Part shown: piece after piece, positions 1-64,000 of the stretch
How positions within the stretch are numbered: position 1 is the first letter of the stretch
Layout of the letters: each line of letters starts with the position of its first letter
DNA from: Trypanosoma brucei
Taxonomy: Eukaryota
Reading direction: 5' to 3'
DNA length: 64,000 nt
Assembly (NCBI GenBank): GCA_000002445.1
Contig: AE017150.2
Location: forward strand, 160,001 to 224,000
The notes under the pieces: model-generated
The model's database searches: none
Told to the model about the DNA's origin: nothing
Seen by the model: only the letters and a program-made list of their open reading frames with translations
Made by a program: the position numbers and the translations under genes

Positions 1-2
1 TC

Positions 3-3000
3 GATTCAGTTGGGACTGGTGGACCACTTGTAAAGGTCAGTCTTGATAACTGCGCAGGGTTTGGTGATATGACACTCTTATCCAGCATTGTTACACTCGA
101 GGAGCTGAATATTCAAAAATGTGCTGACATCATTAGTGGTGTGGGTAGCCTTGGTACACTACCGTACCTGCGTGTGCTTAACATAAAGGAGGCACACATC
201 TCGTCCCTTGACTTTACTGGTATTGGTGCCTCAAAATCCCTTTTACAGCTCAATATGGAGAGTATCACGGGACTGATTGATGTGGAAGCACTCGCCAACA
301 TTTTGACTCTGGAAAAACTAAGCCTTCACGGCTGCACGGGTATTGACGCAGGAATTGGATGTCTCGGAAACCTGCCACAGCTTAAAATGTTGGACCTGTC
401 TGGCACAAATACCGACAATGAGTCTCTCAGAAGTTTATGCCTATCGCAGACAGTGGTGTCCCTCAACCTTTCCCATTGTTGGAAAATGACAAATGTGTCC
501 CATATTTCAAGCCTCGAAGCATTGAATGAACTGAATCTGAGCAACTGTTTTGGAATAAATGCAGGATGGGAAGCAATTGAAAAACTTCAGCAGCTACATG
601 TGGCAATCCTCTCGAATACACATATTACTGATAGAAACATATCCCATTTCAGCAAGTGCAAAAACCTTGTTACGCTTGATCTTTCTTTCTGCAATAAGTT
701 ACTTGATGTTACAGCTCTCTCTAACATCACTACGCTTGAGGAGTTGAATCTTGATAGTTGTTCAAACATCAGAAAAGGGCTGAGCGTTCTTGGAGAGTTG
801 CCACGGCTTTGTGTGTTGAACATAAAGGGTGTACAGTTGGAAGACTCAGTTATTGTTTCACTAGGGAATGGTGGATCACTTGTAAAGGTCAGTCTTGATG
901 ACTGCGCAGGGTTTGGTGATGTCACGCCTCTCTCAAACCTTGTTACACTTGAAGAACTGAATCTCCACTACTGTGACAAAGTAACCTCTGGAATGGGAAC
1001 ACTGGGCAGGCTACCGCAGCTTCGTGTACTGGATTTGGGACGGACACAAGTTGATAATAATTCCCTTGAGAATATCTGCACAAGCTCAATCCCACTTGTG
1101 TCATTAAACCTTTCGCATTGCAAGAAAATAACATCTATTTCTTCAATCGCTTCCCTTACAGCATTGGAGGAACTCAACATTGACAACTCCTGTAATGTAA
1201 CATCCGGTTGGAATGTATTTGGTACACTTCATCAACTGCGTGTGGCCACACTGTCGAATACACGCATTAATGATGAAAACATACGGTACGTTAGCGAGTG
1301 CAAGTCTTTGAATACACTCAACCTTGCGTTTTGCAAAGATATAACAGACGTCACAGCACTTTCTAAAATTACTATGCTTGAGGAGCTGAACCTTGATTGC
1401 TGCCCCAACATCAGAAAAGGTATTGAAACTCTTGGAACGCTTCCCAAGGCAGGTATCCTAAGCATGAAGGAATGTTACATGGGAGACAGTGATGCGCAAC
1501 AATGTTCCATCCTTTGGAATAGTAAGTCACTTGTGAAACTGAATCTTGAGAGGTCAATGGGATTCATATCTGTGAAAGCTCTCTCTAACATTGCGACACT
1601 GGAGGAGTTAGTACTCGGTCATGCACGGAAAGTATGTTGTATACCGTCATTTTCCTGTCTACCGCGCCTTCGAGTACTGAATCTGAAATATACGGATTTC
1701 AATGATGATGTAACTAAAAATATTTCCGAATCGAAATCGCTGCAGTCACTCAACTTATCACATTGCAAATGGGTAACCGATATATCAGTATTATCTTCCT
1801 TATTGGCACTGGAGGAACTGAATGTTAACTGCTGCAACGGAATACGAAAAGGCTGGGAGTCGCTCGGAAAGCTGCCTCTACTACGTGTAGCAATTCTATC
1901 TGATACTAACATCACCGCTAAAGATATAGCTTGCCTTAGCAGTTGCAAAACGCTGGTGAAACTAAAGTTTTTTCGGTGTGAGAAGTTGTCAGATGTCACG
2001 GTGGTGTATGAGATTCAATCACTGGAGGAACTGATAGTTAGGAGCTGTTCAGACGGCCTCAAGGGACTGAATGCCCTTGGTACACTGCCACGGTTGCGTT
2101 TTTTGCTTCTGCGAAATGTGAGAGGTAGTGATATATCTGTTGAATCTATTGGGACGAGCAAATCTCTCGTGAGGCTTCATATTGAAATGCGCGAGGACTT
2201 AACAGACACAACACCCCTCTCCAACATCACGTCCCTTGAGGAATTATCATTGCGTGAATGCGGTGATAACCTGGGAGGAGTCGGGACACTTGAGAAACTG
2301 CCACGGCTTAAATCGCTGGATCTCGGTTTATCTGACATTAGCAATAGCACACTTAATTATATTTTTCTGTCTCGATCCATTACGTCACTCAACCTAGACT
2401 CCAGTTGGGAACTAACAGATATATCTCATATATCAAATCTTACGGCACTGGAGGAATTGAATCTGGGAGGATGTTACTACATAACTTCAGGCTGGAAAGC
2501 ACTTAGCGAATTACCACGACTTCGTGTGCTCAACTTGGAATCCACCAGAGTTACGACCCGTTACGATGGATACTATATCAGCAGATGCAAATCCCTCGTC
2601 ACACTCAACCTTGAATTGTGTGATATGACCGATGCTTCATACATCGCTAATATCAAGACACTGGAAGAGTTGCATATAGGGAAATGCAAAGAGCTAACGC
2701 AGGGGTTTAGTGCACTTTTCACTCTTCCGCGGTTGCGCATTCTTAACTTGATTTGTTCTCTTATTACAGATGAAGACCTCAGGGAAATTCAACCACCCCA
2801 TACCATTGAGGAGCTCAATCTTTCTTATTGTGTGGAGCTCAATGATATTACACCACTTGGGAGAATAAAATCAATTAAAAAATTGCATCTCCGTCAGAGC
2901 CATGATGCCAGAAGGTCCACAGAAGGATTCAGAAGTCTTTTGGAGCTGCCGTGCCTTTCTTGGGTGGATCTCAAAAATGCTTCTGTCAGTTCTGATATCC

Positions 3001-3038
3001 TGCGTGAACTGGGAAAAAGGAGGGTACATATATATTAA
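3..3038 (+). CDS. Leucine-rich repeat protein (LRRP, ESAG8-like LRR family), 5'-partial. The reading frame is open from the first base of the window, and the ORF-track start at 69 is an internal Met.
   Basis: The ORF is 989 aa long. It consists almost entirely of roughly 24-25-aa cysteine-containing LRR units (LxxLxLSxCxxITDVSxLSxLxxLEELNLxxCxxIxxGxxxLGxLPxLRVL) typical of the T. brucei LRRP/ESAG8 type. Positions 3-68 are in frame with no stop codon and repeat the LRR unit seen at 840-930. The stop codon TAA is at 3036-3038. Confidence 0.8.
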   Translation, partial: DSVGTGGPLVKVSLDNCAGFGDMTLLSSIVTLEELNIQKCADIISGVGSLGTLPYLRVLNIKEAHISSLDFTGIGASKSLLQLNMESITGLIDVEALANILTLEKLSLHGCTGIDAGIGCLGNLPQLKMLDLSGTNTDNESLRSLCLSQTVVSLNLSHCWKMTNVSHISSLEALNELNLSNCFGINAGWEAIEKLQQLHVAILSNTHITDRNISHFSKCKNLVTLDLSFCNKLLDVTALSNITTLEELNLDSCSNIRKGLSVLGELPRLCVLNIKGVQLEDSVIVSLGNGGSLVKVSLDDCAGFGDVTPLSNLVTLEELNLHYCDKVTSGMGTLGRLPQLRVLDLGRTQVDNNSLENICTSSIPLVSLNLSHCKKITSISSIASLTALEELNIDNSCNVTSGWNVFGTLHQLRVATLSNTRINDENIRYVSECKSLNTLNLAFCKDITDVTALSKITMLEELNLDCCPNIRKGIETLGTLPKAGILSMKECYMGDSDAQQCSILWNSKSLVKLNLERSMGFISVKALSNIATLEELVLGHARKVCCIPSFSCLPRLRVLNLKYTDFNDDVTKNISESKSLQSLNLSHCKWVTDISVLSSLLALEELNVNCCNGIRKGWESLGKLPLLRVAILSDTNITAKDIACLSSCKTLVKLKFFRCEKLSDVTVVYEIQSLEELIVRSCSDGLKGLNALGTLPRLRFLLLRNVRGSDISVESIGTSKSLVRLHIEMREDLTDTTPLSNITSLEELSLRECGDNLGGVGTLEKLPRLKSLDLGLSDISNSTLNYIFLSRSITSLNLDSSWELTDISHISNLTALEELNLGGCYYITSGWKALSELPRLRVLNLESTRVTTRYDGYYISRCKSLVTLNLELCDMTDASYIANIKTLEELHIGKCKELTQGFSALFTLPRLRILNLICSLITDEDLREIQPPHTIEELNLSYCVELNDITPLGRIKSIKKLHLRQSHDARRSTEGFRSLLELPCLSWVDLKNASVSSDILRELGKRRVHIY

Positions 3039-5140
3039 TATTTGATCCATTGTTTCGCTTTGTATAATTTAATAACTTATTGCTGAGAACACGTTACTAA
3101 ATTTAACAGCCAGTTCGAGTGGTTCGCTAACTGTAGGCACCATTATTCGGACAGATACCAGTAACAATTCACATGGATGATATTGTATGTTACACTATCT
3201 TAAATACAAGAAATACAAGGATCTCATTACAGTTATTTAAGCGTTTAACAAATTAGTAAGTCATACCAATCATATATTGTGAAGAATAAAGAACAGTTAG
3301 GAAAGTGTGTGTATGTATGCACAAGGCTTTTTTCTCAATGTAAATTTGTATTTTAGTTGTAAGCGTAGTAAATATTGTATTATGCTCATTCACATTACAA
3401 CTATACCAAATGAACATATCTTATTTTGTATGCCCTTCTAACTTTATGACTACACATTCACACACATATATATTGAATTATTATTATTATTTCTATCGTT
3501 CTTATTGTTATTACATGAAACACAACATTCACATTTAATTTTTACTCATAGCCACACCTGAAAAGTAAAAGCACTCAACATTCTGCAGTACTGTATACCT
3601 GTCAATGATATGAGGAGGTGAAGTTTATATACCATTATAGTGAATATATTTCATTATTCTTATTATTATTTGCTTTACTGAAAGAAATGACAGAGTGACT
3701 TTACAATAAATTATATCAGAGCAGCATCTTAACTACCAATTTGCTACACGGGAAACGATAATACAACACATTACGTGTCTCGTGATTCTTTTTTACACTT
3801 GCCACTGGTATATATCTATATTCTCAAACAATGCGATTGAATATTCTCTTTTCATTAAAATATTATATTATAACTTATTGTATTTGTTTGGTTTTGTAAT
3901 AACATAATTTATTTTATTACATTTCCTTTCAGAATTATTTGTGCCAAACTTTTGTGAAGATGTCATACAATCTGAATTCCCTTGCGCAGCAAAGGGTTGT
4001 GTACCGCCTTAATTCATTAACATTTGTGCTACATGTGCATGGTAAAGTGTATTAAACATTTCACTGGTTTTGGGAAATATTATTTTCTTTCTTACAACAT
4101 GATGCCTCAGAAGAACTGAAGGCGAGAGCAAATCCTTTCATTCATTTTATTTTCCTTTTCTTACCGTATCCGTATATGTTTATGACTTTCCAGAAAACAC
4201 TGCTGAGGTAAATTATGTATTCCTTCATATTTACTTTTTATTTGACAACAACAACAAAGGGATTTCCTCCTCACACACTTAAATTAATTAGACACTGCTG
4301 TTAGCTGATAAGTTATAGACAGCCGCACATTTAAGTTACACAAATCCACACCGATTCGAAATAGCAAAATATCAAATATTATGTATTTATTTGAGAAAAA
4401 AAAAAAAGAGACGAAAAGCAGCGCTGCATCTGAAGGGAGATGCATGTGAAATCGAAGGACAACTGTCATTTGAATATCATATCCCCAAATTGTTTCGCTT
4501 ACATTATTAGCAGTAAATGCTTACGGAACTTGGGAAGTGAATGACTACTGAAATTAGAAGCATGAGGACGCACCGCGATGGCACATGAAAGTAACATGGG
4601 TGGGATTTTTATGTATTGGAAAGTGGAGTGGCTTTAAGGTGTTTTACATGATGTTTAGTTGGAGATTGAAATACTTCAGGAAATAGTGAAAGACTGTTAT
4701 GATACAGGAATATTTTCGTTTACTAATTTCAAGCGCACTTCCGTGACGCACTATTTTCGGTTTACATTGCAAGAAGTGGTATGATATATGCAACTGCTTA
4801 TTTCTTATTTATTTTTTGCGAGTTTATATAAGTGTGGTTTGGTGACGTGGAAAATTTTAGCATATGGTTAATGTCTTTATGACAAGCAAATGCTCTGTTC
4901 GAGCTATGGTATTGGAAGGTTAAATATAAATTATATGTTTTATGAGTTATCAAATGCTGAATGCTGCGACTGACTCACTCTTCAAACAAAAACACTTTCT
5001 CAGCTTTTCCACTCTCAGCTAAAAATGTAGTTCAGTTTCCAAACAGCACACCACATCTCATTCACCATCGGGTAAAGAGATATTGTTGTATGGACAACAC
5101 GAAAGTGGAGAAGTACAGAAAGTAGAAATAAAATAAAGAG

Positions 5141-5160
5141 TATATATATATATATATATA
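5141..5160. repeat. (TA)10 microsatellite
   Basis: A perfect tatatatatatatatatata run. Confidence 0.95.
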
Positions 5161-7774
5161 TCGAATTATGTTGGAACTGCAGGTATCATTCAACCTAAGA
5201 GCAAAAGCACCTTTCCTTCTGTTGTGAGCCGCAACCATGCCGTGACGAAGTTACAAGTGGAAGGAGTTGGGTCAAATCATTCATTACCTAATATCTGTAA
5301 TGTGAATATTTTTGTTTAGAGATATTCGTATGTTAATGAGAGACCATTATGCAGAGGGAAGAACAACCGACGACTGCAACCTAAAACCCGTAATTTGCGG
5401 ACTGTGATAAACTTTAATAGTTTCATTTTATTATGTAAAGATGGCATCAGCAGATTATACTTGTAAGCTGTTTGAAGTCAAAACAACGATACACGGAAGG
5501 GAATGTGCAGGTGGTGATTTAAATCGTATGTTTATGAGAAATTTGTAGTGTGAATCAACTGTTGAAATATGTTGTGCGACATTAACAGCAGATGTTGTTT
5601 TTTTTCATATTATTCTCCTTTTCTTTTCTTTTTTGCTTGTTTGTCGAACAATCTGAGGTTTAGTTGATATATTCCTGAGTTTCATCACATGTGTTTCTGT
5701 TTATATAATACTAATCGTTACAAACTAAATATCTGCAGTAAGTATATTAAAAACATACAATTTGTTGCTACCTCTTGCTTCATTTCTCTTTATTCAAACG
5801 GCACTTTCTTTTAATCTTGTAAATAATGTTTTTATCGTTGTTTCATTTGTTTGCACACTTAATCCTCTGCGCACGCTGCTGTATTTATTTGCTTCTACAT
5901 GCTCGCAAAAAAAAATATATATATAAATCATTTTGAAACAAATCGCGGTTGCGACTGATGTTTGTTTTGTTTGCGTCGTATTATAAGGGGAATGTAAGTT
6001 TCGTTGATTAAACATTTCATGGCATATCATTATCGAGTTGTTGCTATGAACTCATAAATAATCATGAGACAGGTTTTTACGAGTCATACTCCATGCATAA
6101 GTGCAATGCACTGAAGGAATGTAATTTTATTTATTTATTTATTATTACTACCATTATTATTGTCAGAATTAATATTCAGGTTTTCATCCATCACTATTTT
6201 ATTATTTATATTTTCTTTCCAACATCTGTTTCAAGAAACATGGTCGATTGGAAATAATGTAGACATCAATGGTTAGAGAAACTTTGATTTGCCTTGACCG
6301 TGCAGATGCGCAAAGTTCAAAAGGTTTCAGAAAGGTGTTGGGGAAGTTTAACCATATTTTTTTATTACTGAATTCTTTCTCTCAAATGTTTTTGTTCTTT
6401 TGTATTGCACTTAAATTCAAAACCAATTGGGCAGCGCTTTGAAGGCAGTGAAGTGGCGTATGGAAATATTTGCGTATTGGCGTTTTTTTAACGTGTGATG
6501 ATTACGTTCCTAACGGTGATGGAAAAAAAGTAACATATGAATGTGTGTTCAATAATAATAATAATTAAATGCCAAGTTCTCTTACTTTCTGTATCAAATA
6601 CTGAGCCTGTTTTATAATCTCATTTTTTCAAATGCGTATCAAGGTTTAGGAGGCACAATGTTGCTTAAAACTCAACTCTCACGAAAATGACACAAATTAA
6701 GGGAAGCTTCTATCGCAGCCACCATTTCCATGTGTGCAACAGTAAGCGAGTCATTGTAACAATATATTTTTTTGCGCGTGTGAAGTGTGAAATCCTCATG
6801 AGAACTCAAAATTTACTACAATAATACTCATTATGCAAGGTGCTTTGAGTGGGGAAGGCGGCGCAGACTCAAATATCCAAAACAATTTATTTTCCCATAT
6901 GGCGGAACGAACGGAAGCTGTAGTTAAACATACACTGCAAAGCGAGAAAAGTATATCTCCGGGTGCTGACACTCTCTAACGATGTGAACACAAACCCTTC
7001 ACTTGCGAACAGGAGGCTTCAGTTTGTTTATTTGTTTGTTTGTTTTTGAATCCATTCCTCACATCAGCATCCAACATTAAATACAGGGAATTAAGAACCT
7101 TTATCACGACCATTATTGTTGTGTCTTGTAAGATGATACATATTTTATGATAGGAACTTACTGGGCACCAGCAGTCAACAAAGAAATATGAAAGAACACA
7201 ACAGTGATAAACATATATTACCTTGAAGCTACATGTGTACGTTTTCACGGAATTAGCTCAGTGGTATTTTCGAACTCAGAGAATGGGGAAAAGCGACAGT
7301 CAGATGAAATGAATAAAATACCAAATGTCGTGCATCAACTAATATATTTGAAAATAGAATCTCATGCCGTGCATTCCTTGGAGGCATGAAAATAGATTCA
7401 ATAACGCTAAGGTGTGACAGTGTTGAGGCATCTGTTTATCAACATGCGTTGAAAGTGGGGGAAATGTCAGTGAATACCTGAGGTAGCGCCAAACTATTTT
7501 TTTTTAATGGCCACAAAATGCTGCAGTAGAGCAGTGTGGAAATAATTTCATTGGATAGAAAAATGTGTGAGGAAAGTTTATTAAATTTGTTTGAGATTTA
7601 TAACTGTTCTACCTGAGTAACTGTGTGCGTGGTTTAGTACAGGAATACCTTTGCGATAAAGCTTCTATTTCCTTTAAAAGGAAACGGTAAGAAGTTACAC
7701 TAGTTAAAAAAGTAAAACAAATATTTTAATCAAGAACAATATTCAATGTTTTGCTTCAGGACAAAAAAACACTT

Positions 7775-8340
7775 ATTCTGGGAGAAAAGCGTCTGGGGGG
7801 ACGTGAAGCAAGAGTTGATAATGTTTTCAGTTTATATGGCTCCGTATGCAATGCAAAGTGAAGTCACATTATAATGGACAACGAAACTCAACTGCTGTGG
7901 AGGATGGTTGTTGATGGAACGCGTAGTGGCAATGTAATGTGGAAGGATGAAGAACTTAATGTTGTCCCTGAAATTGAGGAAGCTGTTGAGAAGAAACCAG
8001 AACGCAGGGAAGAAGTTGAAGCAATGGTTCTAACATCTCAAATGGGGTGATAATAAGCCAAGTTTGCCGGGGTGAGTAACAAAAACATATTCATCCATAG
8101 AGAAGAGCTCCGCGTATGGAATGTTGTAAGGAATGGAATTGAATTATGGCGTACACAGCGTGCTTTACCGGAATGTCTTTATTTTCCACGATCATACGCT
8201 GTCATTGTTAACCATGGGATTGGAAAATCTCAGAATTTGGGCTCTTTTATCCTCTACAAGTTATTGCATTGTGATGCGGAAGAGTTGCCTATTGTTGCGT
8301 ATTTCTGCGGCATGGCAGTGTTAATATTTGAAACCAACTG
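7775..8340 (+). pseudogene. RHS (retrotransposon hot spot protein) fragment on the plus strand. It is truncated, with internal stop codons and a frameshift.
   Basis: The translation (GEKRLGGREARVDNVFSLYGSVCNAK*SHIIMDNETQLLWRMVVDG..MWKDEELNVVPEIEEAVEKKPER..IHREELRVWNVVRNGIELWRTQR..NHGIGKSQNLGSFILYKLLHCDAEELPIVAYF) aligns to residues about 40-230 of the intact minus-strand RHS at 19639-21663. It contains in-frame stops and a frame change near 8050-8075. Confidence 0.7.
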
Positions 8341-10500
8341 ACGGACCCTTCGGCATAATCAAGGGAGATAGAAGGTACGCAGCTTTAATGCTGGACGGAA
8401 GCATGCCAAGCATTAGTCATTTTTTCTGCTACACGTTTAATGAAACTGTGCATTTATCTGAGTTGTCTATGAATTGGGAAGCGCTTCGACCAGGTCGTTT
8501 AATGAGCAAACTCCCATGGCAGAGTGTTGAACACACCTCATTGCGATGTCTGAATCCGGTGCATCTTCGAGAGGGAGGAGATTAAATGTTCGCGCGCATC
8601 CCGTCTTAAGGATTTCAGCAGTCGGACAGTAACGGACTGCCCGGGGGAGAAGGAAAAGCGGCGAAACAGTCGGTTTTCGGGATGGTGGGAAGCATCGGTG
8701 TGATCCTCCACGTGTGCAAACATGATTCTTTCGGTATCTTTAGAGCGCTCTCAATGTTGAGATCGGTGGTGTTAAGCAGAATACAGGTCTGATCTCAGGT
8801 GAGTCGCGGCGGAATTCCGGGGAACTCTCCCGGCCGAAAAGGATAACCTAAGCAAATAACTGCGCGAGAAAAGAGTAACTGCCACATTTTTCACGAAACG
8901 TTATCATCAGAGTCGGAGGCGGATTCCAGTGATGACCGGATGTCGGAAGATTGATATAGCATGACCCCTTAAGGGTCCATAAGCGTGGAGATTGGCAAAG
9001 GATGGGATTGATGCGTTGAAAGGTTCGCAGAAAAAACAAACAAGCAAGTACGAAATACGATCGGTTGTTCCAATTGTCACACTGGAGCTGCTAATTGCAT
9101 CTGTATCGGCGTTTTTACACAAACGAAAACAATAACAAAGGAGGAATCGGGCATACGGTGGCCGACGTAACGTTTCAAAACAGCCGGGCACGGAATCCAA
9201 CTACAACATCTGTCAACGGAAGATGATGTGCTGTGCAATGGCCCTCGCAGTACATGATGGAAATAACCGGTGCGAGGAATGACGCGAGAACGTCCCATGT
9301 GTAATTGGTTTTCACCTCAAGTCATGGTCGTCTACAGGTTATGTGGAATAGATGAAAATAATAGGGAATTGTGAAAAAAAAGAGTTTTAAAAGAGTTTTT
9401 CGCCGTCATCGTCATCATTCTTCGGAAAGTCAGTATATGGGTTGTTATTATGGCGGTGCGAACTAGACCAGTCCGACGACGGCCACTGCATTTTCTCCCG
9501 GCGACTACTGATATTTTCTCCGCTTTGTCCTTTTCCAAACACTTTTAACTCCTTAAGGTTTCACCATCTTTTCACTTCTTCAGCTGTGCTCGCGCCTTCC
9601 TTCTGTTCCCGATGTCAACGACTCCTGTCCTTTTTACCTTTGCAGAATTCGCACGCTCTCAAGAATTTCCTTACATTTTGCACCTCTTCCCAGTTCCCTC
9701 ACCCGAATCGTGGTCATTCCTATGTCTCCGCCACGGTAGCGTGACGGTTTTTATCATACGCCCCGTCACCGAATCTAGCGCCGGTGTTTCCCGCGCCTGT
9801 GAACTTTCGCCCATGGTGTCCACGGCAAGTCGTTTCTCAACGATCCTTATTTCGCTGCATTTACAAGTTGCCGTTGGCTCTCTTTCCCGCTTGGCGTCAT
9901 GACAACAATGGCTGCGTTCGGCTTTGGCATATGGCTTGTGTACAGCATCTCTTGTTTCGCTTATTTATTTCGTGTGTCGAGGGAATGCTGCCGTTGGCAT
10001 TGACGTTCCTGAACTCAGCAAACTCCTGCCATCACTCACTTTCGTGAGTTCCATCAGCCGTCACAGTTGTGCTCTCGAGCTTGGTATCGTGCTTTCGGTT
10101 GCTTAGCGTCTAGTTAAATGCCACGGCCATGGGCGTCTCCTGAGCAGCAACGCCTTTCTTCATACCTGCAGCATTAGACTTACATTGTTGTGTCGTATGT
10201 GACGGAGGAAGACGCAGCTATGGTTTCAGGGTGGTGAACTCCGTTAGTTTGTTTTTATCATCGGTGACAAATTCGATTACGCAGTTGTTTTACTCTTCTG
10301 TAACTTTCCCTTCCCCAGTTTCAACTGTACATGTTTTCCTCAAAGTCATTCCCATCTGGCAAGTTGGTTTGTTTTTTCCTCCCTTTACAACTTCCAACAA
10401 ACAGAACGGCGTCCGCGACACAACTACTTCCCTTTTCCCCCTTACCTTCCCCACCGAAAAATATCGTTGAAAGTTCAATACTTTCAATGCAACTTTAGCG
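8341..10500. other. Unclassified block with higher GC and no ORFs. It may be a degenerate retroelement or a structured or intergenic sequence.
   Basis: GC content is noticeably higher than in the flanking AT-rich spacer. No ORF longer than about 100 aa is present. No homology to RHS, LRRP or ingi termini can be recognised by eye. The plus strand is CT-rich from 9440 to 10480. Confidence 0.3.
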
Positions 10501-10675
10501 TAAGAAGTTTTTTGGCGGCGATGCCTGAGAATAGTCAAGTCTCACTTCCCTATAATATAGTAATAGAAAAAATATATAACATAATTATAAAAAGTGCTTT
10601 CGTGCAAACGAGTTTTACTGAAATATAACTCATATCGTAAACGAAATTTATTGATACGTACATAACCGCCTCTAT

Positions 10676-10720
10676 TACTTACGAAGCGGAAGTGTCTGAA
10701 AACGTCTTTAACCCGCCTCC
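10676..10720. other. Conserved 45-nt motif, copy 1 (the second copy is at 55966-56010)
   Basis: The sequence acgaagcggaagtgtctgaaaRcgtctttaacccgYctcc is shared nearly identically by two otherwise unrelated regions. Confidence 0.5.
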
Positions 10721-11166
10721 CGCGCTCCCCTTTGCTTGCTCTTTGGACACCCGCGGGTTTATCTTTCTGAGGTCACGTAACTCCATGAAGAATTAATCTT
10801 CCCATCTCGCAGCACACTCCATCTACGGCTAAAGCCTCATGAATCATGTCACTGAAATGTGTGTTGCAATTCCCACTATTTTTTTAAAAATAATATGCAT
10901 CATACTTGTGTTGACTACGCATACATGTACGAGACTCTTCAATCTCTTTCATAAGGCAAATATTCAAAAGCGGGCTCTCGTTTCACAAGTAGCACTTGCA
11001 GTTAAGAACTTCCTTCCCGAATTGAGGAATTATAAAACCACTCCCATCACCCTTGCATGGAAGCATCCGTTACCATCATGGCCACAGTTGCTACAACTCG
11101 CTACTTGCTCACTGGTTTTTTCTTTACTAAAATGCACATCCATTTTTGTGTAAGCTGTAACGCATA

Positions 11167-11192
11167 TGTGTGTGTGTGTGTGTCTGTGTGTG
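11167..11192. repeat. (TG)n microsatellite with one interruption
   Basis: The sequence is tgtgtgtgtgtgtgtctgtgtgtg. Confidence 0.9.
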
Positions 11193-14100
11193 GTAACACG
11201 GTTAAATTATTGGGTCGCATCCGGACCGTATTGCATCATGACAAATATGATGTTACCATTTAAAAAATAAGTAGCAATAGTAGTAGGGAGAAAGCTATTG
11301 TTTTTTCTCACTCCTGCTGCCGCGTACATCATGCGTGATACAACAGTTTTCATTTATTCTATAGTAGATTTTTTCACATAGCAAGGGATACTCGGAATTG
11401 TTGTATAACTTTCGTTGTCCCAGCAATACTGTCTGCTTTTCATGGTTAAACTAAAACTCCAATGAAATCACATTGTTGTGTCATCTTTTGTGAGTCACCA
11501 ATGATGGTTGTGCCCCACATTTCTTCATGCTGGTAACTATTTTGTTTCCACGACATTTAACCACGTCATGTGCCTCACACTAATAAATATGTTGCAGATC
11601 CATGTTTGAGTCCTCAATCTTTCAGGGGTCGCCTGCTGCAGCCTCACGACATCGGCGTCTTCTGAAAAGACCCTTGTGATGGTGTGTGAAACTCCAGGAT
11701 TCTCCTTTATTAACTGATGGGGAGTCGATTCAAATTCACTAATTCCTCATTTTTGCTAACGTATCGGAACCCCACCCGAATATTCTCAGGCAACTTCACT
11801 TGGGAGGGAAATGACTTTAGATCAAACACTGCCACCGACTGGTCATGGAGAGTAATTATCAACTGGGAAAAGTGACACAATGGGACATATGCCTCATAAT
11901 CATCCCTGCTCTTTTTAGCCTTTGGTCATGCAATAAATCAACACCTTCTTCCAATTCTGTTTTTCCTCCATCACAAAGAATGGCGCACAACTCATCCTGT
12001 CATATGTCTCTCTGAAACTGGGCCAATGATACGCGATTGCTTCATTATTTGGGACTTCTTTTTTTACAATGTGCAATTCAGATTCCTTTTTTGATACTTT
12101 CTCTTTCCACATCATCTGTGCTATTCTTAATGCTCCAACCCTCATCAAATCGCTTACTCGCTGCTTGCATCATCCTCTGTCAAATCCACGGAAGGAAAAT
12201 CATTCCCACATTTATTTCCTATTGGAGAGGTGAAGTATTTTCTTTTCCTCCTCTTCCCGTGAGGTCACCTTTGTTTTCCCCTTGTGAGTGTCAAGGAATG
12301 CTGTGCAATCGATAATTTGGGAAGATATTCCCCGTTATAAGTCCCGGCTTCCCTCACACTGGGGCCGCACATTCCTTCCAATTATATCTTACATCAAAAA
12401 CATTAAAAGAACCGACTTGCTTACGGAAGCTGTCACACATCTGAGATACCACACTGTGCCTCGTGGAAGTTCCATTGTGTAGATGTGCTTTCCAAATTCT
12501 ATTAATAATATGTTGTCAATGTCGTGTTCAATTGCAACTACTGCCGCTGCGCGTGTCAGCAGTGCTCTTCTCTTTATGGAATGTTCTATCATTACGTATG
12601 GTCTTTTCAGTATGGTGTCATTTTCCCCTTTGTGGTAATGGCTATGAACTTCTTCCCCTTTCCTCCCGAGGTTCCTCCCTATGACTTTTTTCACACTGGC
12701 AATGCTCTTTTCCCAGTTGATAATTACGCATCGTGTGAGTATGTGGGTATCGCTTTTGAATTTCTTTAGAAGGTTCCCTCCCAAAAAAAAATCCACTGTT
12801 GAGGCTTTCTTTTCGTGTCAGTGTGGCACAACATTTTTCTCTTTTTTTGGGAGCTGTGTAATTTCTTTTTGCCATCGCATGGCTGGATGCAATTCATTCC
12901 ATTGATATTGCAACTGGATACCACTCTGGACGGAACTTCCTGCAAGATATTATCGAATCCCCATTACAACATGTGTTGTGTTTGTTTGATGGGTTTACCT
13001 GTTACCGTACTGTAAAGACGGACCCAAAAACAACATCCGCGTCGGTTTGTCCAATAGAGATGATGGAAGAGTTCTCCTGTACTGAAATGGCAATGGTCTC
13101 TGCGAGTCGTAAACTTACAACAACAAATAAAAGTGCAGTTGCATCCTATGCTGGAATGCGGTAATGATTTTCCGCCAATGCATAAAAACACCGCATGATG
13201 AATTCCCTGTTGCTCACATGTTTTAGTCCTCAGCTACATTCACTTTGCTATTCTATTGGCTCCTGAAACCAATGTCATGATGTACGGACAGCTTTTTGTG
13301 GGAACTGCAATAAAAATAATAATCATAATTATAATAACTCCTTTCACCAATGAGTTTACTATTGGTTGTAAAAGTGCTCTTGGTGCCACTCCATTTTTCT
13401 TTTCTTGAGTCCCCAGCTGCTGAGGGGCTGTTGTATTTTTTTTTAAAGAGTGACGCACCGTTTTATTCCCCACCCCTTTCAGGTGACTTCCTCCTGCACA
13501 GTTTTTACTTTCCCATCGTAGAATGTTTTTCAAGGTGTTTCCTTTGTGAAGCTTTGGTTATGCTATAATTAAAGACCACTCAACTCCCTCCTTCCGGGAA
13601 CTGTTGTTGCATTTATTTCCCTTTAGTTGCTGCAAATTTGTTTATTTGACAAGTTGTAGTGCGATACTTCACTTGACCATATGTGTAACATCGTGTCTCG
13701 TTGCTTTATAAAAATTCAAAAAGAACACATCAGGTGATATTCTTCTGCTCTTACTTCGTCCATTCACATCTCTTCCCGCCAGTTCGGAAACTCCCACTCA
13801 AACTCACCACTCTGTGAAGATTTGTAGTTTCCGTTAGCGATGGACGTACTGAAGTGGACATGTTTGGCACTTCAAAACTAAGTTTTTTAAACTTACACCT
13901 TCCTTCTTGCATACAGCTTCAGTGCGAGAGTAAAGGAATAGTTGAGTATCATGAGAAAACATAAGCCCAAAACATTCTCAACTCAAGCTTTCAATAAAAG
14001 CAAACACATTAAGATGGTTTAGTGAACACATGCAGTATAATCCCTAGCAAAGGTATTATTCACACCCAATAAACAACTCAAACAAATAACACCAGCATAC

Positions 14101-14884
14101 ATATCGCAGACACATAAGTTGCACCTTCACAAACAAATGAAAGCTGCTGTGGCTCATCATGTGTAAAATATTATGAGCACAAAAACATAAATGTCCTTGA
14201 CCTTCCATAAATGTATAACACAATATTTCTTGCATTGTCATCGGGAAAATATTTTTTTTATATTGTTATATATATTCATCCAATAGTCAAGAGTGAGCTC
14301 TGGCCTTGTAGAACTGTAAATGCGTGCATGTTCTGTTATTATTGTTTCCCATTGCAAAATGAAGATACCTGCAGATGTGGAGAAACGTCTCCATAAATGC
14401 TTATGATGCACCAAATAATTCTCTCGTAAAGAAAGGAGAGAACAAATGCTCAGCATACGTGTCGCTATTTGTATCTTTAAATTAAGGTTCTCTTGAATGG
14501 AGTAAAGAAAAAACAAAGAAAAGGCAAGAAGTATATGATGTAATTGGTGAGGCATAATGAAATGACCCAACAAGAGGGAAAGGAAGTTACATGCCTTCAC
14601 TACAGTCATACAAATAAAGCCAGACCCTTCACACTCGTTTTACAATGTTCTGTCGTATCGCTCTGCATAAACAAATAATACTAATAGAAAAGGGAAATGT
14701 AAGAAGAAAGTAAAAAAGTATCAAATAGTTCGAGGATTATCGACACTCAGCTACGTGAAGTGATACGTATCGCAAATGTGTGTTTGAAATGCTCACCATC
14801 CTAATGAACTTACTCGTATGTTACTTAACCCTGGGAAATATTTCTCTGTGCGCTCAAGTTACCTGACAACTCTCCTTCCGCACC

Positions 14885-17800
14885 CTATGCATTGTTACCA
14901 CCTCTATTGTTAACTCCGTTGTTATTGTTACCTTTTACTTGCAATTCAACGTATAGTGCAGTAATGTGGTTACTAAGAGAGACCGCGAACTGACGCACTT
15001 CCTGTTCACAAAACCTTTCCTCAACCTTATTATTTTGTCCTCCGTCTTCGATTGTCCCCTCACAACATTGTGGCTTTGTAATTTTTTCGCTGTCAACCCT
15101 TTGAACATAGATTATTTCCCATACCATCCCGCGTGAAAAATTGTCCCAGCGTCTAAAGTAACTTTGCAAACACCTTTTCATCTTAAATAACCCACCGGTG
15201 CTGCAAGGATGACTACCGGAAATTGTGTACTGCAGTCCCACAAAAGTCTTCGGATTCTCAACAAAAAAGAACGCATCAACAACCGGGAAACTCCTTGATT
15301 GCGGCTTGTACAATTTCATATATTGAATTTCAGCTCCAGCTACAATTGGAACATCCTCAGGAACCACAATCAAAGGATTCGTGAGTCTTGGACCTTGCAG
15401 CACCTGCAGCACACTTTGTTGGATTTGATCCCCAGCAAATGAAAGGCCCTGTAACTCCCTTGCCAACTCAGTTAGTGTATTCTCATGTGACAATGCTTCA
15501 ATGCCACTCTTCTCAAACAGATGACCAACAATAGCGCAGTTAGACAGCAGAGCAGATATTGCAGCATATTTATTCAGTAACCAAGGCCTCAGAAAGTCTA
15601 AAATAACTTGCCCCGTGTAAGATGAAAGCGGTGTGCAGAGATACGAATCACACAGAAGATTCCCTTTCTTCACTCGAACAACCCTCACTAACCTGTGTGA
15701 TGCTTTGCGTGTTTGCCAGGTAGCTGCGTTTTGGAAAATTTTTGCGTAGCTTTCCTTCTTTACATCACTCATTTCGTTAATGGCTTCCTCGATTAGATCA
15801 CACTGCCTGGTGAACGACGCCGAATCAACAATGTGACGAAGCAGTGGGCCAACGATAGGAATGCGATCTTGAATTTCTTGCCATTCACTTTCAATTTTCT
15901 CCTTCGCATCTGAAGGATTCCAACCGTAAGCAGGAGCAATTTTCCCCCACCTCGATATGTGTATGACTTCCAAATCCTTCAATGTATCACAGTTAATGTA
16001 AAAATGTAGGGCTTTGTTTTGCTTGGACCATCCATGGAATTGTCTAACGTTTGGAGAGCTCAAGGCAATACCAGCGAAATCACCAGGTGGTTTCGTCGGA
16101 GCAGGATGATTCTTGTCCACGTCAAATATAACGTATCCCTTAATATTCTCTGCGCCACATGAATCTCTGACTATTTGGCCAATAAGCGTTGAGGCATCAT
16201 CATAATTACTGTAAAACGTAACATATCCTGCTCGATCGCCTTTGGGTTTACGAAACACATACGCCTTACCACTCACAACGTACATGATAATCTAAAGCTG
16301 ACTCGATTCATAATGCAGTAGTTTGTATAACAGTATTATTTTTTTTGGAATTTTCTTCGTGCCTTCGTGAGAGTTTCTCCCAACTGGCGGGGCCATCAGC
16401 CATCACCGTAGAGCCCTGAGATGCTATCGGTCTGGCGACTGTGGCAGAGTCTCCCTTTTTCATTCATCCTAACACACCCTCTATAATTTTTGTTGTATTT
16501 CCGCATATGAACGGAATACAGCAGATGGGGCGAGAAGCCCCCCTCACCCCGGACTCTCCAAAAGATGTCAATTAGCAATCCTTTTGTTTTGATTTTTGTT
16601 ATTCGTTTATTATTCTCTCCCCCTCTTTCTGTTTCTGTTGCTTGTTGATTGCATACCCCCTCTGTCTCTAAGGGTGTCTGGACTATTCCTGCGTCCTGTG
16701 CTTTTCCTGCTAGCTCCACACTCGGCAATAAGGGGGGAAGTTGCAGAAGGGAGAGTGGGTTGTATGACTGTTACCTTAGGTGAGGACTTCACCTGCGGCC
16801 GGCTCCGTTCAACCGCAATGAGAAATTGCGCCAGCATTTAAGAGAAACATACATGCTGCACACACTCACCTTCTACCGCAAACCTGACACGTAACTCCTT
16901 CAAACCTGGACAGCTCATCAAGTGCAGCGACGTTTCTTCGCAGTCGCCGCGTTGGCTGGTAACAGCGCGCTCTACCTTCATACCGTTCATCTTCTTTTGA
17001 TGGAGGGTGAGGCCAGTTTTGCTAGCACACTGCCTTCCGCATGTCGGGCACACCAACATGGATGTGTTTTTATGCGGGGAATCAGTGGCACACAATTTTG
17101 TGCTTTTGCTGCATTTAAGCTCGACTCCCTCACCTTTGTGGAAAGCCTTACAGTGTCGGATGAGGGAGTCCCTGCAACTGAGCACTTTTTGGCACACACC
17201 ACACTGCACCCCGCCCTTCCCCGGGACGTCAACGTTTTCCTCACGGGCACGCTTACGAGGGAATTGCACCAACACCACGGTACCGTCCTCCGTCACTATG
17301 CTTTTATGTTTGAATTTCTTGTGTAGTGACAGGGAAGAACGTGTACCGAAGCTCGCCTCGCACAGGTCACATTGAAACGGCAGCTTCCGTGTATCCTGAG
17401 AGGCTGGCGCTGCTGGGGCTTTACCATCTCCTTGCACTGAGTCCTCGTTCTCTCGCCCCCTTTTCACGCGGCAACTGCCGCTGCCTATGCCATGTATTGT
17501 TCTAAGGTGGTGTAGTAGTCTGCCTGGCACTGCGAATTTGGAGGCACAGATGGTACAATGAAGCACCTGCGGTCTCATCGGGACTCGTGTGCTCGATGGT
17601 AGGGGAACGATCGCCACCACTGGAGGGGGCTCCGGGGGGATATCCACTGCAGGTGTTGCATCGCCGTATTTGATCCTCCGGAGGGCATCAGCTCGCACAA
17701 AGCCATGTTTGTTTACCATATGCGTTACAGCACTCGAGCGGCATTGGTATGTGGCATCACATTCCGTACATTTGGTCGGTTCGGAGGTTCTCTGAACAGT

Positions 17801-18560
17801 GCGTGTCGCAACAGTTGGGACTGTTTGTATTGTTGGTCCTATCGCTGCATGTTGCGGGTTACACCATCGGCACTGTGGAGGCACACTCGGGTTGATCTTC
17901 CGCACCCTCTTGAATTGCATACTGCGGAATACTGAAAGAGTTATATGGCCAACCCTTCTGCGAGGTGAGCACAGCAATCTCTAAATTACCGTGACGAGGC
18001 AGTGGGTCGCACAAGTCAAAAGGCGTGTGACTGACATTCACCTCCTCTTCTGTCCACAACTCGGGTTTGCCGTCACAATTACCCACTACCTTCATGCCAA
18101 GAGGTAAATCATTGTGACCCGACTCCACATAACCCCATGTCGCATTGTATATGGAATCATATACTCCTTTCAGTTCTGCACCACCAGCTGTTTGGTCAGC
18201 TCGTTCCCTTGCCTCTTTGGCAGTATCCAATGCCGCATCCAGCATTGCTCTCGCCCTGGGACCAACAAATTCCCTTATTTGCGCTTTTGCCATCTCCTCC
18301 CATTGCTGCATGTCTTAAATTCTATTACGAGGCAGATCAATAACTGCCCTTGGTAATTGAAACTCATCAAGCCGCTGTATCCTGTATTTCTTCAAGAACA
18401 TTAGCATTAATATATTTTCCCGGATTCTGAACAAACAAAAACATGGCCACATTCTCTGTTTTATACGTGTTTGAGAAGTATTGATTCAAAATTTCATGCA
18501 GTTTCATTTCATCCAAGCTCGCATAATCTTCCAGCAGCACATCCTCAATAGAACTGTTAA
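14885..18560 (-). pseudogene. RHS pseudogene interrupted by an ingi 3' fragment. It is a composite of a C-terminal part (14885-16336), the ingi fragment (16339-about 17895) and an N-terminal part (about 17895-18560).
   Basis: The C-part is a 466-aa in-frame RHS C-terminal region (MYVVSGKAYVF...NRGGNNA). Upstream of it, the codons LILLYKLLHYESSQL abut the ingi tail. The N-part (ORF 17859-18311 plus frameshifted upstream sequence to about 18560) matches the RHS N-terminal region (KAQIREFVGP...GVYDSIYNATWGYVESGHNDLPLGMKVV...LEIAVLTSQKGWPYNSF). It is lost roughly 180 bp short of the GIGKS motif. Confidence 0.75.
16339..17895 (-). mobile_element. ingi non-LTR retroposon, 3' fragment of about 1.6 kb. 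It comprises the C-terminal C2H2 zinc-finger part of the ingi ORF, the 3' UTR and an A8 tail. The 5' part is absent.
   Basis: The 3' terminal sequence (ggaattttcttcgtgccttcgtgagagtttc...gatgctatcggtctggcgactgtggcagagtctccc) is the same as the 3' halves of the two RIME copies, and is followed by a T8 run on the plus strand (16339-16346). The minus-strand ORF 16838-17977 contains at least five C2H2 fingers (CTICASKF..HHLRTIH, CDLCEASF..HKKFKH, CGVCQKVL..HCKAFH, CPTCGRQC..HQKKMNG, CTECDATY..HMVNKH). The 5' boundary is approximate, within about 50 bp. Confidence 0.7.
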
Positions 18561-19638
18561 TTGATCAAGTTGGCCCTTTTTCGCCTCCACGCAGTCAATT
18601 CAAAAAATATATTGCCGCATGCAACCTATTACTATGGAAACGCCTTATTGAATTCCACACTTCTGAAAACTTGCCCCCTGATTCTTCACAAGCTTGCGAT
18701 AAAAGCATAAACAAAAATAGAATCAGAAACAGAGACAGAGACAGTTTACACTGTAGAAAAGGACACCACAGTGAGTCACTCATTCTAGGAAGATAATCAC
18801 AAAAGCAAACACCCTCAAAAAGACAGCTCAGCGCCATAAAGCAGAACCTACTTACTACTAATAAGGAGTTGTGCCCCTTCCCTGCCAGTAAAGACACAAC
18901 ATTCCCCAACAAACACAGTGGAAGATCACAAGACTTATGACCCCTCCATACTAACCTAAACAAGACAGCGTGAATCACAATTGCATGCAATGCGCTAAGA
19001 ACCCAAAACGGTTCCGCACATTTGCCTCTGAGGATCCCTACTCAATCGCACCCCTACGCGGGAATCAATATTCTGCCTGTCACAAAATAACACAGCGGAC
19101 AGCAGAAGGAAAGGGGGAAAATAAAGAAACCCATCACAACACATAAGGATTTTAATGGGAACTTAAAGGAAACCTTCTAGATGAGAATGCTAACACCCAT
19201 ACCACAACAGTGCTCACAATCCTCTTGTATATCAGTGTTTAATTAGTTTTTCACAAAATGATTTGATAATCGTAACGATTCAAGGAATAAAAAAATGTAA
19301 ATGATAAGACACGACGCAACAAGCTGCCACATTGCCATTAATGGATGTATGTAATACCATTGTTACTATCCATTTCATTGTGACAACACATGCAAAATAC
19401 AATCGATACCACGGATTTCGTACGCCTTCCGTCGTGCGGTGAATCGCAGAGTGGATGTAAACAGTTGCGAAAGGATTACACCAACGCAACTGCAAGTTCG
19501 TTATGCTGCCAGGAACCTGTCCAGGATATATGATGAGTGAACTCCATTACCCAGACAAAAAATGTGACGCCTCCTCTTGCCCTTTCATTCGTTCTTCACA
19601 GTGTTTACCTCGTTGTTGGCTTGCCTGAGGTTCGTCAA

Positions 19639-21663
19639 TTACCTTCGGCCCACAGCAGCCACCGCAAGCATTTTGGTAACTATGTTATCCTCATACTGCA
19701 CATGGTACTGCTGCACATTGTTCTTCCAGAATCCCTCCACAAACTGGTGACTGCGGTGCTTTGCCTTACCCTGCGTAATTTCACACTTCTGCTCAGACCT
19801 CATCGCTGTGGATTCGAAGTGCTGAACGTAAATGATTTCCCAGTGAAACATCTCAGTAATTTCCTTCAACTGTTCAACGGTAGCCTCATTCTGGTGACCT
19901 CCCCCCTCCGCACTTGGAAAGAGGGATTGTAACAAATGAATGAATTCGTCGGTTGCTGTGTCATGGCTGCTGGCAACAGTAAACTGCAACAACACAATAG
20001 TTTTCTTCCCTATGGTTCCTGAAGCCTGTGCAGCCTGCTTTTCATCAACAATAAAGAATGCATCCGCTACGGGGTAGTTGGGAATGCATGGCACATATAA
20101 TTCCACCGGAGCCCCCTTCGACTCAGCCCAGTTGATGTCACCTGACACTGTGTTTGGTCGACAAGCATTGAGGAGGTCATCCCTTACGTGTTGCAAAATG
20201 CTTTTGCGTGTCCTCGTGCGCCTGGCCCTTTCATTTGCTGGAAGTTTCGTTATTAGACTTACGAAGCAAGTTAACACTCTGGGGGAACACAAATATTTAA
20301 TTGCATTCTTCTCAAAATAATGCCCGATGACAGATGCGTCCCGCGTCATACCAGACACCAGTGCCCACTCCTCAGCAATGCCGGAAAACACTACATTCAA
20401 AATTCTTTTCTTTATAGATTCAGAGTGAGGTACGCATATGTATATCTCACTATTGTTTCTCCCACAGGCACGAACAATCTTCACGAGTTTGTGAGATGCG
20501 TCACTTTCTCTCCATCCGCCTTTGTTACCCACCACGCCAATATAGAGTTCACGTCGCTCATGGGATTTGATGGAATTTATTTCATTGTCTATGTCGTCCT
20601 CACGCGTGGCATGCTTTGCTTCATCGAACACATAACGAAGTGAAGGTCCAACATGCTCCACACGGTTCTCATACATGTTCCACTTTTCCCTCAACTCAAC
20701 AGGCGTGGCTTGAGGAAAAAGCTTGGGTCCCACACGTGAGAAGAAAGCCCGCATTTCACTCATTTCCCAGCAGTTAACAACAATACGTGCACATCTTTCC
20801 CTCTGCTGGAACCAGCTGTCAAAATTTCTTTCATTATGTGAACTGATCAAAATGCTTCCCCATTTTGGAGCCACATCTGCCGGTGGCTGCTCACCTTTGT
20901 TGACGAAGTCATAAATAATATAACCACGTGTATTAGATGATATATTCTTCATAAACGTTATAGCCGCTTCTTTACTGTACTCCCTAACTCTGCCAACGCC
21001 ACCACCACCTGATTTCTCAAATATATATGCGGCTACACCACGGAAGTACGCAACAACAGGTAACTCTTCCGCATCATAATGCAGTAACTTGTAGAGGATA
21101 AAAGAACCAAAATTCTGAGATTTTCCAATCCCCGGGTTACCAATGGCAAGGTATGATCGTGGAAAATAAAGACATCTTGGCATAACACGTTGTGTACGCC
21201 ATAATTCAATTCCACTCCTTACAACATTCCATACACGGAGCTCTTCTCTGCGAATGAATATGTCACTGTTACTTCCCCGGGCAAAGCCTGTATATGGCCA
21301 ACCCATTTCTGAGGTAAGAACCAACAGCTCAACTCCTTTAGTGCGTTCCGGCTTCTGTTCAAGAGCTTCCTCAATTTCAGGCACGACATTAACTTCCTCA
21401 TCCTTCCACATCAAACCCTCATTGGGCATTCCATCAACCAAGCTCATTCCCAATGTTTGAGTTCCATCGTCGATAATAATATGACTCAATTTCGCATCAT
21501 AAATGGTATCGTATAATTTCTCTTCGAGAGACTTGCCCTCTCCGGTTTCTGATGGGTTCTCGTTTTCTCGGCCGGCTTGTCTCTTCATCGGGCGGTACGC
21601 ACCATTCAACCATCCATTTAAAACATTCCGAGTATCTCCCACACTACCGCCGTTCTGATTCAT
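19639..21663 (-). CDS. RHS: Retrotransposon hot spot protein (RHS), intact 674-aa ORF. N-terminal type is MNQNGG and C-terminal type ends ...VAAVGRR.
   Basis: It is a full-length ORF with the GNPGIGKSQNFGSF P-loop followed by ILYKLLHYDAEELPVVAYF. It is about 95% identical to the 675-aa paralogue at 45540-47567. An upstream U-rich tract with AG on the transcribed strand is consistent with a trans-splice acceptor. Confidence 0.85.
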   Translation of the reverse strand: MNQNGGSVGDTRNVLNGWLNGAYRPMKRQAGRENENPSETGEGKSLEEKLYDTIYDAKLSHIIIDDGTQTLGMSLVDGMPNEGLMWKDEEVNVVPEIEEALEQKPERTKGVELLVLTSEMGWPYTGFARGSNSDIFIRREELRVWNVVRSGIELWRTQRVMPRCLYFPRSYLAIGNPGIGKSQNFGSFILYKLLHYDAEELPVVAYFRGVAAYIFEKSGGGGVGRVREYSKEAAITFMKNISSNTRGYIIYDFVNKGEQPPADVAPKWGSILISSHNERNFDSWFQQRERCARIVVNCWEMSEMRAFFSRVGPKLFPQATPVELREKWNMYENRVEHVGPSLRYVFDEAKHATREDDIDNEINSIKSHERRELYIGVVGNKGGWRESDASHKLVKIVRACGRNNSEIYICVPHSESIKKRILNVVFSGIAEEWALVSGMTRDASVIGHYFEKNAIKYLCSPRVLTCFVSLITKLPANERARRTRTRKSILQHVRDDLLNACRPNTVSGDINWAESKGAPVELYVPCIPNYPVADAFFIVDEKQAAQASGTIGKKTIVLLQFTVASSHDTATDEFIHLLQSLFPSAEGGGHQNEATVEQLKEITEMFHWEIIYVQHFESTAMRSEQKCEITQGKAKHRSHQFVEGFWKNNVQQYHVQYEDNIVTKMLAVAAVGRR

Positions 21664-24600
21664 TTCACTCTCCGAATAATAATCTTAACTGAGTGTGTTG
21701 TGTTATTTCCTTTCTTTGTAACATAAATAATAAAAAAAAATTAAGATGAGGGAATTTAAAATGGATACGCTTCTAAACCAAAGCAAATATACAATAAATG
21801 AATATCAGGAATTAATATGGCAGATGGAAACTATTTACTAAAATTGAGATTCAATACAAATCTTATCATGTGTTAAGAACTCACAGCAACTTAAGCACAA
21901 ATGAGGTATGACAGTATGAATAAACATTTCTGTTTGGAGGAAAACTCAAACAACAATTCCCATTCATAAAACACAATCATTTCAGAAAAAATAATATACT
22001 TAGATATATATAAGTATGTATTGAAAAGCAAAAAAAATAAATAAATGTGGCATTGCCATGAAAAACAGGAAATAATAGTTTTAGTGATAAGCTATGCAAA
22101 ACGTATACTCAGTTAAAGGTACTCATGTGCATAATGAAGGCGCTTCACATTAAGAAATAATACAAACAACTATCAGAATTTGCGTATAATCTCACACGAA
22201 CCGTCACTCGGAATGGCATTTTGTCATAACTTCCTAATGTGGAAAAACTACTTCTAATACATACTCTCACACTCCGAATCAGTACACAGTGTGCAAATGA
22301 AAGTACGAGGTATCAAAAAAAAAAAACAATAATAATCGCCGTAAAAAGTAAAACCAATGAAAATAAAATCTTATACATCAAAGAGGAAACTCTCACCTGA
22401 CGAACAAATGCTGCTCACTTTCTTTATTTAAGTGATCCTTTTTTTTTTTGCAGCCATGGAACCATGAATCTAAGAAATATATATGAAGGCACGAATGATA
22501 TTTGTTTTGCTTTGGTATTGGAGCATCTTGCCATGCGTCTGCTTTTGTGCCTTAGTGAACCTCAAAGAAACCAAAGGCTCACGGAAGGGAACAAATATAT
22601 TTGTGGGAATAATAATTCAATATTAGGCTTCTTTTGAGGAGTGTGCTGAGTGGAATAATGGTGAAAAAGAAGTATTGAAAATTTATGCCACATGGGCAAA
22701 TGCTTTACAATATTTTCTCGCTGTCTGAAAATATGAAATATAGGGAATATATAAGGAACCAGAAACATAGGGAATATATGAAGTATAAGGAAATATATCA
22801 AATATAAGAAAATATATGATATATTCTGAAGTGCCGGATGTGTTTGTGCGTGTCTTCGTATGTGTTCTCTGCTTTATATATCACTAAATATTTTACACAA
22901 TTCCTTTTACTTTGCGTATGCTAATCGCTTGTTTCTCCCTATATAAATTAGTGGAAATATCCATTAGAGAAATAATAATTTACTTTTTTTCTTTTCCCTT
23001 CTCTTCCTTTCCCGCTAATGTTTCACCGTCTATTTTCATTCCTTATAAATATTGTAAATTTCATTTTGTTACTGTAACTATTTCCAAAAAAAAGTGTAAG
23101 TAAGAAACTTTAGTATTACATATCATAATATCTCTAAACTCCTCTTTTGTCATGTTAAGCTACTAATATTTTTATTTCCCATTCATTTTATTCAGCAGAA
23201 CATACAAAACCCCTCAAAAGTCCTTCCTTGTTTTTTTTCCTCAACATCATAATATACCTTGTGGAATATACAAATATATAATAACCATAAATGTGTTATA
23301 CATCTTCACAACATCAGAAACTTCACAAAATAATTGTGTTCCTCAATAAGCAGTGGCTGTGTTTCCTTTTACTTTCTATCAGAGTCAAACTAATTAATTA
23401 ATTACTAATAACTTCCTCCAGATATATTGCTTCTATTTTCTTGGATTATTCAGCAGCGTAACACCGGAGTCTTGAAATAAAGAGTCACAGTTCAAAGAAT
23501 ACAAAACAGTAAAAAAAATTAACAGAGACTCGCACCTTCACATTTGGTTGCATTTGGATACATCAAACGCATTTATTCGCCTCCTTGTGTTTTCTTTTTG
23601 GGGTGGGAGGAGTAAATGCAAAATGTATCAAGTTGACGAGTAGCAGAAATACAACACTTGATATAATTTCACTTACATATAAGCTTTCTTTTCCAACTTT
23701 ATTCCAATTCATAATATTTTGATAGCAATGTAATGCAGTATTCAGCCATAAACATTTTAACCATAAATATAGTAACTAATGTGTGAATGGTAACCCATGG
23801 CGATACATTCCATATGGAACAATACCACATTGTTAAATATACGCATGGAATTAAAACTATAGCACTAAATTGAAAATGAAAAAATAAAAGAGAGAAAGAT
23901 ATGAATTATCAAGAAAGGCATATTCTTCACTAACATGCACTTGTTTCAATATAATCATAATTTGAAGTTACGCTAAATGATAAGTGACCCAATATTCTGA
24001 AATGACACAATAACAATGATTCCATTATAGCAACTGTAAAATAATGATATGCAATAAAATAAATGATAAAAATAAATTAAAATACAGCAAGCAGTGCAGA
24101 ATATATTCTATTGCTATATATAAACATTTGCAAACAGATGAATACCTTTACTCATTGGAAGAAAATAATTAAATTCAAACTTCCTATGATTCTGCCAGTG
24201 TTTGTCGGCTACATGTGGGACTCAAAAAAAACAAAAAGTTTATTTTAAATAAACATGAAGAAAAGAAAAACTTCGCATGAAACCATAAGGGTATCCGTGT
24301 GAGTTATTCGCTACTGTCAAACATAGTTAACTTCACAACCCTCAAGAAAGAGAGAAATAATAAAAGTAAAAGTAAAATTTCAAGTAAAAAAATAAAATAA
24401 AAAGTAAGGAAATATAACATAATTATGCTTAACTAACTGTAATGTGAGGAATGTAAAAATAACAAAATGTTACTCACAATTTAATGTTATCAATGTTTTC
24501 CTTCACAAACGAAAACTGTCACATCTCAATGTGTTCTTTCAAATTAATGTAACGGAACCAGATATGTTTGTATAATATTCTACAATGTCATTTGGCATAT

Positions 24601-25096
24601 CCGATGCTCACTCAAAAAAAAACTTATTCGTTTTGTTGCGATGTAGCTGTTGACAGTGTTGTGCTCTTTTTCTTTTATTTTATTTTTTTTTAACATACCG
24701 CTCCGCACTTCCGTAATCCCCTCAATATTCCTGCAGTTCCCATCATAAAAGATACAAAAGAAATCCATCAAAATAAAGTAACTGGAGTCCAAGATGCTGT
24801 AGAGCACAATGTATTTATTTTGAATAATGGAATCCTGTGATATCAAAGACAATCATCTGCAATGAATAAACTGAAACATTCATTGACTCATGCCACTAAA
24901 ATAATAATTAAATTGTTAAACACATGTTCCCATCGTGTGGTAAGTAATTCAAACAATTCTGTGGCCACATGAAATACTCGAAGAAAAAGGAAACGTATAC
25001 AATGCATAAGCCATTAGTAAAGTATAAATACAGTTTTTGGTATCGAATCCATCATATGTTACAAAGCCGCATTTCACTAACACACAAGAGCAAAAT
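21664..25096. repeat. S cassette, copy 1 (about 3.4 kb AT-rich intergenic unit). The RHS 5' flank lies at its low-coordinate end. It sits between an intact or chimeric MNQNGG-type RHS and a truncated RHS.
   Basis: It is nearly identical to 32861-36317 and 47568-50946. It contains an imperfect GGAATATAT-like minisatellite (about 22700-22830) and a conserved spurious ORF (24580-24852). Confidence 0.8.
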
Positions 25097-26844
25097 TTAA
25101 CTCAACATCATATTTCGAATCATCAGTGATAGAGCTTGGCAACTGTACGATTCGATTCCTCCAACATTTGCCTTCACTCTTATAACCTTCACCAACTTGT
25201 CCGTAACTTCATTGTTCTTCCAGGCAGCCGTATGCTCAATAATATCATTATAGGAATATTCACCCGATTTCTTCATAGTTTCCAACGCATCATGAACTCT
25301 TTTCAGACGCCATTCATAACAGCTTAAAACAAATATATAACGAGGCAAAAGCCCAATTGAATTAATACGTCCCTCCACTATTCTTTACACTCATCTTCCA
25401 TTTCCTTCCTCAATTCGTGTCTTCTTCTGTTGGACACCTTTTCCCTTGCATGTATTGACAGTTTTTTCCATGCCACAAATGCCTTCATGTCACGCACATC
25501 ATCACAGTTTATAATAATTTGGCGGCCTCCCCTATTTGTAGTCCAGTTACCAAAACGGACACTATTCGGAGAAGTGAAAATAGTTACACCCCAAACATCA
25601 GAGGGAAGTTGAGTGTAAGGCTGCTGCGTTTCGTACCTTATGTCCATAATGATGTGTCCTCTGTTTTCAAATTTCATTTTATTTATGGCGTTGACCGCAG
25701 CTCTCAAATATTCGTACCGCACAACCCTTCCCTCTTTCATCACCCTTTCTGTTATATATTAAGTAGGCGATCGTGTCTGTGAAATATGCAACAACATCAA
25801 GCATTCCTTCATGGAAGTGAAGCAATGAATGAAGCAAAAATGATCCAAGGCCACATGATTTACCAATTCCAGACGTGCCAATAACAATATGTATCAGTGG
25901 TCTGTGAGCTGTCCTTTCCACCCACCATGTCTGCAGCCCTTTTTCGCCTTTATACCACACGCGCATAATTTCACGACGGATGTATACGTGCTGAAATACT
26001 GCTTTGCGCCCCGTAGTGTAATCCAATGCAAACCTGTTGTATGGCCAACCCTTCTCCGAAGTGAGAACAAAAATTTCCAAACCATCAGGCCTCTCCTCAA
26101 TCTCTGCATCAACATTGGTAGGATCACGAGTTACATCAACCCCCGCTTCGGTCCAAATGCGCTGTGGCCTTCCATCGAACACTTTCATTCCAAGTGGCTC
26201 TTCATTATAACCCGACATCACATAACTCCATTTCGCATTATATATGGATTCATACAATCCTTTCAGTACGACAGCACCACCAGCTGTTTGGGCAGCTCGT
26301 TTCCTTGCAATGCTTCCTTGAGTGCATTATCCAACATGTTAGTGACAATAATCCAAGTCTGCTCTCCATTTCTCAGTCCACGAATATCCGCCTGTAACCT
26401 GGCCTTTACTTCCTCATTTGCTTGTTGCCACTGCTGAAGATTTAATATTCCCTCTCTGAACAACAGGGGGTAAGCAGTAGCAAAAACTTTGTACGTCCAA
26501 AAGACAGGTAGAAAAAATATATCGTCCAGTATATCCTCTCTTTCAATGTATCGCTCCGGCTTTCTGGAAAACACAAACATTGATACATTATTTTCTTCAT
26601 TCACATTATATCTTCTGCCAACATTACGCCTCAAAAAATCATTCAACATCACATTTTCAGGATGTGGCAGACCTTTCAGCAAAACTGCTTCAACGCTGCT
26701 GAAAAGACTCCATTGTGGTTGGTTATTATTCTCCACTCGTTGCTGCACTGCTGGAGGTTCCGCATCGTTACGCGCAGCCTCCTCATGCCCTCGTCTCCTT
26801 CCCTCAATGTCACCCCTTCCTTCAATAGGAACCTGTTGATTCAT
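25097..26844 (-). pseudogene. RHS pseudogene with multiple frameshifts. It is the C-truncated type that ends RNMMLS, with N-terminal type MNQQVPIEG.
   Basis: Four consecutive ORFs in different frames (26263-26844, 25679-26257, 25378-25743 and 25097-25378) together align to the 579-aa ORF at 50947-52686. Confidence 0.8.
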
Positions 26845-27246
26845 TTCACTCTCCTAATAATAATCTTAATTGAGTGTGTTGTGTTATTTCCTTTCTTACT
26901 AACATAAATTTTAAAAAAGGGATAAAAGATGAGAGAATTTAAAATAGATACATTACTAAACCAAAGCAAATATAAAATAAATGAATATTAGGAATTAATA
27001 TGGCAGGTGGAAACTATTTATTGAAATTAAGATTCAATACAAATCTTATCATGTGTTGGGGCGTCACAGCAACTTAAGCACAAATAAGGTATTACAGTAT
27101 GAAAAAAATTTTCTGTTTGGAGGAAAACTCAAACAACAATTCCCAGTTACTTCACACCATCATTTCAGAAAAAACAATATGCTTATATATATGTATGTAT
27201 TGAAAACCAAAAAATAAATAAATGTGGCATTGCCATGAAAAAAAAA
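26845..27246 (-). promoter_or_regulatory. Conserved RHS 5'-flank block (putative 5' UTR, polypyrimidine tract and splice-acceptor region)
   Basis: A block of about 400 bp (tcactctcc.aataataatcttaa.tgagtgtgttgtgttatttcctttct...aaatgtggcattgccatgaaaaa) lies immediately upstream of five RHS start codons (21663, 26844, 32860, 47567 and 52686), regardless of N-terminal type. Confidence 0.5.
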
Positions 27247-30200
27247 GTTTCACACGTGTGGTCCAAAAGCTGCACCAGCCAATACGATATCTTGACAGCT
27301 TGTCATGCAGTCTTGCCTCAAGAAGAAAATAAAACATTCATCACTTGTTTCCTTAATTGATAAATGAGATCCCATGCTGTGTTAACTCACGTCTCCATTC
27401 AAAAAGTTGACTCAACGTTGTGACGAGGCAGTGACCAAAAACAATCCAAATGCAATTCTAAATTTCTTCATATTACGTTTTCAGTTTTCTTACACATTTC
27501 CCCAACCATTCCGAGTACTAACAGGAATAATTTGGTTCTATAATAATGCATGTGTTTTCTACACCTCTTTCATTTTGTTATGATCCGCACAAAAATTATA
27601 TATGTGGTTGTTGATTCGTCCTGTCAATCAAAGTAACAATCATAATAATTAATTTTCCCCTTTTCTTCATTTTTTCTATTAGCACATGTGCACCTTGGTG
27701 AGATCACTTTCACTCATTTGCACTGATTGGTCAACACTATTTAGTTCGTTATTCAACACACTCCCTTACATGTCCTCTTCTCACCATTTATAACCCACAC
27801 GAGCAGCATCAAATATAGATTGTGAAGAGGTATGAGATCACAAGGAGCTCGCTCTCATTGAGAAGGTTGGATGCGTCATATATATATAATCATGTAATCC
27901 CTTTTCATTTCAACAATACGCAAACCTCAACTGCGGAATCGACTTTGAATGTGTTGACCTCGTCAGCATGAAACGGAGTCCGCCCAGTGGCATGAACATT
28001 AATCTTATCAGTAAACATGTGTTTGAGGGTTGGTAATAAATGGGGTCAAATAAAACATAAGTGCGTATCATCTTCCCCGTTATGCCCGAGTGGAAAATAT
28101 ACATCATCTCCTTGAAGATAATTGTATCCATGTTGTATCAATTCCTCATCCAGCTCTTCATCCTTATCGGTACCCAAAGGCATTGCCATCGCCTAACTTT
28201 TCCGTGAATGCACTCACACCTTTGAGCTAACAACTTCCAGCAACTTTCCATCTGTCATACGGATCGGGAATCCATGAGAATTTATGATCATATCTGTGCA
28301 AATGCCTTTACTCATTGAAGGGCATGTTAACACACCATCAGTCATGAGATCCACTACTCCCTCAAGCCAGCGCCGTGAGGAAAACTTATTTCAGACCTCG
28401 GGACCGCGAACTTCTCTCGTAGCAACTTTAACTTTATTGTTCTACATCCATTGATATATCCGAGTCACTGGAAGGTGAGAGATGACTACATTTGGTCCAC
28501 AACAGCAGGCTGAGGGTATTTATATTCAAGAAAATTAGGTCTTGGTTTCATGGACAGCACGGGAGTTCATTTTTTTACCAAAATATCAAACTGACGAATA
28601 ACCGCACCTTTACTACTGGCAATACCATCACTATTAAAAGCATTGCGTCTCGCAACATTTCAATCTGTTGGAAGAATTATATCATACTCACCGTTGGGAA
28701 GTCTTTCCAGTTTCATCTCATGCTTGCAAAAAACAACACAACAACCATAGCCACAATTGAGCGAACTGCGGTTGTGTACACCTTTGAGTCTTCAATATTG
28801 TAACCTCTATAGCTCATAATGCATACCATCGTATTAATTCCTGCACCTAATATTTCGTAGTTGCTTAGGTTCATAGCCTTCGTCCAGCAAAGGGATCGTT
28901 GAGAGTAAGCACTTAACATAAGTACTGTGTCCATTTCTAATGTACTGATTATGCGCAATGGTTCCAACAGCTTTCTTGCTTATGGCTGACTATAATGTGT
29001 TTCGTGCAAATTGATTGTGATGTGTAAAGGAAAATAATGCTAGCGACAACTCCAAGTGAGTCTCGTGTACTACTCAATGTCTCTATGGTGAACTGCTATA
29101 AGATAGTCATTCGCTTCATCATATAAGTCAATGAATTCCACAACAAGCCTTCAGCTAAAATATCGTTAATCGATCACTTGCCTGAACTCAAGTTATCCAG
29201 GTGTTGAGAAATTACGGTGTGTTTCCCATCGCTAACGACAACATACAACCGCACGATCCTTCTGCCAACACAAACAATTTGAACACTCTTCTGACGGTCA
29301 TTTATCGCAATAGAAACGTAAGGATGCAAGCGGCCTGTGTTCCTCAGGGTTCGTAATACATCCCGACACAAACGGCTCATGTATCGATAAACGCACATCA
29401 GCACTTCATTGAGGAAAACTGTGTAGTATTTAAGAAATTCGTTGTGGCTGATATAATCCACTTCCTACACTCCAATATTGTACGCATCCACGTGTAAAAA
29501 AAAACGAATTATCCATGTCGAGTGTTACCTGACTAAGAATAGCAAAATTATTAACCAAACAGCAACAACTTTCACCCTCTGGGGTATCGCAAGGAGGGAC
29601 ATACACCATTCCCCATTGACTTGAATAGAGAAATAAGTTCGCACATGTGGGTCAATACACGAAGTCATGGTCACTCCACTGCTGCCGTTACATATGATCA
29701 CTGCATGGTTTTCGTATCAATGTTGATGATGATGTGGGATTTGCTGCTGGAGGCAACCAGCAACATAAGTTTAAGGTTGCCACGTGTGGAGAGAGGCCCA
29801 ACTGCCAACCCTCAAACAGGATAACAGACGTGATTATAAGTAAAGAGAAGACAACATATCATAGCATGTTTACCCACCGACAAATAATTGAAAAAAGAAA
29901 GAGAGAGAGAGAGGAAAATGGACACAATCAGGTCACCAGCTGCGTGTCTGCGAAGAACACCATCAAGAGCCGCTCCATAACTCTAATCATAACCAACATA
30001 TATAATATAATTATAACAGCTCGTATATGAGACAGCACATCCAGTAACTGCTTCTAATGTTTGCATATTTCACTCCGTCACAATCTCTCTCCCATGACAC
30101 CTACTGGACATACGACTCAGAGGAGTTATAGTTGAGGCATGTTTCCAATACGCCCTCTCCACCAAGGATGGCGAAGAAGCAAAAAGTACTATTACATTTT

Positions 30201-30535
30201 TGTTCCTTTTATCATTGGCCTATAGATTCCTATCTCTACACGGATGTAAAATTTAGATTGTATAAATGAAAAGAAGATGTGAAGAGTTAGCGTAGTATAA
30301 TTCAATCCTTTAGTTGGTAATAGCACAAATGAAAACAAAACGTTATAATGTTTTCTTACGTCCGTCGATAACATTATATCTGTCTTTCTCTGTGCCCCTT
30401 AAGATTACGATGTGGCTTAACTCCAGTTACGCGTTAGCCGATAAAATACTACTTTTACTATTCCTTAGTCGTCTTCATTTCCACTTCCCTTCCCTCACCT
30501 CCGGCACTCAAGTGAATTATCACGTCCCTTTCCTT
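27247..30535. repeat. B cassette, copy 1 (about 3.3 kb), upstream of a B-type RHS
   Basis: It is collinear with 56356-59650. It contains small ORFs conserved between the copies (for example 29174-29461 vs 58213-58587, and 29734-30030 vs 58852-59112), none with a recognisable domain. Confidence 0.75.
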
Positions 30536-30724
30536 GCAGCAGCTGCGGAAGCTCATTACTGGTGGACAAACAATACACTTGGAATGGCGCAACGGGGCAC
30601 TTCAAGTTGTGATCATAAACCAAACCAGGTACAAAAACGAACCCGCTCCCCCTAATGGTTGTTTCCCTCCTCTTTAAGCATTTGTCACTCTTAACAGCAA
30701 TGCCGTGCACTGCTAAAAAAAAAA

Positions 30725-32860
30725 TTACGCGTCTTCACCTCCTTCCACGTCGTCCATTGCTACGTCACCTCGCCCCTCCACAACCTCTTCACGAGCGCGC
30801 CGCCTTCCCGCCAGTCCCATCAATGCTGGTGCATCTCGCATGCCAGATTCTCGGCGATATGCCTGAATTAATTCCGCTTGCATCGTTTCCTTGAGTGTCA
30901 CTTGGAATTGGTCGATGGATTCCCAAAATGTTTGCGGTCCCAGAGGACCTCGGCCCTCACCTTGATCTCTATCGGGAGGTCCTCCGCAAAGTTGCCTGTG
31001 GGTTATCGTGCCACCGTTAACCGAATTAATGTATATCATCTCCCAAACCATGTCGCGGGAAAACGCACCCCAATCAGAAAAATATCTTGCCATGTTTTCT
31101 CGGAGCTTCTGCACCTTATCCGTAGTGGTGGGGTGACTGTCCGACTTGGTTACTTGTAAAAGCACAGCTGTATTTGGCGTGGTTGGTGGCGCTGTTCCGT
31201 CACGGTTTCTCCTGAACCGCCCCTCAACGAAAAAAAAGCCATCCACCACGGGTTCATTGCCTGTGGCAGGGAGGTAGAGAACCATGTGTTTACACTTCTC
31301 AATTGGTTGCTGTCTGGCATCTGGTAAGACTTCCCATCCAGTGAGGCACAACTGCTGAGGAGTCATGTCGTTCAGTATGCTTCGCTTCTCTTCCGGTCCA
31401 CCCGGCCTCTGCAGGTATTTTAAGTTTTCTGCGATAACTTTAAAAACTCGAGGGAAAAGAAGCGAAAGCAACGCAAGCCTTTCAAAAGCGTTGGCCCCGA
31501 GACACTCGTCTGATATTGTAATCTGCTTTGAAGTCATCTCCTCAATAAGAATGCCAAATAATGTGCAAATCAACATATTCCAAATGTTGACAGAAAGTGA
31601 TCTGCAACGATATGAATCGACATTGACAATCCCAGAGCTTACCCGCACTATCTTCACCAATTTGTGCGTTACCATATCATTTTGCCAGTACGAAGATTTA
31701 CTAATAACCTTATCGTATTTCTTTCCGTTTTCGCTATCAAACTTTCTAGCTTCTTTACGCACACATTTCAGTCGTTTGTGATAGACAGGGCCTGATAAAA
31801 CAAAACGAGGCAATGGACCAACCATGTCAATGCGCTCTTCCACAATTTTCCACTCGCTTTCAAGCTCCTCCATTAACTGCTGCCTCGTTTTGTCGCGCGG
31901 CGCCTCCTCCGAAAGCACACACAGCTTTTTCCATGCCACAAATGCCTTGATGTCGCGCACATCATCGCAGTTTATAATAATATGGCGGCTTCCCATGTCC
32001 TTTTCCCAGTGGTGAAAATGGGCCTCATCCGGAGAAGTGAGGACAGTTACACCCCAACCCAAATGGCGCAGCCCATCAGGCGGTATAAGTAAGCCCTTAC
32101 CGATGTCAACAATGATGTGACCTCTTTTTTTTCTTATTGTTTTTATGAAGGTAACGGCGGAATCGGTGCTGCTGTATTCCTCAACCCTCCCCTCTTCTCC
32201 GGGTTTCTTGTTATATATTAAATAGGCGATTTATCCCACGAAATATGCAACAACATCAAACATTCCTTCATTGAAGTGAAGCAGTGAATGAAGCAAAAAT
32301 GATCCAAGGCCACATGATTTACCAATACCAGGTGTACCAATAACAATATGTATCGGTGGTCTCTGTGCTTTTTCCACCCACCTTCCTTGCAGCCCTCGTT
32401 GAATTATATACCACACGCGCATAATTTCACGACGGCTGTATACATGTTTAAATACTGCTTTGCGCCCCGTAGTGTAGTCCAATGCAAACCTGTTGTATGG
32501 CCAACCTTTCTCCGAAGTGAGAACAAAAATCTCCAAACCATCGGGTCTCTCCGGCACTCGTGCATCAACATTCGCAGGTTCAGGAGTTATATCAACCTCC
32601 TCCTCCGTCCATATGCGCTGCGGTTTTCCATTAAACACTTTCATTCCAAGTGGCTCTTCATCATAACCCGACATCACATAGCTCCATTTTGCATTGTATA
32701 TGGAATCGTATAATTTCTCTTCGAGAGACTTGCCCTCTCCGGTTTCTGATGGGTTCTCGTTTTGTCGGCCGGCTTGTCTCTTCATCGGGCGGTACGCACC
32801 ATTCAACCATCCATTTAAAATATTCCGAGTATCTCCCACACAACCACCATTCTGATTCAT
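30725..32860 (-). pseudogene. RHS pseudogene. It is a chimera of the MNQNGG N-terminal 50 codons with a B-type body, with a frameshift or deletion at 32062-32230.
   Basis: The ORF 32231-32860 (209 aa, ends at GIGKSCGLGSFLLHSLLHF..AYFVG) and the ORF 30725-32062 (445 aa, B-type C-terminus) are separated by a frame-disrupting region containing a T9 run. The body is about 85-90% identical to the intact RHS at 59959-62484. Confidence 0.8.
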
Positions 32861-35800
32861 TTCACTGTCCGAATAATAATCTTAATTGAGTGTGTTGTGT
32901 TATTTCCTTTCTTTGTAATATTAATTTTAAAAAAGAATTAAGATGAGAGAATTTAAAATAGATACGCTTCTAAACCAAAGCAAATATACAATCAATGAAT
33001 ATCAGGAATTAATATGGAAGATGAAAACTATTTATTGAAATTAGAATTCAATACAAATCATATCATATGTTTAGAACTCACAGCAACTTAAGCACAAATG
33101 AGGTATGACAGTATGAATAAACATTTCTGTTTGGAGGAAAGCTCAAATAACAATTTCCAGTTACTGCACACAATCATTCCAGAAAAAATACTCACATATA
33201 TACGTATTGAAAACCCAAAAAAAATAAATTACTTCAACATTTCCATGAAAAACAGCATATAATAGTTTTAGCGATAAGCTATGTAAAATGTATAATACTT
33301 GGTTAAAGTTACTCATGTGCATGATGAAGGCGCTTCACATTAAAAAATAATACAAGCAACGATCAGAATTTGCGTATAATCTCACACGAACCGTCACTCG
33401 GAATGGCATTTTGTCATAACTTCCTAATGTGGAAAAACTATTTTAATGCCAACTCTCACACTCCGAATCAGTACACAGTGTGCAAATGAGAGTACGAGAT
33501 ATCAAAACATATACAATAATAGTCGCCGTAAAAAGTAAAACAAATAAAAATAAAATCTTATACATCAAAGAGGAAACTCTCACCTGACGAACAAATGCTG
33601 CTCACTTTCTTTAAGTGATCCTGTTTTTTTTTCTTCTTCTTGCAACCATGGAGCCATGAATCTAAGAAATATATATGAAGGCATGAAAGATATTTGTTTT
33701 TGTTTTTGGTATTGGAGCACCTTGCCATGCGTCTGCTTTTGCACCTTGATGAAACTCAAAAGAAACGAAAGGATTACGGAAGGGAACAAATATATTTGTG
33801 GGAATAATGATCCAATATTAGGCCTCTTTTGAGGAGTGTGCTGAGTGGAATAATGGTGAAAAAGAAGTATTGAAAATGTATGCCACATGGGCAAATGCTT
33901 TACAATGTTTTCTCTCTATCTGAAAAATATGGAATATATGGAATATATAAGGAACCAGAAACATAGGGAATATATGGAATATGTAAGGAAATATATCAAA
34001 TATAAGAAAATATATGATATATTCTGAAGTGCCGGATGTGTTTGTGCGTGTCTTCGTATGTGTTCTCTGCTTTATATATCACTAAATATTTTACACAATT
34101 CCTTTTACTTTGCGTATGCTAATCGCTTGTTTCTCCCTATATAAATTAGTGGAAATATCCATTAGAGAAATAATAATTTACTTTTTTTCTTTTCCCTTCT
34201 CTTCCATTCCAGCTAATGTTTCACCCGCCTATTTTCATTCCTTATAAATATTGTAAATTTCATTTTGTTACTGTAACTATTTCCAAAAAGAAAAGTGTAA
34301 GTAAGACAGTTTAAGCATTACATATCATAATATTTCTAAACTCCTCTTTTGTCATGTTAAGCTACTAATATTTTTTTCCCATTCATTTTATTCAGCAATA
34401 CATACAAAACCCCTTCAAAAGTCCTTCCTTGTTTTTTTCTTCAACATCATAATATATCTTGTGGAATATACAAATATATAATAACCATAAATGTGTTATA
34501 TATCATCACAACATCAGAAGCTATACAACAGAATTATGTTCTTCAAGAAGCGGTGTTTGTGTTTCCTTTTATTTTATCTCAGAGTCAAACTAATTAATTT
34601 AATAATTAATTACTAATAACATCCTCCAAAGATATTGCTTCTATTTTCTTGGATTACTCAGTAGCGTAACACCGGAGTCTTGCAATAAAGAGTCACAGTT
34701 CAAAGAATACAAAACAGTAAAAAAAATAAACAGAGACTCGCACCTTCACATTTGGTTGCATTTGGATACATCAAACATATTTATACACTTGCATTCCTAG
34801 TTTCTTTTTTGGGGGTGGGAGGAGTAAATGCAAAATGTATCAAGTTGACGAGTAGCAGAAATACAACACATGATATAATTTCACTTACATATAAGCTTTC
34901 TTTTCCCACTTTATTTCAATTCATAATATTTTGATAGCAATGTAATGCAGCATTCAGCTATAAACATTTTAACCATAAATATAGTAACTAATTTGTGAAT
35001 GGTAACCCATGGTGATACATTCCATATGGAACAATACCACATTGTTAAATATACGCATGGAATTAAAACTATAGCACTAAATTGAAAATGAAAAATTAGA
35101 AGAGAAAAAGATATGAATTATCAAAAGAAGCATATTCTTCACTAACATGCACTTGTTTCAATACAATCATAATTTGAAATTACTTTAAATGATAAGTGAC
35201 TTAATATCCTGAAATGACACAATAACAATGATTTCATTATAGCATCTGTAAAATAATGATATGCAATAAAATAAATAATAAAAATAAATTAAAATACAGC
35301 AAGCAGTGCAGTATATATTCTACTGCTATATATAAACATTTGCCAACAGATGAATAGCTTTGCTCATTGGAATAAAATAATTAAATTCAAACTTCCTATG
35401 ATTCTGCCAGTGTTAGTCGGCTACATGTGGGACTCAAAAAAAAAAACGAAAGTTTATTTTAAATAAACATGAAGAAAAGAAAAACTTCGCATGAAACCAT
35501 AAGGGTACCCCTGTGAGTTATTCGCTACTGTCAAACATAGTTAACTTCACAACCCTCAAGAAAGAAAGAATTAAATAATAAAAGTAAAAGTAAAATTTCA
35601 AGTTAAAAAAATAAAAATAAAAATTAAGGAAATATAACATAATTATGCTTAACTAACTGTAACGTGAGGAATGTAAAAATAACAAAATGTTACTCACAAT
35701 TTAATGTTATCAATGTTTTCCTTCACAAACGAAAACTGTCACATCTCAATGTGTTCTTTCAAATTAATGTAACGGAACCAGATATGTTTGTATAATATTC

Positions 35801-36317
35801 TACAATGTCATTTGGCATTGTCTGATGCTCACTCAAAAAAAAACTTATTCGTTTTGTTGCGATGTAGCTGTTGACAGTGTTGTGCTCTTTTTCTTTTATT
35901 TTATTTTTTTTTAACATACCGCTGCGCACTTCCGTAATCCCCTCAATATTCCTGCAGTTCCCATCATAAAAGAAACAAAAGAAATCCATCAAAATAAAGT
36001 AACTGGAGTCTAAGATATTGTAGAGCACAATGTATTTATTTTGAGTAATGGAATCCTGTGACATCAGAGACAGTCATCTGCAATGAATAAACTGAAACAT
36101 TCATTGACTCATGCCACTAAATTAATAATTAAATTGTTAAACACATATTCCCATCGTGCGGTAAGTAATTCAAACAATTCCGTGACCACATGAAATACTC
36201 GAAGAAAAAGGAAACGTATACAATGCATAAGCCATTAGTAAAGTATAAATACAGTTTTTGGTATCGAATACATCATATGTTACAAAGCCGCATGTCACTA
36301 ACACACAAGAGCACAAT
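32861..36317. repeat. S cassette, copy 2
   Basis: It is collinear with S1 and S3. Confidence 0.8.
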
Positions 36318-37049
36318 TTAACTCATCATCATATTTCGAATCATCAGTGATAGAGCTTGGCAACCGTACGATTCGATAACTCCAACATTTGCCTTCACTC
36401 TTACAACCTTTACCAACTTGTCCGTAACTTCATTGTTCTTCCAGGCAGCCGTATGCTCAATAATATCATTATAGGAATATTCATCCGACTTCTTCATAGT
36501 TTCCAACGCATCATGCACACTTTTCAGACGCCATTCATAACAGCTTAAACCAAATATATATAACGAGGCAGAGGTCCAATTGAATTCATACGTCCCTCCA
36601 CTATTCTTTCCACTCATCTTCCATTTCCTTTCTCAATTCGTGCCTTCTTCTGTTGGATACCTTTTCCCTTGCATGTATTGACAGCTTTTTCCATGCCACA
36701 AATGCCTTCATGTCACGCACATCATCACAGTTTATAATAATTTGGCGGCCTCCCGTATTTGTAGTCCAGTTACCAAAACGGACACTTATGGGGAAATCGA
36801 GAAACGTTACACTCCAAACATCAGAGGGAAGTTGAGTGTAAAGCTGCTGCGTTTCGTACCTTGTGTCCATAATGATGTGTCCTCTGTTTTCAAATTTTAT
36901 TTTATTTATGGCGTTGACCGCAGCTCTCGAATATTGGTACTGCACAACCCTCCCTCTTTCATCACCCTTTCTGTTATATATTAAGTAGGCGATCGTGTCT
37001 GTGAAATACGCAACAACATCAAACATTCCTTCATGGAAGTGAAGCAGTG

Positions 37050-37061
37050 AATGAAGCAAAA
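37050..37061. repeat. RIME target-site duplication, left copy (AATGAAGCAAAA)
   Basis: It is an identical 12-mer to 37590-37601, and the two copies immediately flank the element. Confidence 0.9.
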
Positions 37062-37298
37062 TTTTTTTTAGAATTTTCTTCGTGCCTTCGTGAGAGTTTC
37101 CCCCCACTGGCGCGGCCATCAGCCATCACCGTAGAGCCCTGAGATGCTATCGGTCTGGCGACTGTGGCAGAGTCTCCCTTTTTTATTCATCCTAACACAC
37201 CCTCTACAATTTTTGTTGTATTTCCGCATATGAACGGAATACAGCAGATGGGGCGAGAAGCCTCCCACCCCGGACTCTCCAAAGGATGCCAATTAGCA

Positions 37299-37336
<38 letters not shown>

Positions 37337-37589
37337 CGGAGTTCCACATCACCGGACAGCAGCATCTTAGTGCGGATGATACTGCTGATGGCACGCTGGC
37401 ACGTGCCCAGGGACCGACAAATGAAAAACGGTGTCCCAGCAAGACGCTGCTGATCCCTGTGCTGTATGATGCCGTAGCCGGAGCACAGCAGTGTTCCCCA
37501 TGAAAGGAACGCTGCTGGCTCTTGGCTTCCCCCGATGATACGGGGTACTGGACCCTGGCACCACGTTGAGGTGGCCGGCATCGCCAGGG
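37062..37589 (-). mobile_element. RIME (the ingi-derived short non-LTR retroposon), a complete copy with an A8 tail and an expanded internal A34 tract
   Basis: The 5' end on the minus strand is CCCTGGCGATGCCGGCCACCTCAACGTGGTGCCAGGGTCCAGTACCCCGTATCATCGGGGGAAGCCAAGAGCCAGCAGCG..., which is the ingi/RIME 5' signature. The 3' half is identical to the ingi 3' end at 16347-16580. It terminates in T8 on the plus strand (37062-37069). Confidence 0.85.
37303..37336. repeat. T34 homopolymer (A34 on the element strand) internal to the RIME
   Basis: It is an uninterrupted run of 34 T. The equivalent position in the second RIME copy (about 43267-43273) has only T7. Confidence 0.95.
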
Positions 37590-37601
37590 AATGAAGCAAA
37601 A
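37590..37601. repeat. RIME target-site duplication, right copy (AATGAAGCAAAA)
   Basis: It is identical to 37050-37061. Confidence 0.9.
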
Positions 37602-38472
37602 ATGATCCAACACCGTATGATTTACCAATACCAGGTGTACCAATAACAATATGTATCGGTGAATCCACCACTGCGTCATTCAGCCACCATGTTTTCAGAT
37701 CCTTTTGGATTTTATACCACACGCGCATAATTTCACGACGGATATATACATGCTGAAATGCTGCTTTGTGCCCCGTAGTGTAATCCAATGCAAACCTGTT
37801 GTATGGCCAACCTTCCTCCGAAGTGAGAACAAAAATCTCCAAACCATTGGGTCTCTCCTCAATCTCTGCATCAACATTCGCAGGAAGAGGAGTTACATCC
37901 ACCTCCGCTTCGGTCCATATGCGCCGTGGCCTTCCATTGAATACTTTCATTCCAAGTGGCTCTGTATGATAACCCGACATCACATAACTCCATTTCGCAT
38001 TATATATGGATTCATACACTCCTCTCAGTTCGACAGCACCACCAGCTGTTTGGGCAGCTCGTTCCCCCACTTCTTTGGCAATGCGCAGTGCCCTGTCCAA
38101 CTTTGTCGCTGCCACGGGACCAACAAATTCCCTTATTTCCCCTCTTCCCTTCTCCTCCCACTGACTGAGGGTGCTAATCCCATTACGAGGCAGATAAATA
38201 ACTGCCCTCAGTAATTGAAACTCATCAAGCCCCCGTATAATTCCTTGAAGCCTTGCATCCAAAATATAATCCTCCGGGCTCTGAACAAAAATGGGCATCC
38301 TAACATTTTCTGCTTCAGCCACCGCAAAAGTCCCGCCAACGAACTTCTGAATAAAGTCGTTCACTGTCATTTTACGCAAACCCGCATAATCTTCCAGCAG
38401 CACATCCCTCACCTTACTATCCATTGTCCAGTTGGGCCCCCCCTCATTTCTCTGCCGTATCTGTGGAGGCTG

Positions 38473-38496
38473 AGCAGCAGCAGCAGCAGCAGCAGC
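38473..38496 (-). repeat. (AGC)8 / (GCT)8 trinucleotide repeat encoding Ala8 in the RHS N-terminus
   Basis: It is translated as PPAPPAAAAAAAAQPP. The paralogue at about 62350 has only two Ala at this position. Confidence 0.9.
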
Positions 38497-38616
38497 AGGA
38501 GGAGCAGGCGGTACATTTTCATCCCGTGGCCTCCTCATGGGCCCTTCAATATTACCTGCCACTTGTTGGTTTGCATTATTTCCTTGTGGAGCTGCGGGAC
38601 TATTTGCTCTTGACAT

Positions 38617-40800
38617 AACTCTCTTAATATTATTAACTTAACTTCCTTTCCTTTCCTTTTTTCTCTGAAATTATAAATAACTGAAGTAAAATAATATATA
38701 AGGAAACAATAGTGTGTGAACAGTGTAACATAATATCAAATGTAATAAAGCGCGTTAATGTTTATTCACTATAGTTTGTATAATATGATATCATAATGTA
38801 TTTGGTATTGAGGGGAACAATTTCAAAATATAGCAGCTGTAAATAAATATTTCCCTTGCTTCATTATCATGTGCTAAATATAATTAACTTCCTGTATCAT
38901 TTCTTTCTAAACCATATATAATATGGAAACAAAAAATATTACTGCCTCATATACCTGCGTAAACACTTCGTATATATAATCAATATTTAAAGAGAGTCAA
39001 ATTCTATCAATTAAAATCAAGTAAAACAATAAACAATAAAATTTATGGATATTAATGAAACGAAGAAATAGAGTATCGGCACAACACATAGGGATATACA
39101 CACACATGAATACGCACTACACAACTGTTCCACTGGAGTTTCCTCACTTCTGTCAATACGTAACATTCACTTGCATTGAATAAACTCATTGAAAATATAA
39201 ATCACTTATCCCCTCCCCCGTGTATTCACTTACTTCCAAAGGAGAATATTAAATAATGTCTGTAGGACAGGTAAAAAAGAAACTGATACTCTATTTTGCA
39301 TCAGATAACCAAAAGGTATTTCCGTTTACTTTGATTATAAACAAAAACATCATTTCACCTTCAGTTAAAATAAAATTGAATTACTTGTCTACTCACTGTT
39401 CACAACTGTCATCAGCTAATTCATCCCCACATATTCACATGAATCTTATGTGCCATCGTTGTTGAATCCATTCACACATCTTCCATGATGGTGATTGCAC
39501 AACATACTGTAAATAATTGGAATGAAATTAATACAATTAATTGAGGAAACCGTAAAAGATTATCATAACATATCTTTTATTTTCCCTCCTTTCATTTACA
39601 CAAATTAAATATGTAATGAGACAATTCCCTTTCAGTACGTGTTCACACCTATTGTATCATCATTGTAAGTTTCCTATTGCTCATATACACGAAGCTACTG
39701 GAATAATAAAACAACACATTGAAACACCTTGAAAAAATATATAATAAATGTAAAAGAGGATGTATGAACTGACAGATAATAAAATGAAACACGTCTCGCA
39801 CTTTCCTTATAAATATTCAATAGTTGGTATGTTACAAATAAAAACAATTACACATTATAGAAAGGAAAGGATATAATTACATTATACACCTGTATGTGGA
39901 TATGTAACAGCGAATCATAGTAGAAATAAATTGTCTAAACACAATAGTTATGGAAGATAAAATAATTCAAAACATCAATAATATTATTCTATCAACATTC
40001 CCTTCCTTCTCCATTAAGTTTCCAAATGGTTTCAAATAATAATTCACATAATTCCATACATATGTTATGATGGGTATTGCATGCAGTACAACTTAAAGGA
40101 AGTGTAACTCATATAACATTTTCAAAAATAGGTGTTGAATGGTTGTTTGCTACCATCAATTACATTTCCAATGTCTGATTACACTTTTATATGCATGAAG
40201 GAAGTTACTGATGATAACTTTGACATGCTCGAGAATCCATAACACAAAGCGACTGCTGCATGCAATAAAAAATAAAAATATAAATAACATCCGAATTCAT
40301 TTACTGACAGATGAGTGCAAGTCATTCACCCAAACTTCATAGCTGCAGAAATAAACTCGCTGCTGCCAATAGGAAATGATCCCGCATAAATATTGAGTAT
40401 CTGAAAATGATAGCAACGGGTTTCCATTTTTGAAATATATGCATAAACTACATGAGGTATATGAAGCCATATTGGTAAAGTGTCACTACGCATGTTGCAA
40501 TTTACTATCAGAAGTGTCTGCCTTATTTTATTTCTTGTGTTAATGTAACTCATGAGTATCATTCATTATTCTTTACAATACAACTGTAAGTCATTTTGCA
40601 TTTTTACATATTTTCTTATTCCCTCATACTGGAAGTGTTCCACATATGAGATTCCTCAATATCGTTCACACAATAAAAATAATTTCATTTCCTTCTGCAT
40701 TCAGTTTCTTGTGCAGCAGTGTGTGCACTAATCATTCATAAAGTTTTTAATTTGCCAAATACATCATTACGAAACTATTTTCCACAAATAAACAAACAAA
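38617..40800. repeat. C cassette, copy 1 (the upstream region of MSRANS-type RHS)
   Basis: 38617-40130 is collinear with 62485-64000. 40038-40800 is collinear with 53246-54005. Confidence 0.75.
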
Positions 40801-41605
40801 CAAACATTTTTAAATGTTGCTGTGAAACGGAAATTGAATCACGGAAAATTGTGGGGCGCACACGTAATGGGCACCATGAATGCCTCTTTGGATATTCCTC
40901 TATGGCTTTTCACCAGCATCATCAACTTACTTTTTGTGTAAAAAAAAACAAAAAAGAAATAAAGGTACAAATGCATTAATAAACCCAACTCCTCAGCAGG
41001 AAATCAAGAACAGGAAGCCACGAAAAGCGTATGGCACATATGATTTTCACCTCTCAGTTACTTGAGGTGGATCGCATGATTTACCCACCTCCTAAGAACA
41101 CACCCTCCGAGAGGCCCGATTAAAAGAAAAAAAAACGCTATGACGGTTGAAAAGACGTTTTTCATAAACCTTCACTTTATACGTGAGGATGCATAAATAA
41201 ACAATGATAACGATGAGAATGCTAACGGAAACAATGACGAACCGTGAGGATCCTAGAAAATAAAATAAAATAAAATCATCACGTACCTTCACAGTAGGGA
41301 AACTTAATAAATAACAAAATATAAATATTCCCTACACAGAGGTATAGGGAGTGTTCGTCAACTTCGTAATGCTAATCAAAAAGCCTTCAAATGTATCGAT
41401 CATTCGTGTAGTCAATCAAATAAGAAGTAATATGTACTACACGCACAAAAGCACACTTATAAAGCCTACAAACCCACTTGCCCCCTTTTAGAGAATACCA
41501 CTCTCTAGTCAGTGATAGGAGAGGTGATATTAAAAGTTTTCCCTTTATAATTATTTCTGACTCCTCAATTCGTTGCAACATAACATAACATGCAAAGATG
41601 TTGCA

Positions 41606-44441
41606 TCAGTCAGCGGGGCCACCAGCAATAGCGTTTGGTTCATCCTGGGTGATCTCCTTAACAATATTCCCTTCCATCTTCACTTGAAACTGGTTGATTT
41701 TATTCCACAACTCTGTAGTATAATCGCCTCTGCCCCCAACTGGTTCGCACTTCTGCCTCACATCGATTGGCTTGCTGTCACTGTACTGTATGTAAATTAG
41801 CTCCCATTTCAAGTTTCTTGCGAGCTTATCCCATTCACGAAACAATTGTTTCATTGCCTTGATAAACTTATCTACCTTCGTTCGTGTCGTGTGATGCGTT
41901 GGTGCCACTGTCGGCTGGAGCAGAACAATTGTTGTTGCGGTGATCGCTCTTCCTTCTCTATCAACAGCTGGCTCAGTTACAAAGAAAAAGGCGTTCACAA
42001 CGGGGAAATTTCCCTGTACAGGTCGGTAAAGGCACCCAACCTCAATGTCTTGGCCTGTCGTTTCGGGGTTAAACTGACGAAGTGAAGTTGGAACACGTCC
42101 CACGGCATTACCACTTGCCAGAGCGGATACATTTGAATCCATTTCTTCTCCAACGCGAGGGAGATACCGCAGGTGCGTCACAATCGTCTGCACAACATTT
42201 CCCATCGTGAAGGCATATATGCCCACATTTTCAAATTCATCATTGGCCTGCTCTTCTTTCCCACGAAAAACCTTCCGAAGGTAATTGTCTCGCATACATG
42301 CTGTGTCCGCCCACACTCTCAATTTCTGCTCAATATAAACGGAAACAGCTCTGTTTCTGCATTCTTCTCATTCTCAGTTACAACCCGGACCAACTTAGCC
42401 AACCTGTATGTAGTCCCGTCCTCGCGCCATTCAACTCGACCATTCAGCACCTTCATGTAGTGTTCAGCATCGCCTCTACTGATTTCCTCCAGTGCCCCAT
42501 TTATTTCTCTAACATGGTCACAATAGGGTTTGTCACCTTCCAGTACGTGGCGGGGCAGTGGGCCCACCTTCTTAATCCATCCTAATATTTTCCCCCATTC
42601 GTTCTCAAGGTTTATGATGTGAGTTTCGGTGATTTTACTTGCCTCCAACTTTGACAGCCGCCTCCACGAAACCGCAGCCTTCAGTTCCACCTTTTCATAG
42701 CAATTGATGCAAAGGAACTCGTAACCCCGTGGTTCCTTCCACTCTCTGTAGTTATTTGGATCTGGAGATGTCAACACAATTACGGGCCACGCTCCCGGCA
42801 ATTTTGTCGGTATGGGTTCATCTCTCTCTTTCGAAAAGTCGTATATAATGTAACCAAGAAGCTTTTCATCAACGAAGGCCTTCACAGCATCCAATCCATC
42901 TACTTCCTCTTCATAGAATACAACCCTTCCCGGATGATCGTTTGTCGCCCTGAAGAAAATATATGCCTCGCCCTTCACAAAATAAGCGATATTCCGCAAC
43001 AGCTCCTAATCGTAATGCAGCAACCCTTGGAGCAGAAATTTTCTTCGTGCCTTCGTGAGAGTTTCTCCCCACTGGCGCGGCCATCAGCCATTACCGCAGA
43101 GCCCTTAGATGCTATCGGTCTGGCGACTGTGACAGAGTCTCCCTTTTTTATTCATCCTAACACACCCTCTATAATTTTTGTTGTAGCTCCGCAGTTGAAC
43201 GGAATACAGCAGATGGGGCGAGAAGCCTCCCACCCTGGGCTCTCCCAAAGATGTCAATTAGAAATCCTTTTTTTGGAGTTCCACATCACCGGACAGCAGC
43301 ATCTTAGTGCGGATGATACTGCTGATGGCACGCTGGCACGTGCCCAGGGACCGACAAATGAAAAACGGTGTCCCAGCAAGACGCTGCTGATCCCTGTGCT
43401 GTATGATGCCGTAGCCGGAGCACAGCAGTGTTCCCCATGAAAGGAACGCTGCTGGCTCTTGGCTTCCCCTGATGATACGGGGTACTGGACCCTGGCACCA
43501 CGTTAAGGCAGATTCATTCTTAGTGTAAGCTAAATACTCGCTGGCCGCGGGGATCGATTCCGGTACTATCTGCGACGACCAATCTACTTAACCACTAAAC
43601 CAGCGTAAGCCGAATATAATAGCCAGCACCAACTGATTTCCCAATACCTGCACTGCCGACGAGGACGCAAGGAATCTGTTTTTCGATCAGCCCTGACTCC
43701 AGCCACAAATCCAGCCTGTGCTTCACAAGATACCACACTCTCATTACCTCTCGACGAATGTACACATCCCGGTCAAACACGTAGTCTCCTGGTTCCTCCG
43801 CATCCTCTTGAATTGCATGTTCCGGAATGCTGAAAGAGTTATATGGCCAACTCTTCTGCGAGGTGAGCACAGCAATCTCTAAATTACCGTGACGAGGCAG
43901 TGGGTCGCACAAGTCATAAGGCGTGTGACTGACATTCACCTCCTCTTCTGTCCACAACTCGGGCTCGCCGTCACTATTACCCACCACCTTCATGCCAAGA
44001 GGTAAATCATTGTGACCCGACTCTACATAACCCCACGTCGCATTATATATAGAATCATATACTCCTTCAAGGTTTACAGCACCAGCAGCTGTTTGGTCAG
44101 CTTGCTTTTCCTTGCTTCTTTGGAAATGCGCAGTGCACTGTCCAACTTCGCCGCTGCAGTGAGGCAACAAGTTCCCTTATTTGCGCTGTTGCCCTCTCTT
44201 CCCAGTGCTGCATGTCTTCAATTCTATTACTAGGAGGGTAAATAACTGCCCTCGGTAATTGAAACTCGTCAGTATCCTGTATATCCTCAAGAATCTCGGC
44301 ATCAACATTAATATATCTTCTGAGATTATTAACAAACACATCCATGGACACATTCTCTGTGTTATACGTGTTTGAGGAAAACTGATTCAAAAAGTCATGC
44401 AGTTTCATTTCACCCAAACTCGCATAATCTTCCAGCAGCAC
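41606..44441 (-). pseudogene. RHS pseudogene interrupted by a 5'-truncated RIME. It is a composite of a C-part (41606-43024, one frameshift near 42320, C-terminus ...AGGPAD), the RIME, a filler and an N-part (43595-44441).
   Basis: The C-part ORFs 42319-42999 and 41606-42322 align to RHS from LLQGLLHYD/AYFVKGEAYIF to the C-terminus. The N-part ORFs 43595-44170 and 44097-44441 align to the RHS N-terminus up to GIGKSVGAG. Confidence 0.8.
43025..43508 (-). mobile_element. RIME copy 2. It has no poly(A) tail, its 5' end is truncated by about 18 nt, and its internal A-tract is 7 nt.
   Basis: It is identical to the RIME at 37062-37589 apart from its ends. It is followed on the 5' side by about 85-110 bp of unassignable sequence (43509-about 43615) before RHS resumes. 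Confidence 0.8.
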
Positions 44442-45539
44442 ATTTTCAATAGAACTGTTAATTGATCAAGTTGGCCCTCTTCCTCCTCACGCAGTCTCTT
44501 CGAAAAATACAATGGCGCATGCAACCTATTACTATGGAAACGCCTTATTGAATTCCACACTTCTGAAAGCTTGCCCCCTGATTCCTCACAAGCTTGCGAT
44601 AAAAGCATAAACAAAAATAGAATCAGAAACAGAGACAGAGACAGTTTACACTGTAGAAAAGGACACCACAGTGAGTCACTCATTCTAGGAAGATAATCAC
44701 AAAAGCAAACACCCTCAAAAAGACAGCTCAGAGCCATAAAGCAGAACCTACTTACTACTAATAAGGAGTTGTGCCCCTTCCCTGCCAGTAAAGACACAAC
44801 ATTCCCCAACAAACACAGTGGAAGATCACAAGACTTATGACCCCTCCATACTAACCTAAACAAGACAGCGTGAATCACAATTGCATGCAATGCGCTAAGA
44901 ACTCGAAACGGTTCCGCACATTTGCCTCTGAGGATCCCTACTCAATCGCACCCCTACGCGGGAATCAATATTCTGCCTGTCACAAAATAACACAGCGGAC
45001 GGCAGAAGGAAAGGGGGAAAATAAAGAAAGCCATCACAACACATAAGGATTTTAATGGGAACTTACAGGAAACCTTCTAGATGAGAATGCTAACACCCAT
45101 ACAACAACAGTGCTCACAATCCTCTTGTATATCAGTGTTTAATTAGTGTTTCACAAAATGATTTGATAATCGTAACGATTCAAGGAATAAAAAAAATGTA
45201 AATGATAAGACACGACGCAACAAGCTGCCACATTGCCATTAATGGATGTATGTAATACCATTGTTACTATCCATTTCATTGTGACAACACACGCAAAATA
45301 CAATCGATACCACGGATTTCGTACGCCTTCCGTCGTGCGGTGAATCGCAGAGTGGATGTAAACAGTTGTGAAAGGATTACACCAACGCAACTGTAAGTTC
45401 GTTATGCTGCCAGAAGCCTGTCTAGGATATACGATGAGTGAACTTCATTACTCCAACACAAAATGTGACGCCTCCTCTTGCCCTTTCATTCGTTCTTCAC
45501 AGTGCTTACTTCATTGTTGGCTTGCCCGAGGTTCGCCAA

Positions 45540-47567
45540 TTACCTTCGGCCCGCAGCAGCCACCGCAAGCATTTTGATAACTATGTTATCCTCATACTGC
45601 ACATGGTACTGCTGCACATTGTTCTTCCAGAATCCCTCCACAAACTGGTGACTGCGGTGCTTTGCCTTACCCTGTGTAATTTCACACTTCTGCTCAGACC
45701 TCATCGCTGTGGATTCGAAGTGCTGAACGTAAATGATTTCCCAGTGAAACATCTCAGTAATTTCCTTCAACTGCTCAACGGTAGCCTCATTCTGGTGACC
45801 ACCCCCCTCCGCACTTGGCAAGAGGGATTGTAGCAAATGAATGAATTCGTCGGTTTTTGTGTCATGTCTGCTGGCAACAGTAAACTGCAACAACACAATA
45901 GTTTTCTTTCCTGTGGTTCCTGAAGCCTGTGCAGCCTGCTCGTCATCAACAATAAAGAATGCATCCGCTACGGGGTAGTTGGGAACGCATGGCACATATA
46001 ATTCCACCGGAGCCCCCTCCGACTCAGCCCAGTTGATGTCACCTGGCACTGTTTTTGGTCGACGGACTTTGAGGAGGCCATCCCTTACGTGTTGCAAAAT
46101 GCTTTTGCGTGTCCTCATGCGTCTGGCCCTTTCATTTGCTGGAAGTTTCGTTATTAGATTTACGAAGCAAGTTAACACTCTGGGGGAACACAAATATTTA
46201 ATTGCATTCTCCTCAAAATAAAGCCCGATGGCAGATGCATTCCGCATCATACCAGTTGTCAGTGCCCACTCCTCAGCAATGCCGGAAAACACTACATTCA
46301 AAATTCTTTTCTTTATAGATTCAGAATGCGCCACGCAGACATACGTGTCAAAGGAGTTTCCTTCTCGAGCTTTGATACGAACGATCTTCACGAGCTTATG
46401 TGATGCATCATTGTCCCTCCATTCCCCACAGTTGTCCAGTACCTTAGTATATATTCCGTACTTGTTACCTGCTACGATACTCCCCAATTCCCCGTCCACT
46501 GCAGTAAGCTCCTGTCCATACATTACTTCGTCAAACACATAACGAAGTGAAGGTCCGACACGCTCCACACGGTTCTCATACATGTTCCACTTTTCCCTCA
46601 ACTCAACATGCGTGGCTTGAGGAAAAAGCTTGGGTCCCATACGTGAGAAGAAAGCCCGCATTTCACTCATTTCCCAGCAGTTAACAACAATAAACGCGCC
46701 TTTACGTTGCTTTTGCCAGCTGTCAAAATTTCTCAAATTAGGTGAACTGATCAAAATGCTTCCCCATTTTGGAGCCACATCTGCCGGTGGCTGCTCGCCT
46801 TTTTTGACAAAGTCATAAATAACATAACCACGTGTATTAGATGATATAACCTTCATAAACGTTATAGCCGCTTCTTTACTGTACTCCCTAACTCTGCCAA
46901 CGCCACCACCACCTGATTTCTCAAATATATATGCGGCTACACCACGGAAGTACGCAACAACAGGTAACTCTTCCGCATCATAATGCAATAACTTGTAGAG
47001 GATAAAAGAACCCAAATTCTGAGATTTACCAATCCCAGGATTACCAATGGCAACGTATGATCGTGGTAAATAAGGACATCCCGGTATAACACGCTGGGCA
47101 CGCCATAATTCAATTCCACTCCTTACAAAATTCCATACACGGAGCTCTTCTCTGCGAATGAATATGTCACTGTTACTTCCCCGGGCAAAGTCTGTATATG
47201 GCCAACCCATTTCAGACGTAAGAACCAACAGCTCCACTCCTTTAGTGCGTTCCGGCTTCTGTTCAAGAGTTTCCTCAATTTCAGGCACGACATTAACTTC
47301 CTCATCCTTCCACATCAAACCCTCATTGGGCATTCCATCAACCATCCTCATTCCCAATGGTTGAGTTCCATCGTCGATAATAATATAACTCCATTTCGCA
47401 TTATAGGTGGAATCGTATAATTTCTCTTCGAGAGACTTGCCCTCTCCGGTTTCTGATGGGTTCTCGTTTTGTCGGCCGGCTTGTCTCTTCATTGGGCAGT
47501 ACGCACCATTCAACCATCCATTTAAAACATTCCGAGTATCTCCTACACTACCGCCGTTCTGATTCAT
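45540..47567 (-). CDS. RHS: Retrotransposon hot spot protein (RHS), intact 675-aa ORF. It is a paralogue of the RHS at 19639-21663.
   Basis: It is a full-length ORF with MNQNGG...GIGKSQNLGSFILYKLLHYDAEELPVVAYF...VAAAGRR. It is about 95% identical to copy 1, except for a divergent patch at about 46325-46545. Confidence 0.85.
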   Translation of the reverse strand: MNQNGGSVGDTRNVLNGWLNGAYCPMKRQAGRQNENPSETGEGKSLEEKLYDSTYNAKWSYIIIDDGTQPLGMRMVDGMPNEGLMWKDEEVNVVPEIEETLEQKPERTKGVELLVLTSEMGWPYTDFARGSNSDIFIRREELRVWNFVRSGIELWRAQRVIPGCPYLPRSYVAIGNPGIGKSQNLGSFILYKLLHYDAEELPVVAYFRGVAAYIFEKSGGGGVGRVREYSKEAAITFMKVISSNTRGYVIYDFVKKGEQPPADVAPKWGSILISSPNLRNFDSWQKQRKGAFIVVNCWEMSEMRAFFSRMGPKLFPQATHVELREKWNMYENRVERVGPSLRYVFDEVMYGQELTAVDGELGSIVAGNKYGIYTKVLDNCGEWRDNDASHKLVKIVRIKAREGNSFDTYVCVAHSESIKKRILNVVFSGIAEEWALTTGMMRNASAIGLYFEENAIKYLCSPRVLTCFVNLITKLPANERARRMRTRKSILQHVRDGLLKVRRPKTVPGDINWAESEGAPVELYVPCVPNYPVADAFFIVDDEQAAQASGTTGKKTIVLLQFTVASRHDTKTDEFIHLLQSLLPSAEGGGHQNEATVEQLKEITEMFHWEIIYVQHFESTAMRSEQKCEITQGKAKHRSHQFVEGFWKNNVQQYHVQYEDNIVIKMLAVAAAGRR

Positions 47568-50500
47568 TTCACTCTCTGAATAATAATCTTAATTGAGTGT
47601 GTTGTGTTATTTCCTTTCTTTGTAACATAAATTAAAAAAGAATTAAGATGAGAGAATTTAAAATGGATACGCTTCTAAACCAAATCAAATATACAAAAAT
47701 GAATATTAGGAATTAATATGGCAGATGGAAACTATTTATTGAAATTAGGATTCAATACAAATCTTATCATGTGTTGGGGTGTCACGGCAACTTAAGCACA
47801 AATAAGGTATGACAGTATGAATAAACATTTCTGTTTGGAGGAAAACTCAAACAACAATTCTCAGCTACTGCACACCATCATTCCAGAAAAAATAATATAC
47901 TTAGATATATTTATGTATTGAAAAGCAAAAAAATAAATAAATGTGGCATTGCCATGAAAAATGGGAAACAATAGCTTTACTCATAAGCTATGTAAAACGT
48001 AGAATACTCGATTAAAGTTACTCATGTGCATGATGAAGGCGCTTCACATTAAGAAATAGTACAAACAACTATCAGAACTTGCGCATAATCTCACATGAGC
48101 CGTCACTCGGAATGACATTTTGTCATAACTTCCTAATGTGGAAAAACTATTTCTAATGCCAACTCTCACGCTCCGAATCAGTACACAGTGTGCAAATGAG
48201 AGTACGAGATATCAAAACAATAATAATCGCCGTAAAAAGTAAAACCAATGAAAATAAAATCTTATACATCAAAGAGGAACCTCTCTCACCTGACGAACAA
48301 ATGCTGCTCACTTTCTTTATTCTTTATTTAAGTGATCCTGTGTTTTTTTTTCTTGCAACCATGGAGCCATGAATCTAAGAAATATATATATGTGAAGGCA
48401 TGAAAGATATTTGTTTTGCTTTGGTATTGGAGCACCTTGCCATGCGTCTGCTTTTGCGCCTTGGTGAAACTCAAAAGAAACGAAAGGCTCACGGAAGGGA
48501 ACAAATATATTTGTGGGAATAATAATTAAATATTAGGCCTCTTTTGAGGAGTGTGTTGAGTGTAATAATGGTGAAAAAGAAGTATTGAAAATTTATGCCA
48601 CATGGACAAATGCTTTACAATGTTTTCTCTCTATCTGAAAATATGGAATATATGGAATATATAAGGAACCAGAAACATAGGGAATATATGAAGTATAAGG
48701 AAATATATCAAATATAAGAAAATATTTGAAATATATGGAAAACATATGAGAGGCAAAAAGAATGGAAAGAAATTTGGTAAATGAATATACATTCATGGAA
48801 ATATCCATTAGAGAAATAATAATTTTCTTTTTCTCCTCCCTTCCCGCTAATGTTTCACCCGCTTATTTCCATTCCTTATAAATATTGTAAATTTCTTTTT
48901 GTTACTGTAACTATTTCCAAAAAAAAAGTGTAAGTAAGACACTTTAAGCATTACATATCATAATATCTCTAAACTCCTTCTATGTTATGTTAATCTACTA
49001 ATATTTTCATTCCCATTCATTTTATTCAGCAGAACATACAAAACCCCCTCAAAAGTCCTTCCTTGTTTTTTTCTTCAACATCATAACATATCTTGTGGAA
49101 TATACAAATATATAATAACCATAAATGTGTTATATATCATCACAACATCAGAAGCTTCACGACATAATTGTGTTCCTCAAGAAGCAGTGGTTGTGTTTCC
49201 TTTTATTTTATCTCATAGTCAAACTAATTAATTAATTACTAATAACATCCTCCAAAGATATTGCTTCTATTTTCTTGGATTGTTCAGCAGCGTAACACCG
49301 GAGTCTTGAAATAAAGAGTCACAGTTCAAAGAATACAAAACAGTAAAAAAAAAATAATAAACAGAGACTCGCACCTTCACAATTGGTTGCATTTGGATGC
49401 ATCAAACATATTTATTCGCCTCCTTGTGTTTTTTTTTTGGGGGTGGGAGGAGTAAATGCAAAATTATATCAAGTTGACGAGTAGTAGAAATACAACACTT
49501 GATATAATTTCACTTACATATAAGCTTTCTTTTCCCACTTTATTCCAATTCATAATATTTTGATAGCAATGTAATGCAGCATTCAGCTATAAACATTTTA
49601 ACCATAAATATAGTAACTAATGTGTGAATGGTAACCCATGGCGATACATTCCATATGGAACAATACCACATTGTTAAATATACGCATGGAATTAAAACTA
49701 TAGCACTAAATTGAAAATGAAAAATTAAAAGAGAAAAAGATATGAATTATCAAAAGAGGCATATTCTTCACTAAGATGCACTTGTTTCAATACAATCATA
49801 ATTTGAAATTACTTTAAATAATAAGTGGCCCAATATCCTGAAACGACACAATAACAATGATTTCATTATAGCATCTGTAAAATAATGATATGCAATAAAA
49901 TAAATAATAAAAATAAATTAAAATACAGCAAGCAGTGCAGAATATATTCTATTGCTATATATAAACATTTGCCAACAGATGAATACCTTTACGCATTGGA
50001 AGAAAATAATTAAATTCAAACTTCCAATGATTCTGCCCAGTGTTTGTCGGCTACATGTGGGACTCAAAAAAAAACAAAAATTTATTTTAAATAAACATGA
50101 AAAAAAGAAAAACTTCGCATGAAACCATAAGGGTACCCCTGTGAGTTATTCGCTACTGTCAAACATAGTTAACTTCACAACCCTCAAGAAAGAAAGAATT
50201 AAATAATAAAAGTAAAAGTAAAATTTCAAGTTAAAAAAATAAAAATAAAAATTAAGGAAATATAACATAATTATGCTTAACTAACTGTAATGTGAGGAAT
50301 GTAAAAATAACAAAATGTTACTCACAATTTAATGTTATCAATGTTTTCCTTCACAAACAAAAACTGTCACATCTCAATGTGTTCCTTCAAATTAATGTAA
50401 AGGAACCAGATATGTTTGTATAATATTCTACAATGTCATTTGGCATTGTCCGATGCTCACTCAAAAAAAAAAACTTATTCGTTTTGTTGCGATGTAGCTG

Positions 50501-50946
50501 TTGACAGTGTTGTGCTCTTTTTCTTTTTTTTTATTTTTTTTAACATACCGCTCCGCACTTCCGTAATCCCCTCAATATTCCTGCAGTTCCCATCATAAAA
50601 GATACAAAAGAAATCCATCAAAATAAAGTAACTGAAGTCCAAGATGCTGTAGATCGCAATGTATTTATTTTGAATAATGGAACCCTGTGATATCAAAGAC
50701 AATCATCTGCAATGAATAAACTGAAACATTCACTGACTCATGCCACTAAAATAATAATTAAATTGTTAAACACATGTTCCCATCGTGTGGTAAGTAATTC
50801 AAACAATTCTGTGACCACATGAAATACTCGAAGAAAAAGGAAACGTATACAATGCATAAGCCATTAGTAAAGTATAAATACAGTTTTTGGTATCGAATCC
50901 ATCATATGTTACAAAGCCGCATTTCACTAACACACAAGAGCACAAT
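47568..50946. repeat. S cassette, copy 3
   Basis: It is collinear with S1 and S2. Confidence 0.8.
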
Positions 50947-52686
50947 TTAACTCATCATCATATTTCGAATCATCAGTGATAGAGCTTGAAATTTAAATGA
51001 TTCGATAAATCCAACATTTCCCTTTACTCTTACAACCTTTACCAACTTTTCCGTAACTTCATTGTTCTTCCAGGCAGCGGTATGCTCAATAATATCATTA
51101 TAGGAATATTCATCCGACTTCTTCATAGTTTCCAACGCATCATGAACTCTTTTCAGACGCCATTCATAACAGCTTAAAACAAATATATAACGAGGCAAAA
51201 GCCCAATTGAATTAATACGTCCCTCCACTATTCTCCACTCATCTTCCATTTCCTTCCTCAATTCGTGTCTTCTTCTGTTGGATACCTTTTCCCTTGTATG
51301 TATTGACAGTTTTTTCCATGCCACAAATGCCTTCATGTCACGCACATCATCACAGTTTATAATAATTTGGCGGCCTCCCGTAATTGTAGTCCAGTTACCA
51401 AAGTGGGAACTATTCGGGGAAGTGAAAATAGTTACACTCCAAACATCAGAGGGAAGTTGAGTGTAAAGCTGCTGCATTGCATACCTTATGTCCATAATAA
51501 TGTGTCCTCTGTTTTCAAATTTCATTTTATTTATGGCGTTGACCGCAGCTCTCAAATATTCGTACCGCACAACCCTCCCTCTTTCATCACCCTTTCTGTT
51601 ATATATTAAGTAGGCGATCGTGTCTGTGAAATATGCAACAACATCAAGCATTCCTTCATGGAAGTGAAGCAACGAATGAAGCAAAAATGATCCAAGGCCA
51701 TATGATTTACCAATACCAGGTGTACCAATAACAATATGTATCGGTGGTCTGTGAGCTGTCTTTTCCACCCACCATGTTTTCAGATCTTTTTCGACTTTAT
51801 ACCACACGCGCACAATTTCACGACGGATGTATACGTGCTGAAATACTACTTTGCGCCCCGTAGTGTAATCCAATGCAAACCTGTTGTATGGCCAACCTTT
51901 CTCCGAAGTGAGAACAAAAATCTCCAAACCATCGGGTCTCTCCTCAATCTCTGCATCAACATTCGCAGGAAGAGGAGTTATATCCACATCTTCTTCGGTC
52001 CACATGCGCTGCGGCCTTCCATCGAACACTTTCATGCCAAGTGGCTCTGTATGATAACCCGACATCACATAACTCCATTTCGCATTATATATGGATTCAT
52101 ACAATCCTTTCAGTTCGACAGCACTACAAGCTGTTTGAGCAGCTCGTTCCCTTGCTTCATTGAGTGCATCATTCAACATGTTAGTGACAACAATCCAAAG
52201 GCGCTCTCCATCTCTCAGTCCACGAATATCCGCCTGTAACCTGACCTTTGCTTCCTCATCTGCTTGTTGCCAGCGCTGAAGATTCAATATTCCCTCATCC
52301 TCAAAGAAACCATAGACGCTGACAAAACGTTTGTACACTTTATACTCTGTTGTCGCGAATATTCGATTGAGCGCATTAACGTCATTAATATACTCTTCAG
52401 GTTCCAGTACGAACGCAGACATTGATACATTATTTTCTTCATTCACATTATATCTTCTGCCAAAATTACGCCTCAAAAAATCATTCAACATCATATTTCT
52501 AGGATGTGGCAGACCATTCAGCAAAACTGCGTCAACGCAGCTGAAAAGACCCCATTGTGGTTGGTTGTTATTCTCCACTCGTTGCTGCACTACTGGAGGT
52601 TCCGCATCGTTACGCGCAGCCTCCTCATTTTCTCGTCTCCTTCCCTCAATGTCACCCCTTCCTTCAATAGGAACCTGTTGATTCAT
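50947..52686 (-). CDS. RHS: RHS with an intact 579-aa ORF that is C-terminally truncated relative to full-length RHS (ends RNMMMS). It is either a short RHS variant or a pseudogene.
   Basis: It is an uninterrupted ORF, MNQQVPIEG...GIGKSYGLGSFLLHSLLHFHEGM...VKVVRVKGNVGFIESFKFQALSLMIRNMMMS*. The same stop position is shared by the copies at 25097 and 36318. Full-length RHS continues for roughly 300 aa beyond this point. Confidence 0.7.
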   Translation of the reverse strand: MNQQVPIEGRGDIEGRRRENEEAARNDAEPPVVQQRVENNNQPQWGLFSCVDAVLLNGLPHPRNMMLNDFLRRNFGRRYNVNEENNVSMSAFVLEPEEYINDVNALNRIFATTEYKVYKRFVSVYGFFEDEGILNLQRWQQADEEAKVRLQADIRGLRDGERLWIVVTNMLNDALNEARERAAQTACSAVELKGLYESIYNAKWSYVMSGYHTEPLGMKVFDGRPQRMWTEEDVDITPLPANVDAEIEERPDGLEIFVLTSEKGWPYNRFALDYTTGRKVVFQHVYIRREIVRVWYKVEKDLKTWWVEKTAHRPPIHIVIGTPGIGKSYGLGSFLLHSLLHFHEGMLDVVAYFTDTIAYLIYNRKGDERGRVVRYEYLRAAVNAINKMKFENRGHIIMDIRYAMQQLYTQLPSDVWSVTIFTSPNSSHFGNWTTITGGRQIIINCDDVRDMKAFVAWKKLSIHTREKVSNRRRHELRKEMEDEWRIVEGRINSIGLLPRYIFVLSCYEWRLKRVHDALETMKKSDEYSYNDIIEHTAAWKNNEVTEKLVKVVRVKGNVGFIESFKFQALSLMIRNMMMS

Positions 52687-53245
52687 TTCACTCTCCTAAT
52701 AATAATCTTAATTGAGTGTGTTGTGTTATTTCCTTTCTTTGTAACATAAATTTTAAAAAAGGGATAAAAGATGAGAGAATTTAAAATGGATACATTTCTA
52801 AACCAAAGCAAATATACAATCAATATCAGGAATTAATATGGCAGGTGGAAACTATTTACTAAAATTAGGATTCAATACAAATCTTATCATGTGTTTAGAA
52901 CTCACAGCAACTTAAGCACAAATAAGGTATGACAGTGCGAATAAACATTTCTCTTGGGAGGAAAAACTCAAACAACAATTCCCAGTTACTGCACACCATC
53001 ATTTCAGAAAAAATAATAATATACTTACATATATATTTATGAAAAAGCAAAGAAAATAAATGTGGCATTGCTATAAAAAATGGGAAACAATAGTTTTAGC
53101 GATAAATCATGCAAAACGTAGAATACTCGGTTGCATACAGAAAAGTGCCTTACTTACCTTACAAAATTAAAAATATACCAAAAGTAAAAATAAATATAAA
53201 ACATTATCTTCACACTTCAAACCAGACACGTATTAAGCAAGAGAA

Positions 53246-54005
53246 AATAATTCACATAATCCCATACATATGTTACGATGGGTATTGCATGCAGTACAAT
53301 TTAAAGGAAGTGTAACTCATATAACATTTTCAAAAATAAGGTATTGAATGACTGTTTGCTACCATCAATTACATTTCCAATGCCTGATTACACTTTTATA
53401 TGCATGAAGGAAGTTACTGATGATAACTTTGACATGCTCGAGAATCCATAACACAAAGCGACTGCTGCATGCAATAAAAAATAAAAATAAAAATAACATC
53501 CGAATTTATTTACTGACAGATGAGTGCAATTCATTCACCCAAACTTCATAGCTGCAAAAATAAACTCGCCGTTGCCAATAGGAAATAATCCCGCATAAAT
53601 ATTGAGTATCTGAAAATGATAGCAACGGGTTTCCATTTTTGAAATATATGCATAAAATACATGAGGTATATGAAGCCATATTGGTAAAGTGCCACTACGC
53701 ATGTTGCAATTTACTATCAAAAGTGTCTGCCTTATTTTATTTCTTGTGTTACTGTAACTCATGAGTATTATTCATTATTCTTTACAATACAACTGTAAGT
53801 CATTTTGCATTTTTACATATTTTCTTATTCTCTCATGCTGGAAGTGTTCCACATATAATATTCCTCAATATCGTTCACAAAATAAAAATAATTTCATTTA
53901 CTTCTGCATTCAGTTTCTTGTGTAGCAGTGTGTGCACTAATCATCCATAAAGTTTTTAATTTGCCAAATACATCATTACGAAACTATTTTCCACAAATAA
54001 ACAAA
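53246..54005. repeat. C cassette, partial copy 3
   Basis: It is collinear with 40038-40800. Confidence 0.7.
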
Positions 54006-54766
54006 CATACAAATCATTGGGACAATATCTTTGAGATATTTCCTTCACTATATTTGCAGTTCAGTAGTAATTAAAGGAAACTTTTTGTATAATTCAGCAC
54101 ATGGTGGAATTGCAAAGAAATGTGATAGTACTTATAATCAATAAGTTCCCAATTTTCCTCACATGGTCTCCTTTCATGCCTTTACATCCTTATATAATTC
54201 ACAGAGAATTACTGCAATTTCCTTCATATGATTTCAGGATTCCATAAGTCACAATACAAATAATATATATATATATATCCTCCTACATAATTTGCACATA
54301 ATATTGCTTAACATATAAATTATCACAAACCTATGACTTTACACTCCTCCTAAGAATAATAGAATCAAATTATTTCTATTTTGCATCATTACATGAAGCT
54401 TTGGAAAATGGAAAAAAAAAGAATCAAACAAAAGGTAATGTAAAGAACACAGTTTCATAATACAGATTATAACTTGTTTGTGAATTGCAGATGCAAACAC
54501 AAAATGTTCAAACAGGGAAACAGTAAAGGATGTTACTGATAATGTAAGCACAAATTAATCAAAAATAGAAACATAAATAAAATTGAAACTTATAAAAACA
54601 CAAAAATATATTACACAAATATTTACCACATATTATAATTCGCCACCCTCACACTTGAATTACAAAGAGGACATAATACACATATGTGGTAAAACTAATA
54701 CAACTCGAATATACGTATGTGCCATCTTATTAACATAATCATTCTAATATTTACTCAGTATGTATG

Positions 54767-54796
54767 TCTGTGTGTGTGTGTGTGTGTCTGTGTGTA
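54767..54796. repeat. (TG)n microsatellite with interruptions
   Basis: The sequence is tctgtgtgtgtgtgtgtgtgtctgtgtgtag. Confidence 0.9.
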
Positions 54797-55965
54797 GAAA
54801 TGATGAAATGTAATTGTAACAAATCAGGCACAACACAAACAAAATATATGCATTATATTATTCTCTAAAAAGTAGAAGAATAAAAATCAAGAAATATTAC
54901 GCAACTTTTCTCACAAGTAATTTTCCTTCTGTATATAACACGACAGCTGACAACATTAAACTCTCAATTCCATAATATCTGACACCTGAAGTGATAATTA
55001 GCAGCGGATGCCTTTAACAAAAAACAACAGAAATAACAACATCAAAGCATGTTTTGAAAGCTTAAATAAAGTTCCTCATGGATAAACCATTTGTACGAAG
55101 TTTGAGTGACAAGTAGGAGGAACAAAGAAAAAATAGAAAAGAAGAATTAAATGGTAAAACAATTGCGTGTGATATAACTAAAGGATTTGTTAGGCACTAC
55201 ACTCATTAAACTCCAATTTCATAAAAATACTGCAAGGCATAATATTTACTGCTTTACCGGTTATGTGCCTCCAGCAAGCAATAATAAATACTTCGAGTAT
55301 TATTCAATTTCTGATGCATTGAAGTGTGTAATAAATTAGTGCATGAGTAAACTATTCAAATGTTGGTGTTTAATTCAAATTATAAACTCTGCACTATGAA
55401 TGTCTCTCGATGTTTATAATTTGAGAGAGCAAAAGTGACGGCGCTACTATTTATTTCTTCCAGTTCATGAATATATAAATATATTTATACATATATAATC
55501 AGATGTGACATGCAAAAGCGTTTAAACATCAGGCATGAACATCTTTCCATTCATTTAAAGTAAGACGATACAATAAGGTAAGTTTAGGATGAAGTGAAGG
55601 TATCATAATGTTAATATCTTCCTTCAAGCGGAGGATTCAATTTAAATAGGCGTACTTCACAAACAATAGTAAAATAACTGAGAAAACTTATATCACTTAA
55701 TCGTTATTTCCTTCAATTCTTATTTTGAATCGCTCTGTACCGTCACACCTTCAATAAAGTATATAGTGACGCATTTCATACATCCTACCTAAGCCATCTC
55801 TCATAGTCATAGCTCTCAACAGCAATAATAACAAATAATGAATAGTTTAGTTCTTACCTTCCCTTTTTACTACCGACAAGAAAGATATACGAAATAATTA
55901 TCATGCTGGATAAACAGTAAGCGTTCCTCATTATCCTACACAAAATATGAATTGAAACGATAATT

Positions 55966-56010
55966 TACTAACGAAGCGGAAGTGTCTGAAAGCGTCTTTA
56001 ACCCGTCTCC
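55966..56010. other. Conserved 45-nt motif, copy 2
   Basis: It matches 10676-20720 style motif copy 1 at 10676-10720 with two transitions. Confidence 0.5.
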
Positions 56011-56355
56011 TGTGCGGGGCGAAGAGGGTTGTGTTGTGTGGGCTTTCTAAAAATTTCACTCTCTTGCAGACAGCTGCGTAAATAAACGGGAAGTACAGGT
56101 GTGTTTAGAGAAATATAACCGTACAAAATAATACTCTGCACTCCTATGACCAAAACCATTCATAATGCAGGCTTTCAAAATACACGACATCATCTCAACA
56201 AATTGTAATTATTTTTTTTTGCATAATGTCCTCCAGAAGACAGAACAACAGATGACACAGTTAAATAACACATGACAAACAAGGAATATAACCGCACATC
56301 CTCAGCAGTAAATGTTTCAGTTTCTCCTTTAAAAAAAACAAAGAAAAATAAAACA

Positions 56356-59300
56356 GTTTCACACGTGTGGTCCAAAAGCTGCATCAGCCAATACAATATC
56401 TTGACAACTTGTCATGCAATCTTGCCTCAAGAAGAAAATAAAACATTCATCTCTGCTTTCCCTTAATTGATAAATGAGATCCCATGCTGTGTTAACTCAC
56501 GTCTCCATTCAAAAAGTTGACTCAACGTTGTGACGAGGCAGTGACCAAAAACAATCCAAATGCAATTCCAAATTTCTTCATATTACGTTTTCAGTTTTAT
56601 TACACATTTCCCCAACCATTCCGAGTACTAACAGGAATAATTTGGTTCTATAATAATGCATGTGTTTTCTACAGCTCTTTCATTTTGTTATGATCCGCAC
56701 AAAAATTATATATGTGGTTGTTGATTCGTCCGGTTAATCAAAGTAACAATCATAATAATTAATTTTCCCCTTTTCTTCATTTTTTCTATTAGCACATGTG
56801 CACCTTGGTGAGATCACTTTCACTCATTTGCACTGATTGGTCAACACTATTTAGTTCGTTATTCAACACACTCCCTTACATGTCCTCTTCTCACCATTTA
56901 TAACCCACACGAGCAGCATCAAATATAAATTGTGAAGAGGTATGAGATCACAAGGAACTCGCTCTCATTGAGAAGGTTGGATGCGTCATATATATATATA
57001 ATCATGTAATCCCTTTTCATTTCAACAATACGCAAACCTCAACTGCGGAATCGACTTTGAATGAGTTGACCTCGTCAGCATGAAACGGAGTCCGCCCAGT
57101 GGCATGAACATTAATCTTATCAGTAAACATGTGTTTGAGGTGTTGGTAATAAATGGGGTCAAAGAAAACATAAGTGCGTATCATCTTCCCCGTTATGCCC
57201 GAGTGGAAAATATACATCATCTCCTTGAAGATAATTGTATCCATGTTGTATCAATTCCTCATCCAGCTCCTTATCCCTATCAGTACCCAAACGCAGTGTC
57301 ATCGCCGAATTTTTTCATGAATGCACTCACACCTTTGAGCTAACGAGTTCCAGCAACTTTGCAACTGTCATACGGCTCGGGAATCCATGAGAATTTATGA
57401 TCATATCTGGGCAAATGCCTTTACTCATTGAAGGGCATGTTAACACACCATCAGTCATGAGATCCACTACTCCCTCCAGACCGTGCCGTGAGGAAAACTT
57501 ATTTCAGACCTCGGGACCGCAAACTTCTCTCGTGGCAACTTTAACTTTATTGTTCTACATCCATTGATATATCCGAGTCACTGGAAGGTGAGAGATGACC
57601 ACATTTGGTTCACAACAGCAGGCTGAGGGTATTTATTATATTCAAGAAAATTAGGTCTTGGTTCCTTGAAAGGCACGGGAGTTTATTTGTTTACAAAAAT
57701 ATCAAACTGACAGACAGCCGCACCTTTACTACTGGCAATACCATCACTACTAAAAGCATTGTGTCTCGCAACATTCCAATCTGTTGGAAGAATTATATCA
57801 TACATACTCACCGTTGGGAAGTCTTTCCAGTTTCATCTCATGCTTACAAAAAACACACCACCCATAGCCACAATTGAGCGAACTGCGGTTGTGTACACCT
57901 TTGAGTCTTCAATATTGTAACCTCTATAGCTCATAATGCATACCATCGTATTAATTCCTGCGCCTAATATTTTGTAGTTGCTTAGGTTCATAGCCTTCGT
58001 CCAGCAAAGGGATAGTTGAGAGTAAGCACTCAACATAAGTACTGTGTCCATTTATAATGTACTGATTATACGCAATGGTTCCAACAGCTTGCTTGCCCAT
58101 GGCTGACTGTAATGTGTTTCGTACAAATTGATTGTGATGTGGAAAGGAGAATAATGCTAGCGACAACTCCAAGTGAGTCTCGTGTACTGCTCAATGTCTT
58201 TGTGGTGAACTGCTAAAAGACAGACATTCGCTTCGTCATATAAGTCAATGAATTCCACAACAAACCTTCAGCTAAAATATCGTTAATCGAGCACTTGCTT
58301 GAACTCAAGTTATCCAGGTGTTGAGAAATTACAGCGTGTTTCCCATCGCGAACGAAAACATACAACCTCACGATCCTTCCGCCGACACTAACAATTCGAA
58401 CACTATTCTGGCGGTCATTTATCGCAATTGAAACGTGTGGATGCAAGCGGCCTGTGTTCCTCAGGGTTCGTAATACATCCTGACACAAACGGCTCATGTA
58501 TCGATAAACGCACATCAGCGCTTCATTGAGGAAAACTGTGTAGTATTTAAGAAATTCGTTAAGGCTGATATAATCTATTTCCTCCACTCCAATATTGTAC
58601 GCATCCGCGTGTCAACAAACAAATTATTCATGTCTAGTGTTACCTGACTAAGAATAGCAAAATTATTAACCAAACAGCAACAACTTTCACCCTCTGGGGT
58701 ATCGCAAGGAGGGACATACACCATTCCCACATTGACTTGAATAGAGAAATAATGATCCGCACATGTGGGTCAATAGACGAGGCCATGGTCACTCCACTGC
58801 TGCCGTTACATATGATCACTGCATTGTTTTCGTATCAATGTTGATGATGATATGGGATTTGCTGCTGGAGGCAACCAACAACATAAGTTTAAGGTTGCCA
58901 CGTGTGGAGAGAGGCCCAACTGCCAACCCTCAACCAGGATAACAGAAGTGATTATAAGGAAAGAGAAGACAACATATCATAGCATGTTTACCCACCGACA
59001 AATAATTGAAGAAAGAAAAAGAAAGAGAGGAAAATGGACGAAATCACGTCACCAGCTGCGTGTCTGCGAAGAACACCATCAAGAGCTGCTCCATAACTGC
59101 AACCATAACTAACATGTATAATATAATTATAACAGCTCGTATATGAAACAGCACATCCAGTAACTGCTTCTAATGTTTGCATATTTCACTCCGTCACAAT
59201 CTCTCTCCCATGACACCTACTGGAAACACAACTCAGAGGAGTTTTAGTTGAGGCATGTTTCCAATACGCTCTCTCTACCACGGATGGCAAAGAAGCAAAA

Positions 59301-59650
59301 AGTACTATTACATTTTTGTTCTTTTTATCATTGGACTATAGATCCCTATCTCTACACGGATGGAAAATTTAGATTGTATAAATGAAAAGAAGATGTGAAA
59401 AGTTAGTGTAGTATAATCCAATCCTTTAGTTAGTAACAGCACAAATGAAAACAAAACGTTACAATGTTTTCTTACGTCCGTCGATAACATTATTTCTGTC
59501 TTCATCTGTGCCCCTTAAGATTACGGTGTGGCTTAACTCCAGTTACGCGTTAGCCGATAAAATACTACTTTTACTATTCATTAGTCATCTTCATTTCCAC
59601 ATCCCTTCCCTCACCTCCGACAACTATGTAAATTACCACGCCCTTTCCTG
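56356..59650. repeat. B cassette, copy 2
   Basis: It is collinear with 27247-30535. Confidence 0.75.
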
Positions 59651-59958
59651 CACTAACCGCCGCATTTGATTGCTGATTGAAAAGAATAAGATGATTACTA
59701 CACCCGCTATTTGCTGAATATTACCCCCTTGCAGCGCATCCTGTCATGTCAAGCATTAAGACAAAGCCATTTACCCTGTCTTGGCAGTCAGGACTGCTGG
59801 CCTCCCAATGATACGACAACTCAATTTTACATTAAATGAAAAAACGCCGCCTCGCCCCACATTAGCACCGTACACTGTTGACTGCTTGCGTTCACCATAA
59901 CATACCAGGCCGGATATTTTTACCCAGCTTCCACCTCACCTAATGCTATGAAATCGTC

Positions 59959-62484
59959 TCACCCTCCTTGCGCTCCCGCTTGCTCGTTGCGTGGCTGCGG
60001 CGCAGGCTCCATGGCCAGAAGTGGAGCATCCCGATACCAACATTCATCTCTATATGCTCGCATTAGCTGCCCCTGCATTTCTTCCCTTAACGTTACTTGG
60101 TATTGAGCCATGTTTCTCCACATATCTGCCGCTTCGGCGGGGTTGTCGCCATCACAAAGCTGCCATCTTGTAATCACACCACCGTTAACCGAATTAATGT
60201 ATATCATCTCCCAAACCATGTTGCGGGAAAACGCACCCCAATCAGAAAAATATCTTGCCATGTTTTCTCGGAACTTCTTCACCTTATCCGTAGTGGTGGG
60301 GTGCCTCTCCGACTTGGTTACTTGTAAAAGCACAGCTATATTTGGAGTGGTCGGTGGCGCTGCTCCGTCACGGTTTCTCCTGAACCGCCCCTCAACGAAA
60401 AAAAAGCCATCCACCACGGGTTCATTGCCTGTGGCAGGGCGGTAGAGAACCATGTATTCACAATTATCAATTGGTTGCTGGTGGGTCGCAGGTAAGGCCT
60501 TCTGCCCAATGAGTCTCAACTGCTGAGGAGCCATGTCGTTCAGTATGCATCGTTTCTCTTCCAGTCCGCCAGGCCGCTGCAGGTATTTTAAGTTTTCTGC
60601 GATAACTTTAAAAACTCGAGGGAAAAGAAGCGAAAGCAACGCCCTTGATTCAAACACGTTGGCTGCGGCACTCTCGTCTGACATCGTAACTTGACAGATA
60701 GCCATTTTCTCCACATCAATGGCAAGCAGTTTGAAAAATATAGCATTCCCAATGCAAACCGAAAGTGGCCGGCAGCGGTATTCATCGACGCTCTCTCCGG
60801 CATCTCGCACACGGACGATTTTCACTAACCTGTGCGTTACCTTATCATTTCGCCAATCGGCAATTTTCCCCATTATGTCCTCGTAGTGACTTTTGTTGTC
60901 ACCATTGATGGACGTTATCATCTTTTTTGCCTGAGACACACGTTTTGTGTACCCCGCGCTGTTGTAAACGCAACGAGGCACTGGCCCAACCACATTAATA
61001 CGGCTCTTTATTGTTTCCCACTCATTTTCAAGTTCTTCTACAATCCTCGCCTGAGCTTCTTCATCAAGTGCCGCATAGCCTGATGCTACAGACAGCTTAG
61101 TCCATGCCACAAATGCCTTCATGTCACGCACATCATCGCAGTTTATAATAATTCCTACGTCTCTCTTGTCTTTTGACCAGTGATGAAAATGGGCCTCATC
61201 CGGAGAAGTGAGGAGAGTTACACCCCAAGCGTGAACCGGCAGACCATCGGGTGGCGTCTGCGCATTCTTGCATATGTCAACAATGATGTGCCCTTTTTTT
61301 TTCTTGAATACTAACGCAGCTATGACCCTAACAGCAGCTTTCACGTCTTCATATTCCTCAACCCTTCCCTCTTCCCCGGGTTTCTTGTTATATATTAAAT
61401 AGGCGATCCCGTCTGTGAAATACGCAACAACATCAAACATTCCTTCATGGAAGTGAAGCAATGAATGAAGCAAAAATGATCCAACACCGTATGATTTACC
61501 AATACCAGGTGTACCAATAACAATATGTCTCGGTGTTATATCAGCTTTTTCCACCCACCTTCCTTGCAGCCCTCGTTGGATTATATACCACACGCGCATA
61601 ATTTCACGACGGATATATACATGTTTAAAATTTTCCCAGCATATCTCAGCGTCATCCAATGCAAACCTGTTGTATGGCCAACCCTTCTCCGAAGTGAGAA
61701 CAAAAATCTCTAAACCATAAGGTCTCTCCGGCACTCGTGCATCAAGATTCGCAGGAAGAGGATTTATATCCACCTCTTCTTCAGTCCACATGTGTGGCGG
61801 TCTTCCATCGAACACTTTCATGCCAAGTGGCTCTTCATCATAACCCGACATCACATAACTCCATTTTGCATTATAAATGGAATCATACACTCCTTCAAGG
61901 TATACAGCACCATCAGATGCCTGGGCAGCTCGCTTTTCCGCTCTCTTGGCGGCTATCACTGCAGCATCCAACCTTCCCCTCGCCACGGGACCAACAAATT
62001 CCCTTATTTCTCCCTTTCCCTTCTCCTCCCACTGACTGAGGGTGCTAATTTCCTTTTCGTCAAGGTAGTCTACCTTCTCAGACAGATCAATAGCTGTCTT
62101 CACTGTTTTAAACTCATCAGTGCCCCGTACCCTTCCTAGAAGCCTGGCATCCAAAATATAATCCTCCGGGCTCTGAACAAAAATGGGCATCCTAACATTT
62201 TCTGCTTCAGCCACCGCAAAAGTCCCGCCAACGAACTTCTGAATAAAATCGTTCACTGTCATATCCCTCAAACCCGCATAATCCTCCAGCAGCACATCCC
62301 TCACCTTACTATCCATAGTCCAGTTGGGCCCCCCTTCAGTTCTCTGCCGTATTTGTGGAGGCTGAGCAGCAGGAGGCGGTACATTTTCATCCCGTGGTCT
62401 CCTCATGGCTGCTCCAAAATTACCTGCCACTTGTGGATTTTCATTATTTCCTTGTGGAGCTGCGGGACTATTTGCCCTTGACAT
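59959..62484 (-). CDS. RHS: Retrotransposon hot spot protein (RHS), intact B-type gene of 841 aa counted from Met 62484 (MSRANSPAAPQG). The ORF track extends it 39 codons further upstream to 62601.
   Basis: It is a full-length ORF with GTPGIGKSYGVGSFLLHSLLHF and a long C-terminal domain ending ...QPRNEQAGAQGG. The MSRANS start is homologous to the start of the RHS at 36318-38616. Upstream codons read through the C-cassette sequence. Confidence 0.8.
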   Translation of the reverse strand: MSRANSPAAPQGNNENPQVAGNFGAAMRRPRDENVPPPAAQPPQIRQRTEGGPNWTMDSKVRDVLLEDYAGLRDMTVNDFIQKFVGGTFAVAEAENVRMPIFVQSPEDYILDARLLGRVRGTDEFKTVKTAIDLSEKVDYLDEKEISTLSQWEEKGKGEIREFVGPVARGRLDAAVIAAKRAEKRAAQASDGAVYLEGVYDSIYNAKWSYVMSGYDEEPLGMKVFDGRPPHMWTEEEVDINPLPANLDARVPERPYGLEIFVLTSEKGWPYNRFALDDAEICWENFKHVYIRREIMRVWYIIQRGLQGRWVEKADITPRHIVIGTPGIGKSYGVGSFLLHSLLHFHEGMFDVVAYFTDGIAYLIYNKKPGEEGRVEEYEDVKAAVRVIAALVFKKKKGHIIVDICKNAQTPPDGLPVHAWGVTLLTSPDEAHFHHWSKDKRDVGIIINCDDVRDMKAFVAWTKLSVASGYAALDEEAQARIVEELENEWETIKSRINVVGPVPRCVYNSAGYTKRVSQAKKMITSINGDNKSHYEDIMGKIADWRNDKVTHRLVKIVRVRDAGESVDEYRCRPLSVCIGNAIFFKLLAIDVEKMAICQVTMSDESAAANVFESRALLSLLFPRVFKVIAENLKYLQRPGGLEEKRCILNDMAPQQLRLIGQKALPATHQQPIDNCEYMVLYRPATGNEPVVDGFFFVEGRFRRNRDGAAPPTTPNIAVLLQVTKSERHPTTTDKVKKFRENMARYFSDWGAFSRNMVWEMIYINSVNGGVITRWQLCDGDNPAEAADMWRNMAQYQVTLREEMQGQLMRAYRDECWYRDAPLLAMEPAPQPRNEQAGAQGG

Positions 62485-64000
62485 AACTCTCTTAATATTA
62501 ACGTAACTTAACTTCCTTTCCTTTTCTTTTTTCTCTGAAATTATAATTAACTGAATTAAAATAATAGATAAGGAAACAATAGCGGGTGAACAGTGTAACA
62601 TAATATCAAATGTAATATAGCGCGTTAATGTTTATTCACTATTGTTTGTATAATATGATATCATAATGTATTTGGTATTAAGAGGAACAATTTCAAAATA
62701 TAGCAGCTGTAAATAAATATTTCCCTTGCTTCATTATCATGTGCTAAATGTAATATATTCCTGTATCATTCTTTTTAAACCATATATAATATGGAAACAA
62801 AAAATATTACTGCCTCATATACCTGCATCAACACTACGTATATATAATCAATATTTAAAGAGAGTCAAATTCTATCAATTAAAATCAAGTAAAACAATAA
62901 ACAAAAAATTTATGGATATTAATGAAGCGAAGAAATAGAGTATCGGCACAACACAAAGATATACACACACATGGATACACACGGTTACACAACTGCTTCT
63001 TTATATACCCTCCCCATTTTTACAATACGTAACATTCACTTGCATTGAAAGAATTTATTGAAAATATAAATCACTTATCCCCTCCCCCGTGTAATCACTG
63101 ACTTCCAAAGGAGAATATTAAATAATGTCTGTAGGACAGGTAAAAAAAACTGATAGTCTTTTTGCATCAGATAACCAGAAGGTATTTCTGTTTACTTTGA
63201 TTATAAACAAAAACATCATTTTGCCTTCAGTTAAAATAAAATTGATTTACTTGCCTCCTCACTGTTCACAACTAACAACAACTAATTCAGCCCCACATAT
63301 TCACATGAATCTGATGTGCCATGGGTGTTGAATCCATTCACACATCTTCCATGATAGCGATGATACAACATATTGTAAATAATTGGAATAAAATTAATAC
63401 AATTAATTGAGGAAACCGTAAAAGATTATCATAACACATTTTTAAATTTCACTTCCTTTCATTTACACAGATTAAATATGTAATGAGACAATTCCCTTTC
63501 AGTACGTGTCCACACCTATTGTATCATCATTGTAAGTTTCCTATTGCTCATATACACAAAGTTATTATAATAACAAAAAATAAAACAACTCATTGAAACA
63601 ACTTGAAAAAATATATAACAAATAAAGGTAATAAAGAGAATGAGCGTGAACTGACAGATAATAAAATGAAACATGTCTCGCACTTCCCTTCTAAATATTC
63701 AATAGTTGGCGGATTACAAATAAAAACAATTACACATTATAAAAAGGAAAGGATATAATTACATTATGCACCTGCATGAGGATATGTAACAGCGAGTCAT
63801 AGTAGAAATAAATTGCCTAAACACAATAGTTATGGAAGATAAAATAATTCAAAATATCAAAAATATTATTCTATCAACATTCCCTTCCTCCTCCATTAAG
63901 TTTCCAATGGTTTCAAATAATAATTCACATAATCCCATACATATGTTACGATGGGTATTGCATGCAGTACAATTTAAAGGAAGTGTAACTCATATAACAT
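62485..64000. repeat. C cassette, copy 2, cut by the window end
   Basis: It is collinear with 38617-40130. Confidence 0.75.

What the first reader, a model, noticed from the sequence alone, without database searches (positions are those of the whole stretch)
37050..37601. Complete RIME insertion with a perfect 12-bp target-site duplication inside an RHS gene at the canonical hotspot
A 528-bp element with the ingi/RIME 5' signature and 3' terminus plus a poly(A) tail lies on the minus strand. It is flanked by direct AATGAAGCAAAA repeats that recreate the RHS codons S-F-L-L-H-S just downstream of the GIGKS P-loop. It is a clean, apparently recent retroposition. It gives the exact empty-site sequence for the other, messier insertions in the window.
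Basis: partly seen in the sequence, partly recalled or inferred. Interest (0 to 1): 0.6.

Follow-up and report, generated by a model that had tools for sequence, protein, structure and literature searches.

The report
RIME retroposon in RHS hot spot
This is an ordinary, already described case: a full-length 0.5-kb RIME retroposon of Trypanosoma brucei sits, flanked by a perfect 12-bp duplication, at the well-known insertion hot spot of an RHS pseudogene on chromosome 2 of the reference strain.

Summary
AATGAAGCAAAA occurs at 37050-37061 and 37590-37601. The two copies bracket a 528-bp minus-strand element (37062-37589).

The element begins with the ingi/RIME 79-bp signature (CCCTGGCGATGCC...) and ends ...GAAAATTCT plus A8. 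It matches the first 248 nt and the last 274 nt of a full ingi. It also carries all eight published RIME-LAMP primer sites in order.

Removing the element and one 12-mer restores the RHS frame ...GTPGIGKSYGVGSFLLHSLLHF.... Four uninterrupted paralogues in the window have the 12-mer once, at the same position.

The window is T. b. brucei TREU927 chromosome 2: three ORFs are identical to XP_951494, XP_951495 and XP_951496. This is a published RHS cluster.

Three qualifications apply:
- The host is an RHS3-type pseudogene in any case. It shares a 2-nt frameshift with a RIME-free paralogue.
- The perfect duplication does not prove recency, because the 12-mer is invariant among paralogues.
- The other two insertions in the window lie at the same codon position but in other RHS subfamilies, with different 12-mers.

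The only oddity is an internal A34 tract, where other copies have A6-A7.

Verdict: real, correctly interpreted and already known, so of low interest.

The parts
37062..37589 (-). Full-length RIME (non-autonomous ingi-clade retroposon), 528 bp including the A8 tail and the internal A34 tract
   Evidence: Element nt 1-248 are 95.6% identical to ingi nt 1-248, and element nt 255-528 are 90.5% identical to ingi nt 4986-5259 of L002. The element is 92.3% identical over its full length to the T. b. gambiense RIME. All 8 RIME-LAMP primer sites of PMC4358998 map in order.
37511..37589 (-). 79-bp 5' signature (Pr77 hallmark) of ingi-clade retroposons, starting CCCTGGCGATG
   Evidence: Identical to the first 79 nt of the DAL972 RIME and near-identical to the T. 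equiperdum ingi. L1Tc nt 1-11 are CCCTGGCTGAG (PMC1874656). The MFE fold gives helices 1-7/31-37, 15-19/26-30 and 45-49/56-60, compatible with the HDV-like fold, but z = -0.76, so this is not a test.
37337..37589 (-). RIME-A half (the 5' end of ingi, about 253 nt)
   Evidence: No private substitutions in this half.
37303..37336 (-). Internal A34 tract at the RIME-A/RIME-B junction (T34 on the + strand)
   Evidence: Other copies have A6 (DAL972) and A7 (43-kb copy). ingi has an A-rich stretch at this point.
37070..37302 (-). RIME-B half (the 3' end of ingi)
   Evidence: Two private substitutions, at element nt 306 and 383.
37062..37069 (-). 3' poly(A) tail, A8
37590..37601 (-). Target-site duplication, upstream copy in element and gene orientation (TTTTGCTTCATT)
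37050..37061 (-). Target-site duplication, downstream copy in element and gene orientation
37602..38616 (-). 5' part of the host RHS pseudogene (codons 1 to about 339, ending with the P-loop GTPGIGKS plus YGVGS)
   Evidence: Pfam DUF7578, RHS_N and the first 22 positions of RHSP. tblastn gives 71% identity to the intact paralogue.
36276..37049 (-). 3' part of the host RHS pseudogene (RHS3-type C-terminus). A frameshifting 2-nt insertion lies near 36609-36610 and a private TA insertion near 36561-36562.
   Evidence: Pfam RHSP positions 17-165. 93% nt identity to the intact 579-aa RHS at 50947-52686, whose C-terminal half closely matches RHS3 Q8WPQ6. The frameshift is shared with the 25-kb paralogue.
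37204..38616 (-). Chimeric read-through ORF (470 aa): the RHS N-terminus fused in phase to the ingi/RIME N-terminal peptide MPATSTWCQGPVPRII..., then a run of 11 lysines from the A34 tract, then a stop in RIME-B
   Evidence: The tail is 91% identical to the N-terminus of an ingi ORF (P0019).

Best explanation
The element is a full-length TbRIME, the 0.5-kb non-coding deletion derivative of the autonomous retroposon ingi. It is inserted in the sense orientation at the retrotransposon hot spot of an RHS3-type RHS pseudogene on T. b. brucei TREU927 chromosome 2. The inferred mechanism comes from the established model for ingi-clade and other non-LTR retroposons. A RIME transcript was mobilised in trans by the ingi-encoded endonuclease and reverse transcriptase. 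The enzyme nicked the strand that is the window's + strand, immediately after AATGAAGCAAAA. It used that 3' end to prime reverse transcription from the RNA's poly(A) end. It then nicked the RHS sense strand 12 nt away, after ...CATT. Repair of the staggered cuts duplicated the 12 nt. Because the hot spot always has the same codon phase, the RHS frame runs into the ingi/RIME N-terminal frame and stops in RIME-B. Comparison with paralogues suggests that the insertion hit a copy that was already frameshifted, after that copy had separated from the RIME-free duplicate at 25 kb. The element is little decayed. Shown here: the identity of the element, the exact boundaries, the TSD, restoration of the empty site, the hot-spot position, the genomic origin and the pre-existing frameshift. 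Inferred: the enzymology, the order of the nicks, and that the insertion happened in this very copy.
For: Element identity. Boundaries and TSD. Excision restores ...GTPGIGKSYGVGSFLLHSLLHFHEGMFDVVAYF..., 128/132 nt identical to the intact paralogue at 61464, and four paralogues carry the 12-mer once. The host is RHS by Pfam RHSP, RHS_N and DUF7578. Origin: ORFs 19639-21663, 45540-47567 and 50947-52686 are exactly XP_951494, XP_951495 and XP_951496 of TREU927, on a 1,193,948-bp contig. The same codon position is occupied by a RIME in T. b. gambiense DAL972, with TSD TaCTGTTATACA/TtCTGTTATACA. A 12-bp TSD is the stated hallmark of Tbingi/TbRIME, and RIME uses the ingi machinery (PMC3820030). RIME is ingi minus its central 4.7 kb (PMC2323293). 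The hot spot lies just downstream of the ATP/GTP motif (PMC7563717). 78 of 118 TREU927 RHS are pseudogenes (PMC6393297). The frameshift is shared with the RIME-free 25-kb copy. The left flank is 92.9-93.6% identical to two RIME-free duplicates, and those alignments stop exactly at the 12-mer. The element has only 2 private substitutions.
Against: Nothing contradicts the identification. For 'inserted in this copy, recently' the evidence is weaker. The consensus used to count private substitutions rests on only five other copies or halves. The perfect TSD is uninformative because the target 12-mer is invariant among paralogues. The nearest relative of the flanks changes across the insertion site: the 3' side is 95-96% identical to the 25-kb and 51-kb copies, while the first 60 nt on the 5' side are closest to the 61-kb copy and the sequence beyond +480 resembles only the 61-kb copy. 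Recombination at or near the element is therefore possible. No orthologous empty site from another strain could be retrieved.
Confidence: 0.72

Rival explanations
1. The RIME was not inserted into this copy. The retroposition happened in another RHS (pseudo)gene. The element, with one or both flanks, arrived here by homologous recombination, gene conversion or segmental duplication among RHS paralogues, producing a chimeric pseudogene. The 'TSD' stays perfect simply because all these paralogues carry the same 12-mer.
For: The flanks are mosaic. The 3' side is 95-96% identical to the 25-kb and 51-kb copies. Identity drops to 75-83% in the first 100 nt on the 5' side. Beyond +480 only the 61-kb copy is similar. 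The 12-mer is identical in all four uninterrupted paralogues. PMC7563717 summarises Bringaud 2002 as proposing that RHS pseudogenes arise by crossing-over between RHS variants upstream of the retroelement site.
Against: The C-terminal divergence that starts right after the hot spot is the normal subfamily structure of RHS, so a change of nearest relative there is expected without any recombination at the RIME. One clear mosaic breakpoint lies near +480, not at the element. No second copy of this RIME variant exists in the window.
Confidence: 0.24
2. The direct repeat and the element are a chance resemblance or an assembly artefact, for example a mis-joined repeat in a repetitive subtelomere-like array.
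For: The region is highly repetitive, with duplicates about 93% identical. A 34-nt homopolymer is the kind of feature that assemblies can distort.
Against: A 12/12 match at both exact termini of a full-length element has a chance probability of about 6e-8. Excision restores an open RHS frame. The same architecture is seen in an independent genome. Three neighbouring ORFs match the finished TREU927 chromosome 2 proteins exactly.
Confidence: 0.02

Closest known systems
TbRIME / Tbingi pair of Trypanosoma brucei (Hasan et al. 1984; Kimmel et al. 1987; Bringaud et al. 2004, as cited in PMC3820030 and PMC2323293)
   Same: The 79-bp 5' signature, the fusion of the ingi 5' end (about 250 nt) with the ingi 3' end (about 250 nt), the poly(A) tail, the 12-bp TSD, the lack of coding capacity for RT/EN, and the size of about 0.5 kb.
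   Different: Only the internal A tract differs: A34, against A6-A7 in the two other RIME copies examined. There are also two private substitutions.
RHS hot-spot insertions (Bringaud et al. 2002, Eukaryot Cell 1:137; summarised in PMC7563717 and PMC6393297)
   Same: Insertion in the 5' part of the RHS coding region, a few codons after the ATP/GTP-binding motif. The codon position is the same as in the DAL972 RHS pseudogene. The element is in the sense orientation and in phase with the RHS frame. From memory of that paper's abstract, the chromosome II RHS cluster of TREU927 was one of the clusters analysed, so this very copy was probably among those described.
   Different: Nothing of substance. 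Here the host copy can be shown to carry an older frameshift that it shares with a RIME-free duplicate.
L1Tc/NARTc of T. cruzi, and SINE/LINE pairs in general (Alu/L1)
   Same: A non-autonomous element mobilised in trans by target-primed reverse transcription. It shares the Pr77 hallmark with L1Tc/NARTc and has the same 12-bp TSD.
   Different: Beyond the first 77-79 nt the sequence is a different family. Promoter activity shown for the L1Tc Pr77 was not detected for the ingi/RIME 5' ends, according to PMC1874656.

Membership tests
TbRIME (ingi-clade non-autonomous retroposon) | 79-bp 5' signature starting CCCTGG | tested here: met
   37511-37589 (-) is identical to the first 79 nt of the DAL972 RIME and near-identical to a T. 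equiperdum ingi. L1Tc starts CCCTGGCTGAG.
TbRIME (ingi-clade non-autonomous retroposon) | Made of the two ends of ingi (about 250 nt each) without the 4.7-kb core | tested here: met
   blastn against the 5.26-kb ingi of L002: ingi nt 1-248 at 95.6% and nt 4986-5259 at 90.5%, contiguous in the element. Definition taken from PMC2323293.
TbRIME (ingi-clade non-autonomous retroposon) | 3' poly(dA) tail | tested here: met
   A8 at 37062-37069.
TbRIME (ingi-clade non-autonomous retroposon) | 12-bp target-site duplication | tested here: met
   12/12 identical, and a single copy in four empty paralogues. The 12-bp size is stated as characteristic in PMC3820030.
TbRIME (ingi-clade non-autonomous retroposon) | Matches the reference RIME sequence used for diagnostics | tested here: met
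   All 8 RIME-LAMP primer segments map colinearly. Six have 0 mismatches, one has 1 and one has 3 (primers from PMC4358998).
TbRIME (ingi-clade non-autonomous retroposon) | No reverse transcriptase or endonuclease coding capacity | tested here: met
   The ORF that reads through the element has only RHS Pfam domains. The element is 528 bp.
TbRIME (ingi-clade non-autonomous retroposon) | Conserved T-rich recognition pattern upstream of the insertion (Bringaud 2004) | not tested
   The consensus is not given in the papers held. The 18 nt upstream of the element are T-rich (10/18) by eye. That is not a test.
TbRIME (ingi-clade non-autonomous retroposon) | Mobilisation in trans by ingi; HDV-like ribozyme activity of the 5' end | not testable with these tools
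   Requires experiments. The MFE fold is compatible but not significant. No Rfam family matches.
RHS (retrotransposon hot spot) protein family | RHS domains and the P-loop motif | tested here: met
   Pfam RHSP, RHS_N and DUF7578 on both halves. GTPGIGKS is present in the reconstructed frame. Best database hits are T. brucei RHS proteins.
RHS (retrotransposon hot spot) protein family | Retroelement at the family's fixed hot-spot position | tested here: met
   The TSD starts five codons after GKS. The nucleotide phase is the same as for the RIME in the DAL972 RHS pseudogene. The 16-kb and 43-kb copies in the window are interrupted at the homologous place.
RHS (retrotransposon hot spot) protein family | Subfamily by C-terminus (RHS1-6) | tested here: met
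   The 3' half is 93% nt identical to the 579-aa RHS at 50947-52686, whose C-terminal half closely matches RHS3 Q8WPQ6. This makes it RHS3-type. The N-terminal part is mosaic.

The most novel reading that the evidence does not exclude
The insertion could be a very young, strain-specific (polymorphic) event in the TREU927 lineage, which would be direct evidence that ingi/RIME retroposition is still going on. The A34 tract could then be a fresh reverse-transcriptase or replication slippage product. The in-phase RHS::RIME read-through ORF (470 aa, P-loop retained) could be an expressed truncated protein or a source of siRNA.
Probability: 0.2. Interest if true: 0.3.

Novelty: already known. Interest (0 to 1): 0.1.

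Why it matters
As a discovery it matters little. RIME/ingi insertion at a fixed position in RHS genes gave the family its name in 2002, and this locus lies in the finished reference chromosome. It is useful as a clean worked example. It gives base-exact element boundaries, the 12-bp stagger of the ingi endonuclease cuts, and an empty-site sequence for RHS copies of this N-terminal type. It also carries a methodological caution. In multigene families whose target site is conserved, a perfect target-site duplication says nothing about the age of an insertion, nor about whether the insertion occurred in that copy.

Tried and rejected
- **Rfam.** A permissive search of 36900-37750 and a gathering-threshold search of the whole window found no real family, only chance hits with E between 0.1 and 0.9. 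No curated model exists for the ingi/RIME 5' ribozyme-like region.
- **Folding of the first 85 nt.** The helices are compatible with an HDV-like fold, but z = -0.76, so it is not evidence.
- **Retrieving the locus or its orthologues.** I tried exact protein look-up with the chimeric ORF, the intact 842-aa RHS, the 579-aa RHS, P0006 and P0029. None is on record in the gene-position index. Presence or absence in other strains could therefore not be tested.
- **Original RHS paper.** Bringaud et al. 2002 (DOI and PMC118050) is not held. Its content is cited only through later papers or marked as memory.
- **Two-event origin of the A34 tract.** I considered that the tract might mean two separate events: a polyadenylated RIME-A fragment plus a second insertion. 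I rejected this because the RIME-A/RIME-B junction is the canonical one seen in the DAL972 and 43-kb copies, with only the A-run length differing.
- **13-bp or longer TSD.** I rejected this in favour of 12 bp, because the DAL972 copy shows that the element starts with three Cs.
- **tRNA-like appearance of the filler next to the 43-kb RIME.** It is not supported by ARAGORN or by Rfam.

Full report
**Observation**

I read 36800-37900 directly. The + strand has AATGAAGCAAAA at 37050-37061 and again at 37590-37601.

Between the two copies lie 528 nt. They start with T8 and end with ...GGCCGGCATCGCCAGGG. On the minus strand this is an element that begins CCCTGGCGATGCCGGCC... and ends ...CACGAAGGCACGAAGAAAATTCT followed by A8.

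The repeat finder returns the flanking pair as a 16/17 repeat with 540-nt spacing. The exact 12-mer occurs six times in the window. Two copies flank the element. Each of the other four (25828, 32287, 51675, 61464) is the single copy in an RHS paralogue.

**What the element is**

- A self-search of the window finds two relatives. One is a 3' half at 16339-16614 (92.8% identity). The other is a degraded full copy at 43037-43508 (90.8%).
- Independent references came from the protein search and the contigs fetched from its hits.
- Locus L001, on a T. b. gambiense DAL972 chromosome, holds a full RIME that is 92.3% identical over all 528 nt. Locus L002, from T. equiperdum, holds a 5.26-kb ingi.
- Against that ingi, the window element matches nt 1-248 (95.6%) and nt 4986-5259 (90.5%) and nothing in between. 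This is the definition of RIME: ingi minus its central 4.7 kb (PMC2323293).
- The eight primer segments of the published RIME-LAMP assay (PMC4358998) all map inside the element, colinear and in the right orientation. Six of them have no mismatch.
- No Rfam family matches.
- The first 37 nt can form the 7-bp helix CCCUGGC/GCCAGGG that encloses a short hairpin. This is compatible with the HDV-like fold described for the related L1Tc 5' end, but the fold energy is not unusual. I treat it as context only.

**What it is inserted into**

All long ORFs from 14 kb to 63 kb lie on the minus strand, and they are RHS genes or pseudogenes.

The ORF upstream of the element (37204-38616) has Pfam DUF7578, RHS_N and the first 22 positions of RHSP. 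The ORF downstream (36601-37119) continues RHSP from position 17.

Deleting 37062-37601 in silico gives ...PIHIVIGTPGIGKSYGVGSFLLHSLLHFHEGMFDVVAYFTDTI.... This is 128/132 nt identical to the intact paralogue around 61464, and it has the same layout as the other three uninterrupted copies.

The 12-mer in gene sense, TTTTGCTTCATT, starts in the sixth codon after GKS. That agrees with the published position of the hot spot just downstream of the ATP/GTP-binding motif (PMC7563717). In DAL972 the RIME sits at the same nucleotide phase in another RHS subfamily (GIGKSFSVGSLLLY|), flanked by TaCTGTTATACA and TtCTGTTATACA. The phrase 'canonical hot spot' is justified.

**Where the window comes from**

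Three ORFs (19639-21663, 45540-47567 and 50947-52686) are identical in sequence to XP_951494, XP_951495 and XP_951496 of T. b. brucei TREU927, on a contig of 1,193,948 bp, which is chromosome 2.

No proteins are annotated between the first two. This fits the four RHS copies in between, including this one, being annotated as pseudogenes.

From memory of the abstract of Bringaud et al. 2002, the chromosome II cluster of TREU927 was one of the three RHS clusters analysed there. I could not open that paper.

**State and history of the host copy**

After in-silico excision the frame is open for 491 codons and then stops.

Compared with the intact 579-aa paralogue at 50947-52686, the part downstream of the hot spot is 93% identical but carries two 2-nt insertions. 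The C-terminal half of that paralogue closely matches RHS3 Q8WPQ6. The first insertion, near 36609-36610, is shared with the RIME-free paralogue at 25 kb. The second is private.

The 4 kb on the 3' side (33000-37061) is 92.9% identical to 21803-25839, and 34139-37061 is 93.6% identical to 48785-51686. Those alignments end exactly at the 12-mer.

The simplest history is as follows. An RHS3-type copy acquired a frameshift. It was then duplicated. One duplicate later received the RIME.

The 5' side is mosaic. It is similar to all paralogues for about 480 nt. Beyond that it resembles only the copy at 61 kb.

**Is it recent?**

The perfect TSD cannot answer this, because the 12-mer is identical in every paralogue of this type. 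It is presumably conserved coding sequence or is homogenised by conversion. It would remain 'perfect' with age, or after recombination between two RIME-bearing copies.

Better evidence is the state of the element. Against five other copies or halves it has two private substitutions in about 490 nt. The 43-kb copy has 21, and has also lost its first 18 nt and its tail. By comparison, the flanks differ by 5-7% from their duplicates.

This favours an insertion much younger than the duplication, but the consensus is thin. I could not obtain orthologous loci from other strains.

**Mechanism**

By the standard model for ingi-clade retroposons (PMC3820030; PMC4035085), RIME RNA is copied at the target by the ingi-encoded endonuclease and reverse transcriptase. 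Two staggered single-strand cuts 12 nt apart generate the duplication.

From the geometry here, the priming nick is on the window's + strand after ...GCAAAA. The second nick is on the RHS sense strand after ...CATT.

The element is in the same orientation as the RHS transcription unit, and it is in phase with the RHS frame. The RHS frame reads ...FLLHSLA and then MPATSTWCQGPVPRII..., which is the N-terminus of the ingi ORF (91% identity to P0019). It continues through a run of 11 lysines encoded by the A34 tract and stops in RIME-B, giving a 470-aa chimeric ORF.

These enzymatic steps are inferred, not shown.

**The one oddity**

The A34 tract lies at the junction of the two RIME halves. The DAL972 copy has A6 there, the 43-kb copy has A7, and ingi has an A-rich stretch. 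It is the only homopolymer run of 20 or more in the 64 kb.

Because the junction itself is canonical, I read the tract as a slippage expansion rather than as a sign of a composite origin.

- The host is a pseudogene regardless of the RIME.
- Recency is plausible but is not shown by the TSD.
- The other two insertions are a 5'-truncated ingi at 16334-17904 and a degraded RIME at 43035-43508. They occupy the homologous position in different RHS subfamilies, with different 12-mers. This site therefore gives their position, not their exact empty-site sequence.

**Verdict**

The feature is real, and it is correctly identified. It is a textbook member of a known kind at a known site in a published reference chromosome. 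Novelty: already known. Interest: low.

Noticed in passing
window 16334-17904 (-): A 5'-truncated ingi: the last 1571 nt, 95.4% identical to a T. equiperdum ingi, and including a C2H2 zinc-finger ORF. It sits at the hot spot of another RHS pseudogene. An A8 tail is followed by TAA and then TACTGTTATACA. The 5' junction joins RHS at about residue 315, so the P-loop region has been lost.
   Followed up: partly
window 43035-43508 (-): A degraded RIME at the hot spot of a third RHS pseudogene. Its first 18 nt are replaced, it has no poly(A) tail, and it has 21 private substitutions. Its internal A tract is only A7.
   Followed up: partly
window 43509-43610 (-): About 100 nt of unexplained filler lie between the P-loop codons (GSAGIGKSVGAGYY) and the truncated RIME. 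The filler matches nothing else in the window or in the fetched loci. It looks faintly tRNA-like by eye, but ARAGORN finds nothing and Rfam finds nothing at E up to 5.
   Followed up: partly
window 21803-25839, 33000-37061, 48785-51686; also 40038-40808 and 53246-54018: Segmental duplicates, 93-96% identical, that carry RHS3-type copies and their downstream AT-rich spacers. Only the middle copy has the RIME.
   Followed up: partly
window 37045-37061 and 37585-37601: The target just beyond the TSD (gene sense CACTG) resembles the RIME 5' end (CCCTG). This extends the direct repeat to 16/17 and makes the boundary ambiguous by one base. It could be microhomology or coincidence.
   Followed up: no
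window 59959-62601 (-): An intact 880-aa RHS ORF (842 aa from the MSRANSP start) is not present as an exact sequence in the protein collection, although three neighbouring RHS ORFs are. It may be annotated with another start or as a pseudogene.
   Followed up: partly
window 69-3038 (+): A 989-aa leucine-rich-repeat protein gene lies convergent with the minus-strand RHS array. The 3-15 kb region between them has no long ORFs, apart from an RHS fragment on the + strand at 7775-8329.
   Followed up: no
window 10000-64000: GC skew is persistently negative (cumulative -3.7 over the window). This is consistent with a single minus-strand polycistronic unit of RHS genes.
   Followed up: no

What the first reader, a model, noticed from the sequence alone, without database searches (positions are those of the whole stretch)
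43025..43620. An atypical RIME copy with no poly(A) tail, an 18-nt 5' truncation and an orphan filler of about 85-110 bp
The copy starts directly with aattttcttcgtgcc against RHS codons FLLQGL, without any A-run. It ends at ...cacgttaagg, short of the canonical CCCTGGCGATGCCGGCC terminus. It is followed by sequence (43509-about 43615) that matches neither RIME nor RHS and is rich in palindromic restriction-like motifs (CCGCGG, ATCGAT, CCGG). The absence of a poly(A) tail and TSD argues that this junction formed by recombination or repair, not target-primed reverse transcription. The filler could be a 5' transduction, template-switch product or captured fragment.
Basis: seen in the sequence. 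Interest (0 to 1): 0.55.

Follow-up and report, generated by a model that had tools for sequence, protein, structure and literature searches.

The report
Rearranged RIME retroposon in RHS2 pseudogene
This is a decayed, patched-up copy of the trypanosome RIME retroposon at the usual hot spot of an RHS2 pseudogene; the only unexplained part is a 112-base insert of unknown origin at its 5' end, which looks like a repair scar and not a new kind of element.

Summary
On the minus strand, window 43037-43508 is a RIME that lacks its first 18 nt and its poly(A) tail. A 112-nt orphan stretch (43509-43620) joins it to the RHS gene, and there is no 12-bp target-site duplication.

The window is T. b. brucei TREU927 chromosome 2, and the host gene is an RHS2 pseudogene. 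Intact RHS2 genes are colinear across the insert; only 2 nt are missing.

The 3' junction lies at the canonical hot-spot position. The same tail-less junction, with the same private base changes, occurs on a full-length ingi in T. equiperdum. Two other RHS2 copies carry A10 at that site. The tail was therefore most likely lost secondarily, by a 13-nt deletion, and inherited. Its absence does not argue against target-primed reverse transcription.

The element is a mosaic of a consensus RIME body and an ingi-type 3' end.

The filler matches nothing I could search: RHS, full ingi, Pr77, Rfam, 105 kb of related loci, and bacterial, plasmid and phage collections. A weak tRNA-like signal (p about 0.01-0.02) is only a lead.

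Best reading: an ordinary hot-spot insertion later remodelled by recombination and break repair. Its origin needs a BLAST against whole T. brucei genomes, which these tools cannot do. Interest is low.

The parts
41606..43036 (-). RHS2 pseudogene, part downstream of the hot spot (FLLQGLLHYD*ELLRNIAYF... to the stop). It has an in-frame TAG after HYD and a frameshift near 42320.
   Evidence: Its translation is 85% identical to TREU927 RHS2 P0017 and 80% to P0018. It is 95% identical in DNA to T. equiperdum L002, L003 and L005 and to T. b. gambiense L004.
43037..43508 (-). RIME retroposon copy, nt 19 to the last base before the tail. It has no poly(A) tail. 43037-43038 (TT) could belong to either RIME or RHS.
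   Evidence: The 5' half is 98.8% identical to the RIME at 37 kb and the 3' half is 93.3% identical. The last ~165 nt share derived variants with the L002 ingi.
43033..43046 (-). Tail-less 3' junction, GAAGAAAATT|TCTGCTCC, at the canonical hot-spot position.
   Evidence: The junction is identical in T. equiperdum L002 at 9410-9430. L003 and L004 have A10 here.
43509..43620 (-). Orphan filler of 112 nt, 45.5% G+C, CpG observed/expected 1.58. It replaces the expected 12-bp duplication, 2 nt of RHS2 and RIME nt 1-18.
   Evidence: No match in any search.
43535..43610 (-). Weak tRNA-like fold inside the filler: ARAGORN calls tRNA-Thr(cgt) only when the threshold is lowered to 80%. This is a lead, not a call.
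   Evidence: 8 of 400 shuffles and 7 of 587 natural 109-nt tiles give such a hit. There is no Rfam match.
43621..44560 (-). RHS2 pseudogene, part upstream of the hot spot. It ends in the P-loop GSAGIGKS plus VGAG. Codon 1 is changed (VWNSIRRF where the intact gene has MWNSIRRF) and the frame shifts near 44170-44400.
   Evidence: (89% amino-acid identity to P0018).
37050..37601 (-). Reference case in the same window: a canonical full-length RIME in another RHS pseudogene, with an A8 tail and a 12-bp duplication (AATGAAGCAAAA) on both sides.
   Evidence: The same insertion is seen in T. equiperdum L002 at 14009-14528.

Best explanation
An ingi or RIME element entered an RHS2 gene at the family's usual hot spot, five codons after the P-loop, by ordinary target-primed reverse transcription. 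The copy was then remodelled in three ways.

1. The short A-tail was lost by a roughly 13-nt deletion. A direct repeat, AAAATT, is formed by the element's end and by the tail plus the target TTT, so slippage or microhomology-mediated joining would give exactly GAAGAAAATTTCTG. This tail-less junction was then inherited by paralogous copies in several T. brucei subspecies.

2. The body was exchanged by recombination or gene conversion among RIME and ingi copies. This left a consensus RIME over nt ~60-310 and an ingi-type haplotype over the last ~165 nt.

3. At the 5' junction a break was repaired without homology. Thirty-two nt were lost (the 12-bp duplication, 2 nt of RHS2 and RIME nt 1-18) and 112 nt of foreign DNA were inserted. 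The insert was either captured as a fragment or copied from the flank of an ectopic donor before end joining.

The copy is dead. It lacks the 5' part of the Pr77 promoter/ribozyme, its tail, and an intact host reading frame.

Shown directly: the anatomy, the colinearity of RHS2 across the insert, the shared tail-less junction, the mosaic structure, and the orphan status of the filler. Inferred: the order of events and the repair mechanism.
For: - Source and host gene: the window is TREU927 chromosome 2, and the gene is RHS2 on both sides of the insert.
- Colinearity: intact RHS2 DNA is colinear across the insert with a 2-nt loss and no duplication.
- Hot spot: all eight elements compared sit at the same RHS position. 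The literature summary places the hot spot five codons after the ATP/GTP motif (PMC7563717), and the 12-bp duplication is a fixed feature of ingi/RIME (PMC3820030).
- Tail loss: the identical tail-less junction, plus the shared variants CAACTGCGGAGCTAC and CTAAGGGCTCTGCGGTA, occurs on a full-length ingi in T. equiperdum L002. A10 tails are present at the same RHS2 site in L003 and L004. Removing 13 nt from the L004 junction reproduces the window junction (sequence reading).
- Mosaic: the 5' half is 98.8% identical to the 37-kb RIME and the 3' half is 93.3% identical. The only two private changes in the 5' half lie in nt 19-61.
- Recombination is the norm here: only 2 of the 8 compared elements keep a duplication. 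L002, L003 and L004 have non-RHS 5' flanks, and the 16-kb copy joins an RHS2 N part to an RHS1-like C part.
- The filler is not RHS. Appending it to the RHS profile match gains 1.5 bits, and 12% of shuffles do as well, whereas the real downstream RHS piece adds 58 bits.
Against: - The source of the filler was not found, so capture or templated repair is inferred only from the junction anatomy.
- No microhomology can be scored without the donor sequence.
- There is no sign of local templated patches: exact matches of 8 nt or more to the surrounding 3 kb are not enriched.
- A break that removes just 32 nt around the 5' junction is a coincidence that an insertion-time event would explain more simply.
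- The ancestral A-tail of this particular lineage is inferred from paralogues, not observed.
Confidence: 0.5

Rival explanations
1. The 5' junction was made during retrotransposition. The reverse transcriptase stopped 18 nt short of the RIME RNA 5' end, perhaps at the folded Pr77 ribozyme. It then switched to a second RNA and copied about 112 nt. The cDNA was joined to a second-strand break at almost the same position as the first nick, which gives a 2-nt target deletion instead of a 12-bp duplication. The tail-less 3' end would reflect internal priming on UUCU just upstream of the tail.
For: The filler is in one piece, has coding-like or RNA-like composition (45.5% G+C against about 30% in the intergenic parts of the window), and sits exactly where extra nucleotides are added in other non-LTR elements. 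Both junctions map to within 2 nt of one target position, as expected for a single integration event. ARAGORN gives a weak tRNA-like signal in the same orientation as RIME.
Against: - No known RNA family matches the filler.
- No reading frame is open through the whole filler, so it is not an intact piece of coding sequence.
- The tRNA-like fold ends 26 nt before the junction, and its stems are poor.
- A T. equiperdum full-length ingi with a different 5' flank has the same tail-less 3' junction, and the window element is a mosaic. The two junctions therefore need not date from one event.
- Internal priming does not reproduce the junction base-for-base without an extra slip (sequence reasoning).
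Confidence: 0.25
2. The filler is the upstream flank of another RIME copy that is itself truncated at nt 19. The new strand was then end-joined to the RHS2 side. This is a specific version of the repair model.
For: The mosaic structure shows that the RIME body was copied from another element. Five-prime-truncated elements do exist in this genome, for example the ingi fragment at 16349-17904.
Against: No such donor was seen in 64 kb of window plus 105 kb of related loci. All five other 5' ends examined are complete.
Confidence: 0.12
3. The filler is a decayed tRNA or tRNA-like pol III element: a tRNA-RIME chimera, or a captured tRNA-like gene.
For: At 80% threshold ARAGORN finds a 76-nt cloverleaf (Thr, cgt) at 43610-43535 in RIME orientation. 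Such a hit occurs in 2% of shuffled fillers and 1.2% of natural 109-nt tiles. There is an A-box-like TGGTTTAGTGG at positions 9-19 and a B-box-like GAATCGATCCC at 51-61 (sequence reading).
Against: - There is no hit at default ARAGORN settings and none in Rfam.
- At that threshold the window has 27 such hits, and the filler is not among the nine best.
- U8, T54 and R37 are wrong, and three stems carry mismatches.
- The flanking RHS2 part is only a few percent diverged from RHS2a at the protein level. That is too little to have ruined a real tRNA.
- This was a post-hoc test among many hypotheses.
Confidence: 0.05
4. The filler is an assembly or cloning artefact in the reference sequence.
For: It is unique in everything searched, and no second genome carrying this exact copy could be retrieved.
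Against: There is no similarity to E. coli, plasmids or vectors, or phages. It is flanked on both sides by clean, in-register RHS2 and RIME sequence. A 112-nt internal insertion is not a usual artefact of finished clone-based sequencing (general knowledge).
Confidence: 0.03

Closest known systems
Canonical RIME/ingi insertion at the RHS hot spot (Bringaud et al. 2002, as summarised in PMC7563717; 12-bp duplication per PMC3820030)
   Same: It uses the same element, the same host gene family and the same insertion position five codons after the P-loop. It has the same internal RIME join of the two ingi ends.
   Different: It has no poly(A) tail, no 12-bp duplication and no first 18 nt, and it carries 112 extra nt at the 5' junction.
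Recombinant RHS pseudogenes, in which RIME/ingi copies serve as recombination substrates (literature summary in PMC7563717)
   Same: The element is a mosaic. Most neighbouring elements lack duplications or join unrelated flanks.
   Different: Here both RHS halves are RHS2 and colinear. Homologous exchange alone explains neither the truncation nor the filler.
Break repair with filler DNA or captured fragments; microhomology-mediated end joining in T. brucei
   Same: A small deletion plus a non-homologous insertion at a single junction, in an organism believed to lack classical end joining.
   Different: The donor of the insert is unknown, and microhomologies cannot be verified.
Chimeric retrocopies made by LINE reverse-transcriptase template switching (human U6/L1-type chimeras; my own knowledge)
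   Same: A 5'-truncated retroposon is preceded directly by unrelated sequence in one block.
   Different: Those chimeras keep the poly(A) tail and a duplication around the whole chimera, and the 5' partner is an identifiable RNA. None of this is seen here.
L1 insertions with target-site deletion or 5' extra nucleotides (my own knowledge)
   Same: There is a loss of target bases instead of a duplication, and extra nucleotides at the 5' junction.
   Different: Extra nucleotides in those cases are usually a few bases, not 112.

Membership tests
RIME (non-autonomous ingi-clade retroposon) | Body made of the first ~250 and last ~250 nt of ingi, joined at the standard point | tested here: met
   blastn against the 37-kb RIME gives 98.8% and 93.3% identity for the two halves. 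The mid-join GATGTGGAACTCCAAAAAAAGGATT is as in other RIMEs.
RIME (non-autonomous ingi-clade retroposon) | Complete Pr77 hallmark starting CCCTGGCG at the 5' end | tested here: not met
   The copy starts at nt 19, while five comparison copies are complete. It is a truncated copy of the family, not an intact member.
RIME (non-autonomous ingi-clade retroposon) | 3' poly(dA) stretch | tested here: not met
   GAAGAAAATT is followed directly by TCTGCTCC.
RIME (non-autonomous ingi-clade retroposon) | 12-bp target-site duplication | tested here: not met
   RHS2 is colinear across the insert with a 2-nt loss. The 12-bp rule is from PMC3820030.
RHS2 (retrotransposon hot spot protein subfamily 2) pseudogene | N-terminal RHS domain with a P-loop and an RHS2-type C-terminal region on either side of the hot spot | tested here: met
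   The N part is 89% identical to P0018, and the C part is 85% identical to P0017, whose cluster holds RHS2a AAL14353. The gene carries stops and frameshifts.
5' transduction | A complete element 5' end preceded by the flank of the source locus | tested here: not met
   The first 18 nt of the element are absent.
Template-switch chimera (U6/L1 type) | The 5' partner is an identifiable cellular RNA in sense orientation, ending at the junction | tested here: inconclusive
   There is no Rfam family and no open reading frame through the filler. The T. brucei transcriptome could not be searched.
Template-switch chimera (U6/L1 type) | A poly(A) tail and a duplication flank the whole chimera | tested here: not met
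tRNA gene or tRNA-derived element | A cloverleaf that passes standard detectors | tested here: not met
   ARAGORN at default settings finds none and Rfam finds none. The only hit is at 80% threshold, which is background level.
Tandem Pr77 signatures (SIDER2-like 5' end) | A second Pr77-like signature upstream of the first | tested here: not met
   Local and semi-global alignment of the filler to Pr77 is no better than shuffles (P of about 0.8).
Diverged RHS coding sequence | Continues the RHS profile after the P-loop | tested here: not met
   The HMM gain is 1.5 bits, and 12% of shuffles do as well. The control piece gains 58 bits. There is no DNA match to intact RHS2.

The most novel reading that the evidence does not exclude
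The 112-nt filler records a template switch by the ingi reverse transcriptase, from RIME RNA (stalled at the folded Pr77 ribozyme) onto a second cellular transcript, possibly a tRNA-like pol III RNA. That would be the first chimeric retrocopy described for the trypanosomatid ingi/L1Tc clade.
Probability: 0.12. Interest if true: 0.5.

Novelty: new member of a known kind. Interest (0 to 1): 0.2.

Why it matters
The finding matters little on its own. RHS pseudogenes carrying rearranged RIME/ingi copies are a described feature of T. brucei, and this copy is dead. Two modest points follow.

First, the tail-less junction is shared between a RIME in TREU927 and a full-length ingi in T. equiperdum. 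This is a clear example of RIME and ingi bodies being swapped on one inherited insertion site. It is also a warning that 'no tail, no duplication' does not by itself exclude target-primed reverse transcription.

Second, if the filler's source can be found, this junction is a natural record of how trypanosomes repair breaks inside repeats, or of reverse-transcriptase template switching.

Tried and rejected
**Searches for the filler's origin. All were negative.**
- blastn at word size 7 against the window.
- blastn against T. equiperdum and T. b. gambiense loci L001-L005, which include two full-length ingi and an intact RHS2.
- nhmmer with all filters off against all 170 kb; the best score was 2.4 bits, within the range of shuffles.
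- Rfam at a permissive threshold, on 1.1 kb and on 141 nt.
- E. coli genomes, plasmids and phages in 'distant' mode.
- Exact 24-26-mers in bacterial/archaeal genomes and JGI metagenomes. These collections are not expected to hold trypanosome DNA, so absence there says little.
- Full text of papers, for six 15-16-mers.
- phmmer of the filler-plus-RIME in-frame peptide against 1.84 billion proteins. The homologous hits start within a few residues of the RIME boundary; three weak or multi-stretch hits (P0044, P0050, P0051) begin further upstream, and the one whose sequence was read, P0050, shows no resemblance to the filler peptide.

**Hypotheses tested and rejected.**
- Diverged RHS coding sequence.
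- A second Pr77 signature.
- Local templated patches.
- Enrichment of palindromes.
- Unusual RNA or DNA folding: z-scores of 0.36 and 0.87.
- tRNA at standard thresholds.

**Attempts that failed for technical reasons.**
- TREU927 genes are not indexed for contig retrieval.
- The first protein search returned only one hit, although closer relatives exist (one search compared).
- The Bringaud 2002 paper is not held.
- I began a tRNA covariance model from phage T5 tRNAs. I dropped it because the MAFFT alignment was structurally poor and the result would not change the verdict.
Full report
**Source and context.** The window's two 674/675-aa ORFs (19639-21663 and 45540-47567, minus strand) are 100% identical to XP_951494.1 and XP_951495.1 of Trypanosoma brucei brucei TREU927. 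Both proteins lie on the 1,193,948-bp chromosome 2. The window is therefore part of the chromosome 2 RHS array, and nearly all its genes are on the minus strand. Everything below is read on the minus strand.

**Checking the observation.**
- A RIME copy occupies 43037-43508. Its 3' end, GGCACGAAGAAAATT, runs straight into TTT CTG CTC CAA GGG (F L L Q G) with no A-run.
- Its 5' homology stops at CCTtAACGTGG, which is RIME nt 19 onward. Five other RIME/ingi 5' ends, in the window and in related loci, all begin CCCTGGCGATGCCGGCCA.
- Between RIME nt 19 and the last RHS base (43621) lie 112 nt (43509-43620).
- A canonical RIME 6 kb away (37062-37589) shows the normal anatomy: a full 5' end, an A8 tail and a perfect 12-bp duplication, AATGAAGCAAAA. 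The 12-bp duplication is a fixed property of ingi/RIME (PMC3820030).
Two 6-bp palindromes in 112 nt is what shuffles give (P = 0.5).

**The host gene.**
- The flanks are the two halves of one RHS2 pseudogene. Intact relatives (P0017 from TREU927, and P0018; the P0017 cluster contains RHS2a AAL14353) read ...CVLVGTAGIGKSVGVGSFLLQRLLHYDSELL....
- The window reads ...CVLVGSAGIGKSVGAG | insert | FLLQGLLHYD*ELL....
- Against the DNA of an intact RHS2 gene from T. equiperdum (L005), window 43621 aligns to L005 10373 and window 43038 to L005 10376. The gene is therefore colinear across the insert. Two bases of the Ser codon are missing and nothing is duplicated.
- The position is the family's hot spot, five codons after the ATP/GTP motif (PMC7563717). 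All eight elements I compared sit there.

**The 3' junction.**
- T. equiperdum locus L002 carries a full-length ingi whose junction with an RHS2 C part is base-for-base the same tail-less junction, GAAGAAAATTTCTGCTCCAAGGGTTGCTGCATTACGAT.
- The last ~165 nt of that ingi share derived variants with the window's RIME (CAACTGCGGAGCTAC, CTAAGGGCTCTGCGGTA) that the six other copies lack.
- Two further RHS2 C parts, L003 (T. equiperdum, with an ingi) and L004 (T. b. gambiense chromosome 11, with a RIME), carry A10 at the same site.
- Removing 13 nt (CT, A10, T) from the L004 junction gives the window junction.
- If the ancestral target began TTT, as it does here, the element end and the tail-plus-target form a 6-nt direct repeat, AAAATT. 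Collapse of that repeat yields exactly the observed sequence. This step is inference.
- The tail-less state is therefore derived, inherited and present in paralogous copies. The flanks are 91-95% identical, which is below orthologue level.
- The 3' junction remains fully compatible with an original target-primed insertion.

**Mosaic body.**
- The 5' half is 98.8% identical to the 37-kb RIME and the 3' half is 93.3% identical.
- The only two private substitutions in the 5' half fall in nt 19-61.
- The last ~165 nt follow the L002 ingi haplotype, but the preceding ~60 nt do not. The body has been exchanged with other copies.
- Such exchange is typical here. Only two of the eight elements keep duplications, and these two appear to be the same insertion (same duplication sequence and same RHS flank).
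- L002, L003 and L004 have non-RHS 5' flanks.
- The element at 16349-17904 is the last 1,554 nt of an ingi. It joins an RHS2 N part, cut 175 nt before the hot spot, to an RHS1-like C part. T. equiperdum L001 has the same structure.

**The filler.**
- It is not RHS. Appended to the P-loop region it adds 1.5 bits to an RHS profile match, and 12% of shuffles do as well. The true downstream piece adds 58 bits.
- It has no DNA similarity to intact RHS2, to two full-length ingi, to the rest of the window or to 105 kb of related loci, even with nhmmer at full sensitivity.
- It is not a second Pr77 signature, not a known RNA family, and not from E. coli, a plasmid or a phage.
- It is not assembled from local patches and does not fold unusually well.
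- No reading frame is open throughout.
- Its composition is 45.5% G+C with CpG observed/expected of 1.58, against 0.66-0.78 nearby. This is unlike the window's ~30% G+C intergenic DNA.
- The one positive signal is weak. ARAGORN at 80% threshold draws a tRNA-Thr(cgt)-like cloverleaf at 43610-43535. That happens in 2% of shuffled fillers and 1.2% of natural tiles. However, the stems are poor and conserved bases are wrong. The window holds 27 such hits, with this one outside the best nine. The fold also ends 26 nt before the junction. I treat it as a lead only.

**Mechanism.** The best-supported reading (confidence about 0.5) has three parts: an ordinary hot-spot insertion, secondary loss of the tail, and exchange of the body by recombination. 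A non-homologous repair event at the 5' junction then replaced 32 nt with 112 nt of foreign DNA. The 32 nt were the duplication, 2 nt of RHS2 and RIME nt 1-18. A specific version is that synthesis ran from a 5'-truncated donor RIME into its flank before end joining.

The main rival (about 0.25) is an insertion-time event: reverse transcriptase stalled 18 nt from the RNA end, switched template, and the second-strand break fell almost opposite the first. Both fit the anatomy, and only the filler's source can separate them. A 5' transduction is unlikely, because the element's own 5' end is missing.

The truncation removes the start of the Pr77 region. That region acts as internal promoter and HDV-like ribozyme in this clade (PMC4035085). 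The copy could therefore not produce a proper transcript.

**Limits.** The tools hold no searchable T. brucei genome. TREU927 genes could not be retrieved as contigs. 'Orphan' therefore means orphan within about 170 kb of T. brucei-group RHS DNA plus non-trypanosome collections.

**Verdict.** This is a rearranged, dead member of a known kind, and its interest is low unless the filler turns out to be a template-switch product.

Noticed in passing
window 14885-19599 (minus strand); L001 8713-12116: A chimeric RHS pseudogene. An RHS2-type N part is cut 175 nt upstream of the hot spot (at about 17904) and joined to the last 1,554 nt of an ingi (16349-17904, with an A-tail). An RHS1-like C part follows (ORF 14885-16285, 70-76% identical to RHS1-type proteins). 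T. equiperdum has the same junction.
   Followed up: partly
window 37304-37336: The canonical RIME at 37 kb has its internal A-run (A6-7 in other copies, at the join of the two ingi halves) expanded to about 33 A. In the RHS-RIME read-through ORF 37204-38616 this reads as a run of lysines.
   Followed up: no
L002 4166-9420, L003 4119-9355, L004 9564-10055: Three elements attached to RHS2 C parts in T. equiperdum and T. b. gambiense have complete 5' ends. Their 5' flanks are not RHS: they are VSG-related or unrelated sequence. These copies are products of recombination between elements at different loci.
   Followed up: partly
window 43509-43620: CpG observed/expected in the filler is 1.58, against 0.66-0.78 in RIME, RHS2 and the whole window. 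There are nine CpGs in 112 nt.
   Followed up: no
window 1-9000: The only large plus-strand ORF (69-3038, 989 aa, leucine-rich-repeat-like) and a plus-strand RHS-like fragment (7775-8329) lie at the left end. GC skew changes sign near 9 kb, which suggests a strand-switch region bordering the minus-strand RHS array.
   Followed up: no
window 14.8-21.7 kb and 41.6-47.6 kb: A segmental duplication: each unit has an RHS5 gene (674/675 aa) followed by an RHS2-N pseudogene. 43794-45500 is 92% identical to 17896-19599. The two units differ in the retroelement and in the C part that follow.
   Followed up: partly
whole window: Rfam at gathering thresholds finds no family anywhere in the 64 kb. The Pr77 HDV-like ribozyme region of the RIME/ingi copies is not recognised by any Rfam model.
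   Followed up: no

Follow-up and report, generated by a model that had tools for sequence, protein, structure and literature searches.

Is a retrotransposon hot spot (RHS) gene that ends far short of its long relatives a working variant of the family, or is it a fragment waiting to decay like the two related copies that share its array? The question is raised by an intact minus-strand ORF in a 64,000-nt stretch of Trypanosoma brucei DNA (contig AE017150.2, positions 160,001 to 224,000; the window hereafter), for which a sequence-only reading had offered both answers. We favor a third, with a probability of about 0.82: the ORF belongs to the RHS3 subfamily, whose normal length is ~557-593 aa, and its short length is an old, subfamily-defining trait that was inherited together with the stop codon and the 3' flank. 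The ORF, called c3 below, and its landmarks are:

50947..52686, minus strand: c3, intact RHS3-type ORF of 579 aa, with an ATG start and no frameshift

50947..50949, minus strand: TAA stop, common to the three window copies and to RHS3-type genes elsewhere

51703..51726, minus strand: Walker A motif (P-loop) GTPGIGKS, aa 321-328 of c3

51674..51686, minus strand: retroelement insertion hot spot TTTTGCTTCATTC, unoccupied in c3, five codons past the P-loop

The description of 50947-52686 as a clean 579-aa ORF with an intact P-loop holds, since GTPGIGKS stands at 51703-51726 and the frame is unbroken. The protein carries a Walker B-like HIIMD, whose aspartate is D399, and ends in ...LSLMIRNMMMS-TAA, i.e., …ALSLMIRNMMMS-TAA. 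All three curated Pfam models score above their cut-offs and place c3 in the RHS family: DUF7578 at aa 62-123 (PF24466; 77.9 bits, cut-off 27), RHS_N at aa 196-310 (PF20445; 121.5 bits, cut-off 21), and the RHSP P-loop domain at aa 318-559 (PF07999; E = 3e-57; 194.9 bits, cut-off 25), the last covering profile positions 1-238 of 312. The family hallmark, a P-loop followed some five codons on by the RIME/ingi hot spot, is present as well, at the position published for RHS genes (PMC7563717). c3 departs from the family at two of 70 conserved columns, and among 207 columns invariant in other short forms it is altered at 10, compared with 14 and 11 in its two siblings, c1 and c2. A database search returned a protein 100% identical to c3 from T. 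b. brucei TREU927 (XP_951496.1/AAQ15580.1/AAL14354.1), annotated as 'retrotransposon hot spot (RHS) protein, putative'; c3 is an already annotated gene, not a novel variant.

The ending of c3 is shared widely. An RNMMM[S/N]-stop closes CAD21755/Q8WPQ6 (576 aa), which was deposited as 'retrotransposon hot spot protein, RHS3', and the same LMIRNMMM[S/N] terminus is found in XP_827717 (590 aa), CAJ16176 (586 aa), five neighboring genes on one 1.59-Mb TREU927 contig (XP_844176-80; 557-572 aa), T. b. gambiense XP_011777175 (593 aa), and two T. b. equiperdum proteins (447 and 546 aa); another T. b. equiperdum protein (P0008, 585 aa) is 99% like the gambiense one and stops 8 residues earlier. At least nine intact genes (P0007, P0009, P0010, P0045-P0050), distributed over several TREU927 contigs, gambiense, and equiperdum, have the shared stop. 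PMC6393297 and PMC3683921 define subfamilies RHS1-6 by their C-termini, and in this part c3 is of the RHS3 type, with a windowed identity of 82-98% to CAD21755 over aa 441-579. Nucleotide similarity of c3 to the other subfamilies stops at ~nt 1382, and RHS3 thus has a subfamily-specific C-terminal stretch of its own. The proposal that c3 lacks the C-terminal subfamily domain is therefore right only in that it lacks the ~280-residue module of the long forms. The RHSP profile draws the same line: matches end at 238-248 of 312 in all short forms and at 305-312 in all long subfamilies tested, as they do in three long intact ORFs of the window.

RHS3 is also a subfamily with a record of expression. 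Both life stages express RHS1-6, and five of the six subfamilies are reported to be nuclear (PMC6393297, citing Bringaud 2002). Tb927.4.300 has been named as RHS3 and its transcript figures in RNA-seq data (PMC7952579), and the RT-PCR signal of Tb927.2.1180, described as the chromosome 2 'RHS3 gene', rises after Dicer knock-down (PMC3683921). We infer that Tb927.2.1180 is XP_951496, since no other short-form protein among the hits lies on the contig of c3, which at 1,193,948 bp has the size of chromosome 2.

Searching the window with the c3 ORF by BLASTN recovers the two siblings, which lie with c3 in a one-strand array spanning 14.9-62.6 kb and holding nine or more RHS genes and pseudogenes of several subfamilies. 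A leucine-rich-repeat gene and an RHS fragment occupy the opposite strand at the left end of the window, no tRNA genes were found in the window, and it contains two short tandem repeats, neither relevant to c3. The siblings, the retroelement in one of them, and the flank that all three copies share are:

25097..26844, minus strand: c1, sibling pseudogene with the header type and the stop of c3, ending RNMMLS-TAA

36318..38616, minus strand: c2, sibling pseudogene split by a RIME, ending RNMMMS-TAA

37062..37588, minus strand: RIME inside c2, 527 bp, in gene orientation, with an A-rich end

48785..50946, minus strand: 3' flank of c3, part of a duplicated unit, ~2.1 kb, 94-98% identical among the three copies

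Three earlier statements about this trio can be taken together. That all end at the same codon (RNMMMS or RNMMLS) is borne out by the identical TAA in c1, c2, and c3. That the copies at 25097 and 36318 are frameshifted or RIME-disrupted is likewise correct: c1, 90.1% identical to c3 over the full 1740 nt, has three frame-breaking insertions relative to it (+5, +1, and +2 nt), and c2, whose segments 36318-37061 and 37589-38077 are 92.6% and 90.6% identical to c3 by BLASTN, bears a 540-nt insertion and two 2-bp insertions. That the three are copies of one 579-aa form applies to c1 and c3 and fails for c2, which has a canonical RHS3-type N-terminus (MSRANSPAAPQ...), is only 51% identical to c3/c1 over its first ~524 nt, and is homologous to them over nt 525-1740 only; with a different N-terminus in c2, the three cannot be copies of a single 579-aa form. 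One 2-bp insertion, at c3 coordinate 51236, is common to c1 and c2, and because the frame of c3 agrees with that of the other family members, the two siblings share a derived frameshift. Each sibling has accumulated at least three lesions, against none in the 1740 nt of c3.

The RIME in c2 is bracketed by a perfect 13-bp target-site duplication, TTTTGCTTCATTC, at 37589-37601 and 37049-37061, and this 13-mer is identical to the unoccupied hot spot of c3. The body of the element starts CCTGGCGATGCCGGCCACC…, which we take to be the RIME/ingi 5' end. RIME/ingi sequences lie at the same relative codon in three members of the array, c2 and two further pseudogenes.

The homology among the copies extends well past their coding regions. 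Window positions 53080-48785 match 27242-22941 at 92% over 4.3 kb, and 51686-48785 match 37061-34139 at 93.6%; overall, similarity from copy to copy is 90-94% over 1.7-4.3 kb, far above chance. The stop shared by c1, c2, and c3 derives from this larger duplicated unit. The DNA compared outside the window came from gambiense and equiperdum loci, and there the homology persists: between the c3 unit and the T. b. gambiense locus L001, identity is 89.6% over a stretch that starts at CDS nt 541, crosses the stop, and runs on for 1.4 kb, which implies that the stop and the 3' flank predate the spread of these paralogues. A tblastn search with 14 long-form C-termini (word size 2, E < 0.01) detected no remnant of the long-form module beyond the stop of the short form. 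Past the TAA, a weak in-frame resemblance to long forms extends for ~9 codons only (S*IVLLCVSEM vs ICTLFGILIVEM), which is compatible with, and no proof of, an ancestral nonsense mutation. RHS3 could have arisen in this way, by a premature stop in a long-form ancestor followed by loss of the downstream coding sequence.

Could the three copies, or the open frame of one of them, be products of misassembly in a repetitive, subtelomere-like array? The region is indeed highly repetitive, with units 90-97% identical, yet collapsed duplicates would not differ by 5-10% and by distinct indels, a RIME, and different N-termini, and the c3 protein has two independent depositions, one based on a BAC (AAL14354) and one on the finished chromosome (AAQ15580). 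The distinctness of the copies and the independent depositions led us to reject an assembly artefact, for which we see next to no chance.

We compared codons 181-579 of five intact short-form genes (c3, one from gambiense, and three from equiperdum) and obtained pairwise omega values of 0.34-0.46, with dS of 0.33-0.50 between sublineages and a synonymous excess significant at p = 1e-5 to 1e-7. A very close gambiense/equiperdum pair differs by a dS of just 0.03, so the short form appears far older than the subspecies, and the combination of omega ~0.4, dS up to 0.5, and a stop that has been kept marks an old lineage under moderate purifying selection. These values point to a short form that is functional at the level of the family, where it corresponds to the RHS3 subfamily already described. 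The suggestion of a functional short RHS variant is in this respect sound in substance (family omega ~0.4), but the variant is neither new nor local; it is known RHS3.

The opposite suggestion, that short forms in general are a young pseudogene lineage descended from a truncated long RHS gene that was copied around, would make sense of an RHSP domain cut at 238/312, of two dead copies out of three in the window, and of the ~9 codons of long-form similarity past the stop insofar as these suggest an ancestral nonsense mutation. It is nevertheless very unlikely, and for the form overall we reject it: intact genes with the same stop occur on several chromosomes and across three subspecies; sublineages have diverged to a dS of 0.45-0.50, against 0.03 for gambiense/equiperdum, with omega ~0.4 (p ~1e-7); RHS3 figures in the literature as a nuclear subfamily that is expressed; and the cut falls just past a predicted helix-helix-hairpin, outside the NTPase core.

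Although c3 is RHS3 by its C-terminus, its N-terminus is of another kind:

52163..52686, minus strand: N-terminal header of c3 (nt 1-524, aa 1-~175), of the 'MNQQVPIEGRGD' type, as in RHS6a and the 857-aa long forms

The N-terminus usual in deposited RHS3 and in most short forms begins MSRANSPAAPQGNNAN…, whereas c3 starts MNQQVPIEGRGD…. Over aa 1-~160, windowed identity of c3 is 82-100% to RHS6a (Q8T9M4) and 65-98% to the 857-aa long forms, against just 18-40% to RHS3 CAD21755; from aa 181 onward it is 72-98% to RHS3, a range also given as 80-98% for aa 181-579. Taken as a whole, aa 1-175 of c3 are 92.6% identical to RHS6a; the best match for c1 reaches only 77.7%. Since RHS subfamilies are defined by their C-termini, a non-RHS3 header marks c3 as a mosaic member of RHS3 and does not exclude it. 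The alignments make c3 a recombinant, in which the header (aa 1-~175) came from a donor of the RHS6a/long-form type and the remainder is RHS3. Nucleotide similarity among many RHS subfamilies starts at ~nt 525, and this header/RHS_N boundary offers a possible point for homology-based recombination. Exchange on a smaller scale is visible between c3 and c1, whose nucleotide identity is 98% and 93% at the start of the CDS, drops to 66-78% in 52181-52480 (~300 bp), and then returns to 89-99%; the patch in between is a discrete conversion tract. The database search, seeded with full c3, found no other protein with its header-plus-core combination, which was seen in TREU927 only. RHS sequences of T. 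cruzi are described as mosaics of the same kind (PMC7563717).

A family under selection may still contain dead members, and the status of c3 itself has to be judged separately. Calculating dN/dS among the three copies, as the sequence-only reading recommended, yields pairwise omega values of 0.38-0.55 for the window trio and does not set c3 apart from the two dead copies. Polarized with outgroups, the private substitutions (synonymous/nonsynonymous) number 13/21 in c3, 16/24 in c1, and 20/43 in c2; the private changes of c3 (omega ~0.43) are no different from those of dead c1/c2 (Fisher p = 0.84) and give no signal of locus-specific constraint. The residues private to c3 include V292, K297, V298, E299, and F564. 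Both outgroups back only 12 of the 34 private changes of c3, so that much of the variation recurs in other paralogues, which is what gene conversion would produce. Across the three copies, identity is lower in the CDS (93-95% over nt 1001-1740) than in the first 950 bp of the 3' flank (96.6-97.6%), and an informal count of indels in CDS vs flank revealed no significant difference.

These comparisons lend some weight to the possibility, which we hold to be doubtful but a serious competitor, that c3 is a recent, still undisrupted chimera, redundant or dead, thrown up by a recombination accident in a pseudogene-rich array. Its private substitution pattern is the same as that of the dead siblings and its CDS is conserved no better than its flank; its patchy identity argues for frequent gene conversion; its chimeric form was seen in TREU927 only, in the search seeded with the full protein; 78 of the 118 annotated RHS genes are pseudogenes (PMC6393297); and ~35 random substitutions would, by a rough estimate, leave the frame free of stops ~20% of the time, which makes its openness weak evidence. 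Several features, however, speak against a gene adrift: at least three independent lesions have struck each sibling and none has struck the 1740 nt of c3, all NTPase motifs and 68/70 family-conserved residues have been kept, the retroelement hot spot is unoccupied, and the private omega is below 1 (p = 0.016), a value that imported conversion tracts could mimic. We consider it likely that c3 is itself a functional RHS3 gene. Two points go beyond what was known: c3 is a mosaic with a swapped header, and sequence analysis by itself cannot demonstrate constraint specific to it.

What, then, does an RHS3 protein keep, and what does it forgo? AF2 models of c3 (pLDDT 72.6) and of the 858-aa long relative XP_951479 (pLDDT 75.3) have identical secondary-structure elements up to the strand at 562-568, comprising a helical header (50-186), a mixed alpha/beta RHS_N domain (189-308), a P-loop core (316-443), helices (448-494), and a helix-helix-hairpin element (504-568) that, read by eye, may be winged-helix-like. 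Predicted c3 stops 11 residues past the last hairpin strand, within what is a helix (571-591) in the long form, whose helices span 571-625, with 598-625 following that first helix, and lead into a confident alpha/beta domain at 655-820; model confidence for c3 aa 500-579 is low (pLDDT 44-59). Short forms are without ~280 C-terminal residues of long RHS proteins, including positions that are invariant in the long forms (E…PVVD-GFFFV…LQxT…H…WE(I/M)IY). RHS3 keeps the complete AAA+/STAND-like NTPase core and is without the last ~70 RHSP positions and the ~230-residue alpha/beta module of the long subfamilies.

We posit that c3, situated in a tandem one-strand RHS array and adjoining two dead siblings, could encode a nuclear, nucleotide-dependent factor associated with chromatin or Pol II, like other RHS proteins, and that loss of the C-terminal module would alter its partners or activity without abolishing its function. 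It is conceivable, if quite improbable, that RHS3 proteins, and the c3 chimera in particular, are natural module-less RHS NTPases that, in chromatin and in transcription by Pol II, modulate the long RHS proteins or compete with them, and that header swaps by recombination at codon ~175 create new header-core combinations with targeting of their own. Beyond correct annotation the finding matters little: a 'truncated' RHS protein of this kind has canonical RHS3 architecture and should not be flagged as novel. With a full NTPase core and without the ~280-residue module that all other subfamilies carry, RHS3 does offer a natural domain-deletion comparison for functional studies of what RHS proteins do in transcription, and c3 documents in a T. 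brucei RHS array the header-domain swapping and patchy gene conversion already described in T. cruzi.

c3 resembles several known systems. In fold, structure comparison assigns c3 to the AAA+/STAND-type P-loop NTPases, with both Walker motifs (A and B) and a core of the ASCE type; DAP3/mS29, Cdc6/Orc1, NB-ARC, and TnsC share this fold resemblance, which is not family membership, but have only 9-14% sequence identity to c3 and other flanking domains. Another resemblance is to the Crinkler-RHS effectors, among which the literature places RHS proteins and whose dominant architecture is NTPase + HTH + REase (Zhang et al. 2016, according to PMC5289972). c3 matches this order in its P-loop NTPase followed by a helix-helix-hairpin, but no domain, and hence no REase, follows the hairpin. 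On this view, the part absent from RHS3 would be a putative nuclease-fold module; neither fold searches with whole models nor a sequence profile returned an informative match of the long-form C-terminal module to an REase.

Within the family, the long RHS proteins of ~857 aa (XP_951479 and XP_951483, on the same chromosome) and RHS6a share with c3 the header (83-93% over aa 1-175), RHS_N, and the P-loop core, and over all 579 residues c3 is 66-67% identical to the ~857-aa forms and 51% to RHS6a; the long forms differ in ~280 further residues, none of which is encoded past the stop of c3. Closest of all is RHS3 itself (CAD21755, XP_844176-80, XP_011777175), which has the same C-terminus (…ALSLMIRNMMM[S/N] + stop), the same Pfam architecture, a homologous 3' flank, and the hot-spot sequence past the P-loop, and from which c3 differs in its first ~175 residues, which are not of the RHS3 type. 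Expression in both life stages and, for five of the six subfamilies, a nuclear location are reported for RHS proteins in the literature and, by analogy, would extend to c3, a member that wears a borrowed header on an otherwise ordinary RHS3 body.

The intact 579-aa RHS3-type ORF (50947-52686, minus strand) departs from its sibling pseudogene at 25097-26844 in a discrete ~300-bp patch of the header-coding region, which specifies the N-terminal segment of RHS6a/long-form type; identity is only 66-78% across the patch (52181-52480) and 92-98% on either side. The nearest match to the ORF's version of the patch is RHS6a, and by sequence comparison the patch looks like a gene-conversion tract. This sibling and the RIME-split one at 36318-38616 carry an identical 2-bp frameshifting insertion, despite having different N-termini:

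About 25384 and about 36607: shared 2-bp insertion, at the site matching 51236 in the intact ORF

It follows that the lesion either predates the N-terminal swap and was inherited, or was passed on through gene conversion.

Two other RHS pseudogenes in the window also carry retroelements:

43037-43508: second RIME, about 91% identical to that of the RIME-split copy; its first ~17 nt are apparently missing
16339-16614: 3' half of a RIME/ingi element

After both elements the sequence stands at the same relative codon (…LL(Q/Y)xLLHY) as at the hot spot five codons past the P-loop, the insertion site that is occupied in the RIME-split copy and empty in the intact ORF.

The intergenic segment upstream of the ORF (53246-54018) is repeated upstream of the RIME-split copy (40038-40808; 96% over 773 bp), and the initial 82 bp of the segment are found once more at the window's right-hand end (63919-64000, 100%). 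The ~450 bp before the ATG are common to three other RHS genes (84-87%); together, the recurring segment and this shared stretch show the flanks to be modular as well. Among the three copies, identity over the first ~950 bp past the stop (50000-50946) is 96.6-97.6%, above the 93-95% of the coding sequence just before it (50947-51686), which points to one of two causes, homogenisation or a constrained 3' UTR. A T. b. equiperdum short-form gene (P0008, 585 aa; QSBY01000017) stops 8 residues early (…CQANSL*; region 5700-5760 of the locus), and its sequence beyond that stop departs from the RNMMMS ending; this may be due to rearrangement at the locus or to a difference in assembly.

At the left end of the window, plus-strand genes face the array:

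69-3038, plus strand: leucine-rich-repeat protein gene, 989 aa
7820-8338, plus strand: RHS fragment
14885-62601, minus strand: RHS array

Such an arrangement would place a convergent strand-switch region between about 8.4 and 14.8 kb. The array shows negative GC skew along its full length. Within the putative strand-switch region, 2 kb (11634-13613) match positions 3386-5375 of a T. b. gambiense locus at 90% identity, in the stretch 0.6-2.6 kb upstream of the short-form RHS gene there.
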